The notes under the pieces are model-generated. The model was not told the DNA's origin. It made no database searches and saw only the letters and a list, made by a program, of their open reading frames with translations. A stretch of DNA of 54,690 nt from Patescibacteria group bacterium (GTDB lineage: Bacteria > Patescibacteriota > Microgenomatia > UBA1400 > Chisholmbacteraceae): the NCBI GenBank assembly GCA_022564195.1, contig JADFLW010000008.1:1-54690 (forward strand), read 5' to 3'. Position numbers and translations under genes: made by a program. Shown piece by piece: positions 1-54,690 of this stretch (position 1 is the first letter of the stretch; each line of letters begins with the position of its first letter).

Positions 1-131
1 ATCGTAGCGGTCACCAGCATAATGGAATCGCCGTATTGGACCACAACGGAGCCGTTAGCCTGCTGCGCGAGCAGCCCGCACTGTATTTCCAGGGTCCTTG
101 CCCCTACTTCGCGTTGAAAAGAAGATAACAT
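1..131 (-). CDS. pnp: polyribonucleotide nucleotidyltransferase (PNPase), first 43 codons only; continues past the left edge
   Basis: Absent from the ORF track because it has no stop in the window. Minus-strand ATG at 131..129, with AGGAGA (139..144) 7 nt upstream. The translation [43 protein letters not shown] follows the conserved PNPase N-terminus (G-R-x-L-x-x-E-x-G-x-x-A-x-Q-A-x-G-S-V-x-V-x-Y-G-D-[ST]-x-x-L-x-T-A). Confidence 0.7.
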
Positions 132-909
132 AAAATAATCTCCTATATAACTTTGATCTTTTAAATCGTACTGCTGAGAATATCAAAATCGAAAGAGAAA
201 AAAATAATCCCTGATATTCACTGTAAATAGTAAGAAAATTTATTAAAGCCAGGGCGCCCATGTAGACATTGAGGTTCTCGCGCGAATCCGATTCAATACT
301 TTTTATGGTTTTTTGGAATATGAACAAACCAACAATCCAGAAATAATGCCAGATGATGTCCCATGAATACGTATTTGAAAAAAACCATAAGTTCGGTGCC
401 ATCAAAATGAAAGTTGCTGATCCAACAACGGAAGGTATAACTCGGTTGTTGCGCGGTAAGATATCGTACAGCAACAAATACACGAACAGGGCAGCAATAA
501 AATGAAGCAATATATTAAGAAGTTGCAAGTTTAACACTGAAATCTCCAACTGCAAAAACTCAAAAATCGAATAAGCGAAAATTATTGAGAATGGTGGAAA
601 GGTGATATAGTAACCTTTTCCATCTGGACTTAATAATCTAGTAGTTGCATCCCAAACAAATCTATTAGTTTCTTCAGGGTATGTTTGAAGAATTCTAAAT
701 CGGTGTTTGAGGGCTCCCTGGCTTCGAAGATTTTCTAAAGCAATCAGGCTTTGCGCGGTCAACCACTCATGGTCATCACCTAAACGCCTATTCATGTTCG
801 GGATCCGAATGAACACTGATATGATAAAAATGATCGCTACAAAGCCCAAGCCAACAGCCATACGGAGGTTGCTGTTGAGACGCAGTATTGGTGTGTTTCG
901 CATAATCAC
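55..909 (-). CDS. polytopic membrane protein, possibly a truncated GT-C-fold glycosyltransferase
   Basis: 284-aa ORF with many hydrophobic helices and an acidic first loop (LGDDHEW), as in ArnT/PMT-like enzymes. It is only about half their usual length. Its last 77 nt overlap the pnp start. Confidence 0.45.
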
Positions 910-982
910 AGGTGATTCTTTCAGGTGCCCAATCCGTAAGGGAGAGAGTAAGTCTATTTTTCCGAGCTGAAACTCCTAAAAA

Positions 983-1375
983 TTATTTCTTGGATGTTTT
1001 CCGCTTTCGCTCCTTCTTATTTAGCATAGATTTTAGTAAAGCATTTTCCTGAGCGAGTTCTTTTATGCGCTTCTCGTGTTTCGAGATGGCGACTGAAAAG
1101 TGCATGGATATTAGCATCAGTCCAATGATCAAAACCAAGAACAACGCAGCGGGCGCATAATCAATTCCAATAAAATTCGAAAATGAGAATAACAACTCGT
1201 TAAATAGAGAAAATATCAACACCAAGCCACCCATAAGAAGCCATAAAAGTGAATATCCCTCTTTTAGATACTCTCTTCTTATCAGGTTGATAATAATAAG
1301 TAACAGAAGAATGCTTCCGACTATAGAGAAAAGCTGTGTGCGAAGAGTTAATGAATTGTCAAGGATGCTATACAT
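983..1375 (-). CDS. DUF2304-family small membrane protein
   Basis: 130 aa. The RREYLKEGYSLLWLL...FSVAISKHEKRIKELAQENALLK layout (three TM helices plus a C-terminal coiled tail) matches DUF2304. That family typically sits next to a GT2 gene, as here. Confidence 0.7.
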   Translation of the reverse strand: MYSILDNSLTLRTQLFSIVGSILLLLIIINLIRREYLKEGYSLLWLLMGGLVLIFSLFNELLFSFSNFIGIDYAPAALFLVLIIGLMLISMHFSVAISKHEKRIKELAQENALLKSMLNKKERKRKTSKK

Positions 1376-1382
1376 AGAGGCT

Positions 1383-2081
1383 TCAATATTTTTTCATTGA
1401 CTCGATCAAGATTGCTACTGAGATAGAGGCCATAAAGTAGAGAGCTTTAAGGGGTGTTACGGAAGACTCCCCCGTGGCTCTCCGGTTCATCTCAACCGGA
1501 GTTTCTTTTATCACAAATCCGTTTCTTAACAACTTTACTATTGATTCAGGTTCTGGAAAGTCGATAGGATAATTACGTACCAAGAAGGCAATCGTTTTTT
1601 TATTAAAGACTCTGTATCCAGAAGTAGAGTCAAAAATTTTTTTGCCGCAAGTGAACAGTATGAGATTTGAGAAAATGGTAATTCCAAGTCGACGCAGAAA
1701 GGAAGCTTTGTAGTTTGTTTTATTGATAAATCTACTTCCGATTACCATGTCTGTTCCGCTATCCAGGTCTGCTATAAGTTGAGGTATGTGGCGTGGATCG
1801 TGTTGCCCATCAGCATCTACTTGGACTGCAATATCGTAGTCTTTGGCAAGAGCATATTTAAGACCAGTTTGAACTGCTCCCCCAATACCTAGATTGAAAG
1901 AAAGGTTGAGAATGCCAGTGCCTGTTTGCTCTGTGACCTCTTTTGTTTTGTCATCTGAGCCGTCGTTTATTACTATCACATCGTATCTGCGGCTTATTTT
2001 CCTAATTGAAGAAATCACTGAGGAAATTGACTTTTCCTCATTATAAGCGGGGATAATAATGCAAACAGACTTTTTCGTCAT
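1383..2081 (-). CDS. GT2 glycosyltransferase, polyprenyl-phosphate sugar synthase type (DPM1/GtrB/ArnC-like)
   Basis: CIIIPAYNEE...VIVINDGSDDKT...QVDADGQHDP motifs, with a C-terminal hydrophobic tail. Confidence 0.85.
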   Translation of the reverse strand: MTKKSVCIIIPAYNEEKSISSVISSIRKISRRYDVIVINDGSDDKTKEVTEQTGTGILNLSFNLGIGGAVQTGLKYALAKDYDIAVQVDADGQHDPRHIPQLIADLDSGTDMVIGSRFINKTNYKASFLRRLGITIFSNLILFTCGKKIFDSTSGYRVFNKKTIAFLVRNYPIDFPEPESIVKLLRNGFVIKETPVEMNRRATGESSVTPLKALYFMASISVAILIESMKKY

Positions 2082-2198
2082 CGATTTTCATCATTCTATT
2101 ATGAAAGCGCTTTTTAATACAAGAAACATCATCATTCTTGCAGTTTGTGTATTTTTACTTCGCCTTTTTTTTGTCACATTGCTTTTAGCCAAGCTTAA

Positions 2199-2227
2199 CT
2201 GACTTTTATGTCTTCCATGGATATAAT
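2199..2227 (+). promoter_or_regulatory. candidate sigma70-type promoter (CTGACT-17 nt-TATAAT) for the 2291 gene
   Basis: -35-like hexamer at 2199..2204 and TATAAT at 2222..2227, with a 17-nt spacer. It lies in the divergent intergenic region. Confidence 0.35.
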
Positions 2228-2290
2228 CATATCACCGATGCGTCGATGACGGCATCTGAAGTACTTGATGCTTCTGATTTTTAAAGTGAT

Positions 2291-3654
2291 ATGATCTCAG
2301 CAAATCGTATTATCGCCAAACTTCACAAAGATTTCCTGTTAGCAACAGTTATTTTTGTTGTCGCCATGGTCGTCTATCTTAGCAATGGGCGAATGATTGA
2401 AAGTTCTGATGTTGTTCCTGCTTCTGTTCTTCCCGTTTTAAACGTCCGAGAGAAAACTATCTATTTCGATGATATGTTAAGTGAAGTACAGTACTACATC
2501 CACGGTAGAAACCCTTACGATTACTTTCTCGTTAAAACTCGCGGCCACGTCGTGTCGTGGTTTCCGATCGTCTTGCCAGTTGTTCTCATTCCACTCTACT
2601 TCTTTTATAACTTATCTTTAGAAATTAGAAACATTCCGTTTTCATTTTATAACTTCAAATATGTTGAAAGTCATATCTCGTTCCTCAAGCTTTCCGCGTC
2701 CCTTATTGCTGCTTTTTCTGGTGTTTCTCTTTATTTGATTTTGAAGATGATCTGGAAGAGTAGTAAAGTCGCTCTTCTTACAACTTTCATCTATTTGTTT
2801 TGTGCAAGTGCTTGGGTGATCAACAGTCAAGAATTATGGCAACACGGCTTAGGCAATCTCTTATTTTTCATTTTGATCTTTTTGTATTTACTTACGGCCG
2901 TCTATGGATTCTCTAAGAGCATTTTTTATACTTCCTCATGGGGGGTACGCTGAGTCTCTTCATTCTCAACAGGCCCAGCGCGCTCCTTTTATCTATTCCC
3001 TTTTTCTTGATGTTTCCGATCATGCTCAATAAGCGCTTTTATAGGAATACGATGGCGTATTTATTGGGATTTTTGTTCTTAGGAATGCCCTTCTTTTTGT
3101 ACAATCAGTATTTCCTTGGGAATTACTTGTTAGGTTCTTACGCTCTGATCACCGATGCTTTTCATTTGCCAAAACTTACCTCTCTGGCTGGTCTGCTTAT
3201 CTCTCCGAGTAGAGGCCTTTTTATCTATTCACCAGTATTTCTCTTTTCATTCTTTGGGGCCTTTTTATTGGTCAAATCATCTTTTTCTCGTAGAACCTAC
3301 TTCTTAAAGCTCTTGGGTCTGGTTGGGGTACTTTACCTTCTTTTTTTGTCTGGTTTTGCTAGTTGGACGGGATCCTGGAGTTACGGACCTCGGTATTTAA
3401 CCGATCTTTTACCAATATTGGCAATTTATCTGTCATATTTTATTAACCACCTTCTGAGGCGTAATTTTCGATATAAACAATTTTATTTCTCCGTTTTCTT
3501 CATTGCTGCTATTTTCTCATTCTTTGTTCAATATATAGGAGCTTTTTACTTCACTTATCAATGGGATGCTCGAGTAGAAAAGTCAGGTGTTAGTTTTGAG
3601 GAAGCAGCTTGGGATTGGAAAAGTCCTCAGATTCTCTCAATATTTTCAGAATAA
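2291..3654 (+). pseudogene. GT-C-like polytopic membrane glycosyltransferase split into two ORFs (2291..2953 and 2938..3654) by a frameshift at a G6 tract
   Basis: Both ORFs are helix-rich and collinear. They overlap by 16 nt at the G run 2940..2945. One extra G joins them as ...YTSSWGGTLSLFILNRP... Confidence 0.55.
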
Positions 3655-3749
3655 TTGCTATCTATATTTTTGTGGATATCTAGTATCTACATGGTAGAAG
3701 CTGTTTTCGCTTTCTGTTACATTGCTGTTGAGTACTTTTAACGGATCCT

Positions 3750-5942
3750 ATGTCTACCATTAAACGCAAAAGATCTCGTCGAGCTCTGCGGGTATCGCGG
3801 TTTTTGTTTTTTTTATTGTTGTTTTTAATCTTAGGTTTTAATGGAGGAGTGCTTGAGATCTCGAAGTACTTTTTGCTTTTCGGTCCTTTTGTCCTTGCCT
3901 CTGTTATTGTCCTGGAACATCGCATGCGCAATATTCCTCTTCCCAAACAGAAATCCCTCCTCCCTCTGATTTGGTTTTCTCTTCTCGTTTGGCTTGCTGT
4001 TGCTATTCCTTTTTCTTGGAGCCCTGGGTGGAGTGCTGCTTCCTTTTTTCGAGTGGCTTCCTATGCACTGCTGACTCTGCTCGCGGGCCTGCTGCTGCGA
4101 GATCGTAAGGACGTACGTTCTCTTTCTTATCTCCTTGTCGCTACCGTGTTGTTTTTACTGGCGCATAGCTACCTCTTTCTTCTTCCCGGAATTCGGACGG
4201 CTGGGGGAGCACTCAGCCTCATCTACGCCAGGCACGGACACAGCCATATTGCCGATGCGCTCCTTCTCGTAACACCGCTTGTTTTTGCACTCTCTCTCAA
4301 ACGTAAAGGAAAAATCTGGGCTTTGTTGTTTCCTATTCTCCTTGCTAGTTTCTTTTTCAGCTTCTCTCGCGCCGGGCTTGTGGTTGTCTTCTTCTCGTTG
4401 ATTGTCACCATTTTTCTTCTTCGGAAATCTGTTAATCGAAGGCAGGTTTTGTTCTTGTCTCTACTGGGGTTAGCGATATTGCTGTTTTTATCCCTTCCCG
4501 CCATTCTTGATAGCAACCAAGCTATGGTCAAACGTCATCCCTGGCTTTATCGTCAGGTATTTAAACCCACGAGTGCCACGAGGCGCTTAGCCTATTGGGG
4601 CCAGGCTGTGCGCGCTTTTGGGACGAGACCACTCACGGGAACTGGTCCGGGAACCTTTCGACTGATTTCTCAAGCTGAGCAGAAAGCTCCTGGTGATTTC
4701 TCTTGGTTTGCCCATAATTGGTACCTGCAAACCCTTGTAGAGTCAGGGGTCATTGGCTTCTTTCTATGGTCGTCTCTGTTTTTTATTCTTTTCAGGCGGG
4801 CTTTTCGTGCAACTGGCGTGCGCCGCAGTGATCCGTACTTCGTCGGGCTGTTCGTCGGTGTCCTTGCCTCGAGCGTCCACTCTTTTTTTGATTTCGACTG
4901 GGAATTCCCTGGAGTCTTTCTTTCCTTTTTGGTGATTCTTTTTGTCCTGCAGAACTTTTCTGCGAAGCCTACGTTGAAACCCCTCAACGATAGACTCCAC
5001 TACGCCGTCTTTTTTCTTCTTTCAACGCTTCTGGTTTTTGCTGGTGTCGTGAGTTTGCTTTCTGACGTTTATTGGACTGATGGTAACAAAATCAAAAGCT
5101 TGCGGTTGAATCCTCTGAATTCTTCAAGAATCCTCAATTATGTACGCTCTTTTGGCCCCTGTTGTGACCCCTTCTTTTCTGCTTTTTCCCTTCATCCTAG
5201 GCTCGCCGAGCTCTATGAAGTGTACGGGTACTGGTTTGCCAAACAGGCTGATTATTCTGAAGCGTTAGCCTACTACAAACGCGCGCTCTCGTTTGTCTCA
5301 ATAGGAAGACCCGATCTTGTTTTGACGCTTGCAGATATCTCTGAGCAGTTAGGGGAAAGGCAGAAGCAATATGCACTTCTCGAACGTTATGTTGGGGTTT
5401 ATACAAACATGCCAGGAGAGTTTATGTCTGGCGAATCCCAAGCTGAGATTGACATCTTCAATTCCTACATCCGACTTTCTCTCTCTCGTGGTGACTATGA
5501 TCCTGCCTTTGATGCGTTCTCTGCCCTTATCTCTCCCCGCCGGCGTGGATCCCATATTTACCTGGCCGGTGGATTCATTGAGCGCGCCGAGCTTCTCATC
5601 GAGCAGGGAAGGCTTGAGGAGGGCATGGGGCTGCTTCGTCGCTATTTTGCCCTTGCTGTTCCAGAGGATGATCGAGAATTGTTTCTCCTTGATAAGGCTC
5701 ACCGTAAAATTGGGGAAGTGGCTTTCCTTCTTTCCCGACATGCCTCTAACGATGCGGAGAAAGAGCATTACCTGCAGCAGGCGCTTCGACTGGATCCGTG
5801 GCAATCAGAGTATTATATTAAGTACGGTGATTTGTTGGAACCTTACGCACGAACCGCGGAGGAAAAAATCATCTACGAACGCTGTCTCTCCCTTCTTCCT
5901 CAAGATTATCACTGTCGCATGCGATTGGATCGACTTCCGTGA
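3750..5942 (+). CDS. O-antigen ligase-like (Wzy_C) membrane protein with a C-terminal TPR domain
   Basis: Multi-TM N-terminal region with FSFSRAGLV and HNWYLQTLVESGVIGFFLW signatures. The C-terminal ~280 aa are soluble and carry TPR-like repeats (YSEALAYYKRAL, HYLQQALRLDP). Confidence 0.75.
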   Translation: MSTIKRKRSRRALRVSRFLFFLLLFLILGFNGGVLEISKYFLLFGPFVLASVIVLEHRMRNIPLPKQKSLLPLIWFSLLVWLAVAIPFSWSPGWSAASFFRVASYALLTLLAGLLLRDRKDVRSLSYLLVATVLFLLAHSYLFLLPGIRTAGGALSLIYARHGHSHIADALLLVTPLVFALSLKRKGKIWALLFPILLASFFFSFSRAGLVVVFFSLIVTIFLLRKSVNRRQVLFLSLLGLAILLFLSLPAILDSNQAMVKRHPWLYRQVFKPTSATRRLAYWGQAVRAFGTRPLTGTGPGTFRLISQAEQKAPGDFSWFAHNWYLQTLVESGVIGFFLWSSLFFILFRRAFRATGVRRSDPYFVGLFVGVLASSVHSFFDFDWEFPGVFLSFLVILFVLQNFSAKPTLKPLNDRLHYAVFFLLSTLLVFAGVVSLLSDVYWTDGNKIKSLRLNPLNSSRILNYVRSFGPCCDPFFSAFSLHPRLAELYEVYGYWFAKQADYSEALAYYKRALSFVSIGRPDLVLTLADISEQLGERQKQYALLERYVGVYTNMPGEFMSGESQAEIDIFNSYIRLSLSRGDYDPAFDAFSALISPRRRGSHIYLAGGFIERAELLIEQGRLEEGMGLLRRYFALAVPEDDRELFLLDKAHRKIGEVAFLLSRHASNDAEKEHYLQQALRLDPWQSEYYIKYGDLLEPYARTAEEKIIYERCLSLLPQDYHCRMRLDRLP

Positions 5943-6049
5943 TCATTGTTTTTCTCCTTCTCCTTTTAGACTTGACGTCGCTATGTCGCTGAAGCGGTAT
6001 CGTATTGTTTACGCTACAATATAGCGATACATTATTTTTCTTGCTTCCC

Positions 6050-7246
6050 ATGATCACTAATACTCTTATACTGGTTCCATTTAACAATCCGCTAGATTGG
6101 CCCGCAGATTATCTCTTACAAACATGTTCTACATTATCTTCACATGGTAATCGTGTGTTTGCTTTTTTATGGGAAGATGCAAGGTCTCTGCGGGAAATCC
6201 TCTCCTTGCTTGTTTTTCGTAAGCGGCGGTTTCGTCTTCTTCATCGCAAGGACAACGTACTTTTCTTCACCCCAATACACTTCTTGCCGTTTCGTCGCTT
6301 CCGAATTGTTCGGACTGTGAATCTTTTTGTCAATGTTTTTCTGATGAAGCTTTTCTTTTTCTTGTTCTTCCGAGCTCACAAACGGATTCTTTGGGTCTTT
6401 TCTCCTGAATTCTATCAGCTTCCGAAATTCTTCGGTCGTTCGTTTCTTTCACTTTATGATTGCGTTGATTACTTCTCCTCTCCGAAAAGATCGCTTCACA
6501 AACGTCTTCGTGTCCAGGAGGAACGCCTTGTTCAGGCTTGTGATACCATGGTGGTGAATTCGCGTGCGCTTTTTGAAAAATTTACAAAGAAGCGTTCCCA
6601 TATTGCTGTTGTTCCACTGGGGTTTGCCCTCCCATTGTTTCCCTCTTTCAAAAAGATCGGAAGGAGTTCGCTGCCTTTTCCAGTCGATAAACCAATTATT
6701 GGATATGTAGGCGGTATTAACTATAGACTTGATTTTCGTTTATTGAACGAGCTTGTGGAATATAGTGATGATTACTATTTCGTTTTCATTGGTTCTAAAG
6801 AATCCGAACGAGAAGATTCTTATGCTGAAACGAAAGGTCAATTTGAAAAATTATTCTCCCATCACTATGTCTTCTGGGTTGATTCTTTACCGAAAGAAAA
6901 GATCCCGGCATTTATTGATTATTTCGACGTCGCCTTGATTCCCTATTCTATTCATTTAGAATTCAATAGGTACTGTTATCCTATGAAGTTGTTTGAATAT
7001 TTTTATCTTCAAAAGCCTGTGGTAGCCACGCCTATTCAGGAGTTAACCCGGCTTCAACCTTTGGTTCGCATCGGGTCGAATGCAACTGCATTTCGCCAGC
7101 ACATTCAGCATATCTTGAAAGGTGGTTGGCCTAAGGAACTTCAGAGGCGGCAAAGACGGCTTGCCATTGATAACTCTTGGGAGAAAAAGATTGAGGCTAT
7201 TTCTACGGTTCTTGAGCAGCACCCGATATTTCAGGAGTTGGTATGA
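6050..7246 (+). CDS. glycosyltransferase, GT-B fold (GT4/TuaH-like)
   Basis: VGGINYRLDF...FVFIGS...YPMKLFEYFYLQKPVVATP C-terminal signature. I prefer the ATG at 6050 to the TTG at 6005 used by the ORF track. Confidence 0.75.
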   Translation: MITNTLILVPFNNPLDWPADYLLQTCSTLSSHGNRVFAFLWEDARSLREILSLLVFRKRRFRLLHRKDNVLFFTPIHFLPFRRFRIVRTVNLFVNVFLMKLFFFLFFRAHKRILWVFSPEFYQLPKFFGRSFLSLYDCVDYFSSPKRSLHKRLRVQEERLVQACDTMVVNSRALFEKFTKKRSHIAVVPLGFALPLFPSFKKIGRSSLPFPVDKPIIGYVGGINYRLDFRLLNELVEYSDDYYFVFIGSKESEREDSYAETKGQFEKLFSHHYVFWVDSLPKEKIPAFIDYFDVALIPYSIHLEFNRYCYPMKLFEYFYLQKPVVATPIQELTRLQPLVRIGSNATAFRQHIQHILKGGWPKELQRRQRRLAIDNSWEKKIEAISTVLEQHPIFQELV

Positions 7247-7249
7247 TCT

Positions 7250-8227
7250 ATGTCTGTATTTGTTGTTATTCCTACCATCCGCGATCTCGCTTTCCTCAAA
7301 TCTTGGAAAGGTGAATTCAGGGATTGTCAGATTGTCATTATTGAAGATCGAGAAAAAAAAGAAATTGCCTGTCCGTCCGTCCCGGCCAAAGCTATCCATC
7401 ACTTTTCCTGGGAGGATATTCACAAGGATTTCGGTATAGACGAGTGGATTTTTTCTCGAAAGAATGCTGGCATTCGATCCTACGGATTCTGGAAGGCTTA
7501 TCGGATGGGTGCTGATGTAGTTATCACTTTAGATGATGATTGTTACCCGACCGGAAGCAGCTTTGTCCAGACTCATCTCGAAAATCTTTCCGTTAAAGCA
7601 CCAAGAGACTGGTATCCTACTTACCCAGACCCAAAGTTTATGTTCACGAGAGGGTTTCCCTATAAAGCGCGCGATCAGACGCCTGTGATGATTAGTCATG
7701 GGTTGTGGTCAGGCGTGGTTGACTTGGATGCAAAAACGCTCGTCAATTTTCCCAAACTTAACCAGAATCCGTATCCGCCAATCCGTCAGTTTGTTCCGAA
7801 CGGCTTGTATTTCCCTATGAGTTCTATGAATTTGGCTTTTAAAAGAGAAGCAACTCCTTTAATGTATTTTCCGCTGATGGGAGTGGGTAGTGATGGCACC
7901 GGATGGGGGTACGATCGCTTCGATGATATTTGGGCTGGTTTATTTGCAAAAAAGATTGTCGACCATCTTGGATGGAGTATCGTCAGTGGCTCGCCATTTG
8001 TTCACCATAAGGGTGCTTCTGATCGATTCCAGAATATACAAAAAGAAAAAGATGGACTCGTTGTCAACGAATGGCTTTGGAGACGTGTTGACTCGATGGA
8101 ATTGACGAGACGCACTGCTGCTCGTTGTTACCTTGAGCTCGCAGAAAAGATTCGATTTCCGAAACAGAGGTATTTTCGTAAGCTTCGAGAAGCAATGTTG
8201 ATTTGGGCAAAATTGTTCCTTCACTGA
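7250..8227 (+). CDS. reversibly-glycosylated-polypeptide / UDP-L-arabinopyranose mutase family protein (GT75, PF03214-like)
   Basis: Collinear full-length resemblance to plant RGP1, aligned from memory: VVIPTIRDLAFL, ITLDDDC, TRGFPY, SHGLW, PMSSMNLAF, RFDDIWAG, VHHKGAS, CYLEL, YFRKLREAM. Confidence 0.8.
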   Translation: MSVFVVIPTIRDLAFLKSWKGEFRDCQIVIIEDREKKEIACPSVPAKAIHHFSWEDIHKDFGIDEWIFSRKNAGIRSYGFWKAYRMGADVVITLDDDCYPTGSSFVQTHLENLSVKAPRDWYPTYPDPKFMFTRGFPYKARDQTPVMISHGLWSGVVDLDAKTLVNFPKLNQNPYPPIRQFVPNGLYFPMSSMNLAFKREATPLMYFPLMGVGSDGTGWGYDRFDDIWAGLFAKKIVDHLGWSIVSGSPFVHHKGASDRFQNIQKEKDGLVVNEWLWRRVDSMELTRRTAARCYLELAEKIRFPKQRYFRKLREAMLIWAKLFLH

Positions 8228-8276
8228 TCCGAACTTTTTTAAATAATAACAAGGTCCAGCAAAACATATCGGTCTT

Positions 8277-9041
8277 ATGAATAGTATTGGTTTTAAAAAC
8301 TACTTTGATTTTCTTTGGGCAATGACAGAGAAAGAAATCAAAGTTCGATATAAGAGAGCTATGTTCGGTTTCTTCTGGATCATTCTTAACCCACTTCTTC
8401 AAATGTTAATAATAGGATTGATTTTCTCGTTTTTTATAAAAATTCCAAATTACTTTCTTTTCCTGTTCAGCGGACTGTTACTCTGGCAGTTCTTCAGCCT
8501 CTCAGTATCAAAGACTACTCCTAGCTTTATCTACGAGCGCTCACTCCTGCAAAAAGCTAAATTTCCTAAAGAAGCCATTCCTATCTCTATAATCATTTCC
8601 AACTTTTTTAACCTACTCATCTCTCTTATCCTACTTTTGTCGTTTCTACTTCTAACAGGAAATCTCCCATTTCAAACACTCTGGCTTCTTTTTCCAGCAC
8701 TAATCTGGCTCTTCTTTTTAACAATTGGCTTAAGCTTACTCACATCATCACTCAACGTACGATATAGGGATATTAACTTCTTCGTCCAGTCAACACTCAT
8801 TCTATGGTTCTACGCGACTCCAATCCTCTATAATCTTACTATTATTCCTAGACACCTCTTAATCCTCTACTATCTAAATCCATTGACAACTATATTTGAA
8901 ATTTCACATATAGCTCTTATCAATCAAGGAAAAATAATACCCTCCATTGCTACTACAAATTTAGCGATTTCCTTGATAATTATTACCATTGGTGTAAAAG
9001 TTTACAAAAAAAACAACCCCTTTTTCGTCGACTGGATATAG
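8277..9041 (+). CDS. ABC-2 type polysaccharide/teichoic-acid export permease (Wzm/TagG-like)
   Basis: FDFLWAMTEKEIKVRYKRAMFGFFWIILNPLLQM N-terminal signature and 6 TM helices. Confidence 0.85.
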   Translation: MNSIGFKNYFDFLWAMTEKEIKVRYKRAMFGFFWIILNPLLQMLIIGLIFSFFIKIPNYFLFLFSGLLLWQFFSLSVSKTTPSFIYERSLLQKAKFPKEAIPISIIISNFFNLLISLILLLSFLLLTGNLPFQTLWLLFPALIWLFFLTIGLSLLTSSLNVRYRDINFFVQSTLILWFYATPILYNLTIIPRHLLILYYLNPLTTIFEISHIALINQGKIIPSIATTNLAISLIIITIGVKVYKKNNPFFVDWI

Positions 9042-9043
9042 TT

Positions 9044-9763
9044 ATGAGAAACATCGCAGTTCAACTAAGCAATGTATCTAAAAGATACACTCTCCATCAC
9101 GAAAAACCCACTTTGATAGAAAATATTTTAGCTAGAAGAAATTCAGAGAAGTTTTGGGCTTTAAAAAATATAGACTTGGCGATCAAAAAGGGCGAAAGAA
9201 TTGGCATCATTGGCCCAAATGGTTCTGGTAAAACAACGCTCTTGAAAATCATTTCCGGTATTACAACACCAACCACGGGTACGGTTGAAACTAGCGGAAA
9301 ACTTGTTTCGCTTATAGAGCTCGAAGCGGGTTTTCACTCAGACCTCACTGGTGAAGAGAATATTACTTTAAACGGACTACTCATGGGTATGAACAAGAAT
9401 GAAATACGTAGAAGAATGAAAGATATTATTACATTTGCAAATATCGGAAGCTTCATCGATTCACCATTTTATACGTACTCAAGTGGGATGGCGTTGCGTC
9501 TTGGCTTTTCTATAGCCGTACACGTTAACCCCGACATTCTCGTGCTGGATGAAAATCTTGCCGTTGGAGACCAAGAATTTAAGAAAAAATCATTACGTAA
9601 GATTGAACAGTTCTTCAAAGAGAAGAAAACAGTCATTTTAGTATCCCAGTGGTTCGACTTTGTCGAAAAGTATTGCACTCGAGTAATTCTGTTGAAAAAG
9701 GGGAAAGTAGTTACTCGGGGAACATTTTCGTCTGCTTATCGACGTTACAATAGTGAACCATGA
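9044..9763 (+). CDS. ABC polysaccharide export ATP-binding protein (Wzt/TagH-like, short form)
   Basis: Walker A GPNGSGKTT, signature YSSGM, Walker B ILVLDE. Starts 3 nt after the permease stop. Confidence 0.9.
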   Translation: MRNIAVQLSNVSKRYTLHHEKPTLIENILARRNSEKFWALKNIDLAIKKGERIGIIGPNGSGKTTLLKIISGITTPTTGTVETSGKLVSLIELEAGFHSDLTGEENITLNGLLMGMNKNEIRRRMKDIITFANIGSFIDSPFYTYSSGMALRLGFSIAVHVNPDILVLDENLAVGDQEFKKKSLRKIEQFFKEKKTVILVSQWFDFVEKYCTRVILLKKGKVVTRGTFSSAYRRYNSEP

Positions 9764-10590
9764 GTACCTACCATATGAAGCGTAGGAAGAGCGCTCCTCG
9801 CCAGCGGTCGTCAATCCCAGTAGTGGTACTCTGTGGTGGGAAGGGGTCTAGATTAAGAGAAGAAACCGAGTTTCGTCCGAAGCCGATGATTTCTATTGGT
9901 GGCAAGCCCATCCTTTGGCACATAATGAAAATCTATGCCCATTGGGGTTTTAACAAATTCGTCATCGCTCTCGGCTATAAGGGTGAACAAATCAAGGAGT
10001 ACTTCCTTCATCAACATCATCTTTCTTCAGACTTCACCCCGCAGATGCCCACGGGGAAGAAGGTCTTACATACAAACAATGTCCGAGAAAAAGTCGATCA
10101 TTACCGGATTATCTTTGCGGAAACTGGACTCGAAACCTTGCACGGGGAGCGGGTCCTTCTCTGTAAACCTTATATCCGCACGAGTCGTTTCATGGTTACC
10201 TACGGCGACGGTGTGATAGACTTGAATCTTCGAGAGGTTCTCGCTTTCCACAAGAAGATGGGGGTCATTGGAACAATCACCGGCGTGCACCCGCGATCCA
10301 AGTGGGGACTGGTCAAAACCGATGCAAAGGGGTTTGCCACGCGCTTTCGTCAGAAACCAGTGCTTGACGAGTACGTGAACGGAGGTTTTATGGTGTTTGA
10401 ACGGGAATTCTTTTCGTACCTTCGACTCGGTGAGTGGATCGAGTCGGGCCTGGAGCGTTTGGTCGAGAAACGTCAGCTTGCTGTTTACCCACATGATGGA
10501 TTTTGGTATGCGATGGACACGTATCAGGATATGGAGGCGTTGCAGGAGATGTGGAAGAGAAATCCAAAATGGAAAGTTTGGGAGGGTTAG
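9760..10590 (+). CDS. rfbF: glucose-1-phosphate cytidylyltransferase
   Basis: VVLCGGKGSRLREETEFRPKPMISIGGKPILWHIMKIY... is the classic RfbF/DdhA N-terminus. ATGA start/stop overlap with the upstream gene. Confidence 0.85.
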   Translation: MSTYHMKRRKSAPRQRSSIPVVVLCGGKGSRLREETEFRPKPMISIGGKPILWHIMKIYAHWGFNKFVIALGYKGEQIKEYFLHQHHLSSDFTPQMPTGKKVLHTNNVREKVDHYRIIFAETGLETLHGERVLLCKPYIRTSRFMVTYGDGVIDLNLREVLAFHKKMGVIGTITGVHPRSKWGLVKTDAKGFATRFRQKPVLDEYVNGGFMVFEREFFSYLRLGEWIESGLERLVEKRQLAVYPHDGFWYAMDTYQDMEALQEMWKRNPKWKVWEG

Positions 10591-10596
10591 ATTTCT

Positions 10597-11559
10597 ATGA
10601 GGCGGGTCCTTATTACCGGTGCTTCCGGATTCATCGGGGCAAACTTTTTCCACTACTTCCGTAAACGCAAGGCCTCAATTTTCCTTCTCGATAAGAAGTT
10701 CACCTGGCGCTTGAGACAGAGCACGCTCAAACAGGCTGCTCAAGTGATTGAAATTGATCTGAGAAAATCGCAAGCGGTCAGGGATGTTGTCCGTAATATG
10801 CGCCCAACCCATGTGTTCCATTTTGCTTCTGCTGGCGTATCGAGCCCGAAGGACTCTGGGCGGACTATCGTCTCGACCAACGCGTTGTCCTCGTTGGCGC
10901 TCTTGCAATCGCTGAAAAACACACCGCCAAAGATTTTTGTCAATATCGGCAGTTGCTTTGAATACGGAAGTCATCCAACCTCTATCGACGAATCGACCGC
11001 CGTTGCACCGTTGACTGTGTATTCCGCATCGAAGGTCGCAAGTACGTATCTTACTGAAGCGTTCGGACGATCTTTCTCCATCCCCGTCGTCACGCTTCGC
11101 CTGTTTGGCCTGTTTGGACCGTATGACGCCCCGCAACGACTCGTGGCACACAGCATCCTTTCCATCCTGAACAACAAACCCTCCATCACTATGACACAAG
11201 GATCCCAGGTTCTCGATTACTTGTATATTGAAGATCTCATGGGAGTCTTCGATACGATTATGCGCTACCCTTCCCTTATCCCTCCTTATGAGATCATCAA
11301 CATCGGGAGCGGAAGAGGTATCACTATCAAAGAGGTTGTTGAAATGATCCGTTCGCTGATGGATTCGGATATCCCGCTTTCCCCCGCGATCCCAACCAGA
11401 AGATTCGAATACCAACGACTGGTCGCCGATATCAGCAAAGCCAGGAAGCTTTTGGGCTGGGCTCCTACGTTTGGGCTCAAACACGGTCTTCTGCGTACCA
11501 TCCGTTGGTTCAAAAAAAACCTTCATCTGTATGACTCACTTCTCTCTGATCATGGTTGA
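10597..11559 (+). CDS. NAD-dependent epimerase/dehydratase (extended SDR)
   Basis: GASGFIGANF Rossmann motif and YSASK catalytic motif. The exact reaction cannot be assigned. Confidence 0.8.
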   Translation: MRRVLITGASGFIGANFFHYFRKRKASIFLLDKKFTWRLRQSTLKQAAQVIEIDLRKSQAVRDVVRNMRPTHVFHFASAGVSSPKDSGRTIVSTNALSSLALLQSLKNTPPKIFVNIGSCFEYGSHPTSIDESTAVAPLTVYSASKVASTYLTEAFGRSFSIPVVTLRLFGLFGPYDAPQRLVAHSILSILNNKPSITMTQGSQVLDYLYIEDLMGVFDTIMRYPSLIPPYEIINIGSGRGITIKEVVEMIRSLMDSDIPLSPAIPTRRFEYQRLVADISKARKLLGWAPTFGLKHGLLRTIRWFKKNLHLYDSLLSDHG

Positions 11560-11583
11560 CACATGATATACTGATCCAAAATC

Positions 11584-12612
11584 ATGGCAGCGACACGCCT
11601 TTTGGTAACAGGGAGTGAAGGCTACATAGGGTCTGTTTTGGTTCCGCTTCTTTTAGGAAACGGGTACGATATTGTAGGGATAGACTCCTATTTCTTTCCA
11701 CTCAATGGTGACCGGCTTTCCAAAACACCTTATCGACGTGTTCAAAAAGATATCCGAGACTTGAAACTTGAGGATTTTGCTGGGGTTGAGCACCTTGTGC
11801 ATTTGGCTGCACTCTCAAACGATCCTCTCGGTGAAATCAATCCGAAACTCACCGAAGAAATCAATCACCATGCGACGCTTCGCCTGGCACGATTAGCTAA
11901 GGCTGCGGGCGTGCGACGCTTTGTTTTTGCCTCTTCATGTAGCGTCTATGGCTCCCAGGAAGGATTGCTGGATGAAACGGCTCCAGTACAACCGCTTTCA
12001 GCGTACGCGAGGTCAAAAGCCGCCGCAGAAGCGGAACTTCTGAATCTTGCGTCAGAAACGTTCTCTCCAATTGTTCTACGCAACGCAACTGTGTATGGTC
12101 CTTCTCCGAACATGCGTTCAGATTTGGTGCTTAATAACCTTATCTCTTTAGCTCATCTTACTGGGCTGGTGAAATTAATGAGTGATGGGAGAGCTTGGCG
12201 CCCGATGGTTCACGTCATCGATGTTGCTTCTGCTATCCTGCTGTGTCTCAAACGTCCTATCGAAGCTCTTCATGCTCAAATTTTTAACATCGGTTTCAAC
12301 GATCAAAATTATCAAATACGAAAACTCGCCTCCGAAATTCACCGTTGTTATCCTGCTTTTCGTATTTCGATAACAGACGGGAATCATGACAAAAGAAGTT
12401 ATCGGGTGGACTTTTCTAAAGCGAAGAAATACCTTGATCTTGTTCCCAAGAAGACGGTTGGGGACGGTATTAAAGAAGTCATCAGACTCTTCAAAACGCG
12501 TCGAGTATCTTATGAACAGTTGTTTGGAGAGGACTACGTTCGGCTTGAGCGCTTACAAAGCTTACTGAGTCAGAGGCTTCTTGATGAGAAACTGAGATGG
12601 GTCCAAAAATAA
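11584..12612 (+). CDS. NAD-dependent epimerase/dehydratase (extended SDR)
   Basis: TGSEGYIGS Rossmann motif, SSCSVYG and YARSK motifs. The exact reaction cannot be assigned. Confidence 0.8.
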   Translation: MAATRLLVTGSEGYIGSVLVPLLLGNGYDIVGIDSYFFPLNGDRLSKTPYRRVQKDIRDLKLEDFAGVEHLVHLAALSNDPLGEINPKLTEEINHHATLRLARLAKAAGVRRFVFASSCSVYGSQEGLLDETAPVQPLSAYARSKAAAEAELLNLASETFSPIVLRNATVYGPSPNMRSDLVLNNLISLAHLTGLVKLMSDGRAWRPMVHVIDVASAILLCLKRPIEALHAQIFNIGFNDQNYQIRKLASEIHRCYPAFRISITDGNHDKRSYRVDFSKAKKYLDLVPKKTVGDGIKEVIRLFKTRRVSYEQLFGEDYVRLERLQSLLSQRLLDEKLRWVQK

Positions 12613-13976
12613 AGAAAAGCTCAAGTCGACTATCCAAAGTTTCACAAAAAACGCTTAAGAAAAAGATCCATAGACTTGTTGAGCGATACTTCTACGCTGC
12701 CCATCTTCAAGGTGATTTTGTTCCTATGAGAGATCGTATTCGCTATTCGGGAAGAGTGTATGACAAAAACGAACTCATCAGTCTCGTTGATGCGTCTTTG
12801 GATTTTTGGCTTACTGAAGGTCCGTATGCGGAAGCGTTTGGACGCTCATTGCGAAAATTTCTCGGCTTGGATTACGCTTCCTTGGTAAACTCTGGTTCCT
12901 CTGCAAACTTGATTGCACTCTCCGCTTTAACCTCGCTGAGACTTGAAGACCGCCGAATTCGGCCAGGTGATGAAGTGATTACCGCCGCATGTGGCTTTCC
13001 CACAACAGTGAATCCAATTCTCCAAATTGGAGCTGTTCCAGTGTTTGTCGATGTCGGTCTCCTGACTGGAAACGCTATCGCTTCTCAAATTCGTAAAGCC
13101 ATCGGTAAAAAAACCAAAGCAATAATGATGGCACATACCCTTGGTTTTCCGTTTGATCTTGATGCCGTTATGCGCTTGGCTACTTCTCACAAACTTTGGG
13201 TTATCGAAGACTGTTGTGACGCGTTTGGTGCAACTTTTGGTGGAAAAAAGGTCGGCACCTTTGGCCATATTGCAACGCTCAGTTTCTATCCAGCTCATCA
13301 TATCACCACTGGTGAAGGAGGAGCTATCTTAACAAACAATCCCTTGCTTTACCGGATCATTGAGTCGTTTCGTAATTGGGGGAGAGACTGTTGGTGTAGA
13401 CCGGGTGAAGACGACCTGTGCGGAAAACGCTTCGGATGGAAGCTGGGTACACTGCCGTTTGGATACGATCATAAGTTTATTTACTCCGAGATAGGCTACA
13501 ATCTCAAGATGACGGATTTGCAAGCCGCGATTGGGGTGGAGCAGATGAAGAAACTTCCTTCTTTTATTCGAGCAAGGAGAAGGAATTGGAAGCAACTTTT
13601 TCACGCATTACAGCCTTTTGAACGATACTTCGTCCTCCAAAAAAAGCATCCGAAGTCGGTTCCTAGTCCGTTTGGTTTTATGCTGGTTGTCCGCGATAGC
13701 GCCCCGTTTACTCGTGATCAAGTTGTTCGCTTTCTTGAAAAACACAACATCGCTACTCGGATGCTTTTTGCTGGAAATCTTCTCAAGCATCCAGCCTATA
13801 CAACGATAAAACACAGAATTGTCGGTAAACTTACGAACAGCGATTTTATTATGAGCAATGGGTTTTGGGTTGGTGTCTATCCCGGAATGACAAAGCCACA
13901 GATGAATTATCTCATCTCAATATTCAAGAAATTCTTCGCAAACTACCTTCACCGTAAAGAAAGCATCAAGCAATAG
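12597..13976 (+). CDS. rfbH: CDP-6-deoxy-L-threo-D-glycero-4-hexulose-3-dehydrase (E1; DegT/DnrJ/EryC1 fold)
   Basis: NSGSSANLIA...GDEVITAACGFPTTVNPILQ. FYPAHHITTGEGG has His where aminotransferases have the Schiff-base Lys. The Cys pattern is C-X57-C-X1-C-X7-C (DCC...RDCWCRPGEDDLC). Confidence 0.85.
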   Translation: MGPKIKKSSSRLSKVSQKTLKKKIHRLVERYFYAAHLQGDFVPMRDRIRYSGRVYDKNELISLVDASLDFWLTEGPYAEAFGRSLRKFLGLDYASLVNSGSSANLIALSALTSLRLEDRRIRPGDEVITAACGFPTTVNPILQIGAVPVFVDVGLLTGNAIASQIRKAIGKKTKAIMMAHTLGFPFDLDAVMRLATSHKLWVIEDCCDAFGATFGGKKVGTFGHIATLSFYPAHHITTGEGGAILTNNPLLYRIIESFRNWGRDCWCRPGEDDLCGKRFGWKLGTLPFGYDHKFIYSEIGYNLKMTDLQAAIGVEQMKKLPSFIRARRRNWKQLFHALQPFERYFVLQKKHPKSVPSPFGFMLVVRDSAPFTRDQVVRFLEKHNIATRMLFAGNLLKHPAYTTIKHRIVGKLTNSDFIMSNGFWVGVYPGMTKPQMNYLISIFKKFFANYLHRKESIKQ

Positions 13977-14046
13977 CGTCATCGTTTAATAGAAATTCTT
14001 TCTACCAAATTTGTGCCGGATTTTGACAATTACCCTTTACTATCCT

Positions 14047-14961
14047 TCACTGGTTCCGGGACTCTTTTTTGAAAAACAGATAGCCAATACCCAAGCCCCG
14101 CAGTTTAAAGAAAAACTCGATCGCAGTATGATACAGTTGTTTAACACCACTTCTTTGAAAATGTAGAAGAGACTTTATACTCCCCTTCAGCTTTTTATGC
14201 GAGTCTCTGAAGTTGTCTGACACGATTTTCTTTGCAAATTGTTCTCCTCTCATAGCGAAATAGCCGTAACATGCTAACTCTCCGCACGAATACGCCCACA
14301 TTTGTTTTTGAAACTCTTTTTTTGTTAGCCATCGGTCATGGTAGACCTTCACTTTGGGATCGCGCAGAATTTTAAAACCGCTTAATAGAACCCTTTGAGC
14401 GAATTCCGCATCCTCAGCGGCTAAGCCAATCGCTGATGGGCCTAACCATTCTTTAAATAACCCCATCTTGCGAAATACCTCTCTTTTAAATGCCATGTTG
14501 TTGCCAAAGCCAATATATTTCCAATGAGGGGTCGGTTTAGTAATGATCCTCTCTTTGGTGCTTACAAAGATACCTGGACAAAGTTTTCCTTTGTTTAAAA
14601 ATGGCTCATGCGGTAGTACTTGACCAAAAACTCCTACTATATTTTTGTGCTCTTTGAGCGCGTGATGGATGTTCTTGAGCCAGTGTTTTTCAACTAAACA
14701 ATCGTCGTCGGTGAAGGCGAGAATTTCGCCGCTGGCTCTTTTTACAGCGTCATTTAATCCTTTTGATTTACCTTTGGTATTCATTTTCGAGTATACAATT
14801 TTTGCTGAACCCAACTGCTTGACGACGCTCTTTGTGGAATAGCCCTTGCTTTGATCAACTATGATTACTTCAAAATCTGAAACATCGCTGGCTAAAATTT
14901 TTTTGAGGCACTCTTGAATTTTTTCCGGACGGTTGAGGGTGGAGATTATTACGGAGATCAT
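14047..14961 (-). CDS. GT2 glycosyltransferase (tandem paralog B)
   Basis: I take the internal start MISVIISTLNRPEK at 14961. AFTDDDC DxD motif. The TAATG junction overlaps the upstream paralog's stop by 1 nt. Confidence 0.8.
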   Translation of the reverse strand: MISVIISTLNRPEKIQECLKKILASDVSDFEVIIVDQSKGYSTKSVVKQLGSAKIVYSKMNTKGKSKGLNDAVKRASGEILAFTDDDCLVEKHWLKNIHHALKEHKNIVGVFGQVLPHEPFLNKGKLCPGIFVSTKERIITKPTPHWKYIGFGNNMAFKREVFRKMGLFKEWLGPSAIGLAAEDAEFAQRVLLSGFKILRDPKVKVYHDRWLTKKEFQKQMWAYSCGELACYGYFAMRGEQFAKKIVSDNFRDSHKKLKGSIKSLLHFQRSGVKQLYHTAIEFFFKLRGLGIGYLFFKKESRNQ

Positions 14962-15899
14962 TACTTTTTCTGCATTCTTTTTAATCTCGCAAAATATCGA
15001 GCAACTAAAACACCTTGTGCATAATACAGAGCGTGGATTGTGACATCGAATGCAATTCTTACCAGCCACTTCGGGTGAAATTCTACAATGCAGGTTTTTA
15101 TTTCTTGATGTCTTTTTTCTCGCTTGTCTTTGAACACCCGAATTATGTATTTTTTATTTCTCTTGTCACCAAGGAAGTAATAATATTCCAGCACACTTAT
15201 CGTGCCGTAATTGTAGGAAAATTGTTGCTTCTCATATTCTCTTTGGTTAAGCCAGCGGTCGTGGTACACGAGAATTTCAGGATTAAACAGAATTCTTGTT
15301 CCTTGTTTTTTTTCTCTTAATACTCTGTAGATCAGTTCTCCTTCTTCTCCTGCGCGACCAACTGATCCGGCGCCGAGCCACTCTTTGAAATCACCTATTT
15401 TGTTGAAGGTGCTTTTTCTTACCGCTATGTTATTCCCGATGCCAAAATCGAAAAGTTCATACGATATTTTCGTGAGTATTTCTCTTTTGGTTCTTCTGGG
15501 ATCCGATACGCCAGGGGAAATTAAACCAGGATGGTGTTCCGGTCGGAATGGTACTACTCTGCCAAACACCACAGGAAACGATTCCTTTTCTTGGAAACTT
15601 GAATCGATGTTCTTGAGCCAGTGTTTGTCAACTATACAGTCGTCTGTGGTGAAGGCGAGAATGTTGCCTTTGCTCACCCTTATCCCTAGATTTCTGGCTC
15701 GACTTAATCCTTTTCGGCCTATTTTAATGTATCTTATCGACTCATTTAAAAATTTCTGTACCACTCTCTTGGTTGTGTTGCCTCTGTTCTGGTCAATGAC
15801 AATAATCTCAAAACCAGAAAACGTGTTCGCGAGGATGGAATAGAGACAGTTCTGAAGCTTTTCTGGACGATTGAGTGTGGAAATGATGACAGAGATCAT
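14961..15899 (-). CDS. GT2 glycosyltransferase (tandem paralog A)
   Basis: MISVIISTLNRPEKLQ..., AFTTDDC. Clearly paralogous to the next gene. Confidence 0.8.
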   Translation of the reverse strand: MISVIISTLNRPEKLQNCLYSILANTFSGFEIIVIDQNRGNTTKRVVQKFLNESIRYIKIGRKGLSRARNLGIRVSKGNILAFTTDDCIVDKHWLKNIDSSFQEKESFPVVFGRVVPFRPEHHPGLISPGVSDPRRTKREILTKISYELFDFGIGNNIAVRKSTFNKIGDFKEWLGAGSVGRAGEEGELIYRVLREKKQGTRILFNPEILVYHDRWLNQREYEKQQFSYNYGTISVLEYYYFLGDKRNKKYIIRVFKDKREKRHQEIKTCIVEFHPKWLVRIAFDVTIHALYYAQGVLVARYFARLKRMQKK

Positions 15900-17101
15900 T
15901 GATCTTTCAATCTTTTTTCTAGCAGCTTTTTAACGCTTCTCTCCCATGTTTGTAAGGAGTATTTATGCGATGCTTCTTCTCTTGCGGCTTGACCCATCTG
16001 CCGTATGTGGCTGAGGGTTTCGTTTTGAATCAGATTTTGTATGGCCCTGATTAACCCCTTTGTGTTGACATCACTAATCAAATATCCGGTTTTGTTGTTC
16101 TTGATAATTTCCGGGCTGGCTCCTTTCTTGAAAGCAATGACTGGAGTAGCACACGACATTGCTTCGATGATCGTAAACCCGAACGGTTCTCTCCATATCG
16201 AGGGAAAAACTACAAAATTAGCAGCGTGATAGAGTTTCGGTAAACTACGATAGTTTTTCTTCCCGACAATCTCGGTATTTTTTAATCTCTTTGCTTCCCG
16301 ATACACTCTTTCTGAAATTTTCTTCGCCTTTCGGCGTACATCGATATTCGACCAAAGATCCGGTCCACCTGCCAGAAGGAGTTTAAACTTCAAACCCTTT
16401 TCTTCTAATACTCGAGCAGCTTTTAATAACATAAAAATGCCTTTTCGTTTATTCCAGTTGCTGGCATAGAGAAAAGTTAGATGCTGCTTGTGTCTGACTC
16501 TGTTCATTTCTTTTTTGGGTTGAAAGAGTGCTGTATCTATACCGTTATGGATTACCTCATGTCTGTTCGGAGACAGGTGTGGGTGGTTTTTTATAAATTT
16601 CGTGCAAAGGTTTTTTGAGACAAAATAAAAATACGTCTGTTGGTATCGACTTTTCAACATTCTTTGTAATGGGAAAAACACGTATCCTGCCGGGTATCCA
16701 ATTCTTAGTATTGTCCGTCTGGGAGAGAGAAGAGAGACGAGTGGAACATTGAAGGATACTAAAACATCGCAATCAATTGATTTCATAATAAACAATAGAC
16801 AATACGGAAGTTCTGCTAAGACTTTTATATAACTGCCAATCTTCCATAACAAAGGATCATGGTGTGATCGGTCGATCAGTTTTTCACCAATTTCCTTCAA
16901 CCAAGTAGGGTAGAACAATTTGTTTATTATATATTTCTTTCCACTCTTTACTTTTGCAGCCGAAAATGATTTGCGGTCTATTCTCTCTTTGTAAAGAAAG
17001 TCCAAAAAAAGTAAAAATGCTCTTTCCGTGCCTCCGCAGGAGTTACTGTCAATTACCTCTATGCCCGGATCGAGTAGAAGAGCAACTTTCATTTTCCTCA
17101 T
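15896..17101 (-). CDS. GT4 (GT-B fold) glycosyltransferase
   Basis: REPFGFTIIEAMSCATPVIAF...GYL signature. ATGA overlap with the downstream GT2. Confidence 0.85.
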   Translation of the reverse strand: MRKMKVALLLDPGIEVIDSNSCGGTERAFLLFLDFLYKERIDRKSFSAAKVKSGKKYIINKLFYPTWLKEIGEKLIDRSHHDPLLWKIGSYIKVLAELPYCLLFIMKSIDCDVLVSFNVPLVSLLSPRRTILRIGYPAGYVFFPLQRMLKSRYQQTYFYFVSKNLCTKFIKNHPHLSPNRHEVIHNGIDTALFQPKKEMNRVRHKQHLTFLYASNWNKRKGIFMLLKAARVLEEKGLKFKLLLAGGPDLWSNIDVRRKAKKISERVYREAKRLKNTEIVGKKNYRSLPKLYHAANFVVFPSIWREPFGFTIIEAMSCATPVIAFKKGASPEIIKNNKTGYLISDVNTKGLIRAIQNLIQNETLSHIRQMGQAAREEASHKYSLQTWERSVKKLLEKRLKDQ

Positions 17102-17187
17102 TTATTATATTTATTTTGTTGATTGGTACACATTTCTATGACACAATCATAATGGATAATGGAAATTTTCCATAATGAGATCAGATA

Positions 17188-18381
17188 ATGAAGAAGATTC
17201 GTGTTAGCAAAGCTCTCATCATATCCTTCGTTTGGGCTTTCGTTTTTATTTCACTTTTTCAAAAGTCAAGATATGATTTGAGAAGAGAGTCGGACATAGA
17301 ATTCTTTGATGGAGACATCGCTTCAGACGTTGGTACGTTATCCTGTAAAGATATTAATATTTATAATTCTAGAAATTTGGGCCTTGCCCATCTCATTGAC
17401 ATGGATGGAAACGTGTTGCACAGTTGGTCAGCGAACAAAGGTCCTTGGCTCCATATAGAAATGAGTGACAAAGGAGACTTGTTTGTCAACGTTAAAGATG
17501 AAGTGTTAATGAAGCTTGATTGGGATTCTAATATCATTTGGGAGAACTCCTCTCGTTTCCATCATGACATCGATATAGCAGAAAATGGAGATATCTATTC
17601 GTTGACACGGGGTAGACTTGATGTGCCCTATCAATCGACGACCATTCCCATCCTTAATGATTATATCGTCATTTTATCGCCTGATGGTACGATTAAAAAA
17701 AGTGTATCTGTCTTTAAACTCTTTGGTGACAGAATACCCAAGGAGGTTTTTGATGAAATTGTCGAATATTTAGAAGAACATCCCGATGAGAGGAATGATG
17801 GTTTTATGATTGGAAAAGGCAAGCCTTTTGACTTGTTCCACGCTAATTCGTTGGAAATTACTACAAAGGATATTGAAGGCGTCTCTAAAAGAGGTAACGT
17901 ATTGGTTTCTCTGAGGGCACTGAATCTTATCGTTATCATTGATCTTGAGCAAGAAGAAGTTGTTTGGACGTGGGGAGAGGGTTTCCTCAGCAAGCAACAT
18001 CATCCGACGGTCTTGGACAATGGAAACATTTTAATTTTCGATAATGAAGGTAATAATGGCTACAGCAGGGTCGTTGAAATTAACCCTTTATCTCTCGAGG
18101 CAGAATGGGTATATCAGACTACACCGCCGGAAAACTTCTACTCACGGCTTCGAGGTGGGAATCAAAGACTTCCTAATGGAAACACCCTCATTACAGAGAG
18201 TGATAAAGGACATGTTTTTGAACTAACCAAAGAGGGGGAAACTGTCTGGGAATTTTGGAATCCTGCTTTTGACGAAGAGACAAATGAAAGAGCACCTATT
18301 TACCGCATGATGCGACTTGATACTCAAGTCGTTCGCAAGCTTCCTATCGCTCAACAAGTTTGCGAAAATTCTTCATCATAA
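17188..18381 (+). CDS. arylsulfotransferase (ASST)-family beta-propeller protein with an N-terminal membrane anchor
   Basis: HHDIDIAENGDIY, FHANSLE, LVSLRALNLIVIID, QHHPTVLDNGNILIFDNEGN and LPNGNTLITESDKGHVFE repeats are typical of ASST-like propellers. Family assignment is from memory. Confidence 0.6.
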   Translation: MKKIRVSKALIISFVWAFVFISLFQKSRYDLRRESDIEFFDGDIASDVGTLSCKDINIYNSRNLGLAHLIDMDGNVLHSWSANKGPWLHIEMSDKGDLFVNVKDEVLMKLDWDSNIIWENSSRFHHDIDIAENGDIYSLTRGRLDVPYQSTTIPILNDYIVILSPDGTIKKSVSVFKLFGDRIPKEVFDEIVEYLEEHPDERNDGFMIGKGKPFDLFHANSLEITTKDIEGVSKRGNVLVSLRALNLIVIIDLEQEEVVWTWGEGFLSKQHHPTVLDNGNILIFDNEGNNGYSRVVEINPLSLEAEWVYQTTPPENFYSRLRGGNQRLPNGNTLITESDKGHVFELTKEGETVWEFWNPAFDEETNERAPIYRMMRLDTQVVRKLPIAQQVCENSSS

Positions 18382-18408
18382 GTACCTTTATTGTTTATAT
18401 ATTCTTGT

Positions 18409-19284
18409 TTACCGTACATTCATGAATGTCGTGATAACGTCTCCGGGTGAGTGTGCCAGAGTTTCATTTTGTTCAAGTGTTTTCATTTGGTGTTTCTTCA
18501 CTAGATAAGCAAAAAACTCTTTATCAATATATGACCGGAACTTTTCCTTTCTCACGTAGTCTTCACTTTCATCTGGATACGTTCCAGCATGATGAATAAT
18601 CGCCACTCCATTTGGTTTTAGGATTCGGTGAAATTCAGCGAGATATCTTTCTATATCCGTTGGATTCATATGAACAAATACATCATACGACCAGATATAG
18701 TCGGTCGAATTCGTCCGTATAAAGTTCAATCCGCCGTCTTTAATGAGAAAATACTCTATATTTGAACGATCCTTAAATCTCTCTTTGCAGATTTTTAAAC
18801 ATCTTTCCGAAATGTCAGCTACCAGAAGTTGTTTCACTCTCTTCAGCAATATCTCTGTCCAACGACCAGCTCCAGGACCAATTTCAAGTACTGTTGAACC
18901 CTCTGTTATATATTTTTTCATCATTTTATTAATTAAATTTGCCTTCCATTGATGTGGATCAATCCCTTTTAGGCGTTTTACATCTTTGGTCCATTCCTCT
19001 CCACCACCGTATGACCAATCGTATCTATTCCATCTTTTTTTATTTTCTTCAATGGTGTGATACAGAGAGCAAATTGTTCCCTCACCAGTTAAGAACTTGT
19101 GTTTTTCGATACGAATAAGAAGTCTTTCTAATTTTTCGATTAGGTATGTAAAAATACCCATATACTTTATTATCAGCCAGCGGAGCGTATGCAAAACTGT
19201 CCATGCTGGCCCCCTTTCATTGATCCACTTCTTCACTTTTTTCGCTCTCCTCATATCTACATCGACATTGATTAACTGATACAT
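18409..19284 (-). CDS. class I SAM-dependent methyltransferase
   Basis: VLEIGPGAGRWT motif I and the downstream LVADIS acidic motif. Confidence 0.8.
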   Translation of the reverse strand: MYQLINVDVDMRRAKKVKKWINERGPAWTVLHTLRWLIIKYMGIFTYLIEKLERLLIRIEKHKFLTGEGTICSLYHTIEENKKRWNRYDWSYGGGEEWTKDVKRLKGIDPHQWKANLINKMMKKYITEGSTVLEIGPGAGRWTEILLKRVKQLLVADISERCLKICKERFKDRSNIEYFLIKDGGLNFIRTNSTDYIWSYDVFVHMNPTDIERYLAEFHRILKPNGVAIIHHAGTYPDESEDYVRKEKFRSYIDKEFFAYLVKKHQMKTLEQNETLAHSPGDVITTFMNVR

Positions 19285-19308
19285 CGTTACAATAAGAATT
19301 TCAGGAAT

Positions 19309-20556
19309 TCATTTCGCTATGCACTTTGTATAAAAAGCATGCACCTGTCTTGAAATCTTTTTTATTCCATGATGCTTTCTTACTGTTTTGCATGCTGCAA
19401 CTCCGAGTTTATTCCTGTAGTTTGGGTGTTTTATTAATAGTTCAGCTTTCTTGATGATTGCTTCAACATTTGGTTCGATAAGCAGACCGTTCTTCCCATC
19501 CCTAATAAACTCTCCTGCCCCACCTCTGTTGCTGGCAATGACGGCTTTTCCGCACGCCGAAGCTTCTAGAAGGGTCATGCTAAAGGGCTCGAAATGGGAA
19601 GGGAAGACACAAAAAGAAGCCTGTTGATAAAAACGCAATAATTGAGAGTGTGGCTTATGTTTGATCAGTTGTATTCTTCTTTTTGTCTGGATTGGGATTT
19701 CTAGGCTGCTTACGTATTTGCGGAAACTTACCATTTGCCTGTTCATTGGGAACGTCTCCGTATCTCTGCCTACGAACAACAGTTGAATATCTTTATATTC
19801 TTCCGCTAGTTTTATAAATGCTAGTAATAATAGATCCACGCCTTTCTTTTTCTCAAATCGTCCGACGTATAATATCCTCCTGCTTTGTTCAATCTTTTCT
19901 TGTGGGAAAAAAGCCGTTTTGTCAACAGAATTATAAATCACTTTAGGTAGATCCTTTGTGTTTAACCAGTTTTTTGCTAACGTTCCAAGGCTTTTGCTCA
20001 CAACGAAATAGCCGCTACTTCGCTTCACATAGAACTTTTCTAATAAATCGATTAATGCTCCTTCTATTGTTTTTTCTGCTCTGCCCAACTTCACCACTAT
20101 CAATGATCTCCAGCCATGAAGTTGGACCATAACAGGGACTTTCGTGAGCATTAAAATGAATAGACCTCCTAAATGAAAATCAGGTGTATGGACCACTGTT
20201 ATTCTCTCTTGCTTATGAATCTCCTTAAACTGCAAATATGCTGCGACGTTCCACTCGATAATGTTCCAAAAAATCGGAAAAGTTAGTCGTGCGATTCTTC
20301 TCATAACACCAAGGGGGAATCTAAAATAGAAGAAGTTCAATAGTTTATTGTTAAAATTGATGTTCGTCCTGTATACCCTGATTTTCTGATTTTTGTGATA
20401 GTTGTACTGGTATCTATTGTCTCCAATCGCTTTGGTGATGACAGAAACCTTGTGTCCACTTTTTTCTAACCCCTTTGCTAGATTCACTGAAACTGATGCA
20501 ATCCCACCATTATCAGTGAGCGGAGGAAATTCTTCAGAGACAATACATATATTCAT
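19309..20556 (-). CDS. GT4 (GT-B fold) glycosyltransferase
   Basis: GGIASVSVNLAKGL N-terminus and FEPFSMTLLEASACGKAVIAS...NGLL C-terminal signature. Confidence 0.85.
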   Translation of the reverse strand: MNICIVSEEFPPLTDNGGIASVSVNLAKGLEKSGHKVSVITKAIGDNRYQYNYHKNQKIRVYRTNINFNNKLLNFFYFRFPLGVMRRIARLTFPIFWNIIEWNVAAYLQFKEIHKQERITVVHTPDFHLGGLFILMLTKVPVMVQLHGWRSLIVVKLGRAEKTIEGALIDLLEKFYVKRSSGYFVVSKSLGTLAKNWLNTKDLPKVIYNSVDKTAFFPQEKIEQSRRILYVGRFEKKKGVDLLLLAFIKLAEEYKDIQLLFVGRDTETFPMNRQMVSFRKYVSSLEIPIQTKRRIQLIKHKPHSQLLRFYQQASFCVFPSHFEPFSMTLLEASACGKAVIASNRGGAGEFIRDGKNGLLIEPNVEAIIKKAELLIKHPNYRNKLGVAACKTVRKHHGIKKISRQVHAFYTKCIAK

Positions 20557-20573
20557 GTCTCCACTACGGTTTT

Positions 20574-21737
20574 CTACAGACCGTAGTTCCTCCTTAAAAT
20601 ATCTACTATGTTATTGGTGACGGCCATTTTCCCTTCGTTGTTTATATGGCAGTTATCGAAAAATATAGTTTCTTTGTGTTCCCTGAAAATGTCGCTTACG
20701 TCATAGAAGTTCTTGATGTTGCTTTCATGTAGACGCTCTGTCGTTTCCTGATACAGCTTTGTATAATTTTTAAAGTTTGAACCTGCTACTCCCAATTCTT
20801 CTTCAGTTTTCATCTCTTTATTCAATAATTGTGGTTGCCAAATCAGAAGATACTTGAATCCATATGCTCTGCTTAACGCATTGATCATGGCTGCGTTTCT
20901 TAGATAATTTCTTGCTATATTGTTGGCTAGTCTATCTATGTCTTCTTCTTTGAATCTGTACTTTTCTTCCTTCTCAAGTGTTCCGGTTAGTTTCCGGTAT
21001 ATCATTCTTGGGTAATGATAGATCTTTATATATTTTGAAATGTCCGGCCATGCATTAACCCAGAGAAGCGGATTCAGGAGACTGTTGCCGTATGTTCGGG
21101 GGTGGCTCAGATCCCAAATGTTTTGCAGTTTGTCTTTTATGAGGAATTCGTTATAGACGATGCTTGGATTTTCCTGTTTTGTCGAAACATATAAATCATT
21201 GCAGCCATCGTAGAAAACGACATAATCAGGAATCTTTCCGTCTTTTAGTAAAAGTAAGAGGTTTATGACTTCTTGATTGCTGTAGTACCCGGGTTGTCCA
21301 AAATTGGTAATGTGATACCTGGGAACATTTACGTTTAGCTCCTGAGCGATTAATGACGGAATTGTTTCGTTGTCAGCAGCGACGTGTCCCCATATTGTCG
21401 AACCCCCAAAGACAAATATTTTTTTTGTTTGAGCAGTTTCGTTCTGTGGATTGCCAGTTGTCCTTCTAATACCATCTTCTCCAACATGAACACTTGGTGA
21501 ATCCACTGGGCCTGTGGTCCAACCCAAAAATGGGTGATAGATTGCCTCAAATCCGTCACTATTTACTTTCGTAAACCATTCGTACCTCTCATCTGTTTCC
21601 CACCACTGCTCCGTTTCTTCGGTCCTTTCTTTGTAATAAAAATACATATAGCGAGTGAAGCTAATGAATTGGAAAAAAAATTCAATAATGAGCAACGCGC
21701 CTGCTAGTTTATAAATTTTTCTCATCTCGTTTGACAC
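20574..21737 (-). CDS. membrane-anchored SGNH/GDSL-type hydrolase or acyl-modifying enzyme
   Basis: N-terminal TM helix. IFVFGGSTIWG (block I-like), DGCNDL (block III) and DNCHIN (block V DxxH). Confidence 0.55.
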   Translation of the reverse strand: MSNEMRKIYKLAGALLIIEFFFQFISFTRYMYFYYKERTEETEQWWETDERYEWFTKVNSDGFEAIYHPFLGWTTGPVDSPSVHVGEDGIRRTTGNPQNETAQTKKIFVFGGSTIWGHVAADNETIPSLIAQELNVNVPRYHITNFGQPGYYSNQEVINLLLLLKDGKIPDYVVFYDGCNDLYVSTKQENPSIVYNEFLIKDKLQNIWDLSHPRTYGNSLLNPLLWVNAWPDISKYIKIYHYPRMIYRKLTGTLEKEEKYRFKEEDIDRLANNIARNYLRNAAMINALSRAYGFKYLLIWQPQLLNKEMKTEEELGVAGSNFKNYTKLYQETTERLHESNIKNFYDVSDIFREHKETIFFDNCHINNEGKMAVTNNIVDILRRNYGL

Positions 21738-21830
21738 TACATAATAGCTTTCGTGTGCATTATTGTAACAAAGCTAGCGACTTCTTTTCTAACATATTGG
21801 CACGTTTCACTTTCTGGTTTCTCTCTTCTC

Positions 21831-21859
21831 TTGACAATACGTTTTAACATCGATAAAGT
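21831..21859 (+). promoter_or_regulatory. candidate sigma70-type promoter (TTGACA-17 nt-TAAAGT) for the 21870 gene
   Basis: TTGACA at 21831..21836 and TAAAGT at 21854..21859, 10 nt before the ATG. Confidence 0.45.
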
Positions 21860-21869
21860 TGTTTAAGAG

Positions 21870-22499
21870 ATGAGTGAGTTTTCTGGAGAAAAGCCAATTA
21901 AAGAAAGTTCTCAGTTGCCAATAGCACAGCCTACTCTAGGTCAAAGTTCTACTATGTCTGATGTTCCTGAGCAGAATTCGAGACGACTTTCGAAAGTGGT
22001 TGTTTTAATCGTACTCCTCATTATGGTCACTGTGGGAGGAGTTCTTGGTTATTATTCACTCAAGCAGCCAAAGACGCCGGCTTCTGTCTCAGCGCCTTCA
22101 CCATCACCCACCTCTGTTCAGCCCACTCAAGCGCCGGTGGCCCATTATATTGGGACACAGACGATAACTCTACGTGATGTAACTGGTGGCAATTCTTCAG
22201 GTACTATTACTCGAACGTACACGGAAACGCTTGTTACCCGTATTGTTGAAGCAAATCTTCCCGATCCTCCTGAAAATGGTTTCTATCAACTTTGGATGAT
22301 AAAGGATCAGCGAGTTCTCGGAATATTAACATTAACCAAACAGACCGATGGCAAATTTACCCTGTCCCATAACCGTGATCTTCATCCATCTGCTTCTTTT
22401 ACCTTTGACGACTTACGCAATACCGTTGTTGTGTCGCTTGAGACAGTAGATGATGATGTGATGGAGACCAAGGTTCTTGAGGGCGCGTTTACTCAGTAA
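21870..22499 (+). CDS. single-pass membrane protein with an RskA-like (anti-sigma-K C-terminal type) extracytoplasmic domain
   Basis: Central TM helix (VVVLIVLLIMVTVGGVLGYY), a Pro/Ser linker, then FYQLWMI...VVVSLETVDDD, as in the RskA C-terminal domain. Confidence 0.45.
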   Translation: MSEFSGEKPIKESSQLPIAQPTLGQSSTMSDVPEQNSRRLSKVVVLIVLLIMVTVGGVLGYYSLKQPKTPASVSAPSPSPTSVQPTQAPVAHYIGTQTITLRDVTGGNSSGTITRTYTETLVTRIVEANLPDPPENGFYQLWMIKDQRVLGILTLTKQTDGKFTLSHNRDLHPSASFTFDDLRNTVVVSLETVDDDVMETKVLEGAFTQ

Positions 22500-22584
22500 T
22501 TTGTTCTCCTTTTATTCTTTCCTTTTTTGCTTTTCTTCATAGAGTTCCTATCAGGTTTGTAATTCTTGACTGGGTGGTTTTCTT

Positions 22585-23322
22585 TTGCTGAGCCTTTTGC
22601 TAGAATTCCTCGTTATGCGATTGGTTCAGGGACATCTTGCTTCTTTGTTTATCCTCTTATCTCTTCCTGTCATTTTTCTTCTTTCTACCAGCGCTGTTGC
22701 CGATGATTCGAGTGTTGTTTCATCTTCTGTATTGATTTTCCCCTCACAGAAGATTGCAACAGAGTCGCGGTTTCGTGAAGTTGTTGAGGTTCACAGCGCA
22801 TCTATTGCTTATGATATTCGCTATATTGATGATCCAGAGCAAGAAATTGGCGTTGAGACAGTCGTTGATGAAGGGAAAGAAGGAGAAAATGAGGTTACCA
22901 TCACCATTGTTTATTACGACGATGTTGAATATTCCCGTACCAGTCAAGAGCAGGTTACTCTTGCACCGATTGATCAAGTCATTTCTCTAGGAACGAGGAT
23001 TGTTCATCGAACGATAGAGACTGAACATGGAACTCTTAGGTACTGGAAAAAACTATCAGATGTTTGGGCAACGAGTTATGATTCAACATGTGCCGGTTGC
23101 AGTGATACGACAGCGACCGGGATGAAACAGGGGTATGGGGTGGTTGCCGTTGACCCTTCGGTTATTCCCTTACACACAAATCTTTATATTCCCGGATATG
23201 GAATAGCCACCGCTGGCGATGTGGGTGGTTCAATCAAGGGAAAACGCATAGACCTGGGCTTTGATTCGCTCAATGGCCAGTGGAAGGCGCATTACGTGGA
23301 TGTCTATCTTCTTGTGGATTGA
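22585..23322 (+). CDS. secreted G5-domain + 3D-domain cell-wall protein (YabE/RpfB-like)
   Basis: Signal/TM segment, G5 domain (DIRYIDDPEQEIGVETVVDEGKEGENEV...) and 3D domain (TATGMKQGYGVVAVDPSVIPL...IDLGFDS). The track start is TTG; the ATG at 22615 is an alternative. Confidence 0.75.
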   Translation: MLSLLLEFLVMRLVQGHLASLFILLSLPVIFLLSTSAVADDSSVVSSSVLIFPSQKIATESRFREVVEVHSASIAYDIRYIDDPEQEIGVETVVDEGKEGENEVTITIVYYDDVEYSRTSQEQVTLAPIDQVISLGTRIVHRTIETEHGTLRYWKKLSDVWATSYDSTCAGCSDTTATGMKQGYGVVAVDPSVIPLHTNLYIPGYGIATAGDVGGSIKGKRIDLGFDSLNGQWKAHYVDVYLLVD

Positions 23323-23385
23323 AGCTTCTCAACGTAGGCTTTTTTTCGGACGCGGATTCTTTAATGAGTATAATGGTCTTACCCT

Positions 23386-24402
23386 ATGATCACTCGTGAT
23401 GTCCGGCTCGATGAAAAGGAAGCGTATAATGCTCTGGTTCACCACCCTGTACAGAGCTGGGAGTGGGGAGATTTTAAGAGAAAGACTGGGGTTGAGTTCG
23501 TCCGCATCGGTGTCTTTGACGGTAAACGGATGAAAGCGGCTTTCCAGCTTACTTTTCACCCTGTTCCGAAAACCTCTTATAGCATCGGTTACTTCCCAAA
23601 AGGACCCTTTCCTAACAGCGATATGCTTAAGGCGCTTGGTAGAGTTGGTCTTGAGAACCGAGCTATTTTCATCAAGCTTGAGCCGAATGTTACAACGCAA
23701 GAAGGCGAGCGTGCAATTTCCTCGCTCAAAAAAAAATTTGATTTGCGTCCAGGAAGAACGGTGTTCACACCCTATACCTTTGTCATCGACCTTGCGCAGA
23801 CCGAGGAGGAGCTTTTGGTGAAGATGAAGCCAAAGACGCGCTACAACGTTCGTTTAGCAGAGCGGCGCGGGGTTGTCGTTTCTGAAAATAACAGTGATGC
23901 TGCTTTTGAAATGTATTTGCGATTGACGTTTGAGACGGCAAAGCGACAAGGCTTCTACGCGCATGACGAAGACTATCATCGAAAGCTCTGGGGGATGCTG
24001 CAGCCGGCTGGTATTGCTCATCTTCTGACCGCCACTTGGCGTGATCAGATTCTTGTTTCATGGATCGTTTTTGTTTTTCAAGATGTGCTTTATTATCCGT
24101 ATGGTGCTTCTTCTAACGAGCATCGGAATCTCATGGCCAGCAATCTCATGATGTGGGAAGCGATGCGGTTTGGCAAGCGCATGGGTTGTCACATTTTTGA
24201 TCTCTGGGGTTCTTTGGGTCCCGATCCTGATCCGAAGGATCCTTGGTACGGATTTCACCGCTTTAAGGAAGGGTATGGAGGGGAGTTGGTGGAATTTGTC
24301 GGAACCTACGATTTGGTCGTTTACCCACAGTTGTATTCTCTGATTCGTCTTGCTGACGTTCTTCGTTGGAAATGGTTGAGATTTGTTGCACAATTTCGAT
24401 GA
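23386..24402 (+). CDS. FemAB-family peptidoglycan interpeptide-bridge aminoacyltransferase
   Basis: HHPVQSWEWGDFK...KPKTRYNVRLAERRGV...YYPYGASS...FDLWG pattern of FemX/FemAB (GNAT-pair) proteins. Confidence 0.75.
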   Translation: MITRDVRLDEKEAYNALVHHPVQSWEWGDFKRKTGVEFVRIGVFDGKRMKAAFQLTFHPVPKTSYSIGYFPKGPFPNSDMLKALGRVGLENRAIFIKLEPNVTTQEGERAISSLKKKFDLRPGRTVFTPYTFVIDLAQTEEELLVKMKPKTRYNVRLAERRGVVVSENNSDAAFEMYLRLTFETAKRQGFYAHDEDYHRKLWGMLQPAGIAHLLTATWRDQILVSWIVFVFQDVLYYPYGASSNEHRNLMASNLMMWEAMRFGKRMGCHIFDLWGSLGPDPDPKDPWYGFHRFKEGYGGELVEFVGTYDLVVYPQLYSLIRLADVLRWKWLRFVAQFR

Positions 24403-25319
24403 GAGACCTCCGGCAATCTTCTCACTACGCGCGCTTCATGTCCCAGAAAGGCTGGGCTGCTCTCAAGATCCCTCCAGCCTCAGAGCATGCTAGTGCGGTT
24501 GGCTTTTCCCCGATTGTTGCATATATCAAACAATTGCCTTTGTTTCCATTTTCAGTTATGAAGGTTCAGCGCTTCGAGTTGCTGCCCAACTTTGATGCGG
24601 TTGAGCGCATTGCTCTAGAGCATCGGGTTTTTTCTATCACTCTTGAGCCAGGTGTAGTAAAGCGGATGACGAGCTCTCAACTTGATATGCTGATGAGACA
24701 ACACGGATATCGTGGGAGTCGGTCGCCGCTGCTGCCGACAAAAACGCTTCATGTTGATTTGACGGGCAGCCAAAAAGATCTCTTGCAAGGTATGAAGAAG
24801 GATGCACGAACAAGTATCCGCAAGGCTCAACATGTGAGCCATAGACAAATTCTCGGCCGAGATGATGCTGCTCTCCTTGAACGCTTTCATGAATTTTGGC
24901 GCAAGCATGGCAAGGGGTATGTTCCTTCGCTTTCCGAATTTTCTTTGCTTGTGCGTACTTTTGACAAAGATGCCTTTGTTGTCTTGATTTCTTCTAAAGA
25001 CGCGCAATTGTTGGCAGGAGCAACTATACTTATCAGTGACGGTTGTGCATATTACTATTACGCAGTGACCTCGCAGACCGGAAGGAGACTTTATGCTGGG
25101 TACTTGGCTGTTTGGGAAGCGATGTTGGAGGCGAAGCGACGTTCATGTAGGATTTTTGATTTTGAAGGCATCTATGACGATCGCTTTAAACAATTAAAGC
25201 GGTGGCGGGGGTTTTCTGCTTTTAAGCAGAAGTTCGGGGGAGAGGAGGTTTGTTATCCTGGACCGTTTAGTCGTTCCTTCTTTCCTTTCAAAATACAATC
25301 CCTTTTTCACTCCCGCTAA
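24399..25319 (+). CDS. FemAB-family peptidoglycan bridge aminoacyltransferase (second, divergent copy)
   Basis: I take the start MRDLRQSSHYARFMSQKGW at 24399 (ATGA overlap with the upstream femAB). KKDARTSIRKA...AYYYYAVTS...FDFEG pattern. Confidence 0.7.
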   Translation: MRDLRQSSHYARFMSQKGWAALKIPPASEHASAVGFSPIVAYIKQLPLFPFSVMKVQRFELLPNFDAVERIALEHRVFSITLEPGVVKRMTSSQLDMLMRQHGYRGSRSPLLPTKTLHVDLTGSQKDLLQGMKKDARTSIRKAQHVSHRQILGRDDAALLERFHEFWRKHGKGYVPSLSEFSLLVRTFDKDAFVVLISSKDAQLLAGATILISDGCAYYYYAVTSQTGRRLYAGYLAVWEAMLEAKRRSCRIFDFEGIYDDRFKQLKRWRGFSAFKQKFGGEEVCYPGPFSRSFFPFKIQSLFHSR

Positions 25320-25338
25320 ACTTCGAGTTTTTCAGTTT

Positions 25339-26871
25339 TCATTGGGACGCGTCTCTTATCATTTTGGCTACGAGGTATTCGATTGGTGCATAGTCATCAG
25401 TCAGCAACTTGTAGTTGGTCGTATCAAACTGTGAAAGATCTATTCGGTTATTGGCTACGCTTCTTATTTCTTTTGATTCAGCGTTGGCGATTCTGGGGTC
25501 TTGGTCATCAAATTTCCAAGACGCATCATTTATCCCCCAAAACATAATGTTTTGGATGCTGGGTAAGTCGGATGGCCGCAATGCGATGAACTCACTTTGC
25601 GGAAAAACTTCTCGAAATGTTTTGATAGCCGAGAGTCCAAGTGAGGGGGTGCTGTTGTCGATGTTGGCTGCAACGTTCATAATTACTGTTCCTTTGTCAG
25701 TCAAATGGTTTTTCACGAGCTGGAAAAATTCTTGTGTCATGAGATGCGATGGGATGCCGATGTCCATGCTGAAGACGTCGATGAAGATCATATCATAGCG
25801 CTTTTGGCTTTTTTTTAGGTAGGTTCTTGCATCCGCTATAATCAGCGTTTGTCGAGGATCATCTCGTAAACCGAAAAACTTCCTTGCAATCTCGGGAAGT
25901 TTTGGGTCGATCTCGACGACTTCCACTTCTATTGCGTCTTTTCTCTCTGAGAGAAGTTTTTTGGGCGTTGTGTAGGCGCCGCCGCCAAGATACAAGAAGC
26001 GCTTGGCGTTTTTGTTTACAAGCTCGTACAACTTGTAATAGCGGGTATAGGGAAATGGAAGTTCGTCGGATTGAAGATACGAAGCTCCTGAGTAGGACTT
26101 GTCCAGCATCAGTACCAAGCCCTCTCCCTCCGCAAATTCCTGTTTGACCACGCGAATGTGCTGGTACATTGAATCTTCCTCATGGATAACTTCATTTCTG
26201 GTGGGCGGCTGGAGTTTCAGGGCTAGAACTTGGAGAGCAATTGTTGCAATAAAGAGCGTCAGCCAATTTTTTGCTTTCATTTTCTTACGGACTCCGAACA
26301 ATCCAAGAACAATAAGCACGAGACTGGTTCCGAGGATTATTCGTGAAATCGGAAAGCGTGGAATCAACACAAACCCTGCCAGTAAACTGCCCGCAATGCT
26401 TCCCACTGTTGAGAAGAAAAAGACTTTTCCAGCGACCTCTCCGACTTCTTTCAGTTTGCTTGTTGAGAGCCTGATGGCGATCGGTGATACCATGCCAAGA
26501 AAAATGGTTGGTATGAAAAACAAGATGAGACTCGTAACCAGAGGGCCTGAGATTAAATCAAGTTGTGCGCTCCAAGTTGGGAGCACTCGTGTGTTCAGGA
26601 TATGGATAAAGAGGGTTGTGACTCCGGCTATTGATATTGCGGTATACAGTGTTACCGGTTCCGGATAGCGATCTGCAAGTTTGCCGCCCAACCAGTAGCC
26701 AAGGCTCAAGGCTGCAAGGATAACCGCTAATATGCTTGAGACAGTGAATAACGTCATGCCGAAGTGAGGGGAGAGGAGCCTGGTGGCTGTGACTTCTATC
26801 ACCAGCACTGCGGCACCGGTGATGAATACCGTGAGATAGAGAACGTAGGGAGTGGCTGTGTGTTTCTTCAC
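25339..26871 (-). CDS. membrane-domain/spermidine-synthase-like fusion protein
   Basis: About 200 aa of TM helices, followed by LYLGGGAYTTP...VEVVEIDPKL...IIADARTYL...YDMIFIDVF aminopropyltransferase-fold motifs. Confidence 0.75.
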   Translation of the reverse strand: MKKHTATPYVLYLTVFITGAAVLVIEVTATRLLSPHFGMTLFTVSSILAVILAALSLGYWLGGKLADRYPEPVTLYTAISIAGVTTLFIHILNTRVLPTWSAQLDLISGPLVTSLILFFIPTIFLGMVSPIAIRLSTSKLKEVGEVAGKVFFFSTVGSIAGSLLAGFVLIPRFPISRIILGTSLVLIVLGLFGVRKKMKAKNWLTLFIATIALQVLALKLQPPTRNEVIHEEDSMYQHIRVVKQEFAEGEGLVLMLDKSYSGASYLQSDELPFPYTRYYKLYELVNKNAKRFLYLGGGAYTTPKKLLSERKDAIEVEVVEIDPKLPEIARKFFGLRDDPRQTLIIADARTYLKKSQKRYDMIFIDVFSMDIGIPSHLMTQEFFQLVKNHLTDKGTVIMNVAANIDNSTPSLGLSAIKTFREVFPQSEFIALRPSDLPSIQNIMFWGINDASWKFDDQDPRIANAESKEIRSVANNRIDLSQFDTTNYKLLTDDYAPIEYLVAKMIRDASQ

Positions 26872-26918
26872 TTCACTATTTGGATCCTAATGGGTAATTG
26901 GCGGGTCTCAAAAAGCGG

Positions 26919-29846
26919 TCAGCTGCTGTCTGAACGGCACATTAGGCTGTATTCGCAGTTTTTACAGAAGAAGTGCTTGGAGCAAGAAAAGTCTGAGTTC
27001 TCTATTTTTTCTCTCCAATCAAAAATCTCTTTTTTTGCTTCCTCTAGGTTCTCTTGTGTTCTGGATGTAGATATCTTCGTCTGATTATCAAAATAATAAA
27101 GCGTTAATTTAACATCTCCGGGTTTCTTGTTCAATGGTGCTTCCTTCATACCTGTTGCCGCCAGCGCGTAAAACGTCAGCTGCAGGTCATGATCGACTTG
27201 TTTTTGCGTGGGGACTTTGGCGCCTGTTTTGTAGTCAATAATTTCAATTTTTCCGCCAAGTAATTCATCTATCCTGTCAATTTTTCCGCCAATCTTCAAT
27301 CTCCGAGGGTCTCCCTGTAGCGAATCGAGTGGAACCACAAACGGTTGTTCTAAAGCGATGGGAGCTTTCTTTGGATCAAATTCTTTTTTGAAAAACCCAG
27401 CAAGATACTTCCTGCCCCTTTCAAGCATCTTCCTCTCATGGCTTTTGCTTGCGTATCCTTCAGCAATCCAGTTTTCTTTTAACGCCTTCAGGATTAATTC
27501 TTTTCTCGGCTTTTCCCCTCCCTTTACGTAAAGATAAAAGTCTTTTAGTGCTGCGTGGATGGATGCCCCGAAACTTTGAGCGCTCGTTGGAGGAGTTGGA
27601 ATTTTTACGATGTATCTTAATTTGTAATGCAGGGGGCAGGTTTTAAATGTTTCGATTTGCGTATAGGAAAGGTAGTCGATGTGGAGCTTTGATGACTGAT
27701 GACTGATGACTGATGACTGAGGAGCAGACGCATAATCTAGGAATGACAGCTGTTGCCCAGACTCTGGTTGCTCGGCGGCGACTGTATCATCTCCCAGTGC
27801 TTCGAAGATGAAGGGAGAAAGTTTCTTTTCCCTCTTTCCCTCTCCATAATAGTTTGCTGCCGTAAAGAAAAGCCGATCCTTTGCTCTTGTCATTCCAACA
27901 TAGAAAAGCCTTCGCTCTTCTTGCTCGTGATAGTCTCCTATGGGTAGAACTTCTTTTATAAGCTCCTCGGGAATGGGGATTTGTTCTCGCCTCTCAATTG
28001 TCGGAAATCGCTGACTCACGAGATTCACCAAGAACACCACTGGGAACTCTAAACCCTTCGCGGAATGCGCAGTTAAAATATTGACCGCGTTACTCTCTGT
28101 CCAGTCTATATCGGCCGCCAACGGTGATTCCCCTAACTCGGAAGACAACTCTATCCAATCAACCACAGCAGTGACCGTTGCATCTTCATGATTAACTTCG
28201 TACGTCTTCAGCTTATCAAACAACTTCGAAATATTGGCTGCTTTTTTCTCAGCTCCGGGCGTATCCGGATTGAGGAGCTCCTGCAGCAGCCCGGTGTCTT
28301 CCAAAAAGTAATACAGAAGCTGCCCCGCGGTTTCTTTTCTAACTCGCTTGAGGTGTCTGTCAATGATTTTGAGTATCTTCTTCATTTTTTCCTTTGTCTG
28401 ATCGGACACAACGATGTCATCGACCTTTTCGCATGCTTCAAATAAAGCAAGATTGAAGCGTTTTGCATAGTTGCCAATTCTCAGCAAATCTTTTGCTGGA
28501 ATATCAAAATGGTCAATTGATAGAAGGCGATACAGGGCGATCGAATCTTCAAAGTTGTACAGTACTTTCAGATAGGAAATTAAATCGATGATTTCGGGTT
28601 GCCTAAACAGCCTTCCCGGACCTAAAAATTGATAGGGAATGGCGTGTCTTGAAAAGGCTCTGATAAATGGTTCTGAATGGCTATTGGCGCGAACCAAAAC
28701 AGCAATATCTTTCCATTCATAATCTCCCTTCCCCACCAATTCTTCTATCCTTTTTGCAACCTCCTCCGCTTCGTTTTCTACCCTGTCTCTATGAATAAAC
28801 TCTACCTGTTCTCCGGTGTTTCGATTGCGCACGCTAATCAGATTTTTGTCAACTCCCAGCTTTGCTTCTAACGTGTCGGGGTTGTTGTGTGTAATTAGTC
28901 TATATGCAGAGTCTAAAATTTTTTGTGTGGAGCGATAGTTCTTTGTCAGGACCACCATTTTGGCTTCTTTGTAGTCGTCCATGAAATACAAAATATTCGA
29001 GACCGCTGCGCCTCTGAATTTATAGATGCTTTGTGAATCATCGCCTACAACCGCAAGGTTCGCCTTTTTCCCTGGAGGTACTAAAAGTTTTAAAAGTTCA
29101 TACTGGGCAATGTTCGTATCCTGGAATTCGTCGACGAGCATATATTTGAACTGCTTTCGGTATTCGCGGAGCACATTCGGTCGTTTCCGGAAAAGCTCAA
29201 GTGTCTTTCCGATGAGATCTCCAAAATCCATGACCCCTTCTTTGACTTTCAGTTCCTGGTATGTTTGATAGGTTCTCGCGAGTTCTGCTGTTTTTTCGGC
29301 TTCCATCTTTTCCTCTTTGAGCCCTCTTTTTTTTACAGCTAAGCTTCTAGCGTACTTGAGATACTCGTTGGGGCTTATGTCTTCATCTTGGAGGCGCGAG
29401 AAGTGTTGAAGCAACCCTGCAACAAACTTGGTTGGGTTTCCCAAGGGTCTGAAATAACTAAGCTTAAACTTAAAAAGGTTGCTGCGGATAAACTGGATTG
29501 TCTCTGCCTCTGTCATCAGCTTGAATTTCGGATCAATACCGATATGCAGTGCTTCACGGCGCAAGATTCGATCGCAGAAGGAATGGAATGTTGAAATCCA
29601 CATTTGGGTATACCCATACGGCATTGCCATGTCCACACGCTCCTCCATCTCCTTCGCGGCTTTTTCAGTAAACGTAAGGGCCAAGATTTCGGAGGGGTTC
29701 GCGCGTTCAGAAATAATGAGGCGCTTGATTCTCTCTGTTATCACGGTCGTTTTGCCTGTGCCAGCGCCGGCGATGATGAGAAGCGGTCCTTGATCATGCT
29801 CAACGGCCTCTTTTTGTTGTTTGTTGAGTACTATTTTTTCTGCCAT
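26919..29846 (-). CDS. UvrD/PcrA-family helicase fused to a Cas4/AddB-type PD-(D/E)XK nuclease with a 4-Cys cluster
   Basis: Walker A GAGTGKT, DEFQDT and the further helicase motifs. The C-terminal domain has TCPLHYKLRY...IIDYKTG...CSKHFFCKNCEYSLMC. Confidence 0.85.
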   Translation of the reverse strand: MAEKIVLNKQQKEAVEHDQGPLLIIAGAGTGKTTVITERIKRLIISERANPSEILALTFTEKAAKEMEERVDMAMPYGYTQMWISTFHSFCDRILRREALHIGIDPKFKLMTEAETIQFIRSNLFKFKLSYFRPLGNPTKFVAGLLQHFSRLQDEDISPNEYLKYARSLAVKKRGLKEEKMEAEKTAELARTYQTYQELKVKEGVMDFGDLIGKTLELFRKRPNVLREYRKQFKYMLVDEFQDTNIAQYELLKLLVPPGKKANLAVVGDDSQSIYKFRGAAVSNILYFMDDYKEAKMVVLTKNYRSTQKILDSAYRLITHNNPDTLEAKLGVDKNLISVRNRNTGEQVEFIHRDRVENEAEEVAKRIEELVGKGDYEWKDIAVLVRANSHSEPFIRAFSRHAIPYQFLGPGRLFRQPEIIDLISYLKVLYNFEDSIALYRLLSIDHFDIPAKDLLRIGNYAKRFNLALFEACEKVDDIVVSDQTKEKMKKILKIIDRHLKRVRKETAGQLLYYFLEDTGLLQELLNPDTPGAEKKAANISKLFDKLKTYEVNHEDATVTAVVDWIELSSELGESPLAADIDWTESNAVNILTAHSAKGLEFPVVFLVNLVSQRFPTIERREQIPIPEELIKEVLPIGDYHEQEERRLFYVGMTRAKDRLFFTAANYYGEGKREKKLSPFIFEALGDDTVAAEQPESGQQLSFLDYASAPQSSVISHQSSKLHIDYLSYTQIETFKTCPLHYKLRYIVKIPTPPTSAQSFGASIHAALKDFYLYVKGGEKPRKELILKALKENWIAEGYASKSHERKMLERGRKYLAGFFKKEFDPKKAPIALEQPFVVPLDSLQGDPRRLKIGGKIDRIDELLGGKIEIIDYKTGAKVPTQKQVDHDLQLTFYALAATGMKEAPLNKKPGDVKLTLYYFDNQTKISTSRTQENLEEAKKEIFDWREKIENSDFSCSKHFFCKNCEYSLMCRSDSS
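27691..27720. repeat. heptanucleotide tandem repeat (GATGACT x4.3) inside the helicase-nuclease CDS
   Basis: Read directly: gatgact gatgact gatgact gatgact ga. It encodes QSSVISHQSS in the linker between the helicase and nuclease domains. Confidence 0.95.
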
Positions 29847-29902
29847 GCAGAAGGGATTCTATCTTGAGTCAGGCTGGCAATCAAGGGATTTGAAGCATCG
29901 AA

Positions 29903-30955
29903 TTACGGATCTGGTGTTGGCTGCTCATCTTCTCTCTCTGCCTCTGTCTCTGTTGGCTTTTCAAGCCTGTGTGTAGAGGTTAACTTTTGGCCCATACGAG
30001 CAAAAGAGCCTGTAACTTCTGAGAATTTGTTGTAGGCGTTTGTGATGTGCCCGCCAAGTGTACCAAGATGATTCTCTACTTTTTCGTAATCTTTTTGGAT
30101 GGCTCGCAATAGGATAAAAATCTCGCGGGCTCTGGTTTCGATCTTTTTTCCTTCAAAAGACAAAAGAATCATTTGCAGGTGGGCATAGAGCGTGGTTGGA
30201 GAAACAGGATAGACGCGTTTGTTCCGAGCGTAATCGGTCAGTTCCGTGGCATTGACAATTTCGTAGTACACCGGTTCGCTGGGAACATACATCAGGGCAA
30301 AATCCATGGTTCCTTCCTCTGGAAGAATGTATTTTTTGGCGATGTCATTGATGTGGCGACGAACATCTTTTAAGAACTCTCGTTTCGCGGCATCGCGCTC
30401 TTTTTTTGTTTCGCCACTTACCATTTTCTGGAAATTTTCCATGGGAAACTTTGAATCAATTGGGAGGATGCCGGCATCGGTGCGGATTGCGGCATCGACT
30501 TTATGACCTGATTTAAACTTGTATTGCAGGTGAAAGGACTTTTTAGGAAATATCTGGCTGATAAGGTCGGTGAGGACTTGTTCGCCGATGTTGCCGCGAA
30601 GCTTTGGGCTCTGCAAGAATGCCTGAAGATCGCGCATGGATTTTGAGATTTCAGAAAACTCTCCTGCTTCCTTTTTGAGTGCACCAATAACCTCGGCCGC
30701 TTTATCCAGGCGTTGGTTCAGAGAATGTGAGCTTTTTAGAAGGGTGTCAGTGAGATTTTGCGATGATTGCTGTAGGGATTCGGCCAAGGTCTTTTGAAGC
30801 TCTTTGATATCTTGCTGGGTTGATTTCGCCCACTCCAGGAGCGTTGCGTCTTCCTCTTTCTCTTTCAGCTTTTCGATGTGGCTCACGATATACCAAGCTG
30901 TCACTGCAAATCCTGCAATGATAAGCGTGGCAAGGAAGTATATTTCCCGAGACAT
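29903..30955 (-). CDS. rmuC: DNA recombination protein RmuC
   Basis: N-terminal TM helix, a long coiled coil, then GNIGEQVLTDLI...VDAAIRTDAGILPIDSKFPMENF...MYVPSE RmuC nuclease-like core. Confidence 0.85.
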   Translation of the reverse strand: MSREIYFLATLIIAGFAVTAWYIVSHIEKLKEKEEDATLLEWAKSTQQDIKELQKTLAESLQQSSQNLTDTLLKSSHSLNQRLDKAAEVIGALKKEAGEFSEISKSMRDLQAFLQSPKLRGNIGEQVLTDLISQIFPKKSFHLQYKFKSGHKVDAAIRTDAGILPIDSKFPMENFQKMVSGETKKERDAAKREFLKDVRRHINDIAKKYILPEEGTMDFALMYVPSEPVYYEIVNATELTDYARNKRVYPVSPTTLYAHLQMILLSFEGKKIETRAREIFILLRAIQKDYEKVENHLGTLGGHITNAYNKFSEVTGSFARMGQKLTSTHRLEKPTETEAEREDEQPTPDP

Positions 30956-31189
30956 AGAATGCTATTTTTTGCCGCTTTTTACCTGGCGAGGTGATTGATA
31001 ACAGCAAGTGCGCCTACTGCAAGGATAGCGTAGCCTACAATTTTCCAGAAGGTGGTCTTTACCTTCTCCTTTGTTCCTTTTGGGTTTTCTTCTTTCCTGG
31101 CCACTAGCCTCGATATTGTAGGACTTTCCTCTCTGCTTGTCTATTTAAAAAGATCTCCGCATGAAGAACCAGTACAATATGATTACGAT

Positions 31190-31522
31190 ATGGCAATTCG
31201 GAGAAGAAAAAAATTCCTCCCCGCAGTTTTTTTTGCGCTTCTGTCTTGGAGTATTGTGGCTTTCTTTCTTTTCTTTGTCGATCCTGAGATTATTCGTGAC
31301 TTCCCAATTTCTGGATCATATCTCCCTTTTTTTATATTCCTTTTTTTGTCTGTCTTTCTTACTGCATCCTTACTTCTCACGCATGCCCGTCGTGGATTGC
31401 TCGTCTCCATTGGCATTACCACTTTTCTTTATCTGCGTCTTCTCGGTCTCGGGCATGTTTTGAATGCGATCCTCCTTACCTCATTTCTTCTGGTTTTAGA
31501 ATTTGCTCTGCGTCGAAACTGA
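31190..31522 (+). CDS. small hypothetical membrane protein
   Basis: I prefer the ATG at 31190 (MAIRRRKKF...) to the GTG at 31052. Three predicted TM helices, no recognisable family. Confidence 0.4.
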   Translation: MAIRRRKKFLPAVFFALLSWSIVAFFLFFVDPEIIRDFPISGSYLPFFIFLFLSVFLTASLLLTHARRGLLVSIGITTFLYLRLLGLGHVLNAILLTSFLLVLEFALRRN

Positions 31523-31601
31523 TACACCTTTTGACAGAACATTGACAGCCTTATCGATGACATGTTATAAAGTTACTAGTTTACTCAATTAAATCGCCTC
31601 T

Positions 31602-31976
31602 TTGCCCGTGCAGATCTCAAGCAGAAAACTCAATACCGTCTTAGAGAAGCAGATCTTTTCTGTTTTCTATCAATCCTTAGCAGACCTTCGAACGCCCGAA
31701 GAAGTTGAAACGGTTCTTGCTGATCTTTTAACGGATACTGAACGAACCGCCCTCGCTAAGCGATTGGCAATTGCTGTTTTCTTAGAAAAGGGGAGAAGTT
31801 ATGAGAACATCAGGGAGACGCTTAAAGTCTCTTCTGCCACGATTGCCTCTGTCGCCGAGCAGATTGGAGATCCTGGTTTCCAGTTGGCGCTTGCCAAAGT
31901 GAAGGCCGAGGAATGGGCAGAGGAGTGGGCTGGAAGAATAAGCGGGCTTTTTAAGAAAGTTAGAAGTACGAGCTAG
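31602..31976 (+). CDS. TrpR-like YerC/YecD-family DNA-binding protein
   Basis: EEVETVLADLLTDTERTALAKRLAIAVFLEKGRSYENIRETLKVSSATIASV matches the YerC/YecD helix-turn-helix core. Non-ATG start (TTG/GTG). Confidence 0.7.
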   Translation: MPVQISSRKLNTVLEKQIFSVFYQSLADLRTPEEVETVLADLLTDTERTALAKRLAIAVFLEKGRSYENIRETLKVSSATIASVAEQIGDPGFQLALAKVKAEEWAEEWAGRISGLFKKVRSTS

Positions 31977-32128
31977 TTTTCACCTCTTCGGCGATCTTTG
32001 GGGATTCTATCCTTTTATTGTTAAGCCTTCCCTTAGTCATTCTCCTTTATCTAGGGTTTTTTGTTAGAATTGAGGTGTCTCGTTTTTGAAGAAGCAAAGG
32101 AGAAAATAAAGCTTAAGGGTTTAAACGT

Positions 32129-33553
32129 ATGAGCAGAAACAAATTTTATCTCACCACCGCGATACCTTATGTCAATGCTCCTCCTCACGGGGGTCATGCG
32201 TTGGAATATGTCATAGCCGATGTTATTCACCGTTATCATGAGCTTGTGGGCGATGAGGTTTATCTGGTCTCTGGTGCTGATGAGAATGCACTGAAGAATG
32301 TGTTGGCTGCTGAAGAAGCAGGAGTAGAGCCCACAGTTTTTTTGAAAAAACACTCAGATATTTTCCGGGATTTTTATCGATTGTTGGGGGTCAACCTTGA
32401 TGCGTTCCGTCGTGGGACGGACCAGAAGCTTCATTGGCCAGGAGTTCAGGAACTTTGGAAACGCTGTGATGCTTCAGGAGATATCTATAAAAAACGCTAT
32501 TCGGGGCTTTACTGTGTTGGCTGTGCGAGTTTTAAGACCGAGAAAGATCTGGTTGATGGGAAATGCCCAGACCACGATAGGAAGCCTGAGCTTGTCGAAG
32601 AAGAGAACTACTTCTTTCGTCTCTCACAATATCAAAGCCAACTTGAAAAACTGATTGCTTCTGATGCTCTTGAGATTTTCCCTGAGAAACGAAAGCGAGA
32701 AGTTCTGTCTTTTATTCGCATGGGTCTTGAGGATTTCAGCATCTCGCGCAGCAACGAGCGGGCTCGCGGTTTAGGGGTCCCGGTTCCAGGAGACAAAACA
32801 CAGAAAATTTTTGTTTGGTTTGATGCGCTCATCATCTACATGACCGGGGTAGGGTATGGGTATGATGCAAAGCTTTGGAAAAAGTGGTGGCCTGCAGATT
32901 TGCATGTGATTGGCAAAGATATCATTCGCTTCCATGCGGTGTACTGGCCGGCTATGCTTTTTTCTGCTGGTTTGCCACTGCCGAAGCGGCTTTTGATTCA
33001 CGGCTTTATCACCAGTGGCGGCAGAAAAATGAGCAAAACTCTTGGGAACATTATTGATCCCTATGCGGTTCTTAAGCGGTATGGATTGGATGCTACACGC
33101 TACTATCTTCTTCGTGAGATTCCGACCCTGGATGATGGGGATATCACCCACCAGAGGTTTAAAGAGCTTTACAATGCCGATCTTGCCAATGGACTGGGTA
33201 ATTTAGTGGCGCGGGTTGCCAAGCTCTGCGAAACAAGTGGCCTTGCTTTTAGCCCTGATAATCCTTCTGGTTTCAGAAGCCAGGTTGCAGGACATATCGA
33301 GGCATATCGACTCGATCTGGCTCTTTCGGACATTTGGAAAAAAATTGCTGAGGTTGATATGCAGATTGAGAAGCAGCAGCCTTGGGATCTTTCTGGTGGG
33401 AAACTCCGGGCGGCTTTGACCGAGCTGGTTGCTCATTTGCGGCAAATCGGTTTTGAGTTGCAGCCATTTTTACCAAACACTGCTGCCAAGATTTTGAAGC
33501 AGTTTACTGGTCCCAAGATTTCTTCCTCGAAGCCGCTCTTTCCGCGTCTTTGA
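32129..33553 (+). CDS. metG: methionine--tRNA ligase (short form, no C-terminal tRNA-binding domain)
   Basis: FYLTTAIPYVNAPPHGGHALEY (HIGH region), KMSKT motif (RKMSKTLGN) and a CVGC...CPDH zinc knuckle. Confidence 0.9.
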   Translation: MSRNKFYLTTAIPYVNAPPHGGHALEYVIADVIHRYHELVGDEVYLVSGADENALKNVLAAEEAGVEPTVFLKKHSDIFRDFYRLLGVNLDAFRRGTDQKLHWPGVQELWKRCDASGDIYKKRYSGLYCVGCASFKTEKDLVDGKCPDHDRKPELVEEENYFFRLSQYQSQLEKLIASDALEIFPEKRKREVLSFIRMGLEDFSISRSNERARGLGVPVPGDKTQKIFVWFDALIIYMTGVGYGYDAKLWKKWWPADLHVIGKDIIRFHAVYWPAMLFSAGLPLPKRLLIHGFITSGGRKMSKTLGNIIDPYAVLKRYGLDATRYYLLREIPTLDDGDITHQRFKELYNADLANGLGNLVARVAKLCETSGLAFSPDNPSGFRSQVAGHIEAYRLDLALSDIWKKIAEVDMQIEKQQPWDLSGGKLRAALTELVAHLRQIGFELQPFLPNTAAKILKQFTGPKISSSKPLFPRL

Positions 33554-33694
33554 TACAATATTATTCAAGACGTTTCATGGGCCCACTCATGTTACAATAG
33601 TTGCCAGACGACATTCCGCTTTCACGCTTAGTTCATTTAACTAAAGTGGTTGCTAGACGACGGAGAACGCCAGGCGTCTATTTCTATTTGGGAT

Positions 33695-35185
33695 ATGAAG
33701 AGCGATATTCACACTCAAGAACCAGAAAGAACACAGCGACTGTTGGAGATCTTTCCTGGAGTGTTTTCTTGGTCACTCATTCTTTTTCCTTTTTGGGGTT
33801 CACTGATCTTCCCCGTTGCAGTTGCCTACTATGTTATCGCATTTGATGTCTATTGGCTGTATCGATCGATTTCTACCGCGTTTTTGGCTGTTATCGCCCA
33901 TTTTCGTATGCAAGCGGCAGAGACGTATGATTGGATGGGAGATGTTTCGGTTTTTCCAGATTGGAAGCGGGTTCATCATGTCATCATCATTCCCACATAC
34001 AAAGAGCCGCTTAAGACGTTGCGGCGTACCCTTGACGGGTTGCGGCATCAAACAATCCCCAAGACTCAGATTACTGTTGTGCTGTCATTTGAGGAACGTG
34101 AAGAAGAGGCGGCTCGCAAAAAGGCGGGGACGCTGAAAGCGGAATATGGAAGCGCCTTTGCTCATTTTATGATCACCTTTCATCCGGATCTTCCGGGAGA
34201 AGTCGCGGGAAAATCTTCCAATACCTCTTGGGCCGCAAGATTCGCTAAACGTGAGCTTGTTGATCGGAGGGGATTTGATATTACTTATATGACCGTAACG
34301 AGCGAAGATGCCGATGCTGTGCTGCATCCCAATTACCTTGCAGCGCTTACGTATTCCTTTTTGGATCATCCGAAACGCCATCGTCGTATTTGGCAAGCAG
34401 CGATCGTTCTTTACAACAATATTTGGCGAGTGCCGGCACCAATTCGAGTGTTGGCAACGATATGGAGTGTCATGTCGATGTTCCTTCTCATGCGCCGGGA
34501 CCGCCTTATCAACTTCTCGACCTACTCCACGAGTATGAAACTCATCGATGAGATTGGGTATTGGGATGTCGATGTCATCCCAGAGGATTATCGGCTGTTT
34601 TTCAAAAGTTACTTCCATTATAAAGGTGATCTTGAGGTGGAACCAATTTTTCTTCCTGTTTACGCAGACGCTGCGGAATCGACGAGCTACTGGAAAACGA
34701 TGGTTAATCAATACGAACAGGTCAAACGGTGGGCTTGGGGTGTGTCTGATGACCCTTACATCATCAAGCGTTGGCTTGAGGCTAAAGATATTTCGTTTTG
34801 GGACAAGACCATTCGCGTGGCGAAGGTGCTTGAGGATCACTTTCTTTGGCCTGTCAATTGGTTTGCGATCACCCTCGGGGCGATTTTACCGCCGCTTATC
34901 AATGAGGACTTTTCTCGTACTGTCCTTGGAAAGACATTGCCACAAGTTTCCTCAGCGATCCTCACCCTCTCTCTTGTCTCGCTTCTTGTTATTTTGATTA
35001 TTGATGCCCGATCGCGTCCGCCGCGTCCGGCTGATGTCTCACTTCTCAAGCGCCTGTTTCAACCATTTGAGTTCATCCTCTTGCCCATCGTTGGGTTTTT
35101 CTTCAATGCTCTCCCGGGAATTGATGCGCATACCCGATTGATGTTGGGGCGATACATCGAATATCGAGTTACGGAGAAGGTATGA
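33695..35185 (+). CDS. membrane-embedded processive GT2 synthase (cellulose/chitin/hyaluronan-synthase-like)
   Basis: N- and C-terminal TM helices. IIIPTYKEP, SEDADA and QYEQVKRWAWG (QxxRW) motifs. I prefer the ATG at 33695 to the TTG at 33650. Confidence 0.8.
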   Translation: MKSDIHTQEPERTQRLLEIFPGVFSWSLILFPFWGSLIFPVAVAYYVIAFDVYWLYRSISTAFLAVIAHFRMQAAETYDWMGDVSVFPDWKRVHHVIIIPTYKEPLKTLRRTLDGLRHQTIPKTQITVVLSFEEREEEAARKKAGTLKAEYGSAFAHFMITFHPDLPGEVAGKSSNTSWAARFAKRELVDRRGFDITYMTVTSEDADAVLHPNYLAALTYSFLDHPKRHRRIWQAAIVLYNNIWRVPAPIRVLATIWSVMSMFLLMRRDRLINFSTYSTSMKLIDEIGYWDVDVIPEDYRLFFKSYFHYKGDLEVEPIFLPVYADAAESTSYWKTMVNQYEQVKRWAWGVSDDPYIIKRWLEAKDISFWDKTIRVAKVLEDHFLWPVNWFAITLGAILPPLINEDFSRTVLGKTLPQVSSAILTLSLVSLLVILIIDARSRPPRPADVSLLKRLFQPFEFILLPIVGFFFNALPGIDAHTRLMLGRYIEYRVTEKV

Positions 35186-35226
35186 GTTATGGTCTAGGGG
35201 GTAGGGGTAGGTGATACAATGAAACG

Positions 35227-36744
35227 ATGGGTGAAATTCGCAAACAATCTCTCTTTCGTGAGTCTGTCCGATTCTTGGGGAGAAACCGCCTCCTCTTGAT
35301 TCTTCTTTTTGTCATCTTCATTCTTCGAATTCCGACACTTTTTGAGCCGCATCGATATGCCGACGAGGAGATTTATTTGACGCTCGGTCAAGGAGTTCGT
35401 AAGGGGTTGGTCCTCTATCGAGATATTCATGATAACAAGCCTCCTTTTCTCTATCTCGTTGCGTCCGTTGCTCATAGTCTTTTTTGGTTTCGTTTCATTC
35501 TTCTTGTTGTCCACGCTGCCAGCGTCATCTTTTTTTGGAAGCTTGCGGAACTTGTTTTTGATAAAAAGCATTGGGCGGTGGTTGTTTCAACCGGGTTTTT
35601 TGGGCTTTTGTCAACCTTGCCGTTCTTGGAAGGTAATATCGCAAACGGCGAGAATTTCATGATTGTTCCAGCCCTTTTCGGAACCTATCTGTTGTACCGG
35701 AGCTTGGCTGATCCTTCCGAGCGTCAACGAACCTTGCCCTATCTTGTCATCGGTCTGCTGTTTTCCTTTGCTTTCCTTTTCAAGGTGTCCATCGCTTTTG
35801 ATTTTGTAGGACTGCTCGCCTTTTGGTGGTTGCTCGCTGAACCCAAGCTTCAGGTTCGAGATCGACTGCGCCTGTTATTCTCAAGAAGGTTGTGGCTTGT
35901 TGTCGCGGGTTTCATCGGACCGATTGCCATAAGCATTGCTTACTACACTCTAAGAGGTGCATTTGTGCCATATGTCCGATCGGCGCTTTTGCAAAACATT
36001 GGCTATTTATCAACCTGGGGGAATGAATCGGACGGAATTCTTTCTAACCCGCTCATATGGCGTGGGTTGGCCGTCGCCGGAGTATTCGGAGCTGTCTGGG
36101 CATTGAAAGAAAAACTCTCATTTCCTGTTCGTTTTGTCGTTGTCTGGACTGCTTTTTCGTTGTACGGGGCATTTTTATCGAGCCGTCCGTATCCGCACTA
36201 TCTTCTTGAGCCGCTCGTGCCTGTTTCTCTCCTCGTTGTTTTGGTCTTTACTCAAACACACATTGTGCATCGTTTCGTATCATTGGCAATGCTTGGCTTG
36301 GTTGTTCTGGGCTATTTCCAAAATAGTTTTTGGTACTACTCAACACTCCCGTATTACCAGAACTTTATGAGTTTCGTCGCTGGCTCTAAAAGTCGGGAAG
36401 CGTATCTTGATTTTTGGGGAGTAAAGCACAATTACGAGATTGCGGACTATCTTAAAAAGCGCACCTCGTCTTCCGATCGGATTTTTGTCTGGGGAACGGA
36501 GCCTTCTATTTATGCTTTATCGGATCGCTTACCTGTCGGACGATATACCGTTTCTTATCATATCGTTGATTTTGATGCTTTTGATGAAACGGGCGCGGCT
36601 CTCAGAACAACGCCACCCAAATATATTGTGGTTGTTGAAGATCTCGAGGACTTTAGTGAATTGAACTCGTTGCTTAAGCAACGTTATATCCATGAGATTG
36701 ATTTTGATGGTATCGCAGTTTTCAGGTTGATTCCCAAAGCTTGA
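35227..36744 (+). CDS. GT-C-fold glycosyltransferase (ArnT/PMT, GT39/GT83-like)
   Basis: 505 aa with more than 10 TM helices. First-loop acidic motif RYADEEIYL. Confidence 0.75.
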   Translation: MGEIRKQSLFRESVRFLGRNRLLLILLFVIFILRIPTLFEPHRYADEEIYLTLGQGVRKGLVLYRDIHDNKPPFLYLVASVAHSLFWFRFILLVVHAASVIFFWKLAELVFDKKHWAVVVSTGFFGLLSTLPFLEGNIANGENFMIVPALFGTYLLYRSLADPSERQRTLPYLVIGLLFSFAFLFKVSIAFDFVGLLAFWWLLAEPKLQVRDRLRLLFSRRLWLVVAGFIGPIAISIAYYTLRGAFVPYVRSALLQNIGYLSTWGNESDGILSNPLIWRGLAVAGVFGAVWALKEKLSFPVRFVVVWTAFSLYGAFLSSRPYPHYLLEPLVPVSLLVVLVFTQTHIVHRFVSLAMLGLVVLGYFQNSFWYYSTLPYYQNFMSFVAGSKSREAYLDFWGVKHNYEIADYLKKRTSSSDRIFVWGTEPSIYALSDRLPVGRYTVSYHIVDFDAFDETGAALRTTPPKYIVVVEDLEDFSELNSLLKQRYIHEIDFDGIAVFRLIPKA

Positions 36745-36842
36745 AAAGGGAACGGCCCGAATCCCGTTTCGTGCCTTTGCAATTGAAAATATCCTTGTTT
36801 ATCATTCCGAAACCTTATAATTTTGTATACTATACCTCGGTT

Positions 36843-37244
36843 ATGCTATCTCCACTGAGTAGAGCTCACAACACGGCGGGGAGCGTACGGTTTCGAGACT
36901 CTCTGCATCGGCTTTGGCAGGATCGGATTGGTGGACGGGCGCTTCGTACGGCTCTCTCTCTTTTGGTTTTTCTCATTCTTTTGATTGGGGTCGTCTATTG
37001 GAGGCTTCCTCCAGAAATTCCCCTTACCTATTCCAGGCCGTGGGGTGTTTTACAGCTTGTGCCCTCTTCCTTTTTATTTGTGGTCGCCGTGGGGTCTGCT
37101 CTTCTCGTTATGCTCAATAGCATTCTTGCAGCGCTTCTTTTTGAAACGGAAGAGCTTCTGGCGCGAATTCTGATTTGGGCTAGTGCTTTAACGGTATTTC
37201 TTGTGGACGTTACTGTTTTGCGCGTTGTGCTGCTCGTCATCTAA
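36843..37244 (+). CDS. small hypothetical membrane protein
   Basis: ATG at 36843 (MLSPLSRAHN...). Three predicted TM helices. Its stop lies 1 nt before the next gene's ATG. Confidence 0.4.
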   Translation: MLSPLSRAHNTAGSVRFRDSLHRLWQDRIGGRALRTALSLLVFLILLIGVVYWRLPPEIPLTYSRPWGVLQLVPSSFLFVVAVGSALLVMLNSILAALLFETEELLARILIWASALTVFLVDVTVLRVVLLVI

Positions 37245-37245
37245 T

Positions 37246-38349
37246 ATGATCTCGCTGTCGTTGCTTCCTCGACTTTTCCTTTATCCGTTTCTCGTGTCAT
37301 CAGTCCTTGCGTTTATCGCTACCTTTATGGTTAGAGCTATTTATCTCCGGCGCGGGTGGTTAGATGACCCAGCGGCTCAAAAGCATCCTAAGGTCATTCA
37401 TACCTACCCAACGCCCCGGGGTGGGGGAGTTGCGATTTTTGCGGCTTTCATGCTATCAACGTTTCTTTTCCTTGGTTTTGATAAGCATACCGTTGGAATT
37501 TTGCTTGGTGGCTTGCTTCTGACCATCGTTGGTTTCTTTGACGATCGGAGGGATCTCAGCCCCTATTTTCGATTGATACTCGGCTTTGTTGCGGCTGGTT
37601 TTGTTGTTGCAAGCGGCATTGGCATTGCTTTTATTACGAATCCTTTCGGTGGAATTATTCATCTCGATTGGCCGCAGATCTCTTTTTCTCTTCTTGGAGA
37701 GCAACGCTCAATCTGGGTTATCTCGGATCTTTTTGCTTTGTTGTGGATCGTGTGGAGCATGAACATGGTCAATTGGTCCAAAGGTGTTGATGGACAACTG
37801 CCAGGAATTGTCGTGGTTGCTGCCCTTGTCATTGCCCTTCTGTCATTTCGTTTTACAGAAGATGTTACTCAGTGGGAAGTTTCTATCTTTGCTGCCCTCA
37901 CCGCGGGGTCGTATTTCGGATTCTTGCCTTGGAATTTCTATCCGCAGAAAATCATGCCCGGGTATGGCGGTGGGTCGCTTGCCGGGTACTTGTTGGCAAC
38001 CTTGGCAATTTTGTCAGGAGCAAAAGTGGCAACTGCAATTATAGTGCTTGGTATTCCGACAATGGATGCTTTGTATACCATACTTCGCAGAGTTGCGAGC
38101 GGGCGGTCGCCAGTTTGGGGAGATCGGGGCCACTTTCACCATCTCCTCTTGGACTTGGGGTGGAGTAAACCCAGAGTGGCCGTTTTCTACTGGATTGTGA
38201 GCGCGCTTTTGGGGCTGCTGGCGCTTGGATTGAATGCTCAACAAAAATTCTATACAATCGTGGCACTCGCCGTGATTGTCGGGGGAATGATTCTATGGCT
38301 CAGATTCTTCGTCTTATTCTCGAAAGCGCAAGGCCGCGGCAGTGGTTGA
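37246..38349 (+). CDS. polyprenyl-phosphate N-acetylhexosamine-1-phosphate transferase (MraY/WecA family, WecA/TagO-like)
   Basis: HPKVIHTYPTPRGGGVAIF, FFDDRRDL and NMVNWSKGVDGQ motifs, about 10 TM helices. I take the ATG at 37246. Confidence 0.85.
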   Translation: MISLSLLPRLFLYPFLVSSVLAFIATFMVRAIYLRRGWLDDPAAQKHPKVIHTYPTPRGGGVAIFAAFMLSTFLFLGFDKHTVGILLGGLLLTIVGFFDDRRDLSPYFRLILGFVAAGFVVASGIGIAFITNPFGGIIHLDWPQISFSLLGEQRSIWVISDLFALLWIVWSMNMVNWSKGVDGQLPGIVVVAALVIALLSFRFTEDVTQWEVSIFAALTAGSYFGFLPWNFYPQKIMPGYGGGSLAGYLLATLAILSGAKVATAIIVLGIPTMDALYTILRRVASGRSPVWGDRGHFHHLLLDLGWSKPRVAVFYWIVSALLGLLALGLNAQQKFYTIVALAVIVGGMILWLRFFVLFSKAQGRGSG

Positions 38350-39236
38350 AAAATTTCGCTTTGTTTGCAGCCCTTGTTTTCTCTGGACAACTCTTCTATT
38401 CGGAATCGCTTTCTCGTGTCATCCTCGCCTTTTTCATCTTTTCTCTTTTGACCTCATCTGTGTATTTGTTTAATGATGTGGTTGATCTCCCAATGGATCG
38501 GCGTCATCCATTCAAAAAGCATCGACCTATTCCTTCTGGAAAGTTGCCTCTTCCGCTTGCACTTTTTGTTGCTGTTTCGGGCTTCTTTCTCTCGCTTTCA
38601 CTGGCTCGGGAAATTTCATTTTTCTTCTTTCTTTCTGCTCTTTCCTATTTGATCATCCATATCGTCTACACGCTATGGATGAAACATGTTCCGATTTTGG
38701 ATCTTTTGGCAATTGCAACTGGTTTTATCATTCGTGTATATGCCGGAGCTCTGGTCATTAATGTCCATATGAATGTTTGGTTTCTCTTGACTGTCGTCTC
38801 TCTTTCTCTGTTTTTGGCGGTTGGGAAACGACAAAGCGAACGCACGCTTTTGGTTGGCCAAGGAGAGGAGCTCTCAAAACACCGAATGACACTCGTTGGT
38901 TATAGTCCGAGATTGCTTGATGTGTACACCAGTATGTTTGCGAATGCGACATGGATCACCTATGCTCTTTTTACCTTTTTGCAACCACAGCCCATTTTTA
39001 CCCGACCGCTTGTGGTTGGCATTTTGGCGGAGCTTCCCCATACGTTCGTGACACAAAAATGGCTGATGGTAAGCGTGCCCATTGTTGTCTATGGTGTCAT
39101 GCGCTACCTTCAGCTTATTTATGAAAAAAATGAAGGCGAGAGTCCCGACACGGTTCTTCTTTCAGACAAGCCGCTTCTTGCAGCCGTTGTCCTGTGGGGG
39201 ATAACGGTCATCACTATCGTTTATGGAATTGGCTGA
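38295..39236 (+). CDS. UbiA-family decaprenyl-phosphate phosphoribosyltransferase-like enzyme
   Basis: ARPRQWLKNFALFAALVFSG N-terminus and an NDxxDxxxD motif (FNDVVDLPMDRRH), as in Rv3806c-type enzymes. The annotated start overlaps the upstream gene by 55 nt, so the start is uncertain. Confidence 0.75.
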   Translation: MAQILRLILESARPRQWLKNFALFAALVFSGQLFYSESLSRVILAFFIFSLLTSSVYLFNDVVDLPMDRRHPFKKHRPIPSGKLPLPLALFVAVSGFFLSLSLAREISFFFFLSALSYLIIHIVYTLWMKHVPILDLLAIATGFIIRVYAGALVINVHMNVWFLLTVVSLSLFLAVGKRQSERTLLVGQGEELSKHRMTLVGYSPRLLDVYTSMFANATWITYALFTFLQPQPIFTRPLVVGILAELPHTFVTQKWLMVSVPIVVYGVMRYLQLIYEKNEGESPDTVLLSDKPLLAAVVLWGITVITIVYGIG

Positions 39237-39266
39237 AGATTTTTGAAGCGGTATCCTTGTATCGTC

Positions 39267-40157
39267 TTATTTGTATATCTTTGCGTATCGACCTGAAATC
39301 CAGCCTTCTGTTCCATCGGGGAGAGTGATCTTGTGCCAACCCGTATCGTTGGATTCCAGATACGGATAGGTCTCGCCGGGATTTAGCTTGGTGATTTCGT
39401 TGTCCTCAGCGGTTGTGGGGGCGGATCTTACCCTTAGCCATCCGGTTGGCGTATCAAGAATCTCCACGTAGGGGGTTTTTATCTCGGCTGAAGGAGTGGC
39501 GGTTTTGGAGGTTGCTTTGGTGGAGGAAGGAGTCTTTGACTCAACCTCTTCTTCTGCTGAGGTTTGGGCGCTCGGAGTTGCTTCTTGTGTTAGCAAGGCT
39601 TCCTTGGGAAGTTGGACTTCAACAGTCAACCTATGTCCTTTCACCGCCTTAATATCAACCCTACGTTGTTTGTACCCTGGCGCTGAAACCAAGAGTGCGT
39701 GATCGCCGGCTACGGCGTTCTTTATCTTAAGAGGCGAAAAGCCTTTTGGTTGGCCATCGATTTTTACTGACGCATTGTCTGGGATTGACACCACCGCGAT
39801 TTCAACAGCCTCGCTGTTTGCTAGTTCTGTGAGGCTTAAAATCTCACCGCCGATGGACTGCCTATCTGGTGCGAATTCGAAGTTTATGACTGTCGTGATG
39901 CTGGGTTGAAGCGTTACCGTTCTTTCCCAACTCACCAACCCTTCCTCTTTGGGCACCAATCGAACTGTGTAATCCTGAGCTTTTAATTTTTCACTTTTAA
40001 ATGGGGTCTCTCCAACCCTTTCGTCGTTCAAGAAAACCTCTGCTGTGGGGGTTGTTGTTATCTGGAGCGCTGCGTATTTGGCTCGCAAGAAACCGGGTAG
40101 CGTGCATCCCGTGAAGGTTAGCGCAGCGATTGCCAGAAAGGTAATTTTCCTTATCAT
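39267..40157 (-). CDS. lipoprotein with two PEGA-like domains and a C-terminal bacterial SH3 domain
   Basis: Lipobox LTFTGC. PEGA-like segments (ITTTPTAEVFLNDERVGETPF; VVSIPDNASVKIDGQPKGFSPL). SH3b-like tail (GWLRVRSAP...GWISGRYAKI). Confidence 0.6.
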   Translation of the reverse strand: MIRKITFLAIAALTFTGCTLPGFLRAKYAALQITTTPTAEVFLNDERVGETPFKSEKLKAQDYTVRLVPKEEGLVSWERTVTLQPSITTVINFEFAPDRQSIGGEILSLTELANSEAVEIAVVSIPDNASVKIDGQPKGFSPLKIKNAVAGDHALLVSAPGYKQRRVDIKAVKGHRLTVEVQLPKEALLTQEATPSAQTSAEEEVESKTPSSTKATSKTATPSAEIKTPYVEILDTPTGWLRVRSAPTTAEDNEITKLNPGETYPYLESNDTGWHKITLPDGTEGWISGRYAKIYK

Positions 40158-40261
40158 ACGCGAGCTATGATAGCAAAAATGTTCCTCTGGAACAACAACC
40201 GAGGGGTTGACAAATTTTCAGCGTGATCAGAGGCGGGGTAAGCGGGGTTTTCTTGCTTTTC

Positions 40262-40270
40262 TGATATAAT
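40262..40270 (+). promoter_or_regulatory. extended -10 element (TGATATAAT) placed to drive tRNA-Cys
   Basis: TGnTATAAT at 40262..40270, 11 nt before the tRNA 5' end. No good -35 hexamer. Confidence 0.4.
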
Positions 40271-40281
40271 TCATCTTGGAA

Positions 40282-40355
40282 GGCCGGATGGCGAAGTGGC
40301 CCAACGCTGTGGTCTGCAAAACCACTATTCGCGGGTTCGAATCCCGCTCCGGCCT
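40282..40355 (+). tRNA. tRNA-Cys (anticodon GCA)
   Basis: Folded by hand. Acceptor stem GGCCGGA/TCCGGCC; anticodon stem GTGGT/ACCAC with loop CTGCAAA; T arm GCGGG-TTCGAAT-CCCGC. Discriminator U73, as expected for tRNA-Cys. CCA is not encoded. Confidence 0.9.
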
Positions 40356-40469
40356 CCTTCCGTTGTTCCTTCTTGTTTTTCGCCTTTTCTTTGGTCATAA
40401 TTGACGCATGTACAGAGATCCTCGGGGTGGGCATAATAGGAAAGGGGTGAATGAAAATTTCTTCAAATC

Positions 40470-41123
40470 ATGGTCTCCACAAATGGCGTTCTGGGACTAA
40501 TCTTCGCTGATGGTGCTGTAGAGGATGTTCGCCAATCATCCAGGACTTGTTACGTACATCTATCAAGTAAAGATAAATCGCTTCTAAAACAAGTTCTTGC
40601 GGTGCTTTCTTCGAACCATTCTCTTTATAGACGCGAACCGCGTGTTTTTTCTATTAAAGGCAGAATCTGTTACGGTTCCGAAATCTTTTACTTGCGTATA
40701 GGCAATAAAGTTATGTTTCAAGACTTGTTAGAGAAGGGGGTTAAGCCCAGAAAGTCGTTAACCATGAAGTTGCCAAATATTCCTGAGGGCCACTTTAGTT
40801 TCTTCCTGCGAGGGTATTTTGACGGCGATGGATGCGTTAATGTCTATGTTCCAAAAAGGAGAAGTCAGCCGAATATCCAAGTCATCTTCACTAGTGGCAG
40901 CTTAGAGTTTTTGAAAAGTCTTATGGAAAAACTGAACTACTTTCTTGGGATTTCTAGAAAGAAAATCTTCAAAAACTGTCGCGCCTTCAGACTCTCCTAT
41001 AAAAACAATGACAGTTTAAAAATACTCGCATTTATATATAAAGATCTTTCTAAAGCGCCTTACTTGAAAAGTAAATATGCTGTTTACAAAGACCTCATTG
41101 AACACTTAGATGTCTCAAGATAG
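40470..41123 (+). CDS. double-motif LAGLIDADG homing endonuclease (free-standing)
   Basis: Two LAGLIDADG motifs: LGLIFADGA (aa 8-16) and FLRGYFDGDG (aa 112-121). The 217-aa size is typical of monomeric enzymes. Confidence 0.8.
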   Translation: MVSTNGVLGLIFADGAVEDVRQSSRTCYVHLSSKDKSLLKQVLAVLSSNHSLYRREPRVFSIKGRICYGSEIFYLRIGNKVMFQDLLEKGVKPRKSLTMKLPNIPEGHFSFFLRGYFDGDGCVNVYVPKRRSQPNIQVIFTSGSLEFLKSLMEKLNYFLGISRKKIFKNCRAFRLSYKNNDSLKILAFIYKDLSKAPYLKSKYAVYKDLIEHLDVSR

Positions 41124-41142
41124 CGAATCTCGCCGTGGCCTC
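41124..41142 (+). repeat. degenerate direct repeat of the tRNA-Cys 3' end
   Basis: cgaatctcgccgtggcctc versus tRNA cgaatcccgctccggcctc (40338..40356): 15 of 19 identical. It begins right after the endonuclease stop codon. Confidence 0.5.
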
Positions 41143-41240
41143 AGATTAGCGTTTAGCCCTTCGACAGATTCGACAAATTCACTGCAAGCAAGCTCAGGGT
41201 AAATGATTAGGGTAGAAGATACGGAAAGAAGAAGGGTTTA

Positions 41241-42296
41241 CTACGCTTGTCCAACATTTATTGCTTGTTCGACCAACCGATTCGCGTAGCCCCATTCGTT
41301 GTCGTACCAGGCTAAAACTTTGACCAAGTCGCCGTCGATGACTTGCGTGAAGGATAAATCGACGATGGCTGATTCGGAGCGGCCGATGATATCACTTGAA
41401 ACCAGTGGTTCTTCCGTTGTTGCAACAATCCCTTTCCAGCGAGGCTCTTGCTCGGCATCTTTGAAGGCTTGATTCACTTGGTTCACCGTTACTTTTCTGC
41501 TCACCACACACACTAGATCGGAAATGGAACCGACGATCACCGGGACTCTGACGGACACGCCGTCGAATACCCCTTCAAGTTCTGGAATGGTCTTGGTGGT
41601 TGAAATCGCAGCGCCGGTGGTTGTGGGGATGATATTTTGGGCAGCGGCACGGGCGCGACGAAGATCCTTGTGCGAGTTATCTTGCAACCTTTGGCTGTCC
41701 GTATAGCCATGGATCGTTGTTAGCGTTGCTTTTTTGACACCAAACTTCGAGTGTACTATCGCCATGACTGGGGCCACGCAATTTGTTGTGCAGGATGCGA
41801 TATCGGCGATGTCTCCCTCTCCCTGATATTCATTCACCCCTAAGACGAAGGTGCCGATATTGCCGCCTTTGCTGGGAGCTGAGATCAACACTTTCTTTGC
41901 GCCAGCCTTAAGGTGCGCAGAGGCTAACTCATGGGTTTTAAATATTCCGGTTGACTCGATGACCACGTCTATCTGGTACTCAGCCCAGGGAAGTTTGGCG
42001 GGGTCTCTTTGTGCTAACACTGGAATTTTTTTATCTTTGACGAGGATGTATCCGATGAGGGGGTCTTGATCGCTAGCATCCTTGGGGTTTCTCACTTCTT
42101 CCAGGTTCACCTCTTCTTTCAACGGACCGTAGGCTGTGTCGTATTTTAGAAGATGTGCCCAACCGGCAACGGGCATCGACCCTGAAGTGTTGATGGCAGC
42201 AATATCAAGTTTCTCTTGCAGATCTTGTCTTGCAAGCCAGACTCGCATAGTTAATCTACCGATGCGGCCGAATCCGTTGATTGCGATGGCTATCAT
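41241..42296 (-). CDS. gap: type I glyceraldehyde-3-phosphate dehydrogenase
   Basis: INGFGRIGR and ASCTTNCVAP active-site motifs; WYDNEWGY near the C-terminus. Confidence 0.92.
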   Translation of the reverse strand: MIAIAINGFGRIGRLTMRVWLARQDLQEKLDIAAINTSGSMPVAGWAHLLKYDTAYGPLKEEVNLEEVRNPKDASDQDPLIGYILVKDKKIPVLAQRDPAKLPWAEYQIDVVIESTGIFKTHELASAHLKAGAKKVLISAPSKGGNIGTFVLGVNEYQGEGDIADIASCTTNCVAPVMAIVHSKFGVKKATLTTIHGYTDSQRLQDNSHKDLRRARAAAQNIIPTTTGAAISTTKTIPELEGVFDGVSVRVPVIVGSISDLVCVVSRKVTVNQVNQAFKDAEQEPRWKGIVATTEEPLVSSDIIGRSESAIVDLSFTQVIDGDLVKVLAWYDNEWGYANRLVEQAINVGQA

Positions 42297-43276
42297 TGTT
42301 TGCTTTCTTTTATGGCTTCTAATCCTACTAATGTCCCTTCTGTCAAATATTGTAGCATTGCGCCGCCTCCCATTGAAATGTGGTCAATTCCATCTTCGGC
42401 ATCAAACTTGGTTGCCGCAGCTTCTGTATCGCCGCCGCCGATGACTGTGTATCCTGGTGCTGCATTTACTGCCTGGGCGATGATTCTGCTTCCCTTGCTG
42501 TGCGCGTCTTCTTCGTAGACCCCCATTGGTCCATTCCAGACGATCGTTCCTGCCTTACTAATTTTTCTTGCGAATGTTCCTGCTGATTCCCCTGTGATGT
42601 CTTTTCCATCCTCAGCGAGTTGCGCGACAGTCATGCATGCCAGCGCCTCAGGCGAGCAGGTGTTGCCCACTTCTTGGGCGATTTTTCCTCCCACCAGTAT
42701 CTCATCGGCAATATTGACGATCTTTTCGATTATCGGAAGTTTTGTTTCCAGCTTTGCTCCACCGATGACGAAAATAACCGGACGGCGGGGGTTTTGCCGA
42801 ACTTTGTCGAGGGCATTTAGCTCTTCTTCGAAGTGGAGACCAATACTAGACGGCAGCAGCTTAGGAAGCGAGACAATTGAGGCATGTTCACGATGCGATA
42901 CGGCGAAGGCGTCGTTGACGAATACATCACCTTTTTCCGCGAGCTCTTTGGCAAAGTCGAGATTGTTTTCCTTCTCTCGGGGGTTGAACCGAAGGTTCTC
43001 TTCGACGTTCAGTGGAGCTCCTTCTGGAAGCAGAGACGAGAGATGCTCTGCGACTGGCTTTACCCTTAAGCTTTCAACGACCTTTCCGCCTGGGCGATTG
43101 ATGTGGCAGAGGATTGTTATCGCTTTTGCTCTGCGGTCAAGCAGCGCGTTTATCGTTGGAAGCGAGGCTTTGATACGCGTGTCATCTGCGACTTTCCCAT
43201 CTTTGAGCGGAACATCATAGTCCGTACGCAGCAACACCCGTTTTCCCTCTACTGCAATCTCTGTTACCGTCTTCAT
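42293..43276 (-). CDS. pgk: phosphoglycerate kinase (compact, ~327 aa)
   Basis: LLRTDYDVPL...DDTRIKASLPTI...NLRF...VNDAFAVSHREHAS...GGAKLETK...WNGPMGVYE...GGGD...SMGGGA. ATGA overlap with gap. I prefer the ATG at 43276 to the GTG at 43294. Confidence 0.85.
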   Translation of the reverse strand: MKTVTEIAVEGKRVLLRTDYDVPLKDGKVADDTRIKASLPTINALLDRRAKAITILCHINRPGGKVVESLRVKPVAEHLSSLLPEGAPLNVEENLRFNPREKENNLDFAKELAEKGDVFVNDAFAVSHREHASIVSLPKLLPSSIGLHFEEELNALDKVRQNPRRPVIFVIGGAKLETKLPIIEKIVNIADEILVGGKIAQEVGNTCSPEALACMTVAQLAEDGKDITGESAGTFARKISKAGTIVWNGPMGVYEEDAHSKGSRIIAQAVNAAPGYTVIGGGDTEAAATKFDAEDGIDHISMGGGAMLQYLTEGTLVGLEAIKESKQ

Positions 43277-43342
43277 CTTCTTCAAGTGTAACACACTTAA
43301 GCATTAGGGCTTAGGGTATGGCGTCTGGGGTTTAGAGGGAAC

Positions 43343-43370
43343 TTGACTTTTGGGATTTGTTTGGTATAAT
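43343..43370 (+). promoter_or_regulatory. near-consensus sigma70 promoter (TTGACT-16 nt-TGgTATAAT)
   Basis: -35 at 43343..43348, extended TG at 43362..43363, -10 TATAAT at 43365..43370. Confidence 0.55.
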
Positions 43371-43380
43371 TTCGCACAAT

Positions 43381-43404
43381 ACCGCCAACATATGGTGGTT
43401 TTTT
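43381..43404 (+). terminator. intrinsic-terminator-like hairpin 1
   Basis: ACCGCCA-acata-TGGTGGT (7 bp with one G-U pair), followed by a T run. Confidence 0.45.
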
Positions 43405-43408
43405 ATTG

Positions 43409-43435
43409 GCTCACCTTCCGGTGAGCTTTTATTTT
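43409..43435 (+). terminator. intrinsic-terminator-like hairpin 2
   Basis: GCTCACC-ttcc-GGTGAGC (7 perfect bp, tetraloop), followed by TTTTATTTT. Confidence 0.6.
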
Positions 43436-43564
43436 CCCACACCAAAAACTTGACTTGCTCTCGTCGGCTATTTAGCCGTGTTCGCATTCAAGTTTTGATG
43501 AGGGACTGCGTTCGTCCTGGCAGAGTGTAGGACTCACTTGTATGCGGCCTGACTACGCCGCGCT

Positions 43565-44290
43565 ATGATACGAAGCATTCGCGAGCCTCTTTTGCAACGC
43601 CTGGTTTCGGGTATTTTTCTTGTGCGCCGCGGGCTCTCTCGCTGGGTAGGGGAGCGGTTTGTTCCCATCAGTCGTTCCCTCTTGTCCGTTGCGGATCTGT
43701 GGCCGAAAACTCGAAAAAGCAATCCCCTTAGCAAACTTGTCCGTCCGTGGTTTGAGCATCAATGGGTGCATGGAATTGTAGGTGTGCATTTAGTCCTGCT
43801 TCTCGCTCTTTTTGGTGTCACTGGTTCGCCTGTCTCCGCAGAATTCCCTTCAGGTTCTGGTGACGCTTCTTCGGAAGTGGAAGTTTCCGTTGTTGCAGCC
43901 CCTAAGGCTGTCGTTATTACCACCAAGCGGCAATTTCAGATGCCTGTTGAACTCACTAGTGTTTCCCAAGGCTTCTATCGTTATCACCCTGGTGTTGATT
44001 TACGGGCGCCGCTTCGATCGGGCGTTCAACCGATCACCGAAGGTGTCGTGAGAGAGGTGATCTATGGCCGCTGGGGATATGGACAGGCTGTCGTTGTCGA
44101 GCACGCGGGCGGGTACTCCTCAATGTATGCCCACGTTGGGAGAATTTTCGTTGAACCTGGATCCGACGTTGATCGTGAATCCGTTATTGCCGAAGTTGGA
44201 ACGACAGGATATTCTACCGGCCCACATTTGCACTTGGAAATCTACGAAGACGGGAATGCCATTAATCCGAAGCCTCTGCTTGGCTACTAA
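43565..44290 (+). CDS. M23-family (LytM/lysostaphin-type) peptidoglycan endopeptidase
   Basis: HPGVDLRAP...GYGQAVVVEH...YAHV...GYSTGPHLHLEI metal-binding motifs. The start is uncertain: no SD, and the TM helix begins only at about aa 68. Confidence 0.8.
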   Translation: MIRSIREPLLQRLVSGIFLVRRGLSRWVGERFVPISRSLLSVADLWPKTRKSNPLSKLVRPWFEHQWVHGIVGVHLVLLLALFGVTGSPVSAEFPSGSGDASSEVEVSVVAAPKAVVITTKRQFQMPVELTSVSQGFYRYHPGVDLRAPLRSGVQPITEGVVREVIYGRWGYGQAVVVEHAGGYSSMYAHVGRIFVEPGSDVDRESVIAEVGTTGYSTGPHLHLEIYEDGNAINPKPLLGY

Positions 44291-44299
44291 TCCGCCTTT

Positions 44300-44323
44300 T
44301 CCCGACGTGACGTCGGGATTCGG
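44300..44323. repeat. palindrome-cored repeat, copy A (intergenic)
   Basis: tcccgacgtgacgtcgggattcgg is identical to 52594..52617. The core hairpin is CCCGACG-tga-CGTCGGG, enclosed by an outer stem ATCCGCC/GGTGGAT (44290..44296 / 44322..44328). Confidence 0.9.
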
Positions 44324-44362
44324 TGGATTTCAGGCTATTTAGGCATTGGTTGAGAAAGGACT

Positions 44363-45091
44363 TCAAGTTCCAACTTTGGTTCCGACATCCTCGCCGAGCA
44401 CGACTCGGGTCAGATTCCCTTTTTTGAAGAGATTGAAGACGATGATTGGAAGGTTGTTTTCCATGCTCAGAGCGAGTGCTGCTGAATCCATGATCTGGAC
44501 ACCTTCTTTTTTGATTGCATCGATATACTTTAGTGTTTTAAAGCGTTTCGCGTTGGGATACTTTCTTGGATCTCTGTCGTAGATGCCATCTACGTTCGTT
44601 GCCTTCAAGAGAATCTCGCATCGCAACTCCAGCGCACGTAAGGCGGCACCCGTGTCTGTGGTAAAGTATGGGCTCCCCACGCCGGCGGCGAGGATGACCA
44701 CCCGTCCTTTTTCCATGTGTCGGATGGCGCGGCGGCGAATGAAGGGCTCGGCGACGGCTTTCATTTCAATTGCGGTTTGGACCCTCGTGTCCGTTCCTGC
44801 CTTTTCCAGCGCATCTTGGAGTGCCACGGCATTGATCACCGTCCCAAGCATTCCCATGTAGTCGGCGGTTGCTCGGTCCAGTCCTTCCTTTTCACCGGTA
44901 AGGCCGCGGAAAATGTTTCCGGCACCGATGGTGAGGGCAATTTGGACCCCGAGCCCGAGGACTTCCTTTATTTGCTGGGCAACTCCCTTTGTCGCATCGA
45001 CATCGATGCCGTACTGTCGCTTTCCCAACAAGGCTTCGCCGCCGATTTTTACCAAAACTCTCTTGTATTTTGGGTGAGTCATCTTTGCCAT
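44363..45091 (-). CDS. pyrH: UMP kinase
   Basis: YKRVLVKIGGEAL...GAGNIFRG...DPRKYPNAK signature. I take the ATG at 45091, with AAGAGGA 7 nt upstream. Confidence 0.9.
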   Translation of the reverse strand: MAKMTHPKYKRVLVKIGGEALLGKRQYGIDVDATKGVAQQIKEVLGLGVQIALTIGAGNIFRGLTGEKEGLDRATADYMGMLGTVINAVALQDALEKAGTDTRVQTAIEMKAVAEPFIRRRAIRHMEKGRVVILAAGVGSPYFTTDTGAALRALELRCEILLKATNVDGIYDRDPRKYPNAKRFKTLKYIDAIKKEGVQIMDSAALALSMENNLPIIVFNLFKKGNLTRVVLGEDVGTKVGT

Positions 45092-45160
45092 TGTATCATC
45101 CTCTTGTGGTTGAACGTAATATCCTATAGTAATTAGCTTGCATCTCAAGATAGAACACGA

Positions 45161-45445
45161 TTAGATACGGATCCGGCTGCGGCGTTTTTCAAGATTGGTA
45201 AAGACTCGAATCAAGCCAAAGGTCATGACCCAAAATGGGAAGTAGGCGATGATGGGGAGAATCACGTTTGAGGGGAGGGTAGTGAGGGTTGTCGTTTCGG
45301 TTGTCTCAAGAGACTCAGCAATTTCATGACGGACAAGGACCCGGGCCTTTTCTGTCGTGAATAACATCCACCAAGACACGAATGAGAAGACGATGGATAA
45401 TGAGAAAATGATAATGGCGTCTCTGGCCGTCAGCAGCGGTCGCAT
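45161..45445 (-). CDS. small hypothetical membrane protein
   Basis: 94 aa, two hydrophobic helices, no recognisable family. Confidence 0.4.
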   Translation of the reverse strand: MRPLLTARDAIIIFSLSIVFSFVSWWMLFTTEKARVLVRHEIAESLETTETTTLTTLPSNVILPIIAYFPFWVMTFGLIRVFTNLEKRRSRIRI

Positions 45446-45568
45446 CTTTGCGTCATTATACCATGTAAAAGAGGGTTATTTTTAACCTTTGAACATGTTG
45501 AAGAGGATAGCAATCAGCAGGAGCATACTGCAGGCGTTTTTCATTAGAATAGTCAATTTCTAGATAGA

Positions 45569-46276
45569 CTACAACAATTTCTCTACAAATTCGGTTGCCT
45601 TCAGGCGACCTTCGTGTGTTTTGAATAGCGCGTGGCGGGCGCCTTTAAGCGTACATTTCTTTTTCTTTTTTGCCTTGACTGCATTTTTATAAAAGATCGG
45701 GATAATCGATTCCATGAGTTCTCTGTAACTGCTTTTTTCGTGCAAGATGAGATACAGCTCGCCTTTGAATTTTCGAATCTCTTGGATCGGTCTCATCTTA
45801 TTGACGTCTCCCTTTAGTGCGAGCTCAACATCATCTGCGGTTATTTCAAGATACGGTTTGTCTTCTTCCTTGACCAATAGCAGTGTAGGCTCAAATAGGA
45901 ATATCTTTTTGATTCCAGGATGATCACTGGCTACCGAGGCGGCGACGTATCCGCCCATGCTGGTTGCAATCAGTGTGATGTCATTTGGGTTTACGAATGG
46001 AAGCGAGACAACGTAGTCTAGGACTTTTTTAGCGTCCTCAATCTGATAGCTCAGGGGAGGAACAATTTTGCTTGCGCTTTCTCCTCTGCCTCTGAAATCA
46101 AAGGCAAACGACGCGTATCCCAAATTCACCAAGGCTTCTGCCATTAAGTAGAATCGCTCTTTCACTCCGCCTTGGCCGTTTAGGAAAACCACCACTTTAT
46201 GCTGTTTTTGTTTATCCGGGTAGAAAAGCGCGCCAATAATTTTTTCGTTGTTTATGGGGATCTCAATTCTTTCCAT
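45569..46276 (-). CDS. alpha/beta-fold hydrolase
   Basis: Nucleophile elbow ATSMGG (GxSxG-type). HKVVVFLNGQGG near the N-terminus and ARH near the C-terminus. Confidence 0.7.
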   Translation of the reverse strand: MERIEIPINNEKIIGALFYPDKQKQHKVVVFLNGQGGVKERFYLMAEALVNLGYASFAFDFRGRGESASKIVPPLSYQIEDAKKVLDYVVSLPFVNPNDITLIATSMGGYVAASVASDHPGIKKIFLFEPTLLLVKEEDKPYLEITADDVELALKGDVNKMRPIQEIRKFKGELYLILHEKSSYRELMESIIPIFYKNAVKAKKKKKCTLKGARHALFKTHEGRLKATEFVEKLL

Positions 46277-46312
46277 AAATGAGCGGTTTTCATTTGGTTG
46301 TATTTTACCTGC

Positions 46313-46337
46313 AAAAAGAGCCGCGGGGGAGCGGCTC
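46313..46337 (-). terminator. intrinsic terminator downstream of groEL
   Basis: Minus strand: GAGCCGC-tccccc-GCGGCTC followed by TTTTT. Two more short GC hairpins lie between it and the groEL stop (46340..46417). Confidence 0.65.
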
Positions 46338-46417
46338 CTTAAGTTTGATAAATTGATTTCCTTCTATTTATCCCGGTGTTTACCGGGGTTTGCGTCGTCC
46401 CGCAATGACGGGACTCC

Positions 46418-48070
<1,653 letters not shown>

Positions 48071-48388
48071 TTAATTGACTACGGCTAATATGTCTTCGAA
48101 TTTTAAAAATTGGTATTCTTTGTCGTCGACCTTGACTTCGTTGCCACCCCATTTTTTGTAGATCACGGTTTGGCCTTTCCTGCATGGGGCTGGAATTTTT
48201 GCTCCCTGTTCGGTGACCCATACATCACCGACGGCAAGTACTTTGCCTTCCTGTGGTTTTTCGTCATGCGAGTCTGGGAGATAGATTCCGGCTTTGGTTT
48301 TTTGCTGAGCCTCCATGGGTTCAACAAGCACATAGCCTGCTGCAGGTTGAAGTTTCGCGAGTCTTGAAGAAGATTTTTTCTTTGCCAT
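48071..48388 (-). CDS. groS: co-chaperonin GroES
   Basis: LQPAAGYVLVEP...KTKAGIYLP...GKVLAVG...YKKWGGNEVKVDDKEYQFLKFEDILAVV. Confidence 0.93.
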   Translation of the reverse strand: MAKKKSSSRLAKLQPAAGYVLVEPMEAQQKTKAGIYLPDSHDEKPQEGKVLAVGDVWVTEQGAKIPAPCRKGQTVIYKKWGGNEVKVDDKEYQFLKFEDILAVVN

Positions 48389-48431
48389 GTTGTTTCCTCT
48401 TGGTTGTGGTCTTTTCTTTAAAACAAAAAGT

Positions 48432-48450
48432 GTTATCAGTTCTTGATAAC
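48432..48450. promoter_or_regulatory. perfect inverted repeat GTTATCA-N5-TGATAAC in the groES leader (candidate operator)
   Basis: Read directly. It lies just downstream of the -10 box and overlaps a degenerate CIRCE-like string (48433..48459). Confidence 0.4.
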
Positions 48451-48457
48451 GAGTGCC

Positions 48458-48486
48458 ATTCTATACGTCGGTTCCTTGTTTGTCAA
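48458..48486 (-). promoter_or_regulatory. sigma70-type promoter of groES-groEL (TTGACA-17 nt-TAGAAT)
   Basis: Minus strand: TTGACA (48486..48481), a 17-nt spacer and TAGAAT (48463..48458), about 70 nt upstream of the groES ATG. Confidence 0.6.
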
Positions 48487-48541
48487 TATCTTCTTTTCAA
48501 ATAGCGTTTTTCTCTTTTTCTCTCATGTACAATAGTTGGTG

Positions 48542-49549
48542 ATGGAGAGAGGCACTCGGTTGGCGTTGGTAGGGGATGTGATGTTGGGCCGGATGGTCGA
48601 CCAGACCGTCCGGAGAATAGGGGATCCTTCTTCTGTTTGGGGAAATACGCTTACGATTTGGCAGCAAGCGGATGTTCGTTTCATCAACCTTGAGTGCGTG
48701 ATTGCCCGACGCGAAACCGGAAAACAATGGTTTCCGAAGGTTTTTCACTTCAGGGCTCTCCCCTGGGCGCTCGATGCCTTGAAGGTGGCCTCAATCGATG
48801 CTGTTTCTCTGGCAAACAACCACGTGCTGGATTACCACGAGGAGGCGCTTCTTGAAATGATTAGTTTCCTTGATACGGCTGGCATTGCCCATGCCGGGGC
48901 AGGTGCATCACTATCTTCGGCCATTCAACCGGCGGTTGTTGAATCCCAGGAACTTACGGTTGCGCTTTTGGCGCTTACCGATAATGAACCAAGATGGGAA
49001 GCGTTGGATGCTCGAAAGAGGCGTGTGGCCAAGGGCGGCATTTTCTACGTTCCAATGGCAACTTCTGGTTCGCGGTTTGAGCGGCTTGTGCGAGCGATCA
49101 GGAAGGCGCAGAAGCGCGCGGATATTGTGGTGGTTTCTGCGCATGTTGGCCCCCACATGCGGGAAGCGCCAGGAAAAACGTACGTTTCCTTTGCCCATGC
49201 AATTATCGATGCTGGCGCTAGCGTGTACATGGGTTCAAGTAACCATGCGTTTCAGGGTGTTGAGATTTATCGGGATAGGCCAATCCTTTATGATCTCGGG
49301 GATTTTGTGGATGATTATGCGGTGGATCCGGTGATGCGCAATGACTGTTCGTTTTTGTTTCTTCTGGAATTCCAGCACTCCAAGCTTCGTTCACTTTCCA
49401 TGGCTCCTACTGTTATTTCGGAGATGCAGGTGAATCTTGCCCGTGGTCGGGAACGGGATCGGATCATGTCGCGAATGGGGCGGTTGTGTCGCGGGCTAGG
49501 AACGAAAACACGGCGGGTTAACGATCGCTTGGAGGTGGTTTTAGATTAA
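48542..49549 (+). CDS. CapA/PGA_cap-family metallophosphoesterase-fold protein
   Basis: LALVGDVMLGR...VRFINLE...VSLANNHVLDY...AHAGAG...VSAHVGP motifs. TTG 48536, GTG 48539 and ATG 48542 are alternative starts. A TACAAT box 9 nt upstream would allow a near-leaderless mRNA. Confidence 0.75.
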   Translation: MERGTRLALVGDVMLGRMVDQTVRRIGDPSSVWGNTLTIWQQADVRFINLECVIARRETGKQWFPKVFHFRALPWALDALKVASIDAVSLANNHVLDYHEEALLEMISFLDTAGIAHAGAGASLSSAIQPAVVESQELTVALLALTDNEPRWEALDARKRRVAKGGIFYVPMATSGSRFERLVRAIRKAQKRADIVVVSAHVGPHMREAPGKTYVSFAHAIIDAGASVYMGSSNHAFQGVEIYRDRPILYDLGDFVDDYAVDPVMRNDCSFLFLLEFQHSKLRSLSMAPTVISEMQVNLARGRERDRIMSRMGRLCRGLGTKTRRVNDRLEVVLD

Positions 49550-49991
49550 CCTGAGTCATCTACGGTTTTATTTCGGTTTCTTCAGCGACCATTTCTTGAG
49601 GTTTCTTCTTCTCGACTACCCGGCCGGTCTTCTGAGAAGAAGGATCTTCCTATCTTGCTAACGCACATGTAGGGGCTCAGTTTTCTGGTTTTATCTCTGG
49701 AAATTCACCAGGAGGGGGGAGTGATACCAGAGGTGTGGGATGGGGCGAGAGGCGATCCTGTACGGGTTTTATTTGCCCTATTTTGAAGTCCAAGACAGGC
49801 TTTTTTCGTTTTTCTCATGAGAGGTTCACAATAGTCTTGGAGGGCGGTTTTTGGCGTTTTATCTTAAGGTCTTTGTCCGCGGGTTTTACATTTTTTGCGT
49901 TTGTTGAAACTTACTTAAAAACGACTCCCCCGCCCGCTTTTTCTCTAATATATTAGATGTTTCCTCTGGAAAAGCCAGGGGTTCTTTTCGG

Positions 49992-50025
49992 GTGTTCGTC
50001 ACGCTGTCCCGAACACTGATTTTTT
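49992..50025 (+). terminator. plus-strand intrinsic-terminator-like hairpin in the capA/SPFH gap
   Basis: GTGTTCG-11 nt loop-CGAACAC, followed by TGATTTTTT. The orientation fits plus-strand transcription only. Confidence 0.45.
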
Positions 50026-50100
50026 GGTGTTGGCTGTTCTCTGCTCCGCTTGTGATGGGGTTTAAGGAAAGGGAGAGTGAAGTATTTTTCTTTGCCAATC

Positions 50101-50709
50101 TCAGCTTCCTTGTTCCACGAAGGTGACCTCTGCATCGGGGGTTTTCTTCTCTGCTTCCAGAATCTTTACTTCGGAGAGCGGTGTTCCTTCGCAGATTAAA
50201 CCCTTCTCGTCAAATTGCTTGTTTAATTCCCGAGTCAAGAGATCCTCTATTTGGGTTCTCGAGGACTTGATCTGCTCAAGTGTGAGACCGGCAAAGACTG
50301 CGGCGATGCGCGAGCGGCTGATCGGGCGGACCACCTTGGAGATGAAATTATCTCCGACATTTTCCCAAAGCTCAGGAGCGTTCTTCTTGTCGATTTTGAA
50401 CAAGATCGACCCTTCGACTTGGACGTAGTGCCCATCTTTCGTCGTTGTACGAATCGGCACATCCCCCATAGCTTCCTTTTTCTTGAGATTAAAACCTTCT
50501 CTGATGGTATATTCCAGAATTTGGGCGTTAAACAGCTTGGCAATCTGCCAAAACGGGATCTTCAGATGCAACCCCGGTCCCCACACCTTCTTCAGCACCC
50601 CCCTACCTCGATCGTAGATGCAGGCGATGTGCCCGGGCGGGACAGAGATGAAGAAGCCGCCGACGACTTCATCGACCAAAAATGATACGACTAAGCGATC
50701 AAATTCCAT
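50101..50709 (-). CDS. SPFH/Band-7 (prohibitin/stomatin-like) domain protein
   Basis: FISVPPGHIACIYDRGRGVLKKVWGPGLHLKIPFWQ... is a typical SPFH N-terminal core. Confidence 0.7.
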   Translation of the reverse strand: MEFDRLVVSFLVDEVVGGFFISVPPGHIACIYDRGRGVLKKVWGPGLHLKIPFWQIAKLFNAQILEYTIREGFNLKKKEAMGDVPIRTTTKDGHYVQVEGSILFKIDKKNAPELWENVGDNFISKVVRPISRSRIAAVFAGLTLEQIKSSRTQIEDLLTRELNKQFDEKGLICEGTPLSEVKILEAEKKTPDAEVTFVEQGS

Positions 50710-50720
50710 ATGTTCCTATT

Positions 50721-51560
50721 TTACTCTCTTTTTTCTTTTTTTCCATCGTCCCCGCTCTCCCCTTGAGCGGGGGCACTGGCCTGCCTGCGCTCCGTCGGCA
50801 TAGCCTCTGGCGACGTATGACCGGCAGGCATGGCTATCGCGAGTTTTCCGCTGAATTTGCGATAGATGCGCATGCCCCGACGCACGAGTATTAACACTAT
50901 GGAGAAGCAGAGGGTGGTGATGATAAACAGCTTTTTCCCGGCAGGAAGGTAGGCGAAGATGATGAAAGAGACCACAGGCAGGAAGACCTGCAGCCTTATA
51001 ATTTCTCGCCTAGTGACAGGGAACGGGGAGGTGAACATGGAGAGCGACTCGACGGTGAAGATGACGAGGGATTGGATGAGGTTCAAAAAGAGGTTGGGAC
51101 GAGTCAAGTCGTATTTCCCTGCGAATACCAGATTGAATGGTTCCGTGACGGTGGGCATGAAGCCATAAATCAATCCTAAATCTGCTCCAAGCAGTCCCCT
51201 GGAAAAGAGCCTGTAGAGCATCAGTGCAATGGCGACTTGGACCGAGAGGTTTATGCCTTCAGAGATGAGAATCCGACGATTTCCTTTCAAGAGATTCTTG
51301 ATTTCCGTTTTCTTCCGTACTGGGTCGTCTTTATACGCTCTGTTTATTTCCTTGACTTTCTCTTCGATCTCACGACGTTCGGCTTCTGAGCGGCTGGAAG
51401 CTATGGACAAGGGAAGCAAGAAGATTCTTAATATAATGGTGAAGATTATCACCGCGATTCCCATGTCTGCATTGCCGCCGGTTACGAAATCAAGCCCCGT
51501 GTAGACTGCCACCAGAAGGTTTAGAAACGGTTGGTAGATGAAGCGAGTGAATAGACCCAT
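50721..51560 (-). CDS. yidC: YidC/Oxa1-family membrane protein insertase (short form)
   Basis: GIAVIIFTIILRIFLLPLSIAS first core helix, five TM helices and a basic C-terminal tail. Confidence 0.8.
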   Translation of the reverse strand: MGLFTRFIYQPFLNLLVAVYTGLDFVTGGNADMGIAVIIFTIILRIFLLPLSIASSRSEAERREIEEKVKEINRAYKDDPVRKKTEIKNLLKGNRRILISEGINLSVQVAIALMLYRLFSRGLLGADLGLIYGFMPTVTEPFNLVFAGKYDLTRPNLFLNLIQSLVIFTVESLSMFTSPFPVTRREIIRLQVFLPVVSFIIFAYLPAGKKLFIITTLCFSIVLILVRRGMRIYRKFSGKLAIAMPAGHTSPEAMPTERRQASAPAQGESGDDGKKEKRE

Positions 51561-51568
51561 GGATTCTA

Positions 51569-52078
51569 TTATATATTGCTCAATTTCCCTCGCCTACGGC
51601 TGCGGGATTGGGCTTTGATGATTTTGCTGGTTGACACTTCTGGATTATGGGGAAGGACAACCTTGAGCTTGCCACCGAATTTTTCCATGACTCTTTTCTT
51701 TTCTTCTTGAAATGGGGTGTTGGCGCTTATCGCATACCTCTCTGGTCTTATGGCTTTGATGAGCGCTTCTCTCCCCTTTTTGGTTCCTAGATTGTTGGGC
51801 AAGATGAAGGCATAGTCCACGAGCTCTAGCGCGGCGGCGATTTCGGCTCGCTGGTTCTGAGGGTTGATCGGTCGCCCCTTGCCTTTCAGTTTCCGTACCC
51901 TTTCGTCTGATTCGATACCGACAATGAGGATATCGCCTTCGGCTTTGGCTTTTTTTAAGAACCGCAGGTGCTCGATATGGAGAATGTCGTACACGCCGGT
52001 GGCAAGAACGATGGTTTTGGCGCTCAGGAGCGAGGCGCGAAGCGTAATGAGCTCATCCAGCCTGACAATTTTACCCAT
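51569..52078 (-). CDS. cytidylyltransferase-fold nucleotidyltransferase (RfaE domain II/TagD-like)
   Basis: ATGVYDILHIEHLRFLKKAKAEGDILIVGIESDERV...KGKGRPI (HxxH variant of HxGH). The substrate cannot be assigned. Confidence 0.7.
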   Translation of the reverse strand: MGKIVRLDELITLRASLLSAKTIVLATGVYDILHIEHLRFLKKAKAEGDILIVGIESDERVRKLKGKGRPINPQNQRAEIAAALELVDYAFILPNNLGTKKGREALIKAIRPERYAISANTPFQEEKKRVMEKFGGKLKVVLPHNPEVSTSKIIKAQSRSRRRGKLSNI

Positions 52079-52121
52079 ACCTTCATTATTTTACCCTTTC
52101 TCATTGGGCTTGTTTACACCC

Positions 52122-53153
52122 TCATGTTGCAGTTTCGGGCATGCATCCGTAGCGCTTCAATCGGCGTTGGTACTTTTCGAGCACGAGTTTCGCGGTGTCG
52201 CGAGGATGGAAAAAGGCGGCGTTGGGACGGACGATCTCACGAGTCTTCTTTGCTCTCATGTATCGTTTTTGCAGACGGTAGGCAACCGTCTCTAGGATAT
52301 CCCCTGGCCGCGCGGGTCTGTTCTCCACCTCCTGTCTGATTCCTTTCGTGTTTTTCCTCCGCCTATTCGGTTGCTGCTGTGTTGATTTTGGGAGGGCGTT
52401 CGGCAGGTGCTCCAGTATCCAGGTGTTTTGCGTGAGGAATCTCTCGTGCGTTCTGTCCCTCGTCCATATTGGCTTCACTTGAGCAACCTCGTGTGCTGTA
52501 TACAGATTGCGTTGCGATGGGTGGAGGGAGAGCGCGGTTTCATTGAGAAAAAGGTTTAAGCATATTGCATTGTTCCATTGCTTCCCTCCATTCTCCCGAC
52601 GTGACGTCGGGATTCGGCGGGCAGGCATTGCTACACTGTCATATTTCTGTAATGGTTTACGACGCTCTGCTACAAGAGAAACGAGGGGGACGACGAAGAG
52701 ACGGGTGAGCCAGAGGCGGTTCCTGCTGGTAATAATCATGAGATCGATATCGTCATTCTCTTCTGAGTTTTGCATGGCAAGGGCCCCGGTGAGCGCTACC
52801 ATTTTTATCGTGGGAATGCGCATGAGCCATTTGCCCACCCCTTTGGCGATTGCCGCTTTTTTCCTGGCGTGTTTTTCTCGTTTCCTTCTCAGAAGAACTG
52901 TTCTTCGTCGGCCTTTGAGGAAATAGTATCCATTGATCGAGCTCATTTGTTCCGCCCCTCTCATCGCTTTTTCCACCGTCCGAGGGGTCCCCACCATCTC
53001 GGCGGGCAGGCATTCGGCCACCTTGGAGATGTTTTGATTCTGATCACAAATGAGGAAGCGGTGGATTTCTTCGCTCGTCAGCGGGAAGTCAAAAATATCT
53101 GCGTAACAGAGCGTTCGAAGGATAGCGTCTTTAAGACTCGGTTTACTGGTCAT
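52122..53153 (-). CDS. hypothetical protein with a Pol-beta-superfamily nucleotidyltransferase-like core
   Basis: ALTGALAMQNSEENDDIDLMIIT resembles the GS...D(I/L)D motif of minimal nucleotidyltransferases. I prefer the ATG at 53153 (MTSKPSLKD...) to 53198. Contains repeat copy B. Confidence 0.45.
   Translation of the reverse strand: MTSKPSLKDAILRTLCYADIFDFPLTSEEIHRFLICDQNQNISKVAECLPAEMVGTPRTVEKAMRGAEQMSSINGYYFLKGRRRTVLLRRKREKHARKKAAIAKGVGKWLMRIPTIKMVALTGALAMQNSEENDDIDLMIITSRNRLWLTRLFVVPLVSLVAERRKPLQKYDSVAMPARRIPTSRRENGGKQWNNAICLNLFLNETALSLHPSQRNLYTAHEVAQVKPIWTRDRTHERFLTQNTWILEHLPNALPKSTQQQPNRRRKNTKGIRQEVENRPARPGDILETVAYRLQKRYMRAKKTREIVRPNAAFFHPRDTAKLVLEKYQRRLKRYGCMPETAT
52594..52617. repeat. 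palindrome-cored repeat, copy B (inside a CDS)
   Basis: Identical 24-mer to 44300..44323. The flanking aggcattg (52623..52630) also recurs at 44341..44348. Confidence 0.9.
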
Positions 53154-53293
53154 AGCCCTGGTGTTTATCATAACACTCTCAAGACAAGCGGATTGCATTG
53201 TTTCATGGCTTCATGGCTTCATTGTTCTAGGAAGCGTTGCTTTTTTAGTTTTTCTAACAATGGAGCAGGGTTCAGTGGTGTAATGATGTGAAT

Positions 53294-54690
53294 TCACTTG
53301 ATACCGTATTGGGAGAGCAGCTGGGAGATCCCTTGAGCAGTTGTCTCGAGCGCATCTTGAGGATCGGTTCTTGTGTTGACAGCGTTGACCGCATCTTCGA
53401 AATACTTGATCATCCTGTCGTTTATTCCATTATCGTGGGTTCTTGAGGAAAGGTACCAGGATTGTGCGTTTTGGGCTTGGGTGATGTAGGCTCCGACGAA
53501 TGGATCCTCCTTGAGTAATTCTGCCATGTTTTTGCGTGAATAGGGTTCGCCAATTTGTCTTCCGCTGGCTACAGCAGCCGTGTATAACTTCTCAAGTGTT
53601 GCTGTCTGTGAGAGGAATTGTATAAACTTCCAGGCATCCTTTTGGCGTTCGCTTTTTGCTGAAACCCCTTCAACCCAGTAGGACGCCCAGGTGATGTTGG
53701 ATTTCGGAAGTTGTGGAACAGGGATTACTGCAAAGTCTAAATCGGGATTCAAGGCTCTGATATCCAGCACTCTCCAGGATGGACCGAAGTACATTGCCAA
53801 CTCCCCTGCTGCGAATGCCTGCGTTGAGCCTGGGAGTGTTGTATCCCAAACCTTATCTGATCTGGTAAATATGGTGTAGAACAGCAGCGCGTCGGCGGCG
53901 AGTTTGTCGGTTGGATCGGCAAGGTTTGCACCGTTTTGGAGCATCATGAGCCCTAAAATATCAGGCCAATGATCAATGTTGCCGGTTGTTCCCAACGCGA
54001 CACCGGCTCTTTGAATGCGTCCGGATTGATCCCTTATTGTCAGATCAAAGGCGGTTTTTCTCAGGTCTTCCCAGGTTGTCGGCGGTGATTTGCCGGCGGC
54101 TTTGAAGATATCCTTATTGTAAAACAGGGCCAATCCGTCGATTTCAAGGGGAACCCCGACAAATCCGGCTCCACGACGTAAGTCTCTTGCAGCAACAGGA
54201 TAGAACGTTTCTTGGAAACTGCTTGCGCTGTAGACTTCTGGGGGAACGGTATCGAGTTCGTCCTTGAGCATCGGTACCCAGGTATTATGGAAGCGAAAGA
54301 TGTCCGGCCCTTCTCCTCTGGCTAGTGCGGACTGGAGCCGCTCGCGATAATCCTTGTGGCTCTGCTGAGCGTATTCTACTTTGATGTTTGGATTCTCCTT
54401 TTGAAACTCGTCGATTACCTGCTGCATCACTTCTTTCGGTTCCCAGAGCCCCCAGTAGCTTAGCGTCACTTCTTGTCCAGGCAAGCCCGGCAGTCTCACC
54501 GAGCGTATTCTTGGAATGACCACCCGAACAAGGATAAATCCGATTGCTACAGCAATGAGGGTAATTGCCGCAAAGAGACCAACTTTTTTAATCTTTCCTG
54601 CCTTCTTAGGAAGTGTGACTTCTGGAGTTTCTTCTGGGGGTGGGGGTGAAGAGGCCGCCGCCGGAGGTGGAGGAGGGGGTGGAGGAGGAG
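53294..54690 (-). CDS. membrane-anchored extracellular solute-binding protein (family 1, sugar-type); 5' end beyond the right edge
   Basis: SBP domain (TLSYWGLW...ENPNIKVEY...). The frame stays open upstream of the track's GTG at 54523 to the window edge, encoding PPPPPPPPPAAASSPPPPEETPEVTLPKKAGKIKKVGLFAAITLIAVAIGFILVR (Pro-rich region plus TM anchor). Confidence 0.8.
   Translation of the reverse strand, partial: PPPPPPPPPAAASSPPPPEETPEVTLPKKAGKIKKVGLFAAITLIAVAIGFILVRVVIPRIRSVRLPGLPGQEVTLSYWGLWEPKEVMQQVIDEFQKENPNIKVEYAQQSHKDYRERLQSALARGEGPDIFRFHNTWVPMLKDELDTVPPEVYSASSFQETFYPVAARDLRRGAGFVGVPLEIDGLALFYNKDIFKAAGKSPPTTWEDLRKTAFDLTIRDQSGRIQRAGVALGTTGNIDHWPDILGLMMLQNGANLADPTDKLAADALLFYTIFTRSDKVWDTTLPGSTQAFAAGELAMYFGPSWRVLDIRALNPDLDFAVIPVPQLPKSNITWASYWVEGVSAKSERQKDAWKFIQFLSQTATLEKLYTAAVASGRQIGEPYSRKNMAELLKEDPFVGAYITQAQNAQSWYLSSRTHDNGINDRMIKYFEDAVNAVNTRTDPQDALETTAQGISQLLSQYGIK

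Follow-up and report, generated by a model that had tools for sequence, protein, structure and literature searches.

A full-length GT75 protein, a likely NDP-pyranose/furanose mutase, encoded in a glycan export module of a Patescibacteria bacterium

The window analysed here comprises 54,690 nucleotides of a contig (JADFLW010000008.1, assembly GCA_022564195.1) from a Patescibacteria group bacterium, and its relevant features are collected in Table 1. The gene under study starts with ATG, ends with TGA, and encodes a protein of 325 residues. The stop codon of the preceding glycosyltransferase gene (GT1 in the following) lies 3 nt before this start, and the exporter genes wzm and wzt follow after a gap of 49 nt. 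The flanking genes are those described in the first-pass annotation of this DNA, a TuaH-like glycosyltransferase and Wzm/Wzt, with the similarity of GT1 to TuaH being weak. The Shine-Dalgarno-like sequence of the gene lies within the 3' end of GT1, whereas scans for promoters and terminators yielded only background levels.

Table 1. Features of the gene run and of the candidate priming locus (positions in the window)
Feature	Positions	Strand	Basis and remarks
Wzy_C (WaaL/O-antigen-ligase-like) membrane protein, C-terminal TPR repeats	3750..5942	+	PF04932, 70 bits, and TPR
GT-B glycosyltransferase (GT1/GT4 group, weakly TuaH-like)	6005..7246	+	PF13692/PF00534; NF047676 TuaH 110.6 bits, cut-off 550
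AGGAG, Shine-Dalgarno-like	7233..7237	+	12 nt 5' of the ATG of the GT75 gene, within the GT1 gene 3' end; read from sequence
GT75/PF03214 gene, predicted mutase	7250..8227	+	325 aa; Pfam, PDB sequence matches, AF2 model, residue mapping
Wzm, ABC-2 permease of glycan exporter	8277..9041	+	PF01061, 62 bits
Wzt/TagH-like ABC ATPase, 239 aa	9044..9763	+	PF00005; TagH models 207-222 bits, below cut-offs
Glucose-1-phosphate cytidylyltransferase-like (RfbF/DdhA-like), first cassette gene	9760..10590	+	TIGR02623 237.8 bits, full length, cut-off 300; 96% aa identity to L087
SDR, NDP-hexose 4,6-dehydratase-like	10597..11559	+	TIGR01181 141 bits, below cut-off; best PDB match dTDP-glucose 4,6-dehydratase; 98% to L087
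SDR, candidate 4-ketoreductase or epimerase	11584..12612	+	PF01370; best PDB match 6vo6, 125 bits; 96% to L087
RfbH/DdhC, CDP-6-deoxy-D-xylo-4-hexulose 3-dehydrase (E1)	12597..13976	+	NF011936 670.5 bits, cut-off 423; 98% to L087
Two GT2 genes and one GT4 glycosyltransferase	14047..17101	-	Pfam; 93-97% aa identity to L087
Priming enzyme candidate, GT4-family WecA/MraY-like gene	37201-38349		29 kb from the GT75 locus

The product of ORF 7250-8227 is a genuine full-length GT75/PF03214 protein, as had been proposed from its motifs. A profile search gave 166.8 bits for PF03214 (RGP), for which the cut-off is 23.8 (E = 9.8e-49), and the match, which spans profile positions 6-337 of 342, constitutes a single domain with no competing family. 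A sequence search of the PDB returned GT75 proteins only, with E values of 2e-25 for 8cid (rice UAM2) and 4e-19 for MtdL. The blocks which the first-pass annotation had matched to a plant RGP were compared with fetched and aligned plant sequences (Brassicaceae: Raphanus UAM2), and all of them stand opposite their plant counterparts, namely VVIPTIRDLAFL/IVIPTIRNLDFL, ITLDDDC/FTIDDDC, TRGFPY/VRGYPF, SHGLW, PMSSMNLAF/PMCGMNLAF, RFDDIWAG/RYDDMWAG, VHHKGAS/IYHSKAS, and YFRKLREAM/YFDKLADAM; the sole difference from the version given there is a plant block that reads CYIEL and not CYMEL.

The AlphaFold (AF2) model of the protein (pLDDT 87.7, pTM 0.89) displays a GT-A Rossmann-like N-terminal region, the GT75 core, and a C-terminal helical region. 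Foldseek superposes the model on rice UAM2 (OsUAM2, 8cid) with a TM score of 0.83 and on MtdL with scores of 0.70-0.73, whereas the next matches are generic GT-A proteins with TM ≤0.43. Active-site residues were mapped with MAFFT against MtdL residues 70-330 and the plant sequences. Residues D95-D96-D97 of the DxD motif align with MtdL D109-D111 and with the plant DDD, and R134 in TRGFPY is the predicted nucleophile and autoglycosylation Arg, corresponding to R158 of OsUAM1 and R159 of MtdL; both the motif and the loop Arg, singled out earlier as the features on which the assignment depended, are therefore retained and are invariant in the clade. The other key residues are S192-M193, as well as D158 (in DLD), R223, D226 (a candidate for the catalytic base), and H253 (the predicted Mn ligand), the last four standing opposite D195, R257, D260, and H287 of MtdL, respectively. 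All residues whose mutation abolishes the activity of MtdL or OsUAM1 (PMC9937993, PMC6861824) are present, and they are invariant in 27 CPR homologues and in 76 loci. In the inactive class-2 protein OsUAM2, DDN, T, and R occupy the positions of DDD, R223, and H253. Judged by these residues, the protein is apparently catalytically competent.

The specificity pair is N72-A73, compared to D-S in plants and S-D in MtdL. In MtdL, guanine is recognised by T13 and S86, residues D87 and Q229 are essential for sugar binding, and the S86D substitution abolishes GDP binding (PMC9937993). The alignment places P8, N72, A73, and M193 at the positions of T13, S86, D87, and Q229, so the residue set of the MtdL/Hyg20 type is absent. 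Residues P8, M193, and S257 resemble those of plants, and in the N-terminal base-binding region the protein can be aligned with the plant enzymes but not with MtdL. On the other hand, S192 replaces the plant G (MtdL position 228), and neither the pocket residues (D-S, G) nor the clade are those of plant-type class-1 UAMs.

The genes around the GT75 gene include components of ABC-dependent glycan export, with Wzm/Wzt (8277-9763), GT1, GT2, and GT4 genes, and the Wzy_C-TPR protein. The latter, which matches the O-glycosylation ligase model TIGR03097 with 57.6 bits and, weakly, the WaaL structure 7tpg, could act as the ligase or O-oligosaccharyltransferase of the exported glycan, and it shares 48% identity with its syntenic counterpart in a Chisholmbacteria genome. 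Wzt is short and does not include a C-terminal carbohydrate-binding domain. A survey of 77 non-redundant homologue loci with 10-kb flanks identified the TuaH-like GT1 family, WaaL-like Wzy_C proteins, Wzm/Wzt, and priming transferases as recurring partners. Among the neighbours were Wzt (31 loci), Wzm (28), and WecG (13); a TuaH-like GT1 is found within 10 kb in 20 of the 77 loci and immediately adjacent in 11, Wzy_C proteins are near the gene in about 36 (19+17), and Bac_transf in 14, being adjacent in 10 of these. In at least 12 genomes the GT75 gene is located directly beside dnaA, usually with Wzy_C straight after it. Each locus carries one paralogue, with the exception of L060. In CPR bacteria, the GT75 gene, GT1, Wzy_C, and Wzm/Wzt thus make up a core module that is conserved.

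A cassette predicted to direct the synthesis of a CDP-3,6-dideoxyhexose, in which the second SDR gene (11584..12612) overlaps rfbH by 16 nt, begins at the end of wzt. Among its enzymes, RfbH is above its equivalog cut-off, RfbF is full-length but below it, and the two SDRs match no equivalog model above cut-off. The cassette represents the sole predicted sugar-nucleotide pathway in the gene run, and it was absent from the first-pass annotation. A second CPR contig, L087, also carries a GT75 gene of this kind together with the CDP pathway. From RfbF through GT2, the two cassettes are 93-98% identical in amino acids and ~97% in DNA, and the DNA identity is 94-100% for the GT2/GT4 stretch up to the end of L087. 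Since that contig covers only the first 35 codons of GT4, the exchanged cassette, including the two GT2 genes and these 35 codons, is demonstrated as far as window position 16005, where L087 ends. The core module is much less similar, with identities to L087 of 76% for the GT75 protein, 54% for GT1, 58% for Wzm, and 72% for Wzt, and the DNA identity changes sharply at about 9724-9760, at the wzt/rfbF junction. The CDP-3,6-dideoxyhexose genes, together with GT2/GT4, are a variable, laterally exchanged module, which this contrast (~97% vs 76%) and the sharp breakpoint mark as independent of the GT75 gene. By analogy with the O-antigens of Salmonella and Yersinia, its contribution to the glycan is probably a separate decoration in the pyranose form.

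The closest characterised relatives of the protein by sequence are class-1 mutases of plants and green algae, with 32-35% identity over 315 columns and up to 190 bits, compared to 71 bits for MtdL. The green-algal UAMs, at ~190 bits, hold about rank 95-100 among the best 150 representative clusters, so that not all of these clusters are closer to the protein than the plant-type enzymes. The protein itself belongs to a large clade, mainly of Patescibacteria (CPR), which includes homologues 57-82% identical to it; the best matches (76% to Chisholmbacteria) and the synteny of this locus place the genome most likely in the Microgenomates group, nearest to Chisholmbacteria. At least 885 homologues were found at E≤1e-5. 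Clustering at 50% identity gave 1290 clusters, and a homologue is present in 154 species genomes of GTDB, so the rarity of the family outside plants that had been implied does not hold. Several homologues of the clade are already auto-annotated as RGP/UDP-arabinopyranose mutase. A rough NJ tree separates a distinct CPR clade from a single plant/green-algal clade; the tree is star-like, and the direction of an ancient transfer is not readable from it. The statement that no bacterial member had been characterised was incorrect, with MtdL, a GDP-L-galactose mutase for which crystal structures are published, and Hyg20, a GDP-L-fucose mutase, being such members (PMC9937993), and with bacterial and archaeal entries already listed in CAZy GT75 in 2019 (PMC6861824). 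The family was already known in bacteria, and the novelty claimed for it was overstated. Among the top-ranked literature matches, no paper mentions GT75/RGP together with CPR or Saccharibacteria.

These observations are best accommodated by a cytoplasmic, Mn2+/Mg2+-dependent NDP-pyranose/furanose mutase, probably acting on a pyrimidine nucleotide and feeding the adjacent GT1 in the assembly of an ABC-exported surface glycan, a reading to which we assign a probability of roughly 0.6. If the mechanism follows that of MtdL and the plant enzymes, Mn2+ and the diphosphate would be held by the DDD motif and H253, D226 would activate R134, and R134 would attack C1, yielding a transient Arg-sugar adduct; the sugar ring could then open and reclose through O4, after which the NDP would be re-attached. 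The thermodynamically disfavoured NDP-furanose would probably be drawn off by GT1, encoded 3 nt upstream, which might add the furanoside to a lipid-linked glycan. Wzm/Wzt would export this glycan and the WaaL-like Wzy_C-TPR protein would pass it on to the final acceptor, which may be a surface protein or a polymer of the wall. As GT1 is immediately adjacent in only 11 of the 77 loci, another transferase may consume the furanose donor. A furanose-containing surface polymer, as originally suggested, is a reasonable reading of a same-strand run that also encodes GT1 and Wzm/Wzt.

A pyrimidine nucleotide is probable, and most likely UDP, because P8 is as in the UDP-using plant enzymes, N72 is found at the position of S86D, and the N-terminus is plant-like, although P8 and N72 do not discriminate between UDP and CDP. 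Our best guess for the sugar is UDP-Galp or a related common UDP-sugar. Identification of the sugar from neighbouring SDRs was attempted through NCBIfam and PDB matches for 16 of them (two from the window, 14 from the surroundings of homologues) and was abandoned, since they are heterogeneous (GalE-like, Fcl-like, 4,6-dehydratase-like) and none reaches an equivalog cut-off.

The specific sugar proposed in the first-pass annotation, with the protein acting as a plant-like UDP-L-arabinopyranose mutase in an operon that builds an L-arabinofuranose-containing surface polymer, appears unlikely. The proximity to class-1 UAMs (up to 190 bits, 32-35%, against 71 bits for MtdL), the plant-like P8, M193, and S257, and the plant-like nucleotide-binding region would agree with it, but the plant enzymes also turn over UDP-Gal (PMC9937993), and likeness to them is therefore not enough to define the sugar. 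At the specificity positions the protein has N-A and not the plant D-S, with S192 in place of the plant G, and neither UDP-glucose dehydrogenase nor a recognisable UDP-xylose synthase/4-epimerase (UXS/UXE) set was found among window ORFs of at least 150 aa or among recurrent neighbours at the 77 loci. The lack of such genes in the 54-kb window and the 10-kb flanks weighs little, because substrate genes may lie elsewhere in the genome; nevertheless, with no arabinose pathway in sight and a different residue pair, L-arabinose is not supported.

Less probable still is a mutase for CDP-3,6-dideoxyhexose (or CDP-6-deoxyhexose), which would convert the product of RfbF-SDR-SDR-RfbH between pyranose and furanose forms in the manner of the predicted mutase WbyH, thought to make the paratofuranose of Yersinia pseudotuberculosis (PMC5399914). 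Paratofuranose and L-altrofuranose, with a dedicated predicted mutase gene, provide a precedent (PMC5399914), although the papers on WbyH, a predicted CDP-paratose/altrose mutase, give no family assignment for it. P8 and N72 would fit CDP, and the only sugar-nucleotide pathway of the same-strand run starts 1.5 kb downstream and accompanies the GT75 gene in L087 as well. The cassette, however, is almost unchanged between the two genomes while their GT75 proteins differ by nearly a quarter of residues, with the breakpoint exactly at wzt/rfbF; in the survey of 77 loci the RfbF family was not found elsewhere and DegT/RfbH-like genes occurred at just 6, and relatives of 70-78% identity have no CDP genes within the surrounding DNA examined. 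No active-site differences separate the proteins with and without the cassette, and no E3 reductase (of the ferredoxin-NAD(P) reductase type) as a partner of RfbH was found in the window. The lowest probability, a very small one, falls to a protein that is not a mutase in vivo, serving as a self-glycosylating Arg glycosyltransferase (primer or scaffold) or as a non-catalytic, class-2-like partner. Autoglycosylation of the conserved Arg does occur among GT75 proteins, those of class 2 in plants act as inactive partners (PMC9937993, PMC6861824), and OsUAM2, which belongs to class 2, is the top structural match. That match has a simple explanation, since the sequence and fold searches of the PDB returned no plant GT75 entry other than 8cid, and the residues lost in class 2 (the third D of DDD, R257, and H287 in MtdL numbering) are retained here and invariant across the clade, which, L060 excepted, has a single paralogue per locus.

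The mutase reading might be extended to the clade as a whole. We can speculate, with considerable reservation, that the N72-A73 GT75 clade is the standard flavin-independent, plant-type furanose-donor synthase of Patescibacteria, yielding not UDP-L-Araf but UDP-Galf without Glf, or an undescribed donor, and built into a conserved envelope-glycan block of CPR through GT1, Wzy_C, and Wzm/Wzt. Patescibacteria attach to other microbes and rely on this surface contact for their way of life, and to our knowledge almost nothing is known about their envelope glycans. Furanosides are often antigenic, and we know of none in animal glycans. The recurrence of the GT75 gene with a WaaL-like ligase, GT1, and an ABC exporter suggests that furanosides may be common on CPR surfaces. 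The family would also widen the set of metal-dependent mutases with which NDP-furanoses, difficult to obtain by chemical synthesis, can be made enzymatically (PMC9937993). In itself, however, the protein is an unremarkable representative of an established family, and the main corrections to the earlier picture are that bacterial GT75 mutases had already been characterised and that the evidence does not point to L-arabinose.

Comparison with the class-1 UAM/RGP proteins of plants and algae (OsUAM1, AtRGP1-3; EC 5.4.99.30) reveals full-length homology, a single domain, and all catalytic residues in common, as well as P8, M193, S257, and a similar N-terminal nucleotide-binding segment. The protein differs from them in belonging to a separate clade, in having N72-A73 and not D-S, S192 and not G, and DLD where their third DxD reads DYD, and in being encoded in a bacterial locus for an exported glycan, near which no genes of an arabinose pathway were seen. 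MtdL from the A201A pathway of Marinactinospora thermotolerans (7XPR-7XPV, 7YUA) and Hyg20 from hygromycin A biosynthesis in Streptomyces hygroscopicus are likewise bacterial GT75 proteins, and the fold, Mn2+ ligands, Arg nucleophile, and Asp base of MtdL are predicted to be shared. The identity to MtdL is, however, 28% over residues 70-330, with an unalignable N-terminal base-binding region, and whereas MtdL and Hyg20 serve secondary-metabolite pathways, the protein described here is encoded in a surface polymer locus.

The flavin-dependent mutase Glf/UGM, with which bacteria normally produce furanose donors, catalyses the same type of reaction, contraction of an NDP-pyranose ring through a covalent C1 adduct, with an unrelated fold and with FAD instead of Mn2+ and Arg. 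It also supplies furanosyl donors for ABC-exported polymers, such as the Klebsiella O-galactan and the mycobacterial galactan, as is well established (PMC6861824). Within the window, no gene resembling glf was seen. At the level of gene organisation, the closest parallels are monoderm loci for ABC-dependent O-glycans, S-layer glycans, or wall polymers, for example the slg cluster of Geobacillus, which likewise combine cytoplasmic glycosyltransferases, Wzm/Wzt, a Wzy_C/WaaL-like transferase, and a variable nucleotide-sugar module. The slg cluster encodes Wzm/Wzt together with the Wzy_C-type transferase WsaB. What sets the present locus apart from such systems is the inclusion of a GT75 gene in the core and the position of the priming enzyme candidate, 29 kb away.

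The mutase ORF, which starts with ATG and ends with TGA and is preceded at 12 nt by AGGAG, is separated by 3 nt from the upstream glycosyltransferase gene and by 49 nt from the start of wzm, bearing out the tight placement between a TuaH-like glycosyltransferase and Wzm/Wzt described in the first-pass annotation. Its single full-length Pfam match, PF03214 (RGP), extends over profile positions 6–337 of 342 with an E value of 9.8e-49 and 166.8 bits (gathering score, 23.8), and thus the earlier assignment as a full-length RGP/GT75 homologue is right at the family level. NCBIfam has no model for this protein. In a sequence search of the PDB, only GT75 proteins rise above noise, namely 8cid (OsUAM2, a rice class-2 protein; E 2e-25) and five entries of the bacterial mutase MtdL (E ~4e-19); a profile of 27 homologues improves these values to 3e-37 and 7e-24, respectively. 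In the comparison with rice UAM proposed earlier, the AlphaFold2 model (mean pLDDT 87.7, pTM 0.89) matches OsUAM2 with a TM score of 0.83, followed by MtdL (0.70–0.73) and then by generic GT-A enzymes (≤0.43). The N terminus of the mutase is strand β1 of a Rossmann-like fold, and the protein has neither a signal peptide nor a membrane segment.

Residues 70–330 of MtdL were rebuilt from HMMER alignments, with the numbering right at 16 of 16 checked residues (15 of them named in PMC9937993), and equivalents were read from a MAFFT alignment of the window protein with this segment and plant sequences. They comprise the DxD motif D95-D96-D97 (MtdL D109–D111), R134 (R159, the autoglycosylated nucleophile, R158 in OsUAM1 (PMC6861824)), D158 (D195), R223 (R257), D226 (D260, the proposed base), H253 (H287, a Mn2+ ligand), and R76 (R90). 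The DDD motif and the loop arginine are therefore kept, as the first-pass annotation had it. These residues are invariant across 27 homologues from Patescibacteria (CPR), as well as in the RGP genes recovered from 76 loci, except for R76K in a few. The inactivity of class-2 GT75 proteins has been linked to specific positions (PMC9937993), and exactly there the inactive OsUAM2 has DDN, Thr in place of R257, and Arg in place of H287, whereas the window protein carries active-type residues. The third DxD motif, D158-L159-D160, is the bacterial-type DLD, present in all bacterial GT75 entries according to a 2019 review (PMC6861824). When plant sequences were aligned with the window protein, every motif block quoted in the first-pass annotation was found, although the plant counterpart of CYLEL reads CYIEL, not CYMEL. 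AtRGP1 shares 96% identity with the cluster whose representative is Raphanus UAM2. Thus, the residues, the Pfam match, and the predicted structure establish the mutase as a member of GT75, as far as sequence and model go, and from this we infer its enzymatic activity.

The view that no bacterial member had been characterized is out of date, since MtdL is the GDP-L-galactose mutase of the A201A pathway, with crystal structures containing substrate and product, and Hyg20 is the GDP-L-fucose mutase of the hygromycin A pathway (PMC9937993). Nor is a bacterial GT75 protein new as such: of the GT75 entries in CAZy in 2019, 9 were bacterial and 43 archaeal (PMC6861824), and by 2023 the family stood at 308 overall (PMC9937993), and JGI annotates many homologues as 'reversibly glycosylated polypeptide/UDP-arabinopyranose mutase'. 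A word-indexed search yields at least 885 homologues at E≤1e-5, the best 120 of which are 57–82% identical and equal in length, with the named ones among these 120 belonging to Chisholmbacteria, Gottesmanbacteria, Saccharimonadales, or 'Patescibacteria group'. An exhaustive search of 50%-identity representatives gives 1290 clusters at E≤1e-3, of which 340 reach E≤1e-30. With each GTDB species represented by a single genome, a scan finds a relative in 154 genomes, mostly those of Patescibacteria (Gottesman-, Woese-, Roizman-, Davies-, Shapiro-, and Chisholmbacteria, Paceibacterota, Saccharibacteria); relatives at 40–48% identity occur in Chloroflexota, Acidobacteriota, Dormibacterota, Melioribacteraceae, Nitrospirota, Armatimonadota, and others. 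Against class-1 mutases of green algae and plants, the window protein reaches as much as 190 bits, compared with 92 for OsUAM2 and 71 for MtdL, so by sequence it is much closer to the plant type than to the actinomycete type. In the phylogeny, proposed earlier as a check for horizontal transfer and built as a rough NJ tree, a tight CPR clade, one plant and green-algal clade, and many deep prokaryotic branches are seen, with no sign of recent plant-to-bacterium transfer.

ORFs were called and clustered in 87 loci (the window and 86 fetched around homologues), and 77 non-redundant loci were used to count the neighbour families lying up to 10 kb from the mutase. These include GT2 (37/77), Wzt (31), Wzm (28), DUF4330 (25), SDR (22), the TuaH-like GT1 (20; directly beside the mutase in 11), Wzy_C in two clusters (19 and 17; the former beside it in 11), Bac_transf (14; beside it in 10), WecG/TagA (13), and DnaA and DnaN (12 each); DegT/RfbH-like proteins are limited to 6 loci, and RfbF-like ones to the window. 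Three gene orders are seen repeatedly: dnaN<dnaA<RGP>Wzy_C>, DUF4330<Wzy_C<GT1>RGP>, and Wzt<Wzm<RGP>Bac_transf>. Within an envelope-glycan module, the patescibacterial GT75 clade keeps a conserved position, and the best lead is this family-wide association with the CPR surface-glycan core, rather than the single gene. The pair of GT75 and Wzy_C also has a conserved origin-proximal position. In at least 12 patescibacterial genomes (loci L003–L005, L007, L010, L011, L013, L015, L016, L025, L040, and L065), the GT75 gene lies within one gene of a divergent-strand dnaA-dnaN, and in ten of them Wzy_C directly follows it. PQQ-like β-propeller proteins with DUF5060 (~980–1150 residues) repeatedly flank GT75 (L003, L011, L013, L035, L088, and L089), and L003 has two, of which the copy that does not flank the mutase is fused to a WecG/TagA glycosyltransferase domain; no such gene is found in the window.

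Features of the window and their coordinates
Feature	Position	Strand	Remarks
Same-strand gene run	2291–13976	+	short gaps
Split LA_3751/LA_3752-like putative glycosyltransferase	2291–3654	+	two overlapping ORFs, 220 and 238 aa
G6 run at the ORF junction	2938–2946		ATGGGGGGT
Wzy_C (WaaL-like) protein		+	730 aa, TPR repeats; after the split gene
GT1, GT-B transferase	6005–7246	+	weak TuaH match; directly before GT75
GT75 mutase	7250–8227	+	325 aa
Wzm, then Wzt		+	downstream of GT75; Wzt short, without carbohydrate-binding domain
Glucose-1-phosphate cytidylyltransferase-like (RfbF-like)		+	after Wzt
Two SDRs		+	after the cytidylyltransferase-like gene
Block shared with L087	9760–16005 (at least)		L087 14811–21056
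RfbH/DdhC	12597–13976	+	670 bits, above equivalog cut-off
Two GT2, GT4, arylsulfotransferase-like, methyltransferase genes			after RfbH; Pfam
Arylsulfotransferase-like gene	17188–18381		in the glycan cluster
Two tandem FemAB-family genes	23386–25319		after a G5/3D-domain protein
Three consecutive ORFs	33650–37244	+	511, 505, and 167 aa; no Pfam match
GT4-family (WecA/MraY-like) gene	37201–38349		directly downstream of the three ORFs
WecA/MraY-like and UbiA-family pair	37201–39236		55-nt overlap
tRNA-Cys	40282–40357		sole tRNA gene in the window
tRNA-Cys and LAGLIDADG region	40282–41123		free-standing homing-endonuclease-like ORF, 217 aa, 113 nt downstream of tRNA-Cys

The content of the run in the window (RfbF-like, SDR, SDR, RfbH) makes the predicted synthesis of a CDP-linked 3,6-dideoxyhexose, not of a UDP-pentose, its only nucleotide-sugar pathway. 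Among ORFs of at least 150 residues in the 54.7-kb window, no UDP-glucose dehydrogenase, Glf, or E3 reductase is found, and RfbH/DdhC (E1) thus stands there without an E3-type iron-sulphur flavoprotein reductase partner that would complete the 3-deoxygenation. The two LA_3751/LA_3752-like ORFs jointly resemble one putative glycosyltransferase of ~455 residues, encoded by a single gene in a Chisholmbacteria relative; the split could be an assembly-error frameshift, a pseudogene, or a phase-variable tract. Sulfatase/phosphodiesterase-family genes lie near the mutase in relatives (L074, 11533–13743; L087, 1369–8712), in one case fused to a PAPS-reductase domain, and such genes, together with the arylsulfotransferase-like one, hint at sulfated or phospho-modified glycans. 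The tandem FemAB genes (peptidoglycan interpeptide-bridge formation) and the G5/3D protein fit a monoderm-type wall. Mycobacterial UbiA-type enzymes make decaprenyl-phosphoribose for arabinofuranose donors, and by this analogy the WecA/MraY-like and UbiA pairing might point to a lipid-linked pentofuranose route.

By family knowledge, the cytoplasmic enzyme would bind an NDP-pyranose via Mn2+, held by D97 and H253, and R223. Following the MtdL model, D226 would deprotonate R134 for attack on C1, after which the sugar ring would open and reclose via O4, and the NDP would be re-attached. The gene context suggests that GT1, whose gene ends 3 nt upstream, would use the scarce furanose donor to extend a glycan on a lipid carrier primed by a Bac_transf or WecA-type enzyme, that the finished chain would be exported by Wzm/Wzt, and that the Wzy_C-TPR protein, which weakly matches the WaaL structure 7tpg and also an O-glycosylation-ligase model, may pass it to a wall or protein acceptor.

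In MtdL, guanine is contacted by T13, N42, and S86, and substitution by the plant residues (T13P, S86D) weakens or abolishes GDP binding (PMC9937993). The window protein shares P8 with plant enzymes and has N72 where MtdL has S86, and its N-terminal 60 residues align with plant enzymes but not, by HMMER, with MtdL, which argues for a pyrimidine nucleotide, UDP and CDP being inseparable by these residues. The sugar pocket of MtdL comprises S86-D87 and Q229, with D87 and Q229 essential (PMC9937993); plant enzymes have D-S and Met instead, whereas in the window protein these positions are N72-A73 and M193, and S192 takes the place of the plant Gly. Read in the 76 loci whose mutase sequence can be aligned, the 72/73 pair is N-A in 34 (the clade of the window), V-S in 15 (chiefly with the layout DUF4330<Wzy_C<GT1>RGP>), T-D or S-D in 12 (MtdL-like, chiefly from non-CPR phyla), and T-S in 8. 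These subtypes track clade and gene layout, and the pair is a candidate specificity determinant; the N-A subtype suggests that the substrate pocket of this clade probably differs from both characterized groups. The protein is a new member of a known enzyme family, and the large patescibacterial clade to which it belongs is set apart by its pocket residues. Among the SDRs near homologues, some are GalE-like, some Fcl-like, and some dehydratase-like, and none of them is diagnostic of the sugar; our best guess is a common UDP-sugar such as UDP-Galp. UDP-L-Arap, the substrate implied by the L-arabinofuranose product proposed in the first-pass annotation, is possible but unsupported.

A CDP-dideoxyhexose is itself an unlikely substrate, even though its pathway is encoded beside the mutase, also in L087, a second CPR contig (mutase 76% identical) with the same Wzm-Wzt-RfbF-SDR-SDR-RfbH-GT2-GT2-GT4 block. 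The two contigs show 93–98% protein identity in RfbF, RfbH, the SDR pair, and the GT2 pair, whereas identity is 76% for RGP, 72% for Wzt, 58% for Wzm, and 54% for GT1. DNA identity, 41–72% up to ~9723, rises to 93–100% from 9724, at the wzt/rfbF junction, with a sharp breakpoint (~9724–9760), and stays high to 16005, where the L087 sequence ends. The shared block is ~97% DNA-identical and holds at least seven genes, the last being the start of a GT4. GC content is 0.44–0.49 in two 2-kb windows within the cassette (10001–14000) and 0.39–0.42 in neighbouring core genes. The CDP-sugar and glycosyltransferase block is therefore a recently exchanged cassette, and the core to which it is attached, mutase included, is far more diverged; the pattern suggests that Patescibacteria recently exchanged a serotype-like glycan module laterally. 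No CDP genes are found in the available DNA around the mutase of L088 (78%), a Chisholmbacteria genome (76%), or L089 (70%), and active-site motifs do not differ between mutases with and without the cassette. Since the cassette was exchanged independently and these motifs are alike, the substrate of the mutase probably does not come from the CDP pathway. In its behaviour, the cassette is comparable to the variable modules for side branches in O-antigen clusters of Salmonella and Yersinia (PMC5399914).
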